Shown here: one piece after another, positions 1 through 64,000 of the stretch
How the letters are laid out: each line of letters opens with the position of its first letter
Numbering within the stretch: position 1 is the stretch's first letter
Assembly (NCBI GenBank): GCA_021613535.1
Contig: CP075494.1
Location: forward strand, 2,418,001 to 2,482,000
DNA length: 64,000 nucleotides
Direction: 5' to 3'
Source of the DNA: Adineta vaga
Taxonomy: Eukaryota; Animalia; Rotifera
Made by a program: the position numbers and the translations under genes
The notes under the pieces: generated by a model
Told to the model about the DNA's origin: nothing
What the model saw: the letters and a program-made list of their open reading frames with translations, nothing else
The model's database searches: none

Positions 1-2553
1 AACCATTGCAAATATTTCTATAAGTGAAAAACTAAAGAGAACTGTACGAAAGAAAAGTGCTCCGCGGCGAATAATCGGTGATTGATTATTTTGAACAAAA
101 TAAATTTCTTCTGTAAACTGAATATTAATAGTCGTTTCTTTCGAATCATATCGTAAATATTCTCCTCGTTCTGCGAAAAACAATTCATCCGAGAGAATAT
201 CCGTATAAGTTATGAATGGAGCCCATATACCATCGTAATATGTTCTATCGTTGCGTGTCAAAGGCTTTGTTACATTAATAACTTTGATGAGACGTACAAT
301 GAAAACAGTTGCCAATCCAATCGTTTGATTATTCGTATAAAAAAGAGTACATACGTCAAGTTCATGTAATCGATGCAATGCGGAATCTTCCGTTTCGACA
401 TCGGATTTTCCATGTAGACAAAGACGAAGTGCTCCGATGAAATAAGGTCCACTAATACCAATACGAACATTTGATGTATGTGTAGGTAGATCAAAACTAA
501 AGGAACCACTACTACTGTTCAATGATAATGTGCAATTTGTTTCGACTATCGATAAAGGAGTACCTGTATGTCGATTACGTTCAACAATAATATCATTGCA
601 TTGAGCTCGTGTATTTATCAAATGTATCGTCATAGTAAACGGTTGTTTATTGAGCATATTGAATATTTTCCAATAAGTACCATCAATTCCAGGTAAGGGT
701 AATTGAAGTGCATTATCAAATTTCGAATTTCGTCGATTATTATCGCATTCCTTGTGAACAGCTTCGCTTGTCTCAATAGGATATGAAACGAAGAAAAAGA
801 AAGCAAATATCGCACAATATATAATAATAGTAAAAATGACGATCGATGCAAGACCACCAATCCATCGTTCTCCTTCTCCTATGAGATCATTATGCTTGAA
901 AATAACTTTCGCTCGTTGACGATAAATATCGATCGGAGTTGGACGTCGATGTTTAATGAGAAACATAATAGACCACATCATTAAACATAATGCTGTCGCT
1001 ATTACAGTCCAGAACAAAGGTGTAAAAACCAGACAACTGAATTTTATGTTAGTAGGAAAAAAGTTCAATAATAATAAATCATCGTAATCATCGATAGTCG
1101 GTGTATCCGGATAACTAAATGTTTGAATATATGAATTAAATTCAGTTAAATTGACCTCATCACTAGCACCTAACGGACAAAATGCACTCGAATTACAAGA
1201 TTGACATTTAATCGATGGATAATTTCCAGGATTTTTTGTATTCGGTGGACAGATCGTACACGGACCAGGACCGGATGTATTTTTATAAGTTCCACTTACA
1301 CATGGTTTCGGTTGCAAGACATATAGGCTTCGTGAATCGATTGATACGAGTTTCATAGAACAAAATCCAGCATCAGCAGATGGAATATATACAATATCAC
1401 CATTTCGTAATAGAATTAACAAATTATTCGACCGTGTTCGAATCCGACGGAAAGAATGTTTACGCCAAGACTTTGAGCGTTGAATTCCATCCAAAGTTTG
1501 TTGAATATTCGGAATTATAAAACTAGGTATAATTGCACCACGTGCTCGATTACGAACGACATTTTTATATACCTGTATTTCCGATTGCGATGAATTGTGA
1601 CTTGTAGATTTAAGTACGAGTATCGCAAGTGTTTCATCATCATTAAGCCAAATAGCTGACCGACCAAAACCATTCCAAATTTCGGATTCAGTAATCTCAT
1701 GAAATTTCGTAACAAATCGAGCTAATTTATTTCCATCCATATACGCAACTGTTACTTTATTTAATTGAACTTCACCAATAGCTAATGTCGTTCCCGAAGG
1801 ATTAATTGAAAGTGACATATCATAATCTTGATTATAACCGATTCTTTCCGATCCTTGAATATCATTCATACCAATAGAACTGACGTTAATTACACGAAGT
1901 GGTTGAAGTTCGAATATATAAAGACATTGTTTACTTCGTGAATTATTTTGAATTAAGTGAAATCCAGCAACAGCAGCCCAATCATTTTTCAGATCGAATG
2001 CATAAGGAGTAAACGATCCATAATTGTTACCGAAAATAATCGAATTTGTTCTGTTGATTTGAGTGATTCGATCGGTAAACAAATCATAGGAAAGTATAAA
2101 TGAATCAGCAAATATATACGCATATTTTTCTTGTGGATCAACTTTTAGAAACATATGTTCTTGATGATCTTCATTCCATACTGTTGTATGCTGCAATTGT
2201 GGATCTTTAGCGCATGTTATTAAATCCATAGTAACGCGAGAAAGAACAGCAGATTTTGATGTCTTATTTTCGGCAAGTTGGACGAAAGTAACGAGATTAT
2301 TCTGCTTCATTGTCAAGATTGAAAGACCATAGATATTCAATTCAACATATGGATTGTTAATAATACATGACGAGTTTTGAATTATGTTAGATATGGAATA
2401 AAAAATATAAGTTTTTCGAAGATTCGATGCGCCAACAATAAAATGATCGCTAAGTGCAACTTTAAAATCATGAATATCTTCCTTCGATTCATATTTCATC
2501 GCTAACGTACTGCATTTGTATATGAATACTAATAGTAGAAATATAATTTCCAT
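1..2553 (-). CDS. Large multi-pass membrane protein with signal peptide and a GCC2/GCC3 (ephrin-receptor-like) Cys-rich repeat; 3'-truncated by the window edge
   Basis: Manual translation: ATG at 2553-2551 (MEIIFLLLVFIYKCSTLAMKY...) stays open for 851 codons to base 1. Contains CVSGTYKNTSGPGPCTICPPNTKNPGNYPSIKCQSC and hydrophobic segments LVFTPLFWTVIATALCLMMWSIMFLI and WIGGLASIVIFTIIIYCAIFAFFFFV, with a third starting at the edge. Absent from the ORF track, probably because there is no stop in the window. Confidence 0.85.
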   Translation of the reverse strand, partial: MEIIFLLLVFIYKCSTLAMKYESKEDIHDFKVALSDHFIVGASNLRKTYIFYSISNIIQNSSCIINNPYVELNIYGLSILTMKQNNLVTFVQLAENKTSKSAVLSRVTMDLITCAKDPQLQHTTVWNEDHQEHMFLKVDPQEKYAYIFADSFILSYDLFTDRITQINRTNSIIFGNNYGSFTPYAFDLKNDWAAVAGFHLIQNNSRSKQCLYIFELQPLRVINVSSIGMNDIQGSERIGYNQDYDMSLSINPSGTTLAIGEVQLNKVTVAYMDGNKLARFVTKFHEITESEIWNGFGRSAIWLNDDETLAILVLKSTSHNSSQSEIQVYKNVVRNRARGAIIPSFIIPNIQQTLDGIQRSKSWRKHSFRRIRTRSNNLLILLRNGDIVYIPSADAGFCSMKLVSIDSRSLYVLQPKPCVSGTYKNTSGPGPCTICPPNTKNPGNYPSIKCQSCNSSAFCPLGASDEVNLTEFNSYIQTFSYPDTPTIDDYDDLLLLNFFPTNIKFSCLVFTPLFWTVIATALCLMMWSIMFLIKHRRPTPIDIYRQRAKVIFKHNDLIGEGERWIGGLASIVIFTIIIYCAIFAFFFFVSYPIETSEAVHKECDNNRRNSKFDNALQLPLPGIDGTYWKIFNMLNKQPFTMTIHLINTRAQCNDIIVERNRHTGTPLSIVETNCTLSLNSSSGSFSFDLPTHTSNVRIGISGPYFIGALRLCLHGKSDVETEDSALHRLHELDVCTLFYTNNQTIGLATVFIVRLIKVINVTKPLTRNDRTYYDGIWAPFITYTDILSDELFFAERGEYLRYDSKETTINIQFTEEIYFVQNNQSPIIRRGALFFRTVLFSFSLIEIFAMV

Positions 2554-3357
2554 CTAGAATCAAAAGAAAATGTAATTTTTATCGAATGTATGACGAAACA
2601 TACGTATTTTTCCATCTCTCATAAAGAATAACTATTTTACCGATTAGATTATATTTTTTTTGCAAATAATCTATAGAATAAATAAAGAGAATGTATGCAA
2701 AATGTCTTTCCTTGAATGACAACAACAGATTATGTTAATATCTTATTTGACTTAGTGATATATTGATAGATGATGGCTGTTTCTTTGGAAAAAAATCAGA
2801 AAAGAGAACAAATGACAGCTAATAAAGATAAAGTTATGTCTTTAGAAAGAAAACAGAAACGATATAAATCGTTTTTTTCTCTCTCTATAACCATTATAAT
2901 ATTTGATACTTTCATCTTGAGAGTGTAGATGATGATATATTATTTATTCGTAATTATTCACATCCACATTCTGCTTTATCACAGTTTTTCTTAAATAATT
3001 TGCGAATCATTGTTTATGATAACTAACTATTGTGTTGAAGATGTGGATACATGAATATAACTGAGTGTGATATATAGACAATTATGTACAAAAACATTCA
3101 CTTTCGTCTTGTCTCAGGTATATCACCATAACTGTAACTACATTTGTTCGACGTTTGTTAGCAAGATCTACACGCATCCAAAATCGAGGAGAAAAACGTT
3201 CGTGATAGCGTAAAAGTCTTTTTATTTGAGAGCGAGAGTACGTACAATAAACAATAATGGAAATTCGGGTTTTTTGGGAATATTAAAATAAAAAATTACA
3301 AATACTTTATATAAAAAATGCTTAAATAATGAACAAGTTCGAAAAATTCTGGAGCTT

Positions 3358-3537
3358 CTACTTCTTATGTTTGCCATGTCCATGTCCATGTCCGTGACCC
3401 TTTCCATGACTGCCTTCACTTCCACCGCTTCCACGACGCTGACCAGGTGGACCACCATGAGGATGATCATTTCTTTTTGTACCACTACTTGAATCTTGAC
3501 CACAGCAACTTCTCATTTTCGCAGCACAGCTTCCCAT
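3358..3537 (-). CDS. 59-aa His/Gly-rich micropeptide with predicted N-myristoylation/S-palmitoylation
   Basis: ATG at 3537 in AAAATGG context; MGSCAAKMRSCCGQDSSSGTKRNDHPHGGPPGQRRGSGGSEGSHGKGHGHGHGHGKHKK*. GC-rich coding-like island in AT-rich flanks. Corresponds to the 3' part of track ORF 3358..3681. Confidence 0.7.
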   Translation of the reverse strand: MGSCAAKMRSCCGQDSSSGTKRNDHPHGGPPGQRRGSGGSEGSHGKGHGHGHGHGKHKK

Positions 3538-4976
3538 TTTTGACTTAAGTTTAATCAATCTATAATCAAACAAAAAAATGCGTAACTTGTCAATGAAATG
3601 GCTAAGAAATAAATAATGTGTAGTAGTGGAAAGTGGCGAAGTTGTATTTATAGAGAAAAGGAATTTTTCAAAACACATCATGTAGCAAAGTATAGAACAA
3701 CTTTTCTTTGCTTCTATGTATGAAGGGTGGAGTAGTGAGGCAGAAAGTTCATTTTATTAACAGAACGACTAAATTCGTTCTTTTCTTCGTTAATAATTGT
3801 ACTTTTAAATGTCCATATCGCGCAGGTAACAGAAAAACATTTTCTTTTCTCTCTATGTTTCACATCAAACAAAATAACAACAACTTTACGAGAGATTGTT
3901 GTAACTATTTTCAAGATTTGACGACGTGTGACAGTGCAAGATTGTTACTTATAGTAACAACGAACTGGATTGAGAATATGAATGAAAAATAGGTGAAAAC
4001 GTTTGCTCTCGATTTCTTGAATGTATTTATCAATCTTTCAATAATGAAATATTTATCAATGAAGACAAATCAATACAATATTTTTTGTATTCGAATTCCA
4101 CTATTATGTTTCACTCCGTCACTAATTCATTGATTGTGAATCATATAAACTCGAACAATGTGCAATTTTGAATACTGAAAAATAGATCAGAACGAACAAT
4201 GCACATCATTAAGACAAAAATGAAATTGGAATTTAAGCATATTCAGAATAACAAAGCGGTAAAATATTAGCTGTTATATTAATGAAACGAAATTCGTACC
4301 GATAGGATTTTTCACACCCTATAGTGAAAATAAGAAAAGTATTCGCTTCGATTCTATCTGATACTATTAAATGTAAATTCAGGTATAAAAAAATTAAAAA
4401 TATATTCATAGATAATTGAGAAGCATTTCTCTGTTCTCTAATCATGTTAAAATGATAAGGTAAAAGATAAAAGTATTTTCACATATTTTTTTCCTTTACT
4501 GTATGCTCCATTACATTATTTTATCTTCGGTTTGCAATTATTCTAATTGAACTTTGAGAAATAAACTTCAAAAACTCGAATATCTTAGTATTAATAAGGC
4601 AATATTAAAGTAGGTTTTTCTTTAAGGTACAATTATGTTTGTTCATCTCAAGTGCACTAAAGAATAGCATTTTCTTTTATTCTTGATCATTCGATCAAAC
4701 TCTCTCGTAAATGAACTAACACAGGTAAATTTAATATAGGAATGGATAACATAATATAGTTTCAATATCTTATAAAAAGAGAGAAGAAGATGAACGTGTG
4801 ACATCATATTCTTCGTTAATTAAGATCATAAAAAATAGAATTAATTTTATCTGAAGAACATTGTAGAAATATTTACCTTGTTTTATCATTTTATTAATAT
4901 CAAGAAATTTTCAACAAATTAAATTATATTAATAGATAGATTATCTTCTCGCAAATTTTAACATAATTCGATTACA

Positions 4977-5978
4977 ATGTCTTCGAGTTCAACAGAAGCA
5001 TCTCTAATTGCAACTTTAGTTGCGATTACTACACAAATCAATCGTTATCTACCAATCGGTATTTTTTTCTTTGGTATAATTGGTAATCTTCTCAATTGTT
5101 TGACTCTTTCTCAACGAACACTTCTTTCTAATCCTTGTGCTTTATTATTTCTTGCATCATCTATTGCCAGTCTAATTACATTGATCGCTGGTGTTGGTGT
5201 TCGGTTCTTAACTGGATGGTCTGCTGATCTAACTGAAACGAATGATATTGTCTGCCAAATTCGTTTCTTCTTTTTATCTACCTCGAGAACTGTTGCATTC
5301 TGGTTGATTGTATTAGCTGTAATGGATCGATGGCTTTTATCGTCAATTAATGTTCATCGTCGACAATTGAGTACATTGAAAAATGCTCAACGAGGCATTA
5401 TTTTCATCATCATTCTCTCAAGTTTAGCATATGTTCAATACTTTTATTGTTTTGTAGCAATTCCTAAAGATATTTCATACACATGTTATGGCAGATCGAT
5501 ATTATGTCGATTAATTCACAATCTAGAATTTGCTTTGATTACCGTTCTTATTCCTTCTTTATTAACGATTATTTTTGGATTAATGACCATTTATAATGTT
5601 CATAAATCTGCTTTACGTCGAGTTCAGCCAAGTATCGCAATATCATCAATACAAAGAAATGTTGCCAACGGAAGATCAGCACGAATGAAGAAAATCGACC
5701 GTCAACTTCTTATCATGCTTTGTGTACAAACTACACTCGTAATTCTTTTTTCATTTCCTCAAGCTTCTCACAGTCTTTACATGATTATTACTCAACACGA
5801 TATTAAATCTCCACTTACGAATGCCATTAGTACTTTACTTCTCAATTTATTCATATTGTTTACTTATATGACCAATGGAATGCCATTTTATGTGTATACA
5901 TTAAGTGGTGGAACGATTTATCGTAAAGCACTTTTTCATAGACTACAAGAATTCTCTCAAATCATCCGTTGTCGATGA
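4977..5978 (+). CDS. Orphan class A (rhodopsin-like) GPCR, single exon
   Basis: 333 aa, 7 hydrophobic segments, GN in TM1, DRW at the DRY position, MPFYVY in TM7; clear paralogue of 49614..50630. Confidence 0.92.
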   Translation: MSSSSTEASLIATLVAITTQINRYLPIGIFFFGIIGNLLNCLTLSQRTLLSNPCALLFLASSIASLITLIAGVGVRFLTGWSADLTETNDIVCQIRFFFLSTSRTVAFWLIVLAVMDRWLLSSINVHRRQLSTLKNAQRGIIFIIILSSLAYVQYFYCFVAIPKDISYTCYGRSILCRLIHNLEFALITVLIPSLLTIIFGLMTIYNVHKSALRRVQPSIAISSIQRNVANGRSARMKKIDRQLLIMLCVQTTLVILFSFPQASHSLYMIITQHDIKSPLTNAISTLLLNLFILFTYMTNGMPFYVYTLSGGTIYRKALFHRLQEFSQIIRCR

Positions 5979-6519
5979 AGTTTTGTCTTCTAATTAGAAA
6001 AAAACTCGTTGAAAAGAATCTTGGGAATATGGGTACTGTTTCTTCATCCTTAAAATGGTATTTATCAGCAATCAGATTAACTCAATTTTACAATTAGAAA
6101 GATCAATAGTGAAAAAGTTTCAATGTAGATTGTATTTTAATTTTATGTTTTTATTTCAAAAAAACATCTTGAGGGTGTGTGTGTTTAAATCTAAAAAAGA
6201 TAGACATTCTAATCCTCATTTGATGTTATTTGTTTCAAGGATATCATTTTCTATCGAAGAGTTCTCTATGATTCAGCCGACGATGAAATATGCTCATGAT
6301 ATCCATTCTATGCCGACCAAAAATGAAATAGCCAATAATGACCTTATGCTATGACCTTTCTCTTGCAAGATCTTTCTTTCTTTTTTTCTTTCGTCGGTTG
6401 TCGAATGATTCCAAACATAATAGCTGTTCATCCTTTTCAACCAATTCATCAGTAGAGATTACGTATATATATATACCCTCATATACGTGTGTGATTGCCA
6501 TATCAACCGATTAAAACAA

Positions 6520-7072
6520 ATGAATCGATTACCCGTTGAATTGTTCAGACACATCTTTTATTACATTGATCAATTGCCAGATCTGATTCGAGCCTCGCTT
6601 GTTTGTCATTATTGGCGATCGCATGTTATGGATGATGAAGATTTTCTTTAACAAATGGTTTCATCGATCATTGAAGTTCTCTCAACAATCACCACGTAAC
6701 AATCCAAGAACTAGCAATGGTGGCCATCGGCAAGGATTAACACAAGACTTCAATCGATCTCTATTTCCTCCAAATTTACAATCAAGTGAATGCCATTTTC
6801 TGCAAGTGATTGATCCGTTTTATGTTGCTGGTAATCAATATTTCTTCGAACAAAACTATCCATCATCACTTTTTCGTGGATATTATTCATTCTCATTTTG
6901 GATTTTCTTGCCTTGTCAATGTGAATTAGCTGTACAAGTTGGCATGGATTGTGTTCTAGACTTGCATAGCTGTAGTCATGCTGATCAACAATGGAGATTC
7001 GTCAGCGATGCGAAAACATTGGTCGATGATCAATGGATACATATTGTTACTGATATGATCATAGAAAAATAA
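6520..7072 (+). pseudogene. F-box protein with a putative ConA/LamG-like C-terminal part; frameshifted
   Basis: ATG at 6520 gives MNRLPVELFRHIFYYIDQLPDLIRASLVCHYWRSHVMDDEDFL* (F-box pattern LP.E....IF......L....VC..W). A one-base shift near 6645 joins it to track ORF 6599..7072 with YSFSFWIFLP and QWIHIV (LamG-like strands). Confidence 0.6.
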
Positions 7073-7599
7073 ATATAGAAAATCTCTAAATTGCCTTAAA
7101 AAGAAGACTGTTCATGATTTTGTAAACTTGAGGATTGGTGTAAGTACAGTTACTTCTTCGTTTATATAAAACAAAAATCGATAATAAAAAGAAAAACTGA
7201 TTGATGAGCAAATATGCCACTTAACCATACCCACACCCTCATTTTCTTTTTACTTCTACGGCATTAGTTTTACCAAAAGATCAAGATTAAGAATACTTTA
7301 TTGAACAAATTGTCCATAGAAATTACAATCATAAAAAGAAACATTTCTACAATCAAATAACCATTGTTCTTTGGCTAGATTATACTCGAGGAAGAGAAAT
7401 TAAAATTTGTACGACAATAAAAGAAAGCAACAACGAAGAAGAAACATAGTATAATGAATGTGTTAGTCATGACTGTTGTTATTGGTTTAGTTGATTTTAA
7501 TTTCTACGTCATGGATGAATACAGCTGCTAAATGCTACTTGGTCTAAAGAGAAGCTATATTAGAGTGAGTAATAAATTTGATTTTTATTATCTTTTGAT

Positions 7600-7778
7600 G
7601 GCATTCCCGCTGTAAGCGAGGTCTGACTTGGAAACTATATCAGCTATGCCTGATTAGGCGTGATTGGGTTTCACCCTCAGAGAGCGGGTTTGTGATGGGT
7701 TTCTTTTCACAAGACCGGGATCGGGATCGTCACAGAAGAAGCTGATCCCACCAGGTTCTAGCGAAAGTTCTTCTGACC
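7600..7778. other. GC-rich, multi-hairpin island; candidate structured RNA or TE-derived structure
   Basis: Pairings visible: CCCGCT 7606-7611/AGCGGG 7683-7688; ATGCCT 7646-7651/AGGCGT 7656-7661; GGGT 7666-7669/ACCC 7673-7676; GGTTTGTGA 7687-7695/TCACAAGACC 7707-7716; GGGATC 7723-7728/GATCCC 7744-7749; CAGAAGAA 7733-7740/TTCTTCTG 7768-7775. Confidence 0.3.
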
Positions 7779-10700
7779 CACCCACACACCCATTTAAGAG
7801 TGCCTCTGTATTCGAAAATGATTTTTCCTCTAAAACATGCATGTCATTCCGTCGATGCATCATAGCTATCTTCATCCACATATATTTTATCCAAGTTGCG
7901 CAGTCTTTACCTTTTTTTTTCTTATCACTAAACGAAGTTAGAAAAAACATAAAACTGAGTCATTATTCGGTGAAATAATGTAATAAGCTTAGTAAGATAT
8001 ACAATATTCAAGGGAAAAATTCAAACGACTTCATGATCAAGAAACATGTAAAGATAAGAAAAGAGTTCTCCTTTCTCTTTAAAACCTAAAAAGTCAATAG
8101 AAAATTTATTATCAATGGTATGCAAACTTTATGAGTTTTCGAATTCTTCCGAATCTTTCGACGAACTCTGATCTCAAGGATAAACGAAGATAAATTTCAA
8201 CGATACCAAAGAAATCAAGAATACAAAAAACTCAAACAAACTCGATAGACTAAATCAGGGTAAGGTTCTCAACGAATATGAAAGTACAGATACATTTAGA
8301 TCCAGTGCGGACGTTAAAAGGAAATTAGGATATAATGGTGAAAATGCTCGGACCATCTTTTTGACCACGACACCCTAATAGGATTTAATTATTTAAGCTG
8401 ACTTGAATATGGTGGCCGAACTATTGGATTAGTTATGGGAAACGACCTTCCTTTAGATGGAAATCCTGATTCTGCCTCTACTTTAGGCTCTAATATTCTT
8501 ACTACCAGTGTTTTATCTAGCGTCATCGCTGGGCATCCAAAAAGCAAAGTCTACACCAAACATTAGATTATTGATATTTTTTCCTCACTAGCATAATCGA
8601 TTTAAAAGTTATCTCTTTTTACCTAATTTAGAATATCGACGACCGCCAGATGTTCCATTTGCACGCTCTTTGGTTTGACCAAGTCGTTTCAAAGGCAATG
8701 TATGATTATTGCGGTAAAGCACTACAAAACGAAGTCTTGCCATCGACATATTATACATTGAATAAGATGCGAAATGATTATCTAAACGGAAAGAATTTAT
8801 TAGAATGACCAATAAGCGTTTAAACTATGGTTTTATCAAAAACGAAAGGGTTTATATTGTTAATATTACCATTTTGAGTTGCTTCTGTACGATTATTATT
8901 TGTTTGCGCATGTTCAGTTGGCAAATCTAAAGACAATATTTGAAATATCAATGCTTGAAGTATTATAGTGCAAAATCAAGCAAACGCAGTGGATATTCTT
9001 TGCAGGTTTTGAATGGTTTATTTCGGTATTTCTGATTTTCAGGATGAAAATATGAACTTATATTGAGATTAAAATAATTTCTGGATCATTATTCAAACAA
9101 ACAACAGGGAAATATACCGAAGAATTTTTATCAATCTTGGTAAGAATGAAGATTCTCACGATTATAATTATGATTAAATTTATTTAGAATACAACAAACA
9201 TATATTTGACAAATTTCGTGATATTGCTGGTGATGATTTCAATACAAAAACAACGTCAATTATTATAAGAAAAGAATTATTTTGTAATAGATATTATCGT
9301 TACAAACACTTTGTATGCTAATACATCGGTAAATTCATTTTAGAAAAACAATTTTGCCAACAAAATTTAACGGGTATTTGATTTTTCATGATTTTCAAAT
9401 ACATTATATGGTTATATTTTCTTTTTAGATCAATCTTACATATAAACGACGAATGTAAAACGATGCAATAGCTACTTTTACAAGATATATGATACATACT
9501 TGGATGCCCAGCTGGACGAAGAAGATTATCATTACCCGATTCTTGCTGTAAATATACAAATTAGAAATATTTAGAGACAAAACAAAGACGAAATGGAATT
9601 CTGAATATTTTACTTGTCCTTCGAGTTCATTTTGTGAATCAAGATCTTCGTTCACTTCGATGCTCTTGTCATAAAATAAATCCTTTATAAATATACAAAC
9701 AGATGTATGAAAAAAACGATCAAACAAATACAAAAGTCAAATATCTTGGTATCTTACATGATCTGATAAATTATCCATTTTGTGATTTTTTTTCTAGAAA
9801 TCTACATTAATTGAAGAGAAACTTAAAATATTTTCATATAATTCAAGAATTATTATTAACATGTATACTGCTGGACTACTACTTCAAATTGTTAATCTCT
9901 CTGTCCATTTCTTATAAGAAACACAATATACACTTGTTCTGTAGCTATTACTTCCGACCACGTTGGTTACAATATAACCTTTGCACTTTTTTCTGAAAAA
10001 TGAAAGCACGAACAAGTACTATCTCTTGGACAAATTGTTAGATATTTAAAAACTAAAGAATTAACGATTTGAATGAAGATCTTCCAATAATCTGATAATT
10101 GATATATTATCTACCCAATAAATTGTGGGAGTCGTTTTGATCTAAGATTATGGCGCCATCTGTTCAACAGTAAAATGATCTTCTTTCTTTTATAATTACA
10201 TTCAGATACAATTTATTTTTCATAAAATCAATATAATACCAACAAGCTGGAGAATGTCGTTGTGGGTATTCTTTTCATTTAACATCCATCTCTCGTGCCG
10301 CAAATACATGTATAAATATTGAAGTCTCATCACCAAAATCTTCTTCGAAAGACTGTGCTGTTAATACTAGTCAGTTAAGAAAAGATTTACCAATATAACC
10401 TCGCGTAACAGTTTATCCTACAGATAGTGAAAATAGGTCATTTCAAGTAACATAGTAAACAACAATCCAAAGAGAAACTGTCATAACTCATGGTTTCTAT
10501 AATCATAGATGTGTTCTGACAAGCATCAAACGAGGATGTGGTATATTTATACGTCAATCGCACCCTCACCCACCCCACCCTCAAGATGATTTAATTACTG
10601 GGTAACGAGATCGTTATTCAATAGAGTAAGCGCCCCGTAAGGTACTCGTATTCAAACTGCTACTGTACAACATCCATCAGAAGATGATTATGAATAATTA

Positions 10701-11348
10701 TATAATAACTTTCCTTCGACATTCGTTTGTCCAGCGGCACATATCATCTCTACTGACATGAATGGACGTAAAGGTATCTAGGAAATATTCTATATTGATA
10801 ATACTCTAAGATAGCTACAGTTATCATTAATTTCATTTTCTTTTTTTTTGTTATAGATTAAGATGACACGTATGCATATAATAAAAGGTTTAATATCTTG
10901 ATCAATGATAAAAGTATGAATGTGTGAGCGAATACATAGTTCATTTTTAAGCAGGAATTTTCTTTCTGGTATGTTCATTAGCATATGCGACTCGTTCTTG
11001 ATATCCGTGACGTTTCACCTGTGTCATCGTACGTGTTACACGTGTATTGTGTACTTTTGAAGGATAGAGTGATGATCTAAAAGACATAAGTTATATTCAA
11101 CTAATTTATCAATAAAGGAAAAATTTACTTGAAAGTAAATGTTCTAGTGATTTGCCGTTTTTGACGTTGTTCTTCATCAGAATCGTCGGATGGAGCAATG
11201 TGAAGTGCATTTCTGAAATTTCCAAAATTCACATAGTCTGATTTGAGACAATTATTGATGATAAAAATTTTACTTTTTGGAGAGTTCTACTCTCGTTGTT
11301 TTCTCCCGGTATAAGTCTTGATCCGACTGCATGTGATGAACGTAATGC

Positions 11349-12035
11349 TCATCGTCGAAAAGGAGATCGTTGAAAGTTGAGATTGCCGAAACTTGTCCTG
11401 AGACAAAAATCACCGAAAAAATAAAAGTGTCTCCAATATGTACATCGTCTATTTGACTTTTGATGAGGCGCATACTTACCCTTATAATTACTGACGACAG
11501 TAACAAATTTATCCACATCGATTTTTTCTGTTGAGATACGAATATCTGGATGATTGTTTTGTTCTTGTTCTTTTCTTTTAATTTCGTGTAATTGTTGTTT
11601 CATTGATTGCAATTGTCTATGTGCAATATTGCCTGAACTCAATAATTTTTCTAACTTTCGACGTATTCTACTGAGAGAATCGAGATTTTGTCTGTTTTGT
11701 TCTATGGCATCCTTTTTATGTTTTTCCAAACTAACTGTAATCTGTTGTAATGCTCGATCATAAACATCGTCAATATGACGGACACAGTCGCTACGCCACT
11801 GATTAAGTTCATGACGTGCATCTGATAAGCAATTGAGAGTAAAGATCGCTTGATCCATGTCACATCGTTGAAGTCGGCTACATGTTATGTTCACATGCTT
11901 AATCATTGGTAAAAGTTGTTCTTGTAACCACTCTTTATGCTCCATAAAATGATGATGACATAACTCTTCTGAGCAATGGGCACAAAATCCTTCTGCTCGA
12001 TTTTTACAGGACTGTATCCAACATTGTTTCGCCAT
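11349..12035 (-). CDS. B-box-like Zn finger plus coiled-coil protein
   Basis: From ATG 12035: MAKQCWIQSCKNRAEGFCAHCSEELCHHHFMEH (Cys/His zinc-ligand spacing) followed by a long helical, coiled-coil-like stretch; 228 aa as a single exon, 3' splicing not excluded. Confidence 0.75.
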   Translation of the reverse strand: MAKQCWIQSCKNRAEGFCAHCSEELCHHHFMEHKEWLQEQLLPMIKHVNITCSRLQRCDMDQAIFTLNCLSDARHELNQWRSDCVRHIDDVYDRALQQITVSLEKHKKDAIEQNRQNLDSLSRIRRKLEKLLSSGNIAHRQLQSMKQQLHEIKRKEQEQNNHPDIRISTEKIDVDKFVTVVSNYKGKYAPHQKSNRRCTYWRHFYFFGDFCLRTSFGNLNFQRSPFRR

Positions 12036-14205
12036 TGAGTATATATAATGCAACGTTCGCTTTTCTCCTAGTAACGATGTAACGTAACAAAATGAGACAA
12101 AGACGAAAAGTAATGAAATCAAAACGTTAATGCACGTGTCAAAGACAATGGTTGCTTGTTTTCCTTTTTTTGCAGTTCACAGAACGAACAAACAAGTAAA
12201 CAGGCATGTTCTGCTTTGTTAAGAAATCGATACTGCATAGTGATGTTGTACAGTTCTTTTCAATCATATAGGTTTGACTCTGTTGATTTGAAATTATTCT
12301 TCTCATTCAGCGTTTCTACTTATCTCTCATGTTGTTATTCAATATAAATTTCTGCATTAACAGTATCAAATACTTGTTTTTTTTATAAAAAAATGTTCTC
12401 AGCTACAATGACAAAGATAACTCGCAGAACCATAAGAGTCTTTGTTACAATGATATTGAATCACTGTTGAACAAGAACAAAAGAGAATCTTGGTCGAGAA
12501 CGTTTTGGTTCAATTGAATTATTAAATAATACAATACGTAATAGAAGTTATTGATTTCTAATCTGTCATAATATGGTATTTCAAATAGTGTTCTGTATTC
12601 AGAAGTGAAATTGTATTAATATTCATCTCATAATCTTTCATCTGACGAAGAAATCAAAACATATTTTATTTTCTTCTTGAAACAATATGTAAAATAAATT
12701 TTTTGATTTAATGATTTTTATTTCTCATATCTTTTTGTATTTCAATTTCTTTAACTCTCAATAAATATAAAGTCATATTAAAATAATAATTGAAAGTATC
12801 GATGATCTTCGGTAATATCTATACTCAATCTTGACATAATTTATATGAAATATTGACATCGAGAAAAGAAAAGTCAGATTAGTTGGCTATATTTATAAAA
12901 TAGACGATCATATAAATAAATTCAATAGAAAGATATCGAATCTATTCTTCTTTAACAAATATTCTTCTAGAAATAATTTCATTTCGAAGTAAAAAATAAA
13001 TAATTATTCCATTATTTATTCCAAAACTGCGGGATATGTGACACCAGTCTAGTGATGGAATAAGAAGAACAAGAGAAACACTTCTATATTTATTTTCTCT
13101 TTTTTTTTGTTGAATTTTTTTACATTTATTTCTGATTGGTTCATTGCTCTTTCTTATCTAAATATCATAAACTATGAACTAACATCTCTTGAATTTCTAT
13201 CATTTAAGTGACACTGTTTTTCAGAGAAACATTCAATGTCGAATTAAAACATATGTACATAACTAAAGTAAACTTTTTCTTTTCTTAAAAAACCTATATG
13301 GTTGTTACCATCTCGTTTTGAAAGATTCTAATAATTTTTTTTCCGATAATTCTAAAATTAAAAATGAATATCGAGAATAAATGGCAGTTTATCTAACAAA
13401 ATAGATTAAAGTAACCGTTAAAACAGAAGAAAATAAAATGTTTTTATCAGAACTGATATTCCATGTATAAATTGAGTTCCGTCAAAAAACAGAAAGAACA
13501 GATGCAGTTAGATACTGAAAATTATGAAGAAGAAACAATAGATAATGAGTAGAACATATTTAACTAACAAAAGCTTGTTAATATTTGGATGTAAAATGAG
13601 CATAAACATATTTTTATTGTATTTTATTAGAATAAAAATGTTTTTCAATGATTAATGACGTGAAAAGTAGTGATCTGATCTGATGTATTATTTCTTTTTA
13701 TTATTTATTTCGAAATTTATATGAGAAAGTGACGCTTCGCAAAATAATATTAATTAAACTCCAATTTAAAAAAAAACAATTTTCTGCATTTTAGTCATAT
13801 ATTTTGAATTCATGTTCTTTCATAGATTCCATTATATGACAGATTATACTCCAAGAAGTATTCAAGTAGGATGTATTGACTTGTGAAGAGTCGCCATTAC
13901 GTAAAAACTAGTTCAAATAGAAAAAATGGAGAGTTGAACAGAAATTCGATGTTTGTAAGTGCAAAACTAGGAGACTTAATGAATCTTATCCATTAGCAAC
14001 GATACTTCTGGTCCTAAACGGGTGTTGTAGCAAGAGATAAAATCTCTTACTGGGCGTTGGTATGTGTGTCGAATAATTATCCACACCCACACCCTCAAAA
14101 TATATTTTGTTGAATTCTCTTATTCTTACCTACCTGCACCTTTAAATAGACTCTCACTCATACACTCAACTTAAGATAGTCTTCATTCTCATTGTAGAAA
14201 CAACG

Positions 14206-17200
14206 ATGCAATCCCTCACTGCTGCTGCTGATCGAATCCAGACATATTTTGCAGAATTGAACCTTTTTGAAGATGAGAGAACTCGTTTTGATCAATTTTA
14301 TTTACGAACTGCAATTATTTCCAGTCGAGTCTATATTGCTCTTCTCACACTCGCCGTTATCATTGTTATCGTATTCACTTCATTGGATACTCAATCAGAA
14401 GTTATCACCATTCGAAATCCATCTCAAGCATATTATCAAGCATTAATCAACAACAATTCAACCCAACTATCATGCCCATGCAGTCACATTACTATTCCAT
14501 ATGGTAACTTTAGTTCAACGACGGTCAACTATCATCCTGTATGTTCAAGCGTATTCGTCTCTGATGATTGGATCAATCATCTTTTCAGTTCTGACATTGG
14601 AAAGTTATATCAAGCTGATTTTCGTGTATTGGCTAGTAGTTATTTTCAACTACTTGCTGCATTATGTTCCCATGCCAACAGATCAGTTTATGATGCACTC
14701 GCTGATTTTGACTCAAAAACACTTCTCACTCCGGATGTTCTTTCACAGGACTTCTTCGATAATCACACTCAAGCGAAAAGTAAATTTCTGAAATTATCAA
14801 CAGAAAATGATCTTCTTCAACTGCTTGAACTAATACGCACCACTACCCATGCAAATGCACTACAAACAGCAATACAGACATCTACAATAATGAATATAAT
14901 AGGCAGCACCATCATTAGTGTAGATATCATTTTTCATCTTAATCTTACATTGCAATGTAGGTGCTCTTCAACACGTAACTGCTCTCTACCATCTGGTTTC
15001 TTTGATCTTCACAGGATAAAAACCAGACCTTTTTTCTTTTGGCAGCTACTGCCTATAGCCTATGTACCTGGATTTGTTGTCGGATGCTCCGCAGTCGAGT
15101 CCCTATTGCAGTCAACACTCGCGTGCTTGTTTGATTGGCCATGTCTCAAAACTATACACACATTTATTCCTTCTAGCAACATTACCGGTGTCTCTCCTCT
15201 TGACATGAATCAAACCCGATTCGCTCCGAACACATCCATTAAAACAATTATCGATAGTTTATTTATCGAAAATTGGACAACAGAACAATCATTTTCCAGT
15301 TATTATGAACAATGTGCTCCTATTCTGTGTTCTTACACATCAGTACAACACAATAATGTATTATATATAATAACCAAACTTTTGGGTTTATATGGTGGAC
15401 TGAGTGCCGCTCTTCGTCTGTGTATTCCACTTCTTATTGGAGGGTGGCGCAAAAGAAAACTCATCGCTGTGGCAGGGCCCCGTCTCAGTAAGTATCAGAA
15501 TCTTAAGAGTTCCCATCTTGTACTTCCAGAATATGCTTGACTTCTCATTGGCAAACTCTATTTCATTCTTTCTTCATTCAGAATACTGTTTATAAGTTGT
15601 TTGATAGAAATAACACTTGTTTTGTTTTTAGAATTGTACTAATATAGTTTTGTCTTTCAGTTGTTTCTCGTATGCGACGTGTTCAAGCAGTATGGCAATC
15701 GATACGAATCAAGGTAATAGAATTGAATCTCTTCAAGACTCGAACGATGTATACTGATCCTTTCGAACGTATTACTTTAAGAATTTCGACTTGGATCTAT
15801 CTTGTTCTTTTGTGCTTATCAATGATTATTATTATTCTTTTTACTTGGTTAAGTGTTCGAATACACCATGGGACTGTTGAGTATCCGTCAATAGCTACCT
15901 TCGAATGGTTACAAGAAAAGTATACAAGATCATTTCAATGTCCATGCAGTCAAATTGCTATTCCGCATTATTTGTTCATATCACTTTCTCCTCAATTTCA
16001 TCCGGTGTGTACAAGCGATTTTTTATCCGATCTGTGGTTTCAGTCCATTTCATCTGCGGGTTGGTTTCAATACATAGACAAAGTTGAAGACATCTTTATC
16101 AGTGGACATAAATACTTCAGGACTCTGTCAAGTTTGTGTGAGCTTATGAAAACAACTGTGTCAGACGCATCCTCTACTTTCAATCAGTCATCGTTAACCA
16201 CCGATCAGAGCTTATCCAATGTCGAATTCACGGCTCGCGCACGACAAGCATTCAATCAATTCATATTGAACACTGTGGCCGAAGTGAAACATAGTATTGC
16301 ATTAATTCGGTCTCAAATATCGACTATGTATACAACGGGACAGAGTGACGCCTTTTGGAAATTGTCTCCTTGGCGTAATAGTTCATATTCAATGTATTTT
16401 CAGGCAGCACCAAAACAATTCGGCAACTGTTCATGTGGCCTTAATGACGAATGTAAAATGTCAATGATCTTGTACAACTATACTAATTATTTGGATGTCG
16501 ATCCACTCAGGCCGATATTTGAAATTTCTAATATGTTTGTGAGTTGCTTTCCAATGCAATCGGTTCTTCAATCGTCATTGGAATGCATGTTTGACCAAAT
16601 ATGTTTGGGGCTTGTGTTAAAACAAATGAAGAATGTTAGTGAGGTAGCGCGTCAATTAAACATATCCATATTACAATGGAATTCGACACGGTTTTCTCCT
16701 AAGACACTTATTGAAGAAATGATTAATGAAATGATGATTGAGACATGGAATGAAAACATTAACTATAGTAAATATTATAAAAACTGTGCGCCCAAACTTT
16801 GTTCCTACTTTTATACATCACGAAGCGATGCAGTTTATGTATTTATTATAATGATCAGTTTGTTTGGTGGACTTTCAGATGTTCTGAGAATTACCGTTCC
16901 ACTTATCATTAACTGGATTCGAAAAAAGATGCGTGCAAGAGGTCAAATAGATAATACGTCACGTAAGTCAGCTTTAAATAAAACAGGTAGAATTTGTGAT
17001 CTTGAGGGTGGATGTGAGTGTGGGTAAATATGAATACAAGAGAACCTCATCCTCACATATACCCTCTCTCTTCAAATGAATCGCATTGTTCTTATAATAA
17101 AAGAGAATATCTGATATATTGACAGTCAAAGTATTTAAGAATAATATTGCTTGATGTGACAGGAAATATGAAAAATTGCGTATTATTCATTCCAGGTGCT

Positions 17201-18472
17201 TTCACACTCCGTGATCGTTTACATGGTCTCTGGCAATTGATTAAGGAGAAAGCAGTTGAGTTGAATTTGTTTGAGAGCGAAATATCATGGAATGATCCTC
17301 ATCGTCATCGTAAAGAAATTATTTCAACTCGCATCTATCTTTTTCTCCTTGTATTTTCTGTCATAATTCTTGTTGTTTATACTGGAATCTCCGTACAAAT
17401 ACAAACTTTCATAGTGGAATCTCCATCACAATCGATTTTCGAACAACTTATATCTAATCCAAAATATTCGTCTTCATTGGATTGTCCCTGTCAGAACATT
17501 TCTGTTTCATACGACTCATTCATATCCATCTCTCTACGCTATCATCAACTTTGTTCAAGTGATTTTGTTGTTAACAACTCTTTATGGATTAAACTCGTTT
17601 ATTCTGGATCAGACCTGATCGACCATGATTATGATGATTATCGTTTTTTTATCATCCCTCATTTTCGATTGCTTTTCTTCTTATGTACTCTAGCTAACGA
17701 CACATTTACTAATGCTTTATCAATTTTCCGTTCGAATACATACATCAGTAAACGAGCAGAATCGCGTCAAGTCGTTAACACTCAAATGCGAGCTATTCTC
17801 GATCAATTTCGATTATCGATACCACGAACATTTATGCGTAGACTCGACTTCATTCGACAGATGGCTCAAGGCAATGGATTACTTTCTCGAATTTCCTCTA
17901 ACTGGTATATAACACCATTGCAAATTGATGCTTTCGGAACGATGGCACCCAGATCATATAGGACCAAGGATTGTTCATGTGGTACAAGTGCTTTATGCAC
18001 ATCTTCGGCAACCATTGATAAATGGATTATACCTGGCTTTCTTGTCGGATGTTATCCACTCGAATCGCTTCTTCAATCGACTCTTGAATGTCTTTACAAT
18101 CTCACATGCATCAATAGACTAAAAAACATCACGAAATTTTCGAATATGACTTTCCGTCCTCTGAATTCCACCCTCTCATCTCTCAATGTTACTGTTCAAT
18201 CTCTTGTTGATGTACTCATGATTGATCAATGGGAATCAAATATCATCTATGAAAATTACTATACGATATGTGCAACTCTCTCATGTACTTATGTAACCAC
18301 TGAGCAGGTCAATACAATATATATAGTCACTACTATTATTGGTCTCTTTGGAGGATTGATTATTGCACTCAAAGTTATCGTTCCAATTCTTGTGACAATA
18401 ATGCAATATCTGAGCATGCGTCGTCGACGGCGAATTGAGCCAGTAATCACTGTGATTCTCGATGCTGAATGA
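14206..18472 (+). CDS. 1286-aa protein of three tandem homologous units, each TM1 - Cys-rich ectodomain - TM2; putative concatenated DEG/ENaC-like channel
   Basis: Exons 14206-15487, 15661-16962, 17196-18472 joined by phase-1 GT-AG introns (CTCA/gtaagt...tttcag/TTGTT; TCAC/gtaagt...ttccag/GTGCT); total 3861 nt, in frame. Each unit has ELNLF, IS(S/T)(R/W)(V/I)Y-TM1, CPC, (Y/F)HxxCxSxF, S(L/V)LQS(T/S)LxC, YYxxCAxxxCxY and TM2 with (G/S)L(Y/F)GGL(S/I). Gene structure is high confidence; the channel assignment is inference. Confidence 0.85.
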
Positions 18473-19301
18473 ATACTCTCTTAATTTAGTTCGTTATAAT
18501 TATATTAATATATCTATTATGTAAATTGAGCTAGAAAAAACAAATATGAATCATAGGTAGAAGAACGATGTCAAAAATAAGAAAAGAATAATTTATTTAT
18601 TTCGCTTACTCCTGATAATGTTTTGATATTGTCGCTTTACTTTGTAATTTTATTTTTTGTCTGTTTAACATCTTTCTTTCATTCAATATATTGCTGCATT
18701 AGTTTGCTGTATAGTCGCATCTCCTCAGTAAAAGATCCAGTATAAGTTTGACAAGGACAAATAAAGCTTATAGTCGATGATACACGAGACAGAAAATAAT
18801 CGTATGATCGACGAAAAATACATCTAGTATTATGGGATATTATATAATATTATTTTTATACACGTCAAAGTTACCTAGGTAGTGGTATATTTTTCGTCTC
18901 GACAAGGGATTTCTTTGTTGACTGCTTGAATTTATTTCAATTCTCTGACTATCTTTGAACATTTTTATTTTCTTTCATGATATTGATACAAGCCAAATCA
19001 CCATGTGTGAGCTCTCTATATCACAAACAAATCCTTCACCATGAAAAAAGGAGAGTCAACGAGAATAGCGTGGTTTATTTGACTTGAGGAGAAAATGTGT
19101 CTGAATGTATCCTCTCAGAACAAGAAAAATAGAAGCAGAAAGAATATTATTGCAGATAACATTCTCTCAAGTAAACAGAACGAAAAGAAGAGTAGTGATA
19201 ATATACTATCGCTAACACAAACACGCTTGCCATCGTTCCTTTTACAATATAAACAAATTGAATTTAAGGCCGTGTCATCTTGAAATTCTCCTTGTTTTGA
19301 T

Positions 19302-20051
19302 CTATGAACCACGAGGACAGTATTCAAAGTCATATACACCCCGAGATTTATAAAAGCCGCTTCTAGGAAGAAAAGAATTTCCTGCAACCAAAGATAATTG
19401 AAAAAAAAACGTTTCTAAAATTTAACTCATTACCCAAAACACCAGATTCTGCGAAATTATCTTTACGACGCATATTAAAGTTAAATCCTGTTTTTAAATA
19501 ACATTTCGTTACTGGTTGAATCCCATGTGTAAGACTGACATTCCCTGTTCATAAAGCATAGATTAAAACAGCCTGATTGAGTAGATGATTTAAGAATGCT
19601 TGATAAACTACTAATAAGATTTGCACTTAGATCTACGTTTGGTTTCAGAGTAAAACCAGGACTCACTTCTGAATCTTCATCTTTAGCTGTTAGTGTTTAA
19701 GATCTATATCCCAAAAAATCACCTTTGTTCACAGTATACTGCGTAATTACTGATGATAACTGCAGAATAGCAGGCGCAAGCCCTTTGGCTAGTGCTTCGC
19801 TTATTAAAGAAAATGCACTGAGAATGTCTACCGTTGCATCTGCTATATAGAATGGAAAGCCAGCATTGACTATTGTTGGGATTACTATGGTATGGAGTAC
19901 TATCGTCGATAACCCAATTGATAAACCACCAATCAGCGCCATTACATTCAAATCCATGTCTATTCTTAATCCTTGCTTTTGCAGTACGCTTTGTGCAACC
20001 AGCAATGATTGAAAATATTAATAAAAGACAGAGAAAACGGAAGGTTTTCAT
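19302..20051 (-). pseudogene. Secreted Cys-rich protein with a PAN/apple domain; disrupted
   Basis: Signal peptide MKTFRFLCLLLIFSIIAG; later PGFTLKPNVDLSANLI...CFNLCFMNRECQSYTWDSTSNE(fs)CYLK is a PAN/apple pattern; GT-AG intron at about 19382-19432, last exon ends ...FEYCPRGS* at 19302. Needs at least two frameshifts and read-through of a TAA at 19699-19697. Confidence 0.6.
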
Positions 20052-21282
20052 TGGTTGATGAATCTGAAATATGCATTTTATATTGAAGTGAAGAAAAATT
20101 CATTTCATAAAACACTCTCAACTCATGTTGTAATTCAAACGGTGAATATAAAGACAAACTAGATATTAATATCTTTGATAAAACATCCACTATCACTTCT
20201 ATTTGTTTCGACAACTGTACCGAGAAAAGAGTGATCGATTCTTTTTCTGAATATTAATCCGAATCAAACGTTTCGAATGTTTTATCATTTTACAGAATGT
20301 AACGAAAAATTATTGTTATCAGGACAATATTCTCGCTATAGACATTATGTAATGAAAAGTATATCTTTAGAATAGTTAACAATTTACAAACACTTACATT
20401 TACTCACTGTGTTAGATAAAATCTTGTGTATTGTTCACCAAAATGGTTCTAATGTTCTCACGTTATTGTATACATATATATATACACCATTAATATCAAT
20501 TTTCTTGTTTATCTGCAATTTTTTCATACGACCCCGCACTTTCCGTGAAATATCTATTTACCAATTCTTAATTACATGCATTTTTTTTCATGTACACCGT
20601 GTCCGGAAAACTATCAACCAAAAAATCATTTTAAATATCTTCTTCATATATTGATCAGATGAGTTGACATTTTTACGTATGATAAAAGTATTTCTAGAAT
20701 GTATATTCTAAAAGAAATCCTTTTGCTACATGCGAAAAGATAGAATTTTTCTATTGATATCTAACAAAAGATTTCTTTCTGGATATAAACTTTGAATATG
20801 ATTCTAGTATTGCTTACATTTCAGCATATTTGATCGACATATGAAGACGATATTCAAATGTTTTATTATGTTCAATGATTTTTCAAACACGCTGTATAAA
20901 CCTTATTATTGTCATTTAAAACATGTGAATACTCTTTGGTTGGTCATTTGATTTCTTGTAAAACTCTTCCTTTTTGAAAATTTATACTATGTTTTCTACT
21001 TTGAAAAATGATTACGTAATTAATTATTATACGAATAAAACATTATTGATCAATTCAATCGGAAATCTGGATATTCTTTAGAAGTAAAATTAAATTATTT
21101 ATTAACAAAATGAACAATTTTCCAGAATTTTTAAACTTGTAAAAGGAATGGAATGATTTAATCAAGAAAATGTTTGTCAAACAAGTCATAAAATCTAATG
21201 AATCAAATATTGCATTGATCGATGACTTTGAATGATTATATATTAAATGAATAAAAAGAAATACACGTCTTCTTTTGAAAAA

Positions 21283-24200
21283 ATGATTTTATTTCAGTTG
21301 ATTCTTATTTTAACTATTTCGTTAAATAATCATTTCAATTCTGGTGAATATAGTTTAAATGATCAACAATGTTTAGATTTTTATGCGAATGAACAATTTT
21401 TCGCAAATTTCTTTAAAACACCAAAGCATTTAGGACATCAAATCATTCCATTTTGTTTATCCGTTAATAATGATAATGATCCGTTTATGATTGAAGAAGA
21501 TATTCCATCATTTACATTTGATCAATTAATTGAACGGAATATAAGCAGTAATGATTTATATAAAATGGCAGCTCATTTGGATTTAATTGAAGAATATCAG
21601 CATATCAGGAAAATCGAAGTGAACTAATATCACGTTTTTATCATTGTGCTACGAAAGATCGATTTGGTTTATTTTGTGAATATTCTTTATTAAATTCGGT
21701 AAGTTTATTTCATTGATTCAGAGATGGTTTTATTTCTTTTAGAATTCTTTACAAACACCATTTGCTGAAATTGTGGTTAAGACGTTAAAAGAAAGTTCTA
21801 CTATACCGTTGAATGGTACTTGTTATGTTCATCTTGATTGTTATCGTGATGATTTTCTATGGTGTCTTGACTGGCGTGAAGTATGTGATGGAAAAGTTGA
21901 TTGTTGGCCAAATCCTATTGATGAACAATATTGTGATGAACTTGAACGTAATGAATGTGGTTCAGATGAATATCGATGCTTAAATGGGCAATGTATTCCA
22001 GAAAAGTTTTTATTAGATGCTTCGATTAGTTACGATTGCCTTGATATGACTGATGAGAATATGTTCGATGATCTTTTAATAGAAAGAAGCAATTGTAGAA
22101 TTGGTGATCCTTCTTTTCGATGTATAGACACAGCATATTCGAATTGGCAATTTCAACAAAATGACTTTAGTTTCTGCAGTAGTGGAATGTCTTGTTATCT
22201 GGAACGTAAAAATCAATTCCATATTAGTTTATTAAAACGTACTGCTAACACTCATATAAATGCTGATTGTTGGGTTACTATGATTTGTTTAGTACATTCA
22301 ATCAATACGGCTATTCCAGTAAGTCGTTTTTGAACTTATTATAATACAAGTCAATTATAACTATTCGAAAAATTCTATTAGTCTATTGATTTTGTTTCAT
22401 AGACACTAATTAGTTAGATGATGTAAAGAGTTTAGAAAAACGACACATTTCTCTTTAACTAAATTGATCTATTGAAATTTAGTTTGATTTGATTTATCAA
22501 GATTTATTTAATGGAACATGTGATAATATTTGTTTCGAACCCGATCATTCTTGTACTCCACGACTTCGTCAATATTGTCCAACATTATTTGAATTTCCTG
22601 CATCGTCTATCGGATGGAATCAGTTATATTTCATCTATTCATGGAATAGAACAGGTATAGGACTGTATCGACCAAATTATATTTGTTTTAATGAACATAG
22701 TTGTGGTATGCCAGAATCGAACATTAGCGTGACATTAAAAAGCAAACCTTCAATTAGACTGTCTTGTGAACATTCATCAAGTATAGTTAGTTTGACACAA
22801 ACCTGGTATGCACAGGCTGATCATTGCACAGGAATCATGCACAAGCAATGTTCCGTACAAAAGAATGGAAAACAAGGATATTGCCCTGAAGATACTCAGT
22901 TTCGATGTCACAATAAATGCTTGTCTAAACATCGACTAGCCAATACATTACTTGATTGTCGTGAAGGTTTTGACGAAAAATTTACAAATGGATGTGTTCT
23001 TAATGATAAACATCGTTTTCGATGTACATCTTTCTTAACTGAACAAATTAGTACACGATGCATAGTACCTATTTTTTTATTGACACACAACGGACAAATA
23101 CATTGCAATGAAGTAACTCGATTACCTCATTTTCCCACATTATGTGATAGTTATGTTGAACACAGAGAAAATATAAATGGACGTATGGAAACGGACGAAA
23201 TGTAATGTGAAGAATGGCCATGTAATAATCAATATACAAGATGTGATTCAATATGGAATTGTCGTAACGGAGAAGATGAAGCTCAGTGTTCTCAAGATGT
23301 TTGCAATGGAATCATTGGACATCCTTGTTTACTTCCAGATACATTAGAGTTTATTTGTCTGCCAATCAATCGTAGTAATGATGGAATAATTGATTGTCTT
23401 GGAGCAACAGATGAACCATATCTGTGTAAAAACTTGTATGAAGGTGGAACACGATATCGATGTTTGACAGATAACACAAACAATAAGTGAGTAATATCTA
23501 AACGTTTCCTCCTTATAGAAAATCGTTTCAATCTTCATTTGCTCTAGTCTATCAAAATGCATTTCAATGAATAACGTTTACGATGAATCATATGATTGTC
23601 CTCTAAAAGATGATCAATTACCCTCCATATGTAAAAATGATTTCAATTTGCCATATGTATGTGGACATTTTTTGACATTTTCTAGACAATTAACCAGTGA
23701 AAGTATACTGTGTAGTCTCGATGATTCTATCAAACTTTCTCTCCCAGCTATAACAGGTTTGCCACATTTTTCATTATCTTACTATAGTCTTCGTTTTCGG
23801 AGTCCGTTTTCAATTGGTTCCGCTTTATCTTCAATTAAAGAGGATTCACTTGAGATAACATCTGTAAAACAAATTCCTTCGAATCAGTCTCATTGTCATA
23901 GTGGTATACCAATTCATTTTCGAAATCATTTGAACTGTTTATGTCCACCGTCCTTATATGGTTCACAATGTCAATATCAAAATCAACGTATAAGTATTAT
24001 TTTACAAATCGGTGCTCCTGAATGGCGAACTCCATTTGTGTTTGTTATTTACCTTCTTGATAATAGAGATGGAACAATAAATTCCTATCATTCTATTCGA
24101 TATGTATCAACTCGTGATTGTAGTGCAAAATTTCGTTTTAATTTAATTTATTTAACAAAACCCAAATTATCCGATCGAACCTATTCAATTAGAATTGATC

Positions 24201-26518
24201 TTTTTGAAATGGAAACATTAAAATATCGAACAAGTTGGTTCTTTCTTATTCAATTTTCATTTTTACCCGTGTGTCGTCTCTCAACACAATTGGTTGTTCC
24301 ATTATTTACTTCTTCTATCGAAACTCATTGTCCAATTACATGTTCATCAATTCATGGAGAATGTTTAAAATTTATTAATACTAATCAATACTTTTGTTGA
24401 TGTCATTCCGGTTGGTTTGGATTGTCCTGTACAAATTTTCATCAATGCGATTGTTCATCTGATTCACTTTGTGTTGGTATTTGGAAGAATAAATCGATCT
24501 GTATATGTCCAACACAGAAATATGGTCGACGTTGTTATCTTAAGTATAATTCATGTGAAGAACGTGTTAGTGATCCATGTGTCAGGATCGCCATCTATTT
24601 ATAGTAGATGGACGATCCTTTCGTTTCTTGTGTTGTTTTTCTTTCTATTGGATTATACTTTATATATATGTTTTTTGTTTTTTGTTGTTGTTGTTGTTAT
24701 CTCTCTAATCTGAAATAAAGGTGGTCGAAGACCGAAACTTAAAAGGGTGTCGCTTTCTTCCTCTTCCCTTTTTTCGTCAACACTTTAGTTCGGATCCTAA
24801 CACCATGTGCATCGAATAGTTTATGCATTCCACGTGACTATCGTATAACCGTCGATCGTCCAAGTGTCTGTTTATGTGCGACGGGATATTATGGAGATCA
24901 ATGTCATTTAAATGAAACGCGAATCGATTTATTAATTTTAACTTCAGATGTTCCACAACTTTTACTTCTTCATTTTATTTATGTTGGTGATCGTATGGTA
25001 CAGAAACCATTTGGTGACGATCTTTCCCGGGGTCCACATGAACGTGCAACTGTATTCAAGAAAATTCCACCTAATCGTAATTTAATCACATTCTATTGGA
25101 GTAATTCATTTCATATTCTTTTCGGTGAATTTAACAAAAATATTTATTTAATTTTAACACAGTTAGAACATATTACATCAAAACGAATTAAAGGAACACT
25201 TCGATCTCATCGACGATGTTTATCAATCCATGAATTATTAAATAAAACAATATTAAATTTACCACGATTACGTCGTGTTAAATATTATCATAAACCATGT
25301 CGTGAACAAATTGATTTATCTTGTTTTTATGATGAAGTAGATTTTATGTGTCTTTGTACTTTTGATCGACGAGCAAATTGTTTTCAATATGAAAATCAAA
25401 TGATTTATAATTGTCGACAATTATCAATTTGTGAAAATGGTGGACAATGTTTTCAAGATCATCCAACATGTCCAACAGCAGCCTTATGTTCGTGTCAAAA
25501 ATGTTTCCTTGATACTCGTTGTCAAATTTCTACACGTAGTTTTGATTTAACACTTGATATTATTCTTGGATATCAAATACAATCTGATTTATCATTTCTT
25601 AATCAATTAAAATCAGTTCAAATTAGTTTTGCTATTACAATTGTCATGTTTATCATTGGCTTTATCAATGGAATTCTATGTTTGATCGTTTTTCGACGAA
25701 AAAAACTTCGTGATATTAGTTCTGGTCTTTATTTATATATTGCTTCAATAATATCTCTTTTAACAATAACAATATTTGCTTTAAAACTTCTTTTAGTCAT
25801 GATAATTCAATTTAATTTCATAAGAAATCGAATATTTCTCAAATTTCAATGTTGGATTATTGATTTTATTTTAAAAGGATCATTACAAATTAGTGAATGG
25901 TTATATTCATGTGTTATGGAGTTGAAAGATTAATTTCAGTTTATTTTGGTTATAGTTTTAATAAAAAACGAAGTATTCAAATTGCAAAAAAAGATTATTC
26001 TTTGTTTATCAATATTTGTTTTATTGAGTTCAATTCATGAACCAATTCATCGAATTCTTATTGAAGATGAAGAAGATAAACGTTTTTGGTGTACAATTGA
26101 ATCTTCTCAATTTCTTCATATATTTAGTTCAATCATAACTATTTTTCATGTTATTAGTCCTTTTATTATGAATATTTTATCAACAATTGGTTTTATTATT
26201 CTTGAATCAAGAAGAAGATCACAAAATCAACAAATTCTTTCTTCTAATCATACTCTTCGTGATCATTTTAATCAATTTAAATATTTAATTTTAAGTCCAA
26301 TTGGTTTAATTCTTTTAGCTTTACCTCGTATTATTTTCATTTTTACTCTTGAATGTTTAAAATCATCACATGATTCAATAACATTATTTTTAATTGGTTA
26401 TTTCGTTTCATTTTTATCACCAGTCATTTCTTTTATTATTTTTGTTTTACCTTTGAAAGGATCTCGAACAGAAGTTAAAATTTTATCAAAATCATTTAGA
26501 AAATTCTTTCGATGTTAA
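21283..26518 (+). pseudogene. LDL-receptor class A repeat / EGF / class A 7TM receptor, pseudogenised
   Basis: Signal peptide MILFQLILILTISL; LDLa repeats (CLDWREVCDGKVDC, CGSDEYRCLNGQCIP...DCLDMTDE); several EGF modules; C-terminal 7TM (FIIGFINGILCLIVF...). Lesions: frameshift near 21600, TAA 23203-23205, TGA 24398-24400, solo-LTR insertion 24580-24802, frameshifts at about 25915-25990. Confidence 0.85.
24580..24802. mobile_element. Solo LTR (223 bp) with 5-bp target site duplication
   Basis: Begins TGTCAGGATC, ends GATCCTAACA (TG...CA, 9/10 inverted match); CCATG on both sides (24575-24579 and 24803-24807); internal AATAAA; removal restores the EGF reading frame DPCASNSLCIP...CLCATGYYGDQC. 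Confidence 0.9.
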
Positions 26519-29169
26519 TAAAGGCTTAAAAAAAGGACAAATAAATATATGACAGTTAAAATAATTTGATTAAAGAATAAAATTGATGAAGTTTTTGATG
26601 CTGTTCACTCTGTAATATTTTTCATTGAAGTCGATGCAAATGTTGTTGTTGTTGATTTTACGTTCGAAGATGTTAAAATTTCAGTTGATGAAGTTATTAA
26701 TGTTCGATCAGTTGAATAATTTGTTAAATTATAATTTTCAAATATTTTTTATCAATTTAAATCGAGACCACATTATATTAAGAGAGCTTCCACGAGATCA
26801 CCACCCAAAATAGTGATGGGTGGGTGCCGAAAATTTTTGACCAGCGAAATAGACTAGCTAGGGTGAAAGAGCATAAAAAGTTACCCATAAACCCAAATTT
26901 CTATCAACTTTGGACAAAAGCTTCTAGTACTTTGGTTATCCGGAAGTTTTAGTCCTAAATACCAATATGTCAAAAACTATGGTTTTTCGAGTGCTTTGGT
27001 TTATTGACTTTTTTATCATGAAAGTTTGACCAAAAGTAACATCATCTTATACCATTGAATAGAGCGGAAGCTGCTCTACAAAACTACTTCATTTTACATC
27101 TCATTAGTTTTTTCATTCGTGAGAAAAACTCATCACAATACAAAAAATCCGATCATTCTTGGTTCTTTTTTAGGGTGTTTTTTATCATTGTTGTTGTTTT
27201 TGTGACGTCAGCTTTCGAGTGCCTAGGAAAAACTTTACATGACCTTAAAGACCGTGAAACGGCGCATCTTTTGATAAAAAAAAGTTGCTTCTAAAACACT
27301 CGCAAGGTTCCCAAAAACCCATGACAATGTTGCCGAAAATGCATATTTTTTTGCATTTTTACAGAAAAGCATGCATTAATCGTTGATTTTGAGCATGAAA
27401 TTCAAAACTTGAACTGAAATGAATAACATATTCGAAAACAGCGTTAAAAACTGATCTAGAAAGTATATTTTTTGAAAGGTTTCCTTAAGTTTCGTTTTTC
27501 CGAAAAAAACACCGTCCCCGCAGGGTTTTTTGAGGAAATGAGCATTTCAGGAGACGAGAAAAAAATTGGACTCAGGAATTTGGTTATTCCCCTCGATTTC
27601 AGCTAAAAAGTAATGAAGATCTCAATTCAACTTTGAAAACAGCAAGAGTTCATTATGCGATACAAAATAACGAAACAAAGTATGAAAAACATCTCGTCAG
27701 TTTTGATTTTTCTAAAACCCTGCGGGGGGGGGGGACGGTGTTTTTTTCGGAAAAACGAAACTTAAGGAAACCTTTCAAAAAATATACTTTCTAGATCAGT
27801 TTTTAACGCTGTTTTCGAATATGTTATTCATTTCAGTTCAAGTTTTGAATTTCATGCTCAAAATCAACGATTAATGCATGCTTTTCTGTAAAAATGCAAA
27901 AAAATATGCATTTTCGGCAACATTGTCATGGGTTTTTGGGAACCTTGCGAGTGTTTTAGAAGCAACTTTTTTTTATCAAAAGATGCGCCGTTTCACGGTC
28001 TTTAAGGTCATGTAAAGTTTTTCCTAGGCACTCGAAAGCTGACGTCACAAAAACAACAACAATGATAAAAAACACCCTAAAAAAGAACCAAGAATGATCG
28101 GATTTTTTGTATTGTGATGAGTTTTTCTCACGAATGAAAAAACTAATGAGATGTAAAATGAAGTAGTTTTGTAGAGCAGCTTCCGCTCTATTCAATGGTA
28201 TAAGATGATGTTACTTTTGGTCAAACTTTCATGATAAAAAAGTCAATAAACCAAAGCACTCGAAAAACCATAGTTTTTGACATATTGGTATTTAGGACTA
28301 AAACTTCCGGATAACCAAAGTACTAGAAGCTTTTGTCCAAAGTTGATAAAAATTTGGGTTTATGGGTAACTTTTTATGCTCTTTCACCCTAGCTAGTCTA
28401 TTTCGCTGGTCAAAAATTTTCGGCACCCACCCATCACTATTTTGGGTGGTGATTTCATGGAACCTCTCTTAATAACTTCAGGCGTATTTTCGTTACTATT
28501 ACACCTATCTGTCTTGCAGGAATATCGAAGACTATGTGTAATAGAGTTTTGCTCTTCATTCAATTTGATAACTGTGTTTAAATCAGATGTCATAGCCATT
28601 TTATGAAGAATTCATACATTCAGATGAGTAATTTTTTGGGTTTAATCTAGTAAGACATGTTCCTTTGGAACACACATTAAACTGATTATTGTTATTGGGT
28701 TCAAAACAATGAATAGGATTAGATCCAATTGTTTCAGAAAATAACAATTTATGAAGTAATTCTCGTATAGAAGAGTAAGATTTACCTTCGAACAACATCC
28801 ATCGACTAGCAGTTATAACTTGTTCAAGATCACACATATCTGTTAAACACATTCCTTGGACTGAAGTAATGATTAGATTATTTGAATTTATTAGAAAAAA
28901 GTCTTCACCACTCCTTCGTCGACATTTTTTACGGTGGAACGTGTTATAAATTCCAGAGAGCGATTTATATGATTAAAACTCAGCTGAAAGGAACAATTCA
29001 TATTTTCTTGCGTTTTATTCATCAGATATAATCTAATATCGTCCAGTTGTTTATTTGGATCATCTTCATTCCATTCTGTTTTAATACTCTCCATATATGA
29101 GAGACATTTTATTTGATAACTCGTTTTGATTGAAACAAGAAACAAAACCAACAAGACTTGTATGTGCAT
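26515..29169 (-). pseudogene. Secreted, probably GPI-anchored Cys-rich protein (three-finger/Ly6-like CxxDxCN end, Ser/Thr stalk), interrupted by a foldback element
   Basis: ATG 29169 MHIQVLLVLFLVSIKTSYQIKC...; fragments CxLTDMCD and YSCKTDRCNSNENTPEVI; after the insertion it resumes NIMWSRF... then (frameshift) TLITSSTEILTSSNVKSTTTTFAST... and a hydrophobic tail ILTVIYLFVLFLSLY* ending at 26515. Several stops and frameshifts. Confidence 0.6.
26782..28468. mobile_element. Non-autonomous foldback DNA transposon (about 750-bp TIRs, TTAA TSD; Kolobok-like termini)
   Basis: 26782-~27529 is the near-perfect reverse complement of ~27714-28468, with a spacer of about 184 bp; TTAA at 26778-26781 and 28469-28472; termini 5'-GAGAG...CTCTC-3' (RR...YY as in Kolobok, not the CC of piggyBac). 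No transposase. Confidence 0.93.
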
Positions 29170-29715
29170 CGTAAAATAAAATTCTTGAAAATGAATAAAA
29201 ACACTCGATATTCTCAAATGAACATTTATTATCAGGTGAACATACAATGTCATAAATATTAAAAGCATGATTTTATTCTTTATTATTAAATAAATTCCAT
29301 TTAGATATGTCATGCTCATTCATTGTGAAATATGACTTGTTTTTATTTAACATCAAAGACGATTTTATGTAAAGAAAAGGATTTTAGTGTTCATTGAGTT
29401 GAATAATAAAAGAGTATATTATACTTTTATAATCCTTTTAAGTGTTTGGTGTTATGTACTTGTTTTACAGTGGATAACGCTTCATTTCTATGCAGGAAAT
29501 TTTATTCTATTGATTAGATACACAAGTAACGTGACAAACCCTTGGAACTCGCTCGAGTCTATCTTCAAACGGAACAATGATGCATTATACTAAATCTTCG
29601 TATTATCGTATACTCAAGTTCATGAGTGTACTTACCCGCCAAAGCTTTACTATACACACTTTCAAACAGGTCCTTATAAGTAGTCTATCCACACTATAGT
29701 CATACCTTGCGGAAC

Positions 29716-32295
29716 TCATTTATTGCTTGATTTTAAAAACTCGATATTAGTTTGAATATTTTCAATAATTGGATGATTAAAAGGTAATAAAATTTTGAAA
29801 ATATCTAAAGCACGTTGATAAAATAATAATGATATTGTAAAGTTATTCATATTTCTGTAAATCCAAGCAATACTATTATAAGAAGAAGCCAAATCAGGAT
29901 GATTCGATGGCAATGTTTTTTCCAAAATATTTAAAGTTTTTTCATAGAAGAACAGTGATTTGGAATAGTCAGTCATATTGAAATACACTTTACTCATATT
30001 ATTGTAAATTGTAATTAAAAACGGATGATTTTCCGGAAGTATATTCTCGAAAATATCACACGTTTTATGATAAAATGATAATGCTTTTGTATATTCGCCC
30101 ATATCATCATAGACCGAACCAATATTATTATAAGAAGATGCTGAATGAGGATGATTTTCAGGTAGAGTTTCTCGACAGATAACAAGTGCTTTTTCGTAGA
30201 ATAAAATCGCATTTGTATAATCTTTCATCTTATAATATGTTAAACCAATATTATTATAAGATTGAGCAAAATCCGAATGATTTAAAGGTAAAACTTTTTG
30301 TCTGATTTCCAAAGCTTTTTCATGATATGAAAGTGCATCGGAATACTTTTCCATTTTATGATAAATCATTCCAATGTTATTTAATGACGTTGCTAACAAT
30401 GGATGATTTGCAGGTAAACTTTTTTCATAAATTTTTAATGTTTTTTCATAAAATAAAAGTGCTTTGGAATATTCACCGATATTACTATATACTCCACCGA
30501 TATTATTATAAGATGATGCGAGATCAGGATGATTTTGTGGAAGTGTTTTTTCAAAGATTTCAATTACTTTTTCATAAAATAAATGTGCTTTGGAATAATC
30601 TCCTATATTTTGATAAACCAAACCGATATTATTGTAAGATTGAACAAGATCTGGAGAAAATATTTTCTCTCGAATTTCTAAAGCTTTTTCATAAAATGAA
30701 ATAGCTTTGAAATATTCTCCCATTTTATCATAGACAGAACCAATATTATTGTAAGATGTAGCAAGATCAGGATGATTAGATGAAAGAGTTCTTTCGATGA
30801 TTCCATTTGCCTTTTCATAATACCAAATAGCTTTTTTCCAATCACTTTCATGTTGTTTAATATAACCAAGTTCATTGAAATAAAGAGCTTTATCATTTTC
30901 ATCCGATGTTTTTTGTTCAAGTAAAACATTATAAAGTTCTTCAGCTTTATTATATTGACCAATTTTAAGTAATAAACAACTTAATCTTCTCCAATTTGTT
31001 GTACCAATAATTTCTTCTCTTATACGTTTAGTAAGTAAACGAAGTTGTTCATCATTATCATTAGTTAATTGTAAATTAACTTGATAAAGTCGTTTTGTTT
31101 TATCGAGTTGTTCAATTTGACCAATACGAAAAATTGTATGCATTGAAAAAAGAATTTCTTCTTCTGTTTCAAAATAACTATTTTCTCGAATCGAAGCAAA
31201 TGGTGAAGAAATAATCGATGGATCAATTGTCATAACAAAGAGTATACCAGTCGTATTTGTTTTACTTGAAGCATTTTGTGCAAAACTAAGAGAAATCTCT
31301 CGATCATTACTCGTTGATAAGAAATTATTGAAAGATAATAATCCACCTTTTGTTTTAAAAAGTTTATCAAAATCATTATTTAATAAACCTTGTCCACGAT
31401 AAACTAAAAATGTTTTATTATTATAAGTATTTAATTGTTTTTTATGTAATTGTTCAATTTGTAAATGTAAATCATGAATAAAAAATCCCATATTAATTAT
31501 TTTATCAGCTTCTAATAGTCGAAGTGCTCGATTGAGCATTTGATAAGTAAAACATTCTCGTGTATACCACCAAATAGCTTGTTCAGGACAATAATTACGT
31601 TCAAATTCATTGATTATTTTCAATTCTTCTTTATTATCAGAATATAATTTTCGACAATAATTTGCTAAATCTTTGATTTCTTGTTTCTTATGTTTCATTT
31701 CCAAAAGAATTTCTTTAAAAATTTGTGTATACATAAAACTTGCTTCTAATTCATTTGATTTCTCATCATTTGTTATGACAAAACTCATTGGAATAGAATT
31801 TTGATTAGTTTCTTTCATAACTAATTTTAATCTTTCACAAAGAGATTTTATTTCTGTAAAAACACCTTGAATTTTGTTCCATTGTTTTGTCCATTGTTCA
31901 TGTCGAGATTTATTTCTACAAAGAATATAAATCGAATCTAATTGTATTAATGAATGAATATCTGATATGAGATATTGTCCTAGATAACCTGTAGTAATAA
32001 CAAAAGTTTTTTCGTCTCTAATTTCATTGAGAAATTGAACACATTGTGTTGGTTCTGTAAAAATTTCGATATTGTTAATTACACTTTTCAATTGTTCGAA
32101 TATATTTTGATAATCTTTGTCTGTTTTATCAAAACATGAATCGAGCCAAATTAATAAACAATTTTGAGTAAGACGTCGATTTAAATAAATAACATCAGAT
32201 GAGACGATTAATGAACTGTAAATTGTATCAGAACTATAAATGATGATGATTTTGATTGAATAATAGAACAAAACATACGTTTACTTTGAATTCAT
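29716..32295 (-). CDS. ADP-ribosyltransferase (R-S-E class) - TPR repeat protein with an N-terminal receiver-like domain
   Basis: VYRGQG...SFNNFLSTS...ETEEEILF catalytic motifs; roughly nine 42-aa TPRs (HPDLAxSYNNIG). Probable start ATG 32295 (MNSN) spliced through a ~50-nt GT-AG intron into the 851-aa track ORF. Confidence 0.9.
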
Positions 32296-32600
32296 ACTAA
32301 CTTGTTTGTTTTCTTGATAATGTCAAATATTTCTTATGAATAGAAAAATAAATATGTTGCTTTGGTAACTTGAAAAGAAATGGAGAAAGAAAAATGACAT
32401 ACTACTATGTCTTTTTTTTTCTTTTCTTCGTTATATTTATACAATAGATGCCATGTGATGTAGAACAATTTTAGCAAGTTAAACAAATAATATATTTAAA
32501 TTCTCAAGAACTGATAGATCTGAATTTTGAGAGTGAATAGATGAGTAACGCTTCTTCCTATTATTCATTTTATTCCTAATGAATAAATATATTCCGTCGA

Positions 32601-33053
32601 ATGAAAAAAAAATAGTTTGTATGTATGTGTATATGTTTGTGGCATAGTCAAAGGTCAAGAAAATATTTTATATAAAACGATCATAAACAACAGAAACCAA
32701 GATTGGGGCGAGAAAATATTATGCTTTGTCCTTCAGTACAAGCTAGTTACGTGCTTTCGTCTTCGATCTTTCTATTCGTCATGTTTACCGTCTACAAGTA
32801 GAAATGTTTGAATGTGATTGAATGGTGTTGTAAACTGATGCGTACTAATTACCCTTTCTCAAAGCGGATTATTGTAATACGATAAGCTGTTACTTACATG
32901 TTGCCTGTCTTAAAAGAACTGACGCGTAGTTAAAGAGAAGGGTGTGCACAATTGTATGCGGTCATACATGTTATTCACTCACTTGAGCAGCCGGAAGTGA
33001 CGGACCGTAGGGACACCGCCGACCAGCTACAAAGCGAACAACATTATAATAGA
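32601..33053. repeat. Dispersed repeat, copy 1 (homologous to 55308..55670); possibly a non-autonomous Helitron-like relic
   Basis: Colinear shared blocks such as GAGAAAATATTA, CCTTCAGTAC.AGCTAGTTAC, TTCGTCTTCGATCTTTCT, TTACCCTTTCTCAA, GTAGTTAAAGAGAAGGGT; about 75% identity by eye. The minus strand starts A/TCTATTATAATG at 33053, resembling a Helitron 5' end (weak). Confidence 0.75.
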
Positions 33054-33149
33054 TTTCGATAGATCTTGAGGATGTGTGTGTGAATACAAGATACCTACAC
33101 CCTCGAATTAACATTATTAGTTCATATGTTATTAACAATTGGATTTTTT

Positions 33150-35310
33150 GTACACGTGCTGATACTAGATATTATACGAACAATGCATCTTTTCAGTGTT
33201 TTTTTCGGATGGCTTCCTAATTTTCAAGTTCATTAGCATCCACAACCTTTTCAAATAAAAATAGCATCGCCTTGGCCCTGGTTCTATCTACGTCATCAAC
33301 AACTATGACTATTTTTTCAAGATGCCACACATCTAGTTACTAAATGGCGCAATCATTTGTATAATATTATAAATAATGATAATTCCTCTAATCTGGATCA
33401 TGGCTTAACAAAATCTTATATTACTCCAAAAGATAGATTTGATGCGTTTTAGCGATTTCCGGGAGATCCATTTTTGCTACATTGGTAGAGGAGAATCTTA
33501 AAGCGGGCATATAAGGCATATAGGGCGTATTATATATAGGCAAATAAGGCATAAAAGATTAACACTATGGTTGTTTCTAACAGGCTTTATACACCCTATA
33601 TGCCTGATATGCCCTGTACAGTCACCAAAAAGAAAGTCATGAAAGTTGTTACAGGTCTTTTGAGAAATAAATGTGAGTCGGGTACCAGACATAATCCCAA
33701 ATCACGTATCGAAGCAACCTCAGTCTAGTAGATGATCATGCATGATAAAAACTGATACGGGTTAGCAGATTTCCTCTGAAAAAATGATTGTGCTTTTCTG
33801 GAAATTCAGGATATACGTAACAGATTAATTATGGCATGTCTATAAGGGAGAACAAATCTAATTTCCTGAAATTAGTCGGTTATAGAAAACACATACAATT
33901 TCCTGGAAATCGCTATAACGCGTCATATGATTTTTGCGGATGGCTCTTTCGACCATTACGACATGACTCTGTTACAAAGTCATGTATGTTCTCTCGCTTC
34001 GTTAAAGATGGCTGCATAAATTTATATCTTGGACAAAAGTAACTGCGAGATGTAGAATATTCTAAGAAAATATTTTCATACGCATATTCTGATGCCCTAT
34101 ATGCCCTATATGCCTTATATGACAACCATAGTCGCTTGAACTGTTTTGTTTGTTATATGAGCAGATTCAATCTCCGGAAATTCATTTGGTATTCAAAATG
34201 CATACAATTTCCTGGTAATTCCTATAACGCATCATATGAAAAGATCGTCAAAACTTTAGTTCTTGTTTAAAGTCAACTTCTAACGTTCTATTTAAAATTT
34301 TATTTAAGAATAACAGTACTCGTGGAATCTTGATTTATCTTCAAATGTTAAAAATGATCACTGTGGCTTATGTTGAGAAGCGAACAGTTATTGCTGAACG
34401 TGAGTATGAGTATTTGCTATATAAACTGAATAACAATGGAAAACTCTTCAATGAATACATTTCATATAAAAAAATATTTTATTCGAGGACTTCGATCTGT
34501 TTGGAATGTCGAGTTCCTTTGTAGAATATGGTTAGCATGGATTAAATGTAAAATATTCAATTCATCACACACCACAACAAACAGCAAAAGCAGATATTTT
34601 ATCACTCGACCAGCATATTTATCGGTGGAAATCAATGGACATAACTTATTATATTTGATTTTACTTATTGAAGAAAAAAAGTTACCATCATCTGTGATTC
34701 ATATTGATACTTTTAGTTCGCAATCTTGTGAATCACTTTTCAGATGCAACCGGGCATTAAAGTGGAATATGCACGACTATGGTCAACTTCGCAGTACGGA
34801 ATTTCTTACGACGTGCTCAAAGACTATCAATGCTGAATGATATTAAATATGAACAGTTAGATCACGATTTGGTTAACAATTTTGTCTTTCCAAGGCACCA
34901 TAAACATCGAAACGCTCGACATGCACCTTTTACAATAAAATTTAGAAATAGTCAACGTTTTGAAGAACAAAGGTATTCTTAATTTAAATTTATTAAGTGA
35001 ATACGTGCTCAAGCAATTAAATTCAAGCTTGAAGATGCATGATTATTTATCTCAATTAAATAATACGAACTTTGATGAGTTCGAATTGGCTGACGATGAT
35101 GAAGATAATGATGGTGATTCATCTTCAAATGATGATATTACTGATGAGATGAAGAAAATGATAAAAAAGATTCAATAAAAACGACAGAACAGACTTTACT
35201 GGCATAAGAGTTGCATATAGAGTCGAAACGCACATCGAACGTACTTATTTTAGTGTCACAATCAACGATAAAAGTAAACTTTCACGCGATCGATTACTTC
35301 GGGTACAGCT
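33150..35310 (+). pseudogene. Degenerate P-element/THAP9-superfamily transposase
   Basis: Fragments FFQDATHLVTKWRN (D..H motif), DHGLTKSYITPKD/RQNFSSCLK (split by a MITE), YLSVEINGHNLLYLI, TFSSQSCESLFR, FVFPRHHKH, acidic tract, KLSRDRLLRVQ; many stops and frameshifts. Confidence 0.7.
33436..34238. mobile_element. MITE-like insertion (803 bp) with 8-bp TSD inside the transposase relic
   Basis: Flanks AAAAGATA (33428-33435) / AAAAGATC (34239-34246); imperfect ~30-bp TIRs (GATTTGATGCGTTTTAGCGATTTCC vs CATATGATGCGTTATAGGAATTACC); internal third TIR copy at about 33890-33929; ATAT(A)GGGC-type short repeats at about 33505-33615 and 34092-34120. Confidence 0.7.
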
Positions 35311-35344
35311 TATAATAATAATAATAATAATAATAATAAAATAA
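35311..35344 (+). repeat. (TAA)n microsatellite
   Basis: tataataataataataataataataataaaataa. Confidence 0.9.
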
Positions 35345-35951
35345 CTATGTTTTTTTCATTCACATTTTTGTTTGACTTTATTACCAAATACAGGATATTT
35401 TGTTCAATGTAAATTTTTGGAGTAGAATATTAAAATCATCAGAAAGATCCAACATACAATGGTATCTAAATTCATGGGACTCCCATCTGCTGTCTCACCC
35501 TCGGTTTGGATGCATTAGATGTTTCATTTTACGAGCATCCGAACGCGTTTAAACGCACAAAGTTTTCGAGACCATAAAATATTTAGCATAATAAAGAGTT
35601 CGTTCTTTTCAGGTAAAGTCTTTCTTTATGCCTATTCATTTTTCGATTTTAATATAATTCATTTCATTCATTGGAATAACGTCGGAAATAGGTTTACATA
35701 AGAACTGTTGTAAAACTTCTTTCCATCGATTCATTCGAGAAAAAAAGTACTTCAAGTTGCTAATTGCACGGTTTTTATGAGAAGTTTTTAATTATATTCA
35801 TGATATTTGCTTTTTTTTAGATAAACCGACAGAAAGAAACATTTTAATTTGAAAAACATTCCTGTGATCTCAAATGAGAGAAAAAAGAATAGAAAATTCT
35901 ACACGCACATACGTCAAACTTTATGACAGATAAAGTTCACATTTGAAAAAA

Positions 35952-36950
35952 ATGTCATCTTTGGGAATAACAATCAATTCCCTAAATACAATAGGAACAA
36001 TAATTAATGTAACGGTTTCAAGTATTAATATTATCATCGGTTTAATTGGTCTTTTATTGAATATGATTATTTTTATTCAACCATCATTACGTAATGAACC
36101 ATGTTCAATGTATTTCTTATCATCAACATGTTTTAATTTATTTGTTATCATTGTTGTGATACCTGTTCGTATTTTGTCAAGTGCTTTTAATATCGATTTG
36201 GCTAATTATAATCTTGGAATTTGTAAAATAGAATTTTTCTCATTTTATTGCATACGAACAATTTCATGTTGGTTAATTATCTTAGCATGTATGGATCGTT
36301 ATTTACATAGTTCAAGAGAAACATCTATTCGTCGATTAAGTTCATTGAAAACAGCTAAATGGTCAATTGGAATAATCATTGTTGGAATAACTCTCTTATA
36401 CAGTCATATGATCATTTATTATGAAATAACAAATGTATCTAATCAATTTGGTAATATAGAACCAGTTTGTAATTCTCAAAAGGGTTTGTATCGTACATTG
36501 ATTTCGTTTTGGTACATGATTTTATATTCATTATGTCCATCTTTATTAATGTTTATCTTTGGATGTTTAACATTAAATAATATTCGTGATCGTCGTCAAG
36601 TACTTCCGATAACTTCAACATTGAACCAAATCGTTCGACGCAAAGAAGCTCAATTATTACGTATGTTGATTGGTCAAGTGTTTGTCGTTGTTATTTCTAC
36701 ATTTCCATTCTTTATCTATCGATTGTATGCAGCGTTAACAGCTAATTTAGTTAAGGATACACTTCGAATTGCTCAAGAAAATTTCGCTTTTCAATGCGTA
36801 GGTATTTTGACTTATTTTGCTCATTCAAGTAGTTTTTATATGTTTACATTAACGGGATCAATTTTTCGAAAAGAACTGAACAAGATCATTCGACATTATT
36901 TTCCTAAGAATACAAAAGCATTAGAAACAAATCAGCAAAATCTACAATAG
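35952..36950 (+). CDS. Orphan class A GPCR, single exon
   Basis: 7 hydrophobic segments, LACMDRY motif, SSFYMF in TM7; first ATG at 35952. Confidence 0.92.
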   Translation: MSSLGITINSLNTIGTIINVTVSSINIIIGLIGLLLNMIIFIQPSLRNEPCSMYFLSSTCFNLFVIIVVIPVRILSSAFNIDLANYNLGICKIEFFSFYCIRTISCWLIILACMDRYLHSSRETSIRRLSSLKTAKWSIGIIIVGITLLYSHMIIYYEITNVSNQFGNIEPVCNSQKGLYRTLISFWYMILYSLCPSLLMFIFGCLTLNNIRDRRQVLPITSTLNQIVRRKEAQLLRMLIGQVFVVVISTFPFFIYRLYAALTANLVKDTLRIAQENFAFQCVGILTYFAHSSSFYMFTLTGSIFRKELNKIIRHYFPKNTKALETNQQNLQ

Positions 36951-37925
36951 AATTTATTTGTAAAACTAAAGTCGATCTTTTTGAAATTCTTCGTTTTGAA
37001 AATATTATTCGTCATTAATGTAAAGAATAATTATAGCATAAATAAAATGTATTTAAAAAGACAAGTGACAGAGCTATTCTTTTATCCATAACAAATATGA
37101 TGATATCTTCAATAAAAGCTGAAGTAATATAATATCTAGGTTCTTTTCAAGAGATTTGTTGTAAATCATCTTTTTTATTTCACTTTCGTATTCTCCAAAC
37201 TTTTAATCGTCAAGCTTTTCTTATTGTAAAGGATGGTGAATTTTTGGTTTGAATAAAAACAGTTTTAATTTATTTTACTTTTCATAATGAATACAACGTT
37301 TTTGGATGCAAAACCAAAGTACGAAATTCTTTTTTATCATTAGTATATGGTCATTGTGACATAATATGTTGACTCAATTATAATGCACTTATTGTATTCG
37401 CCTTTATATGCTTGCATCTTGATCACGTGTTGAAGCGTAAATAAGGTCAAATAAAAACATTTTCCCTTTTCACATGCGTTGATGAAAGAGATTAAAATAT
37501 CATACTTTCTCTCACTTCTCTAATGAATTTTAGCAATTAAAAATTTGAACAAATATAGTACATGACAATGTTCTTATATTTGTTCTCATTCATAATAAAA
37601 GATATAGAACTCAACTTTTGTAGTAGTTTAGTACTCAGTATTGATTTTTAAAGAGTTTGCTTCTGTTAAATGCGAGAATAAAACATTTTAAATGTGCTTC
37701 AGAACTGCTGAAATAATCCTTGTATAGAGGGTGTGGGTAGGTGTAGTTGATGGTGTTATCATTTTCTGTCTGAGACCACACTCACACCCACACCCACACC
37801 CTATGACCATGAGAATAAATGTGTGTCTTTTTGTGTAACATCCTCCGCAGAATATGTGACATCAAATATTGATTATTTCTTTATTTTGACAGTTAGCAGA
37901 ATGACAATGAAGCTGAAAAAAGCAT

Positions 37926-40900
37926 TTATAAATGTGTTGAAAAACATTGTGTTTGATAATGATTCGTTAATGGGCCAACTAATAAACCATCCGATTTCCA
38001 TTGATTATTTTTATCAAAATAAAAACAATTTGATTGATAAAGTCGAATTTGATAATCTGATGAAAAACTTCTTGGTTGATTTATTTTAAAAAGATTTAGA
38101 GAGACTTTCTCATTACAACAAAATTGATTTATTTCTTCATTTATTGTTAATTCACGAATTCCATAGATAATTGAATGATGATTTAATGTTTGTTGATTAT
38201 CAAGAAAATGAATAAACATTTTCTCATTTGTTAAATCTAATAAAATTATCGAAAAGATTAAATTTTCATAATTGAAAAACTTTTACTTGAGGGACAAAAT
38301 AAAATCCAATTTTCTCTCGAATTTAATTTTGGTTGTCGATCAAATTGATAAATTAATAAATAAGAAATATTTAATTTCAATGAAAAGATTTCAAAATGAA
38401 TCGAAAATTTTTCAGTTAAATTAAATAAATAAAAATGAAATTGAACATTTTGTTTCTTAATTTCCGTTACATTTTGATAAAACATTGATGAAATCAAATA
38501 TTTCGGAGCACGAGGAATAAAAAATTCCATTCGATTTGAAAAATTCGTTTTCATTTCAATATTATTTTCATTTTCATCAAGAATTGATAATGAAAATAAT
38601 TGAGAGAAATTTGTATAGAGTTGATCAGAATTATTTCCAAATGAAGCCAATGATCGTTTGATTATCCGAAGAAGACAAGTTGAATTCAATTGGATTAAAT
38701 TTAATGGAAAATGAATTTCAGACTCATTTAATCGATGAGAAATGAATGAAGATTCGATTTTTTCTAATGTAAATAAAATAGATGATGAATTTACGATGAA
38801 TTGTTGATTTAAATATAAATGAATATGTAAAATTGATGTTGCAGATGATATTATATCATTTATTTCATGTGTTATTTCGTTTGCCTATAAAAGAATTTGC
38901 ATTAGAGATAAGTTTCATGAGAAATTCTTTATTTTTTTACTATTTGTTTTTGATAATTAAAATTTTGAAAATAAAGTTCATTTTCATCTGAAAAGATTTG
39001 ACTTGATTCAATTAGATCAGCTTGTAGAACTTCCATACGATTTTGTAATAGTCCATTGATACTCTAAAAAATCAAATGAATTCAATTACGAATATTAGAA
39101 AAAAAGAATACAGTATGAATATTTGAAACACATTCGAGAATATGTGTAAGAAGAAAAGAGATATCTTCATAAGATAATTGATTCGAAATTAATCGAAGAA
39201 TCGAAGAGAATTGTGAACATTTCTTTAAGGCATTTATCTAAAATATATTATTGAAATAAATCAAAAAAGAAACAATGAAATTTTTGTATTACAGAAGTTT
39301 TTCGTGTTAATTCATTTGGAATTTCAGTTAAAATTGAAAGAATTGATGATTGAATTTGTAAATGATCTAATGTTGTTACATTGAAATGATTGAGAATTTC
39401 AATGAATTCTTCACGGAGATTTGCATTTTGATTTAATAATGTTTGATTTGAAATCTATTTTAATTATTTAGAAATAATATTTGAATATAAATAAAATACA
39501 AACTTTATTTAAGAGTTGAGATATTGAGAAGAGAATTTGATATTGATCTGATGTTGAAAGTTCTTCTTTTAAAATAGAAATCAATGAAGAATTTGATTCG
39601 ATTGTTATTTTCGAGAGAGGAAATTCAGTTTTCGAATGAAATTGATCACGAATTTCAATAATTAAATCAATATTAACAGGTAATCGAAGAGAAATGATTG
39701 AATCTATTGACTGACCCAGTTTTACTCGTTTTTTCGAATCTTTTGTCAAACCTATTCGAAAAAGATCTCATTTATTTTCATTCAAAATCAAAATATTGAA
39801 AATACCATAAATTAAATAATCTTTAATTTCATCTTGATCAAACCAGTTTGTACAATTGATTGTAAATAATGTTAAAACTGTTCCATTTAATGGATTAATC
39901 GAACAAAACCCATTCTTTGGTCCATTATTTACTTTCATATCAAAATGATTTTCAATTCTTTCAGATTCAAATTCATAAATAACTTGAAAACGCCAATATT
40001 CAATTGTTAAAATAAATAAATCACTCATTACAAGTAAATTCGCTGTATTTAATCCTAAAAAGACTCGTATAGAAATTTTCTTTTAAAATCAAGAATTATT
40101 TACCGAAAAATAACGATATTGGTAATGGAGTAAATGAAATCCATTGAATTGTTTTATTTAATGTTCCTTGATAAATATTCCATGTGATTTTTAAAGGTTT
40201 TGAATGATTTCTTGTAGAAAATGATGAAAGTTCTAATTGATTATTTTGATTTATATAATAAATCTCATCTTTTAATGAACAAACTCGTCGAGTGATACAA
40301 CTAAATATAATATCGAAATGATTTGAGAAGAAAAATTGTAAATTTACTTGATGATAATATTTGATGATGTCATATTTACAATTTCAACAAATAAATAAGC
40401 AAAAGATTGAAGAGATGAATTTTGATGATGAATCATTTCTATCAGAAATTGATATGTTTCATTGAATTCGAATGATTTATTGAAAATTGTTAAAGATGAA
40501 TTGTTGATATTATTATAAATCCATTTATCTAAGATTTTAGATTGATTTGTTCGATTTAAATCTTCAATTGTTCGAAATTCTTGAAGATTGATTGAGTAAA
40601 TTCGATAATAATATTTGTAATGCCATTCCTAACAGAAAGATATTTAGAGAGAAAATTTATTAATTAAACTTACATTTCGATTGAATTGAATAGAATCAAG
40701 ATCATAAGAATATTCACCAGGATTAAAAACAAGATTTTCTTCATAATTATGTTCGATGGTTCGTGTTTCATATGAAAGAAAATTAATTACGATATTTGAT
40801 GGAATAATTTCAATTTCAATAAATGATGAAGATTTTATCGTTGGAAAATTAATCATTGTTACTGTTAATTCTAAATGATAAACTCCATAGGTGAGAATTC

Positions 40901-43751
40901 CAGATGGAATGTAAAGATCATTGTTTGAGAAATCAATTTGTTTATCGAATTTCGTTTCATAAATACAGGAGAACGAACAACTAAGAATTTTCCATTCGAT
41001 TAAAATTGATTCTGATTGTTTACATTGATTTTCAATATTTGAACTAATATAAAAATATTGATTATGTCGAAATTTCAATTTCATTCCAGATGGAACAAGT
41101 TGAATAATAGGTGGATTACAATCTTTAAAAAAAATGAATAGGTAAGTTTTTCATTTGAGAGAATTCTCAATAGTATTCTTAACTTATTAGTTTCTTTCAG
41201 TTATGAACTGTTACTAATACTTACTACAATTATTCTTTGCAAAGAAATTTTTGAATCGGAAATTCTGTTCATCAGCAACATACAAATTTCCAGAACTATC
41301 AAAACGAACAGAATATGCCAAAGAAAGTTGATCTGATGCCGATCCCGATATTCCTGTACAACCAACAATACAACGATATTCACTCTTTCTCACTTGAATA
41401 ATACGATGCTTTCGATTATCTGCAATGTATAAGAAACCATCACCGTCCAATATCACATCAGTTGGATAATCTAATATTAGACCATTAGGAAAATTATTTC
41501 CTGCTACTGGTCTTCCATTCATTTCTCCTCGTCGAAAACATTGAATTCGGTTATTTTTCGCATCAGCCACATACAAATCAAAATGAATATCAACGAATAT
41601 TCCCCAAGGTCCATTCAATTGATTTGATTGTGATCCTTGAGAACCAGTTCCTGCTATTCTCATAATTGTTTGATTATTACCATCTAATAACATTTTCTCT
41701 ACTTGATGTTTATCTCGCATGGAACAATAAAGATAATTTTGAATATCGATAAAAAGACCAAAACAGTTTTCTGTGAAGTTGGTCACGAATTGACTCTGTG
41801 TTGAGTTCGGTGTAATTTTATCGATCTGACCTGTTCGATTTCCATTTGCAAAATAAATATCACCATTTAATGTAACAAATAAAGTTGTGTAATCATATAA
41901 TTTTGCATTTAATCGTCGTTGCGGAATGATACTCTGGCCTGAGAAAATGAGAATTTGATTTTTTGAATAATCAGATAAATAAATATTATCTTTGTAATCG
42001 ATAAAAATACCACGAGCTTGGGAGCTTAAACTGTTATTATCAATAAAAGTGATAGCACATTGACTCCACTTTGCGTTTACAATAAGTTTTGGTTGATTAT
42101 TTGAAACTAGAAAAGCAGCATAGAATAGAAAAGATTTCGCATACTAAAGACTGAAGAGTTATGGAACGATAAAAGTTTACAACTGTTCATCGGAGAAATA
42201 TTGGGTTGAGCTCGATAATTAATAGAATTATATAACTTTGAAGTGAGATGACAACATCTAAATTCTGATTTGTTCGTCTATTGAGAAACTTTAGAGGGGG
42301 TTTCTATAAAAAAAAGAGATGTCGAGCGCGAAAGCATTATATTAGAGATTACTAGCACTGCTCATTCGGTATAGTACGGATACTTTTCTTTGAAATCTGG
42401 TACTAAAATAGGCGACAGTTTCTCTTAAAGTCAGGCTACAATTATGTTCTTTAGAACTATTCTTAACATATCATGATTCGTGCGAAATGATCAATTTTTC
42501 GAAAAATAGTGTTTAGAATAAACTAAATCTTCCAAGATCTTAGTTTATAGATAATCTAATATCGAAATAGCGCATTGTGTAGAATAGTTTTTGTTTTAAC
42601 AATTTACATAAAAATCATTAAATTAAATTTTAGTTCTGAACCAAAATAATTCGTTCGAATAAAAAAATGCGCAGCGAAATATTTTTCAAAGTAATTGTTT
42701 TTCTTCGTAAATGTTCTCTAATGACTTGTAAATGAATAAATAATTTGTCGAAAAACTTTTTAACCACTTGTTACAGATAATTAAGTTACTTTTTGATCAT
42801 ATCATAATAAATCAACTTAATACTCAGCAGGGTAGTTCAGAAGTTCAAACTTTTGTATTCGATGATTTCCCTGATCACTAACATAAAGCGAACCAGAACG
42901 ATCGAATGACAAAGATCGAGGCTCTTTCAGTTGAGTTGATTGAACACCTGCTTCTCCTGAACATGCAACAATACATATCCCCAAACTTGAATTAGGAGAC
43001 CATCGTGTCACACGTGAATTTCCATATTCAACAATATACATATACTCATTTTCATCAACAATGATATCTATTGGTGAATTCAGTTGTGTTGATTTACTGC
43101 CTGGTGTACCATCACCAGCCACACGAATTCCAGATGATGCTCCTGATAACCATTTCATGATTCGATGGTTTCCACAATCTGCTATATAAATCACTCCAAC
43201 ATCCTTTACAAATATTCCATATGGTTCATTTAGATGTTGATTGGTTGATCCAAGAAATCCATTGCCGGCCACTCTTGAACCAGTTGATGAATTCGATCGA
43301 AAAACAAATACACTGTGAGAAACGTAACTACTCGCATATATATCTCCATTATTATCGATATAGAAATGTGTTGGGCTTAGTAATCCAGTTATGTGAGACA
43401 ATGTAGTTGGATTTGAACCATTTAGTGACATTTTCTGAACTCGTGGAATGATCAGTTCAAGAACATAGAGTGATGAATTCAAGATGAAAACATCAGATGG
43501 TTGACTGAGTCCAACGAGATTAGTCCCTTGTCCCGAACCGATAGCGAAAGTAGCGATAGAAGAGTCAAGATGAACGATAATTATACGATTATTATATGTA
43601 TCACAAATGTACAGAACATCCTTATCTGTGATTGTTATTCCTCTAGGGTGATGAAGCTCAGAGAGAGATGATCCTGATTGTCCATTTTTGGATCCTATAA
43701 CTGTTATTCCATTTTGATTCCAAGATGCTTGAGATGATAGTTTTAATTTCA
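37926..43751 (-). CDS. Multi-exon NHL-repeat (two beta-propellers) + REJ-like + GAIN/GPS protein, ending at the GPS site; may be damaged
   Basis: NHL exons 43751-42828 and 42106-41225; downstream exons with REJ-like sequence (LVFNPGEYSYDLD, NNGPKNGFCSINPLNG...FTINCTNWFD) and GPS motif CFYFDKNNQWKSDGLLVGPLTNHYQTQCFSTHL*. The 5' signal-peptide exon was not located; the donor after the first NHL exon reads CT instead of GT. Confidence 0.75.
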
Positions 43752-46700
43752 CTGAAACATAAAAAGTTTCAATAAAATTTTCTATCGTTATCAGAAAAGA
43801 TAAAGCTCCAGATTTAATCGTGGTCTTCTAGAGATATTTGAGACAAAACGATGGAAAATGATTTATAATGAACTGCAAGTGAAAGAAACTTATTCAGAAT
43901 TCGATCTTTTGTATCAGAACAAGGAATCGAGTTCTTTGAACGTATTCTATAACTTTAACATAACGAAATAGAATAACTTCGAGAAAGATTTTATATTCTA
44001 TTTAATCTAAGAAAATATCATTTATCGTCAAGATACAATGTAATATATTGATTGAAATCTTTAGAATTACTTGCAGATCCATAATTGATGAACCGAATGA
44101 TCATCCAAAGAACGAAATAATAAAATAATTCCATTTGAAAATATTTTCTTTTACAATATCTTCCGCCAATTTTATTTTGTTAAAATAATATTGTCGATGA
44201 TTATTTTTCTCTTTTTTTGATAAATAAATTTTATTAATAATCGTGACAATCAGAATTGAACGTGTTTTTTCTTCATAATTAAAAACTAACATATTTTTGC
44301 AAATATAATATCAATTTACAAAGTTTATTTTCTATATCAAAATTTCTGCACGAACACAGTTCTCAATAAGAGTCTGGGAAAAAACAACTAAATTGTTCGA
44401 TTAAATATTACTTATGAAATATCGCAATGAGCATTTATGTTAATACTTGATACTTTTATTTCTTGACAAAATGAAATTTTCTTTTTTTTTCGATAAGATC
44501 TTTAAGTTAATAGAATTTAATTAATTTTGTTTATACGAAAAATTTTCTAAATAGGATTGAAATCTGATTATCATATGTGAATTTATTTTTAAAAAAATAT
44601 TAGTTTTATGTAAAAGAAGAACATGTATAGAGGATAGAATAACAATCGGATAGAGACAGAGAAAAACACATTCTCGGATGATTTTTAGTGAGTTAATTGT
44701 TCTTTAGAGAAAAACATTTATGAAATGGCAATGAAATATTTTATTTTCATGATATTAATCAATGGAATATCAAGTAAATATTAAAAGATTTCGTGTAGAA
44801 AAGATAAAACAATATAAAATATTTAGTATGAAAATTTTTAATATTTTTCATTCAAATTTATATAAACATCAGAAAATAAGACATTTTTATTGGAAATTTT
44901 TCAATTTGATAATTCTTAAAGATAGTTTTTACCCCAGAATATGAATTTATTATTTATTAAAACGAAAATTCAATTATTCTTTTATTTTGAAATGTTAGTG
45001 AATTGTTTCAAATTAGTATGTCATATCAAATAGAATACATAAATTTTACTTTTATTAGAATCATTGAATGAAAACTATGATAATTTTACCATTTTTGCAG
45101 TGAAATTAAAATTATCATCTCAAGCATCTTGGAATCAAAATGGAATAACAGTTATAGGATCCAAAAATGGACAATCAGGATCATCTCTCTCTGAGCTTCA
45201 TCACCCTAGAGGAATAACAATCACAGATAAGGATGTTCTGTACATTTGTGATACATATAATAATCGTATAATTGTCGTTCATCTTGACTCTTCTATCGCT
45301 ACTTTCGCTATCGGTTCGGGACAAGGGACTAATCTCGTTGGACTCAGTCAACCATCTGATGTTTTCATCTTGAATTCATCACTCTATGTTCTTCAACTGA
45401 TCATTCCACGAGTTCAGAAAATGTCACTAAATGGTTCAAATCCAACTACATTGTCTCACATAACTGGATTACTAAGCCCAACACATTTCTATATCGATAA
45501 TAATGGAGATATATATGCGAGTAGTTACGTTTCTCACAGTGTATTTGTTTTTCGATCGAATTCATCAACTGGTTCAAGAGTGGCCGGCAATGGATTTCTT
45601 GGATTAACCAATCAACAACTAAATGAACCATATGGAATATTTGTAAAGGATGTTGGAGTGATTTATATAGCAGATTATAGAAACCATCGAATCATGAAAT
45701 GGTTATCAGGAGCATCATCTGGAATTCGTGTGGCTGGTGATGGTACACCAGGCAGTAAATCAACACAACTGAATTCACCAATAGATATCATTGTTGATGA
45801 AAATGAGTATATGTATATTGTTGAATATGGAAATTCACGTGTGACACGATGGTCTCCTAATTCAAGTTCGGGAATATGTATTGTTGCATGTTCAGGAGAA
45901 GCAGGTGTTCGATCAACTCAACTGAAAGAGCCTCGATCTTTGTCATTCGATCGTTCTGGTTCGCTGTATGTTAGTGATCAGGGAAATCATCGAATACAAA
46001 AGTTTGAACTTCTGAACTACCCTGGTGAGTATTGAGCTTTTTTTTTTGCTAATCAATAATATCTTCATGAGTTGAATTCATAATTAAATGAAATGGGAGA
46101 CAACAAACATAAGTAAAACTTTCTCTTGTCACTAAAGAAAATTGTATTTACTATAATAACTAACAGTTGTTTTATCATTCAGATGAATGTTCTTAATCAT
46201 TTTCTAAATCATTAGTATAGGGTTCGTATATCTTCATTATATTGTTTTCTGTCAAACTACGCAAAAATAAGTTCATTAACAAAGCACTGATTTTATTTTG
46301 TACATCGTATTCATATTTAGTTTCAAATAATCAACCAAAACTTATTGTAAACGCAAAGTGGAGTCAATGTGCTATCACTCTTATTGATAATAACAGGTTA
46401 AGCTCCGAAGCTCCTGGTATTTTTATCGATTACAAAGATAATATTTATTTGTCTGATTATTCAAAAAATCAAATTCTCATTTTCTCAAATCAAAGTATCA
46501 TTTCAGAACAACGATTAAATGCAATAATATTTAACTGTACAACTTTATATGTTACATTAAATGGTGATATTTATTTTGCAAATGGAAATCGAACAGGTCA
46601 GATCGATAAAATTACACCGAACTCAACACAGAGTCAATTCGTGACCAACTTCACAGAAAACTGTTTTGGTCTTTTTATTGATATTCAAAATTATCTTTAT

Positions 46701-47205
46701 TGTTCCATGCGAGATAAACATCAAGTAGAGAAAATATTATTAGATGGTAATAATCAAACAATTATGAGAATAGCAGGAACTGGTTCTCAAGGATCACAAT
46801 CAAATCAATTGAATGGACCTTGGGGAATATTCGTTGATATTCATTTTGATTTGTATGTGGCTGATGCGAAAAATAACCGAATTCAATGTTTTCGACGAGG
46901 AGAAATGAATGGAAGATCAGTAGCAGGAAATAATTTTCCTAATGGTCTAATATTAGATTATCCAACTGATGTGATATTGGACGGTGATGGTTTCTTATAC
47001 ATTGCAGATAATCGAAAGCATCGTATTATTCAAGTGAGAAAGAGTGAATATCGTTGTATTGTTGGTTGTACAGGAATATCGGGATCGGCATCAGATCAAC
47101 TTTCTTTGGCATATTCTGTTCGTTTTGATAGTTCTGGAAATTTGTATGTTGCTGATGAACAGAATTTCCGATTGCAAAAATTCTCTTTGGCAAAGAATAA
47201 TTGTA
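41225..47205. repeat. Inverted duplication restricted to two exons (42828-43751 vs 45101-46024; 41225-42106 vs 46321-47205)
   Basis: Track proteins 42817..43752 and 45064..46035 differ at only a handful of residues; similarity starts at the splice acceptors and is lost a few bases into the introns. Confidence 0.92.
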
Positions 47206-48260
47206 GTAAGTCTCTCAATAAATTCTAATCATAAGAATGGGACGATCAAAATCAATTCCCTAAATAAACTCTTCCTTATAAATACATTTATTATATCATA
47301 GGAATAATTGAAACAACTTCTATATCAACTAGTGAAACATCAACAACAAATTTATTCGAAACTTCTGAACATCGTAAGTAAAACTACAAATCTCTTGACA
47401 AATGAAAAAGAAAAACTAATGAATTTAGATGAATTGACGACAACATCTGAATATCGAAGTATGTCAATAATATTTTCTAAAATTAACCTTCAACTTTCTT
47501 CATTTCTAAGATAATTCTACATCATTATTGTTCATTGCATCTTCATGTGGAAATTCCACAAAGATTGGTTTGAATTGTGATACAAATGGAACTATTTGTG
47601 ATATTCAATCTCCGTGTTTAAACAATGGAACTTGTCACAATTTGAATAATAATCAGGATTATAATTGTTCATGTCCATTTGGTTACTTTGGTAAACAATG
47701 CGAAATTGATCGACGTATTTGTAAAGAAAATACTTGTTTAAATAATGGTAAAACACTTTCTTATTTATAAATAAAGAAGAATAATTATATTTATAGGTAC
47801 TTGTAAAATGACATCAAATTCAACATTTATTTGTAATTGTTCATTTGATTATGAAGGAAAACATTGTGAAAGAAAAATAAATTACTGCGGGAATGTAAAA
47901 TGTTTTAATAAAGGTGTTTGTCGACCATTACTAGGTGGTTATAAATGTGAATGTCTTAGTGGAACTTCGGGAGAATTTTGTGAACAAATCGAAACAAAAC
48001 TTCGTAGTCGCCAAATTGTATCGAAATCATTTGCTTATGTTGCTATTTTAGCAATGATATGTGCAGGATTATTCATAATTATTTTGGATATTCTCAAATA
48101 TTTTCTTGCCATTGATCCAACACGACGAGAATGTGAACGAATTCGACGAGAAAAACAAAGAAAAAAACGCAAACCAGTTATTCAACGATTCGTTTATATC
48201 GACGCAAAAACTGTAATTAAGCGACCACTTTCAACAATAGTTGAAGAAACTTCAATTTAA
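45101..48260 (+). CDS. Multi-exon NHL-repeat + 3 EGF + single TM protein with C-terminal class I PDZ-binding motif
   Basis: NHL exons 45101-46024 and 46321-47205; EGF modules (PCLNNGTCHN...CSCPFGYFGKQC, TCLNNG/TCK...CNCSFDYEGKHC, KCFNKGVC...CECLSGTSGEFC); TM FAYVAILAMICAGLFIIILDIL; ends EETSI*. 5' exon not located. Confidence 0.8.
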
Positions 48261-49613
48261 TTGGTAATAATACGCTTTTTTCGTTGTTATCTATTTATTA
48301 ATGATATGCTTTATTATAAAATAAATTTTTTGACGTCAATATATATTTATATGAAATAATTCTTTTTTTAATTTTCTTCGTCTAAGTTTAAAATCTATCA
48401 AAACGAAATATGTACACTGAAAACTACTTAATAGGTAGATATATAATCAATTTTTAGCTTCATAACACTCAGAGCAATGTCATTAGACTTAACGATAGAT
48501 CTGTTTTTCAATCTACAAAAACTGTTCTTGTTCAATGTAGACCAGACTTCTGTAGAGCTTATCAACAATCTATTAATGAAGTTATAGGTGGATATGCAGG
48601 AGGAATATAGACAGTTACATATAGATTTGGCAGCACAGCGCATTAGACTTTTTCCTTTTTCACAAACATTCTGTATTCATATTATAATGAAAAGAAGTAA
48701 GTATAACTCCCCCTCCTCACCCCTCACAGAGTACAAGGCTTAGTGTCTCACGTGAGAAAAGTTCAAAATACTGTTCCTCCGAAGGTATGGTATTTCATTG
48801 AATTCACGCAGTTTTTTCACTTATATCACTTTTTCGTCTCATAAGACATAAATATAAGAGCTTGTGATAAAGAACTTTTGTTGGCGAATTCGATTATTCG
48901 AAATATCTGCACTGGATAATCAAGAATTCCAAAAAAGTCATGAAAAGGTCAATTAGTGATATGATCGAAGTTTATGAACGACAATATGCTTTATTTAATT
49001 GAAAGAATAAATGTTTTGATTCAGTTTACGATCTGCGTAACAATGAGGATTCTATAATCATTCAATTCTTTATTATTATTATCAACATCGGATTGAACAA
49101 GATCCAAAGGGATGCAGGTGTATTCCAAATGATATCTTGATCCAAAGATCATTTCGTTGCTACAATTCATCAATGTCATCGAACATTTAAACGTAGATTT
49201 AGTGATATTTGCAATATGATTCATTATTGCCGTTATTTAATTTTCGATTTTAACCTACATCGATTGGCTGTTAAACGTCCATCTCATCTTAACTACATAT
49301 ATATTTATCACATGTTCACTTAACTGTTACACAAAATAACAATCACGTTTTTGTTCTAACGACATACAGTGAAATCTTTGGTATATAATTTGTTCTCTAC
49401 GTTATTTTTGAAATAAAAAAGTATTTATTTGTACTAATCGAGAGTGGCAAAAATTTAAAAAAAAAACAGAAAATATGAACATAAACGGTATATTTATTTA
49501 TTTATTTTTTGTCCTTCAACAAGTGTAGATGCGCTCTGAATTCTCACTATATGGTATAAGATTATTTGTCGTTCTTTTAATTGACACAAATATTATACGA
49601 GATATCAATGTTA

Positions 49614-50630
49614 TTAATTACGTCGAAATGTAATGTTTCGAATCAATGTGTTGATAAAACTAAACAATGTTTGTCGATACACTTGTCCTCCACTTAATGT
49701 ATAAATATAGAAGGGCATTCCAGATGCAATAAAGATAAAAAGAAGAAATAAATTAAAGATAAAGTTTTCAATAGTATTTTGTAATGTTGATTTCACATTA
49801 TTTCTTGTTATTGTTGAATAAAGCTTCGAAATCGATAGCGGAAAAGTGAATACGAGAAGAACCAGAACTTGAACAAACAGCATTATTAATAAATGACGAT
49901 CCATTTTTCTTTGTTGAGCCTGATGTACACTACTAATTGTTGTCGTATGCTGAGCAGCAAGACTGTCAACTGTAATCGATGTTTGTTGTACACGAGCTCG
50001 TGACTGACGTATATTTGATATGATCATTAGACCAAATATTAACATAAGACACAATGGAGATAGAATAGTAATCAAAGCAAAGCATAAATCTGATATAATA
50101 GCACATATTACTGTTTTTGAATAACATTTTAATGGGGTATTAGTAAGATTAGCTTCAAAACAAATGAATTGTTGTATTTGAATAAGAGATGATAGAATAA
50201 TAATGATAATTGCACCACGTTGAGCATTCTTCAAAGTACTCATTCGTCGTCGGTTAGCATTGATACTTGAAGAAAGCCATCGATCAATTGTAGCAAGTAG
50301 AATTAACCAAAATGCAATAGTAGTCGAGTCGAAAACAACAAAGGCTCGAAATTTACAAAGAAATTGATTTGTATTTGTTAGATCAGCTTCCCATGTAGAT
50401 AAAAATCGTGAAATAATACCAGAAAGAATAGTAATTAGAAAGGAAATTGATGAAATGAGAAAAAGCCATGTACAAGGATTTAAACGAAGAGGTTTCCGTG
50501 AAAGAACGAGAATATTACAAATATTTCCAATGAATCCAAAAAGAAGGATAAAAATTGCAAAATAACGATTGATTTCAGTAGAAATAATATTTAATACAGC
50601 GATAAGATCTGTGTCTGATGACGATGACAT
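49614..50630 (-). CDS. Orphan class A GPCR, single exon; paralogue of 4977..5978
   Basis: 338 aa, GN in TM1, DRWL, MPFYIYTLSGG; shares MSSSS, INRY, ADLT, STLKNAQRG with the 4977 gene. Confidence 0.92.
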   Translation of the reverse strand: MSSSSDTDLIAVLNIISTEINRYFAIFILLFGFIGNICNILVLSRKPLRLNPCTWLFLISSISFLITILSGIISRFLSTWEADLTNTNQFLCKFRAFVVFDSTTIAFWLILLATIDRWLSSSINANRRRMSTLKNAQRGAIIIIILSSLIQIQQFICFEANLTNTPLKCYSKTVICAIISDLCFALITILSPLCLMLIFGLMIISNIRQSRARVQQTSITVDSLAAQHTTTISSVHQAQQRKMDRHLLIMLFVQVLVLLVFTFPLSISKLYSTITRNNVKSTLQNTIENFIFNLFLLFIFIASGMPFYIYTLSGGQVYRQTLFSFINTLIRNITFRRN

Positions 50631-51604
50631 TACTTTACTAAACCAATAGTTTTCATAAAATAAAAGTTATACAATATTATTTCTATTTCTAAATATCTGC
50701 GTCATAATATTTCAATACTTCATTAATCACAGTAGTTGTTTACAATTCAATATAATTGACTAATTCATAGTAAAATTCCTGCTGATATCCTGATGTTGAA
50801 TTTTTTCTTCATATTCTAGGTTATGTTTGATATTTCTTTTTTAAACTTTCAGTTTATAATTCAAAAAGTTCATAAATAGAAAACAACTTGCTTGTTGTAC
50901 TGATTCATCTGAAAATTAGAAATATAAAAGGAACAAAAGAGAAGATTTTCATTTATATGATTTTTCCATTATTGTCGTTTATGAATCATTGATAGATCAT
51001 CTGATGTAAAATGATAAATTACATACAGCTTGATTCCAGTACGATCAGTCATAATTTTCGAACATGTAATTGCACTCGGATATATTTTAGACTAGATCAT
51101 TTCCAATTTGATAATTCTTTATTTATTTGATAAATGGTGTCATAGCTACATTCGGACTTCTAATTTGTACTGAACAGCAATCGGATAATGTTTCACTCTG
51201 TATGATTCATAAAATCATATTCTTTCATAATGTAGAGTGATAGGTACAACAATGAAGAAAAAAAGAAAGAGCGAACTATTAGTCATTTTATTCACCATGT
51301 TTTTGTCATGTACATTGAAAAATATATTAAAAAAGTTTTTGGTAAGTAAGTGAGTATCATTTCGTGATAGGCGTAATAAGTACAATAGAAGGGAAAACAT
51401 CTGTTCTATCTCATGAAATCTTTTTATTTGTAATTTTATGGACTACTTAAACACTGATTTACGCACTCTGTTCACAATCTGAAGGATGACATGAGCTTGA
51501 ATGGATATTATTCGAGTTTCTCTTTGTAAATACAATCAGTTGGATATCCCATATTGCACTTGTATTGATTAGTATTGCTTGTATATATTTATCGCTTCGT
51601 TTAG

Positions 51605-52060
51605 GTTTTTAGTATGGCCAATTCCATGCATCATATCTCAACAAACAAATTCAACCAGGATGTCTAGTTCATGGATGGAAGAATTTTCGCGAGAGCTCTT
51701 CCGGTCAAGTTGCATATAGGATAATGGGAAAACATAATATGTTTCACACCTCCACTGAGTTCCTTCTGAGTGATTCCAATGGAAACGAGCTTTTGTGTGC
51801 TGAGAAATCTAGAAGTGCCAAGTATGATGTATTTTCATCAATACATGGTGGTTATATCGCCACTATAGCTCAATACTTAGGCATACACACTGTTAAGGAT
51901 GAATCATACTCTGTGACCGATGTTAGAGGTGAGAAGGAAAAATAATTCACGGTTGTGCGTGAGAACGATCAACGCGAGTATCGACCATTGGCACTGTTGA
52001 TCTATGCACTCCAAGACATGTGGTACTTCCTCTTTATCTTTTCGCCAGCTGTTTTGTCCG
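51605..52060 (+). pseudogene. Possible LURP-one/Tubby-C (scramblase-like) family fragment
   Basis: After an acceptor-like tttag at 51604 the frame reads ...QVAYRIMGKHNMFHTSTEFLLSDSNGNELLCAEK...GGYIATIAQ...EKEK*FTVVRENDQREYRPLALLIYALQDM, with an in-frame TAA at 51943-51945. Confidence 0.35.
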
Positions 52061-52480
52061 CTAGCAATTTTTTCAGAGGCCTCAGTGATAAGTAATCCAT
52101 TCGAATATGTATCTACAGTGATGATGCTGTTCATGAAACTAAAAAAGAAAAATACTCGAATATGTGTAAAACTTTCATGAATGATAAACTGGCAAAATAC
52201 CTTTTTAATATTTCCATCCATTGATAATGCATGAAAACACGCGGCCTCCATCTTGGAAACGATGATGACACAATTTCACTGGTGTGGTTAAGAATCAAAA
52301 GACGGAGGATATGGATGAATCTTAAGCGGAATGAGCATCATAATGAATTTTCACTCATTGAACACTCTTCTATGTCCCGTCTTCTGGCCTCATGGTGACT
52401 TTCATCAAATCCATATCTATGATCACTCAAATTCACTTAATCTGATATCGATCGACATTCAACTTCATCCAAGTCTATAT

Positions 52481-52538
52481 TCACCCACCCATACCCTCAC
52501 CTAAATCACACCCACACCCACACCCACACCCACACCCA
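52481..52538 (-). repeat. Interstitial telomere-like tract (TGTGGG/TGAGGG)n
   Basis: Plus strand TCACCCACCCATACCCTCACCTAAATCACA(CCCACA)4CCCA; the same hexamers recur in short inverted pairs elsewhere (see findings). Confidence 0.7.
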
Positions 52539-52803
52539 TGAGAGAAAGTTTCTTTGAGACAATCTCCATTGATACAAAATACGAGAATTATTCTTTTTCG
52601 TTCTTTATTCTTTTTTACAAACGAGTGTTGAAGTTGATTTTCTTTTACAGTAAAAGAAAAGAAGAACGAGAATTGTTTTGCAATAATAATCATGCTGAGC
52701 AAATCTGAGAGCAAAGTAAAAAGTCTAATAATTATATCAGCTCTGCCAAATTTTTACTGCTGTTTTGTTCAGTAGCATGATTAATAATATTTAGGAGATT
52801 ACA

Positions 52804-55017
52804 ATGGATGAAAAAATCACAGTGACAAAAGATGACAGAATCGATAGTACAACGAAAGCAGAATCACAATCTACTATATCCATAAATGCAGTTACACGTC
52901 GACGGGCTAACGTCAAAATGTTCCAAAATGTCCTTCTGATCTCATTAGAAAAAAACATTGACGAAAGCAGCAGTGATTATCAATATATGATTAGTCAACT
53001 GCAGTGTATAATCGATGATCTGATTACATTTACTGATGACGAAGAGTGTCTTGAATATGTCAAAACTATGAACGATACCAAGGTTTGCATGATTATTCCA
53101 AGTTCTCTAGCACAAAGTAGTGCACCTCGTATGCATATGATGTCCCAAGTGTGCTCTATATTTATCTTTTGTAACAGTATACAAAGCTACGAACAATGGA
53201 TAAAAGATTGGCCCAAAATTAAAGGTATCTTCACCAGCATCACATCGCTTTATGAAGCTCTTAAACAGGTTGCTCGACAATGTGAACAGAATGCGATTTC
53301 AATCAGCATCGTATCCACCAGTGATGATATGACCAAGACCAATTTTGAGCAACTTGATTCGTCATTTATCTACACACAGATTCTCAAAGAAATAGTACTC
53401 ACAATTAAATTTGAAACACAGCATATTAATGACTTTATTGAATATTGCCGGAATCAGTTCAGTCGTACCAATAACAAAGCTCAATTAAAAAGCGTAACAG
53501 AACTAGAAGAAAAATATCGTGATAAAACACCCATATGGTGGTACACTAACCAATGTTTCTTGTATCCGATGTTGAATAGCGCTCTACGATTTATGGATCT
53601 TGAGTATCTCATTAAAATGAGTTTCTTTATCCGTGATTTACATCAACACATCGAACAACTCCACAAAGAGCAATTTGGTGATCATCATTCCAATGATATT
53701 TTTACAGTATACCGTGGTCAAGGATTAGGCAAAGAAGAATTGGAGAAGATCACAAAAGCCAAAAATGGACTCATTTCATTTAATAATTTTTTATCTACTA
53801 GTTACAAGCTAGACGTAGCAAACATGATGGCTGAGAGTAACCAAAATAATCCCGATTTAGTCGGAATTTTGTTTGCCATAACAATCGACCCTTCAAAGTC
53901 ATCGACTCCATTTGCATCAATCAAGCATGTCAGTCAGTTTCGAGAAGAAGATGAAGTACTTTTTTCAATGCATACAGTATTTCGAATTGGTAATATTACA
54001 TTCATCGCTGAAAATCTCTTCCAAGTAGATCTGACGCTGACCGATGACAGCAACAAAGATCTTCGTTTGCTTATGGATCGTATACGAGACGAGACTTATA
54101 CTGAAGAAACAGGTTGGTATCGCCTAGGCTCGCTATTACTGAAAATGGGTGAATCCGATCAGGCCGAACAAGTATATGAAACCCTTCTTTTACAGACGAC
54201 AAATGATATCGAAAACGGACGTATCTATCATCGGCTTGGATTAGTCAAATATAACCAAGGTAAGTATAGAGAAGCACTTAGACTCTATAAAAAAGCACTT
54301 GAAATTCGACAACAATCACTTCCTTCAAATCATCCTGATATGGCTAATACTTATAACAATATCGGTTTGGTATATAAGAATGTGTATGACTATGTGAGAG
54401 CACTCTCGTCTCATGAAAAAGCTCTTGAAATTCAACAACAATCACTTTCTGAGAATCACCCTCACATAGCTTCGTCATATGCTAACATTGGTAATGTGTA
54501 TTACAACATGCACAAATATAGGAAAGCACTTCCATATCACGAAAAAGCACTTGCCATTAAACAGCAATCACTCCCTTCTAATCATCCTGACTTGGGTTCT
54601 TCATATAGTGGTATCGGTAATGTGTATCACCATCTAGGCGCATATTTAAAAGCAATTTCGTTTCATGAAAAAGCACTTCAAATTCAAGAACAATCGCTTC
54701 CCCCAAATCATCCGGCTTTAGCTTCTTCCTACAACAACATCGGCAATGTTTATTGTGATATGGGCGAATATTTAAAAGCACTTTCGTTCTGTGAAAAAGC
54801 ACTTGCAATCAGACAACATTCATTATCTCCAAAACATCCGCATTTGGCTTCCTCTTACAGCAACATCGGTTCCATATATGAACACATGGGTGAATATTTG
54901 AAAGCTCGATCATTTTATGAACGGGCGATTGACTATGGAGAACGATCATTACTATCAAATCATCCTACGATGCAACAGAGACGAAAGAATCTTGACAGAG
55001 TAAGGAAGAAATTATAA
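52804..55017 (+). CDS. ADP-ribosyltransferase (R-S-E class) - TPR repeat protein with an N-terminal receiver-like domain
   Basis: 737 aa; VYRGQG...SFNNFLSTS...REEDEVLF; about six TPRs (HPxLASSYNNIG); paralogue of 29716..32295. Confidence 0.92.
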   Translation: MDEKITVTKDDRIDSTTKAESQSTISINAVTRRRANVKMFQNVLLISLEKNIDESSSDYQYMISQLQCIIDDLITFTDDEECLEYVKTMNDTKVCMIIPSSLAQSSAPRMHMMSQVCSIFIFCNSIQSYEQWIKDWPKIKGIFTSITSLYEALKQVARQCEQNAISISIVSTSDDMTKTNFEQLDSSFIYTQILKEIVLTIKFETQHINDFIEYCRNQFSRTNNKAQLKSVTELEEKYRDKTPIWWYTNQCFLYPMLNSALRFMDLEYLIKMSFFIRDLHQHIEQLHKEQFGDHHSNDIFTVYRGQGLGKEELEKITKAKNGLISFNNFLSTSYKLDVANMMAESNQNNPDLVGILFAITIDPSKSSTPFASIKHVSQFREEDEVLFSMHTVFRIGNITFIAENLFQVDLTLTDDSNKDLRLLMDRIRDETYTEETGWYRLGSLLLKMGESDQAEQVYETLLLQTTNDIENGRIYHRLGLVKYNQGKYREALRLYKKALEIRQQSLPSNHPDMANTYNNIGLVYKNVYDYVRALSSHEKALEIQQQSLSENHPHIASSYANIGNVYYNMHKYRKALPYHEKALAIKQQSLPSNHPDLGSSYSGIGNVYHHLGAYLKAISFHEKALQIQEQSLPPNHPALASSYNNIGNVYCDMGEYLKALSFCEKALAIRQHSLSPKHPHLASSYSNIGSIYEHMGEYLKARSFYERAIDYGERSLLSNHPTMQQRRKNLDRVRKKL

Positions 55018-55307
55018 TTCTATTTTATACGCGCGCGGAAAAACTATGGCAGGTGTTTATTGATAATAACTAAAATATGAAAAATACTGTGAACTTAAAT
55101 AAATAATGGAGTTAATGTGAATAAAATGTGCTTTAATGACATTCTATATTCTTTTAGAATTTCTACGAAATGTAGATCGCTTGTTAAGTTGGATAGAAAG
55201 AATTATAAATATATTCAATTCTATAAAAGGAAAGTAAGGAGAACTTCATGTAATACAGAAGATACATATTAAACAATAAATACTCCCTCGACTGAAAGGA
55301 GGATCAT

Positions 55308-55670
55308 ATGAAAAAAATTGTTTGTATGTATATTTGTGTCAGGGTCAAAGGCCAAAAAAAACATTTTCTACAAAATGATCGTAAACAGTAGAAATTAAGG
55401 GTGGGATGAGAAAATATTACTTTATCCTTCAGTACGAGCTAGTTACTTGTCTTCGTCTTCGATCTTTCTCTTCGCCATGTCGACGGTCTCAGATACAGAT
55501 ATTTGAGTGCGGTTGAATGGTATTACAAACTGATGAGGACTTACCCTTTCTCAACACAGATTATTGAGATACAATAAGTTGTTACTTGAATGTTACCTGT
55601 CTTAAAACAATTGATACGTAGTTAAAGAGAAGGGTATGTAAAACTGAATGCAATCATAGATGTGATTCCC
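55308..55670. repeat. Dispersed repeat, copy 2 (homologous to 32601..~32980, same orientation)
   Basis: Same colinear blocks as listed for copy 1. Confidence 0.75.
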
Positions 55671-56567
55671 ACGACGAGTGTTGTTTATAATATTGAAAAA
55701 AAGAAAGACAATTGAGTTGAAAGATTTTAGATAAATTATGCAGAGAAATTAGAGAATAGAGCATAGGTACATAGCTAATGGCATTTTTCATTGTTTTTAT
55801 ATCATTTTGTGAGTAGAAAAACGCTGATTTAAAATAAAAAAGATCAGAGAAAATTTACTCAAAGAGAAACAAGAAACATAAATCATAGTCATATGGATAC
55901 TTGTTTCATTTCATGAAGGGATATTTTGTAACGAATTAATTTTTCTTTTATCGATTTCAATATTCAAATCGATGGATCAACAAGTTACAATAATATCGAA
56001 TCAATTAAAACTCATATAAGACAATTTTTACTTCTGATCTGAGTATCGATGAACAGACAAAATAAATCAACATTTTCATCGTTTATAAATATCGTACATA
56101 TATATTCTTTTATTTTACGAAATTTAAAACATTTGATAATCGTTCAACAAACAATATATTAGCGAAAAATACCATGGAAAAGAATCTTAATTAGCCAATT
56201 CATTGATACAAAAGCATCTAAAGCACTTTCTCATCGTGTCCATAGAGAACCAATATATTTTCGCGATTTTCCTTCCATTTGTGTTCTTTTGTCTCTTGAT
56301 TCCATTCTGATCTGATTGAAAAAAGGATCTTTCTATTTGATAAAAATATTAATCGCTATTTTGGAAGCTTTATCATTGACAGACTTTATTAAGTGACTTG
56401 ATAAAAATTTCATATTCATTAATCACTTATATTAAACATGTCTGAAATTCTTTCATACCTTTATATATTAATCAAACATTTGTCTGTCAACATAGTAAAA
56501 CGATCACTCATTCAATAAAAGATCAAGGTAGGAAAAGCGGATTCTGTTGGACGCTATCGGTTCCTAT

Positions 56568-57483
56568 CAGTGTTGGGATCGGTTCGTGTTTCTGCAAAAT
56601 CAAACCAAACCGAATGAAAAAAGTTGAGAACCAAACCGAACCGCACCGAACCGAAATAATTGCTTCTCCCAAATACTAAAAGTTTCTTTTTTAACTTGCG
56701 ACTAACAGAACAATATAAAAAATATCCATGTTTTAAAATCTTTTTGAGCTCTTTTTTCGGAACCTTTTGGATCTTTTTCATAGCCAAGTTTGAAAAATAA
56801 TTGGATTTTGAGGTTAAAATGTGTTTGAAATTCAAAACTAGGATCATAACTTCCGGTAGAAAGTTTGAACGAAACTGAAAATTTGGATATTTAAATTATT
56901 CAAAACTCATAGGACACATTAGTAGTTACCTCCAAAATTTTTTAGCTTTGGTAACATTAGAGGCCTTCATAAATTTCCAATATGAAAGGAGATTACAAAA
57001 TTCTACGCGATAAAGAATTATAAGTGATCCTTTGAAAAATGATTCTATTGTTCATTTCCCTATCGATAGTGATAAATCAAAAATTAACTCCACTTAGGTA
57101 ACTAATTCGACCGCTAAATAATTTGAATTCTTTTTAAAATTTTACAATAAGAGAAATCTTTATAAAGAAGCAAAGAGAAAATAATAACAATTACATATTT
57201 CAATCCTCAAATCTTTGTAAAGAAAACATAAAAACATTGTTAATTTTTCACTTTTACATCGTTTGTAATTGAATAACGAGACATTCCAATTAGACGAGTA
57301 TCATTCTTTCAACTTCGCAGACGACATCTTTTTTGTTTTGACTGTATGTTTCTCTGCTGCTCTTATTAATCAATGTCAACAAAAAATGTGTTCACTTTAC
57401 TTTTGCAAATGCTTGGAACCGAACCGAATCGAATTAAAACAAATTTTCCTGGATCGGGCCGACTCGAACCGATCCCATCACTG
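56568..57483. mobile_element. Non-autonomous hAT-type MITE (916 bp)
   Basis: TIRs CAGTGTTGGGATCGGTTCG / CGAACCGATCCCATCACTG (18/19); 8-bp TSD GTTCCTAT (56560-56567) / GTTCCTGT (57484-57491); subterminal AACCG repeats at both ends. Confidence 0.88.
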
Positions 57484-59076
57484 GTTCCTGTTAGATCCTA
57501 GGATATGTCTTTCCGCTTTATAGAAGGGTGTAGGTAAAGATAACTGAGGAAGATAATACTCAATACCTATACCTTTCTTTCAGAAAAAGATATAATGGAA
57601 AGCGTAACTCTGCTGCATATATGTTTTAATACCGATAAGCTGAATATCGAAACACAAAGAATATTCACTCTGATACCTGGTGTAATGGGATTATGATATT
57701 CTTCCATTAAGGTATTTTTTCATTCTTTGTATACTCTTCTCCAGTATACAAGGGAACTTAGAGAGTATGTACCTATTGAGAGAAGTACAGGTGAGAAGAG
57801 AAGATTCGAAAACTTAATGTCAATAATATTGTTAACATTCGGGGATAGTATGGCAACAAATATTTGTTTCATCTGCAATGTACTTTTATTCGTAGGTAAA
57901 CTGATACTGAAATAGGAGAAGGATAATTGTGTGATTCAATGTTTGAATGAATGATTACAAATCACGAATAAGAGAATATTTGTTTAACACTTATTTCAAT
58001 TTCCAACATGAAAGAAAAGTTAATTCGTCTCAATATAATTAATCATTGTTGCAATTAATAGAATAAATCTACTCGTAAATAACAAAATACCAATAGTTTA
58101 CATAATTGAACTACTGAACAGTTATATTAATTGATTTTTATAAAAAAATTGATCAAATCCATGAGTCTAAAGATCTCTGTTCGAGTTGTAAAACTGAGAT
58201 TTTTTTTAATACAAAGTATTTCATTATTTTCATATAACCATTTCGATATATAATCTTTTCTGTTTTTTATTTAAAGGAAAGAATAAAAAGTATCTGGCGA
58301 AGTTTACTTCTTCTAAACATTCCTTTGGGAGCAAAAGAATGAAATTACAATCCTTCTCTATTAATGCGCGTATATTGATGAAAAAAAGTACATTTGAGAT
58401 AAAACAGATTTAGAAATAAATATATGAGTAAATATTAGATGAAATAAATATCTGACTAGAAAAATAGCACAACAAATATATGAATGCGGAATATAAATTC
58501 AGAATTTTTTATGAAGAAAAAAATAAAGTAGCTAAGTTCATTGGTGCGTAGTATATGACATTGAGAATATAATTCATCAAAACTTTTGGATTATCCGTTA
58601 AGATGTTTTAACATTTCTAGAACTTTAGTTTTATTCCTTGATTTTTAAACGCTTGAAACATTTTATTTAGGTATACGTAAGTATATAACGTGTGACAGCG
58701 TTTAGAGCAACAGGTACAAGTCTAACGAGGGAATTAAGACCGGTAGATAAATGATATATCCGTTCACCTACTTATTTATCTTGAGTATACACTTCTGTAG
58801 CATTTCCAATGAGCTTTTCCATAACTAACAAACGAATCCTTCGATGTTTTTCAAATAAAATTCAACTTTCTTAATTCTTACCTATTGTAATCTGTGAAAT
58901 AAATCTAATTTAATTAATTTCTATATGAGATTATAACTTTTCATATGTATCTTCTATGACTATACGACGTGATTATCCATTTAGTTCGTATTTTGCTCAC
59001 TATTTATGTTTTTTCTTTCAGCCTGGTGAATTTTCGATTTCGAACTACATTGCTATAATAAACCTTATTCATTTCA

Positions 59077-62000
59077 ATGGAAACAACTATTGTTTCACGT
59101 CTACTATCGAAATTAAACGAAGAATATTCTCAACAGCAGCCATTAGGCAGTTACATCTCCCAAGAACTTCAATTCGCATCACTATTACAACTTCTACCTG
59201 GAGGAGAGGACGAGAATCGTCCAGCAATCTATTCTACTGTTTTGTCTATTCTTTATACGCACAAGAACATTAAAGATTTCGTTATAAATCAATTTAACTT
59301 GAACGAATTCAATATTCAATGCAATGATCGTGTCGGTATTCTTCTACCGAATGGCACAGAACTTGGCCTCTGTCTTCTGGCTACCTGTTGTTATTGTACT
59401 TGTGTACCGATGAATTCCTCAAGTACAATCGATGAAATTAAACATGATATCGAACTACTGAAAATTAAAGCTCTTATTGTTGACATAGATCTTGTCAACA
59501 TCGAACAACTGAAATCAATGGCGTTGGTACTGAAATTAAAGAAAACGAAAGAAACATTGAAATTGGAATCGGTGTCGGATACAGGTATAGCAGCTACCCG
59601 TGTGTCCAAAAAGTATTTAGTGGTCCACAAGATATTTGCCTTCTTCTACAAACGTCAGGTACAACTGGTCAGAAAAAAACTGTTCCATACAATCTGAAAT
59701 CATTAATGATTGGCACTCTCTGTGTTGCATTTTCGTGGCGGTTGACTCCGATAGATTGTAATCTGAATATGATGCCTCTATTTCATGTTGGAGGCATTGT
59801 ACGCAATCTACTAGCACCGTTACTAACCGGTGGGAGTGTTATTCTTTGTAGTGCATTTGATCCAAATTTATTTTGGGATATCTTACAAATACCCGAATGT
59901 CCAGTAACATGGTACTATGCAGTACCGACAATGCATTCTGCTATACTACAAACAAAAGAAAGTAGACAAGCATCTGGAAACGACACTGAAACTGTTCTAC
60001 GTATGATTTGTAATGCAGGTGGTGGTCTTCTTCCATCAATGGCACAACAACTACAGCGGGCATTCAAAACTGTTATTCTTCCATGTTATGGTATGACTGA
60101 ATGTATGCCTATTTCATGTCCATCTCTTGACTATCAATTAAATCGACGTGGTACTTCGGGAACTGCCTGCGGTCCAGAAATACAGATCTTTGACGACAAT
60201 AAAGAGCAATTAACACAGTCAAATAAAATTGGTCGGATTTTTGTTCGTGGTCCACCGTTATTCGATGGTTATGAGAATGTACCATGGTCTTCAACATTCA
60301 CAGAAGACGGCTGGTTCGATACTGGTGACATGGGATACCTAGATGACGATAAATTTCTCTACATTACTGGACGTTCGAAGGAGGTGATAAATCGAGGTGG
60401 TGAAATCATATCACCAGCTGAAATCGAAGAAATCGCTATCCAAAATCCTCGTATTCGTCAAGCAATGGTATTCGCAGTTAAACACGATGTTCTACAAGAA
60501 ACCATCGGTATTGTCCTGGTTCCACATAAACCTGAGTCACGTATTGGTTTAATTGAACTCCAGAGATTTCTAGGCAACTCACTACATCCATCAAAATGGC
60601 CACAACTGATTGTATATATGAACGATTTACCAAAGAATCGAGTGAATAAACCAATACGCATCGGTCTAGCAGAACGGCTACAATTGAAAGAACTGAAAGA
60701 TTCAGATTCAATAGACAGTCGTCTCTATGAAGCAACGGCACCACCAATGACAGCACCTAACAATTCATTAATTTCTTGTCAACAAGTTTCGTTTGACACC
60801 GAACACATCTACATGGTTTTGAATTCACATCCGTTGATTGTCGACTTTGAATTAGTAATGTCAATTGCCTATGTCGTAACCACAGAATTGCTGAACAAAG
60901 AAGCAATTTGGGATTATTTAGATACATGCTTACATGATTATCTTCGTCCAAAAGACATAATTATCTTAGAGCAAATTCCGAGAGACAATAACAATAATGT
61001 TATTCTAGAATTGCTCCCATCAAATAAGTCATCAGTAGATAAGCAACAGTCGAAAAGTCCAGTAGAAATTGCTTTAATAAAAATATTTTGTGAGATTTTG
61101 GATTTAAATGACGGTACACAAGCTTCATTGAATTCAGAAACAGATTTTTTTCAAGTCGGTGGTAATTCATTGAAAGCTGGAAATCTATTCAATAGAATCC
61201 GTAAAGAATTCGGTGTAACCATACCAATAATGAAAATTTATGTACACAGAACAATTGGATCACTTTGTGCGCTGCTTGAAGAACAAAAACCAAATATTAC
61301 TACACAGCTGACGAATCAACAGCAAGATCAGAGTAAGTTAACTTTAGATCATACTGTAAATGATCCTCGTATCAATGCAACCCGTGCTGATGTCTATAAA
61401 TTGAGTGTTGAAGTGAAGTCCAAAAGTCAAACAAGTTTCTTTGCACTATTCGTTCAGTCACTGTCATTACTTTTATTAAAACCGATATACATAGCTTTGC
61501 ACTGGTATTCGTTTGTTGTCATTCTAATCCTGCTGAGAACATATTGGAAAGAAGCTGAACAATGGAAACAGATACTTGCGTTGATATTTGCAATACTGTC
61601 AGCACGGTCACTATTGAATTTAACTGTGCTGCCTGTAATTTGTTTATTGGTGAAGTGGATTGTCATTGGAAAGTATCGACGTGGACATTATCCACTTTGG
61701 GGACATTATTATCTTCGATGGTGGTTTGTCAATCAAACAATTCGAATCTTTGGATTCGGTGTATTTGAATGGAATGATAGATTCCGCATTTTCTTTCTAA
61801 AACTAATGGGTGCCAAGATTGGTAAACAGGTGACGATTGATCCAAAGGCAGAGATTAGAGAATTTGATCTTATTACAATAAAATCGAATGTCAAGATCCA
61901 ACGATGTGTAATTAGTCCATTTACACTCAGTACTGGTTATATGGTACTAGCACCCATTCAAATTGGTAATAATTGTTCTATTGGATTAAACACACGACTT

Positions 62001-63850
62001 TCTCCAGGTGCAACTCTACCAGATGATATACAGCTTGGACCACTGTCATCTTCACACGAAATGAATATTACAACTGACACCAAACAAGGATCACTGTCGC
62101 CTACACCAACGTCTCTAAACTTTGTCTTAAAATTTCTGTTCGGCTGGCCAATAGTACTAGTCGTTACCATCCAATCGTATATTCCGTGGATTGGTTCAAT
62201 CTATCTTTTATCCGATCAAATATCTTCTCCTTCAGGACCCAATGGTTTTATATCAACTGTTTACTTTTTTGCAGACGGTAAACGTGTGGCATTTCATTTA
62301 CTGGCAGTATTAGCCCGTGATATCTTGCGTCTATTTCTTTATGTAGCCGGCTGTATTCTCGTCAAACGCTTCATTATTGGTAAATTTATAGAACAGAAAC
62401 AAGAAGAACGCGAATCTACACTTAAAGCTAAGATTAGACACCAAATTCATCTTTTAAAACATTGGTTAATGAAAGAACTGTTACCCGGCGGTGATTTAAA
62501 TGGTCTTTCTCATTTAATAGGTACACACTATGAATTGATTAGTATTATCTATCGTCTGCTCGGTGCTCGCATTGGAAAACTATCTACTGGCCTGGATCCG
62601 GTTTAAATACCTACGAATACGATCTTCTAACTATTGAAGACGATGTTATTTTTGGTTCACGCTCCTACTTCGCATGTTCAAATAGTGATAAGACACGCAG
62701 TAATAAAATTACTATTAAAAGTGGCTCGATGATTGCGGATCGATGTGTTCTATTGCCTGGTGTTACTGTCGAGAGAAATACAATTATGGGTAGTGGCAGT
62801 CTAGGAAAGGAAAACACGACCTATCCAGCTGGTTCAATATGGATTGGATCGAAGGAGGGCAATGCAGTACTATGGAGTCATGGTGAAGAACAAGAGTCAA
62901 CAATGAAAACAGAAACGATAACACCATTTGGCAAGGCATTCTACAAGCACGTAAAAACTGGTTTTTGGGTTATGCCACTGTGGTTACATGTCATTTATAA
63001 TTTGAGTCTGAATATCTTTCGAACGATTATTTGGTCCTCACCAATTATCGTCAGTATTCAACTGATCGCCCGTATTTTGAGACACATATCAGAATCATCG
63101 ACGCATACAATTGTTGAAATCGGTGTATACACATTCTTTCTACTTATTATTTTGCTTTCGTTTTTCTATGCAACAGTTGCATTAATAACAATAGTCACTG
63201 AGATTCTGTTCAAATGGTTACTATTTGGTCGACGTCAATCAGGTGAATATAATTGGGATCAATCATCCTACTGTCAGCGATGGCAGTTGTACATTGGAAT
63301 TCAACGTCTTCGACAAAATGTTTTAGAGCACTTCTGCGGCTCAGCCTATCTTTGTATCTATTATCGTAGTTTAGGCTCTCATATTGGTCGTAATGTTTGT
63401 CTCTATCCAACTGGTGGTGATCCAATGATGACTGAACCAGATCTAGTAACGATAGGCGATGACACCTGTGTCGATGATGCATCGATCATTTGTCATTTGA
63501 ATTCAAAAGGACGGTTTACCTTGAATCCTTTAGTTATTGGTAACCGATGTGTTCTAAGATCACAAAGTCGTCTGATGTCCGGTGCAAGTATGGAAGATGA
63601 TTCCACTCTGTTGGAACATACATTGATTATCAGTGGTGATGCAACAGACGAAGGAACAATATGGCAAGGATGGCCAGCGACAGATGTGACGAAAAAATTT
63701 CGTGGAAAACGAGTTTCTATGCAGATCGAGTATCGTCGTTCGATACGACGTCGTGACAGTGTTCTACATCATCAAGTTGCAAAAAATGATCCTTCAGCAA
63801 TAGTGATAACATTAGTCCCCGACGAAAATATTCAGAAAACTCAACTGTAA
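59077..63850 (+). CDS. NRPS-like synthetase of Pls (poly-amino-acid synthetase) architecture: adenylation - carrier (T) - three LbH/TM modules; two single-base frameshifts (pseudogene or assembly error)
   Basis: A-domain motifs LLQTSGTTG (frame of ORF 59706, open from 59484), PLFHVGG, YGMTE, WFDTGDMG, ITGRSKEVINRGGE, LPKNRVNK; T domain DFFQVGGNSL; repeats YPLWGHYYLRWW...LMGAKIG, YRLLGARIGK(fs)IYWPGSG, YRSLGSHIGRNVCL with hexapeptide repeats and TM pairs. Frameshifts between 59484-~59620 and at ~62580; about 1590 aa if repaired; coding region intronless. Confidence 0.88.
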
Positions 63851-64000
63851 AGACTATTTTTTTTATAAACATTGATAATTATCTTTGTTACATTTTATCC
63901 ACAAAAATACTATAATAATTTGAATTTGGAAATGTTTATAACTCTTCAGTTCACCATATTCCCGACATGTACACATGAACTTCAGCTTTTAAGAGTTAGA

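Follow-up and report, generated by a model that had tools for sequence, protein, structure and literature searches.

A three-exon gene of Adineta vaga encoding three two-transmembrane units in one chain, from a bdelloid family with a predicted fold unlike any solved structure

The locus at positions 14206-18472 (+ strand) of the window, i.e., the whole 64,000-nucleotide stretch analyzed here as part of the 100.8-Mb, six-contig genome of Adineta vaga, is one intact three-exon gene at the DNA level, encoding 1286 amino acids and six transmembrane (TM) helices. The family to which it belongs is very large and apparently has not been described; its fold is confidently predicted by structure modeling and matches no solved structure. 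A literature search of incomplete coverage retrieved no description of the family, nor any account of a naturally occurring channel with three 2-TM repeats. The product is probably a single-chain pseudo-trimeric ligand-gated channel or receptor, with about an even chance that it works as a channel. Its novelty rests on the fold and architecture of the family; the function is predicted.

One gene, one chain, three units

The initial annotation had regarded three open reading frames (ORFs) of ~440 amino acids as exons of one gene, with two phase 1 introns in the linkers between the units and in-frame splicing to 1286 amino acids. This holds at the DNA level: the ORFs behind the exons (starting at 14206, 15672, and 17147) are all real, both introns have GTAAGT-AG borders, and a frame check over the three exons gave 1286 open codons with one terminal stop. 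The acceptors ending at 15660 and 17195 are pyrimidine-rich. The features are as follows.

14206..15487, + strand: exon 1, unit 1; N-tail with NLF motif, TM1, 12-Cys ectodomain, TM2, and start of the linker
14329..14385, + strand: hydrophobic core of TM1 of unit 1 (amino acids 42-60; helix 30-60 in the structure model)
15358..15438, + strand: TM2 of unit 1 (amino acids 385-411; G394, G397, G398, S400, and R404 on the small/polar face)
15488..15660, + strand: intron 1, predicted from DNA; 173 nt, phase 1, GTAAGT...TTTCAG
15661..16962, + strand: exon 2, unit 2; 1302 nt, symmetric phase 1-1
about 15801-15857, + strand: TM1 of unit 2, by hydropathy
about 16830-16910, + strand: TM2 of unit 2, by hydropathy
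16963..17195, + strand: intron 2, predicted from DNA; 233 nt, phase 1, GTAAGT...TTCCAG
17196..18472, + strand: exon 3, unit 3; runs to the TGA stop, no donor after TM2
about 17339-17395, + strand: TM1 of unit 3, by hydropathy
about 18311-18391, + strand: TM2 of unit 3, by hydropathy

The NCBI model of the locus (I4U23_022526, 751 amino acids) likewise combines the units and makes use of the two acceptors, although it splices differently inside the exons: introns are cut from open exons, and TM2 of units 1 and 2 is lost; it is probably a mis-annotation.

Each unit comprises ~430 amino acids with two main hydrophobic segments in the hydropathy profiles of the three exons, and the proposed layout of a short N-tail, TM1, a large Cys-rich ectodomain, and TM2 agrees with both hydropathy and the AF2 secondary structure. 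The three units are 30-31% identical to each other, share 12 ectodomain cysteines, and carry 8 to 11 N-glycosylation sequons each. These sequons, together with basic residues after TM2, point to cytoplasmic termini. The linkers are short and cytoplasmic, with about 75 amino acids counted from the Gly-Gly in TM2 up to the TM1 that follows, and the cytoplasmic tail beyond the last TM2 has about 30 amino acids.

It is very improbable that the three exons are separate tandem single-unit genes, each with its own initiation, whose products trimerize after translation. An in-frame ATG does precede the NLF motif in each ORF of the window, and two AATAAA hexamers lie within intron 2 (at 16977 and 17096), but their count is at chance level, and among 38 units in second or third position, 13 lack a nearby Met. 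Furthermore, the same genome contains an intronless ORF of 1256 amino acids with three units (L011:3944-7714, about 1,012,944-1,016,714 on C2), five loci (L012-L015 and L030) have two units inside one ORF each, and the metagenome protein P0075 (contigs L040/L041) is an intronless three-unit ORF of 1228 amino acids. The best splice pair was phase 1 in all 30 junctions called by script in the gene and its paralogues; 7 junctions have no intron, and 7 uncalled ones show phase 1 donor and acceptor candidates on inspection. Phase 1 donors after TM2 are conserved in units 1 and 2 (17/19 each) but not in unit 3 (1/19). Separate genes were thus rejected on account of the intronless multi-unit ORFs, the donor pattern, and the Met-less later units.

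The number of units per gene pointed the same way as the single-chain reading, reaching but not exceeding three in the homologues. Three units are present in 114 of the 150 best-ranked homologues, two in 30, one in 6, and four in none; since ranking by score favors multi-unit proteins, the absence of four-unit proteins is more telling and the rarity of single-unit proteins less so. Some of the short homologues are visibly partial models, and the single-unit metagenome matches that were checked are exons with donors. At 20 genomic loci, runs of units on the same strand never exceeded three.

The three-unit ORF at L011 has an apparently broken unit (a stop and a frame change) as its neighbor on the opposite strand; being intronless, the ORF is convenient for cloning from genomic DNA. 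The neighbors of P0075 are LPMO, lipase, FAD-binding, and Fringe-like genes on a contig of 31-36% GC that is plausibly bdelloid.

Predicted structure and comparison with trimeric 2-TM channels

DEG/ENaC/ASIC and P2X channels are built from 2-TM subunits that work as trimers. The rotifer family resembles DEG/ENaC/ASIC (PF00858) in a unit of about 430 amino acids with two TM helices and cytoplasmic ends, a Cys-rich ectodomain, a glycine-rich TM2, and trimeric (here probable) organization, and it shares the 2-TM topology, a disulfide-rich ectodomain, and the (probable) trimer with P2X (PF00864). However, it lacks the HG and FPAVT motifs and the G-x-S belt, has another Cys pattern and an ectodomain with long helices, and carries three units per chain. 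The kinship with DEG/ENaC that had been suggested for the gene found no support in any search. Neither the 3 exons nor 100 units matched Pfam families (PF00858, PF00864, and PF15122 among them). Over the genome, PF00858 gave 69 exon-level matches, all elsewhere, and PF00864 gave 38 matches, corresponding to about ten P2X genes, none of them at the locus; dozens of genuine DEG/ENaC genes are thus present in this animal. HHalign, which compared a profile of 100 units with 24 DEG/ENaC proteins, gave a probability of 0.9% over 13 columns; its sole aligned stretch placed the Gly-Gly on the "IGGQ" of a bdelloid ENaC TM2.

DEG/ENaC proteins carry a His-Gly motif before TM1 (PMC7308080). In the family, an invariant N-L-F motif occupies this place; His-Gly was found in 3 of 195 units, as opposed to 19 of 24 control ENaCs, and FPAVT after TM1 in 0 of 195, as opposed to 21 of 24. 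The reservation in the initial annotation that these motifs are not evident and that the gene could represent a separate 2-TM family was therefore well placed. The TM2 motifs do read GLYGGLS, SLFGGLS, and GLFGGLI, as quoted there, but the asymmetric G-x-S filter (S,S,I) derived from them had to be abandoned, as the position varies freely among T, V, I, S, and N across the family. It is Ser in 21% and Ser or Thr in 48% of 195 units; 48 different triplets occur among 65 genes, "S,S,I" only once, and G-x-S in the alternative TM2 register was seen in 0 of 195 units; in DEG/ENaC channels, this belt comes after a GGxxGL segment. Unit 1 does resemble the filter stretch of ENaC, but the resemblance is not shared by the family as a whole.

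Searches were run exon by exon, and the folded models were a single unit and a natural three-unit paralogue (P0066:8-1207). AF2 gave a pLDDT of 93.6 for the single unit and a pLDDT of 87.9 with a pTM of 0.81 for the paralogue. The latter value indicates a defined packing of the units, and this confident joint fold favors the single-chain three-unit assembly proposed for the gene. The model ectodomain has two helices of 32-36 residues and a few long strands, and a beta strand lies directly after TM1 and before TM2. With these models, Foldseek against the PDB and viral sets found nothing significant (none with E<0.14), so that the proposed structural likeness to ASIC, ENaC, or P2X did not materialize, and a sequence search of the PDB gave no significant match. 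VIA structural alignment of the unit and three-unit models, including TM segments, covered only about 60-70 residues and found no ectodomain match; neither Foldseek nor VIA matched the ectodomain of the whole-unit and three-unit models to a palm/beta-ball/thumb/finger fold. DEG/ENaC membership was rejected, with no profile or structure match and HG, FPAVT, and G-x-S missing, and for P2X, both PF00864 and the fold went unmatched. The nearest named Atlas clusters, ERGIC/Erv41-46 and ciliate Y80K_N 2-TM proteins (feature score, 0.78), have TM-scores of 0.29-0.31, which is below what shows kinship, and serve as leads only.

PAC has the same core as ENaC but no sequence similarity to it (PMC7904269), and failure at the sequence level alone therefore does not exclude membership in this superfamily. 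An extremely diverged DEG/ENaC-PAC (or P2X) member, concatenated and with a rebuilt ectodomain, would have the same topology, the modeled strands next to TM1 and TM2, and the Gly-Gly that HHalign aligned to ENaC. We nevertheless regard this origin as improbable: HHalign gave only the 0.9% probability noted above, Foldseek and VIA found nothing significant, two long helices with a few long strands contrast with the 12-stranded beta domain, and the missing motifs are present in the control set.

In 195 units, TM2 conserves a small residue (97%), two glycines (88% and 96%), and an Arg or Lys (75%), which share one helical face with two upstream threonines; the polarity periodicity, computed without a shuffle control, peaks at 103-105 degrees. 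The basic residue, seven after the first Gly, is Arg, Arg, and Lys in the three units of this gene, and all three are basic in 30 of 65 genes. The pore-facing G312 is where the TM2 helices of PAC cross, and K319 is the anion filter (PMC7904269, PMC6663466). The Gly-to-basic spacing is thus +7 in both, with the register set from sequence alone; we treat this two-residue analogy as a testable guess and claim no homology. PF15122 (PAC/TMEM206) matched neither the 3 exons nor 100 units, and VIA aligned 68 of 259 residues, which is within noise, and did not recover the 12-stranded beta core; PAC membership was rejected on these grounds. PAC is also a homotrimer of separate chains, in contrast to three units on one chain.

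Family expansion, unit evolution, and proposed function

Searches of the genome gave 1,128-1,341 matches to candidate units; about 100 were scored in each search, all with E<1e-80. Among the matches listed of 2,992, those with names are all bdelloid (Adineta, Rotaria), and Atlas clusters with family members are mostly Rotifera. A search of 185,579 prokaryotic genomes with A1 patterns, which detect fairly close relatives only, found no relative. About 20 homologues continue beyond unit 3 with a seventh TM helix and then an FG-GAP propeller on the extracellular side (P0009, P0019, P0052, P0061, P0079, and P0113 are among the FG-GAP fusions, one of which also has NHL). In P0014, the FG-GAP part lies ahead of the units, and in P0368, a partial unit is fused to kelch-type repeats.

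The distal heads are the most variable part of the units across the family. Between the units of this gene, heads are 14-20% identical and TM segments 36-46%, in line with the strong divergence of the three ectodomains noted earlier. In eight close pairs, dN/dS was about 0.9 (not >1) for the head and 0.35-0.6 for most other segments. In a quick version of a unit tree, the units of this gene and of its clade (L016-L019, L026, and L027) group by position. This clade therefore appears to descend from an old triplication with specialized positions, and the fixed-order hetero-units that had been postulated gain support for this subfamily. Exon triplication as such fits the phase 1-1 exons and the positional grouping, but the picture of a one-off event does not stand, the gene being one of a very large family. 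In a second clade (L011-L013, L020-L025, and L028), units group by gene. Within such genes, the DNA of the N-tail, TM1, and stalk (about 300 nt) is often 93-100% identical between units but that of the head 30-65%, and the TM1/stalk stretch is 63-75% identical between genes. This mosaic is apparently a pattern of intragenic gene conversion, with assembly collapse as the alternative. The re-homogenized clade still keeps three units per gene.

In our model, the product would be a six-TM plasma membrane protein of three homologous 2-TM modules with short cytoplasmic linkers. The three units very probably close into a pseudo-three-fold ring, in which the three TM2 helices would form the walls of a central path, crossing at the Gly-Gly. 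A ligand would bind the variable distal heads, and the signal would pass through a disulfide-locked beta stalk and open the path, with gating as in other trimeric 2-TM channels. Whether this path conducts ions is, in our estimate, an even call; if it does, the Arg/Arg/Lys ring would suggest anions over sodium, which is a guess by analogy. With the subunits joined, their stoichiometry and order are set, and many paralogues in one animal therefore cannot mix randomly; each gene would encode a whole receptor whose three binding faces differ. The fusion of subunits in one chain is familiar from the four-repeat Nav/Cav and the two-repeat TPC and K2P channels, whose repeats are likewise position-specialized; their fold, however, is unrelated, and the rotifer protein has three 2-TM repeats.

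The same single-chain pseudo-trimer may also be non-conducting, with the Gly-Gly only packing helices; we give this reading a smaller but still substantial share of the probability. The protein would then serve as a variable recognition receptor, act in adhesion or at the cuticle surface, or carry small molecules or lipids. The huge repertoire, the hypervariable heads, and the mosaic gene conversion resemble recognition-receptor families, and the FG-GAP, NHL, and kelch-type propeller fusions, the many sequons, and the lack of a known filter motif fit as well. However, a signaling domain would not fit into the short cytoplasmic parts, a basic residue within TM2 and the polar stripe are conserved, and the strict three-unit ceiling suggests a central axis.

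Returning to the ligand-gated channel or receptor, it is conceivable, though somewhat short of an even chance, that the family is a further independent trimer-type class of ligand-gated channels beside DEG/ENaC-PAC and P2X, built as single-chain pseudo-trimers with an unsolved ectodomain fold and expanded to hundreds of bdelloid chemosensory or immune receptors, in which intragenic gene conversion keeps the membrane cores constant and the heads vary. If conducting, it would be a new ion channel superfamily and a natural version of hand-built concatemers, and its gene-fixed subunit order would let asymmetric gating and selectivity be tested position by position. Even if non-conducting, it is a very large uncharacterized bdelloid gene family with a predicted fold unlike any solved structure, and the constant core with a variable head points to an unknown sensory or defense system.

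Elsewhere in the window, two ORFs (29716-32271, − strand; 52804-55017, + strand) have an ADP-ribosyltransferase (ART) domain followed by TPR repeats. Three single-exon ORFs are 7tm_1 GPCR-like (4977-5978, 35943-36950, and 49614-50630), two have NHL repeats (42817-43752 and 45064-46035), and a Cys-rich multi-exon gene at 21247-26518 looks by eye like an LDLa/EGF-type receptor. An AMP-binding and phosphopantetheine-carrier ORF (59706-62606, + strand) and a hexapeptide-repeat ORF (62729-63850, + strand) form an NRPS-like pair, possibly of foreign origin.
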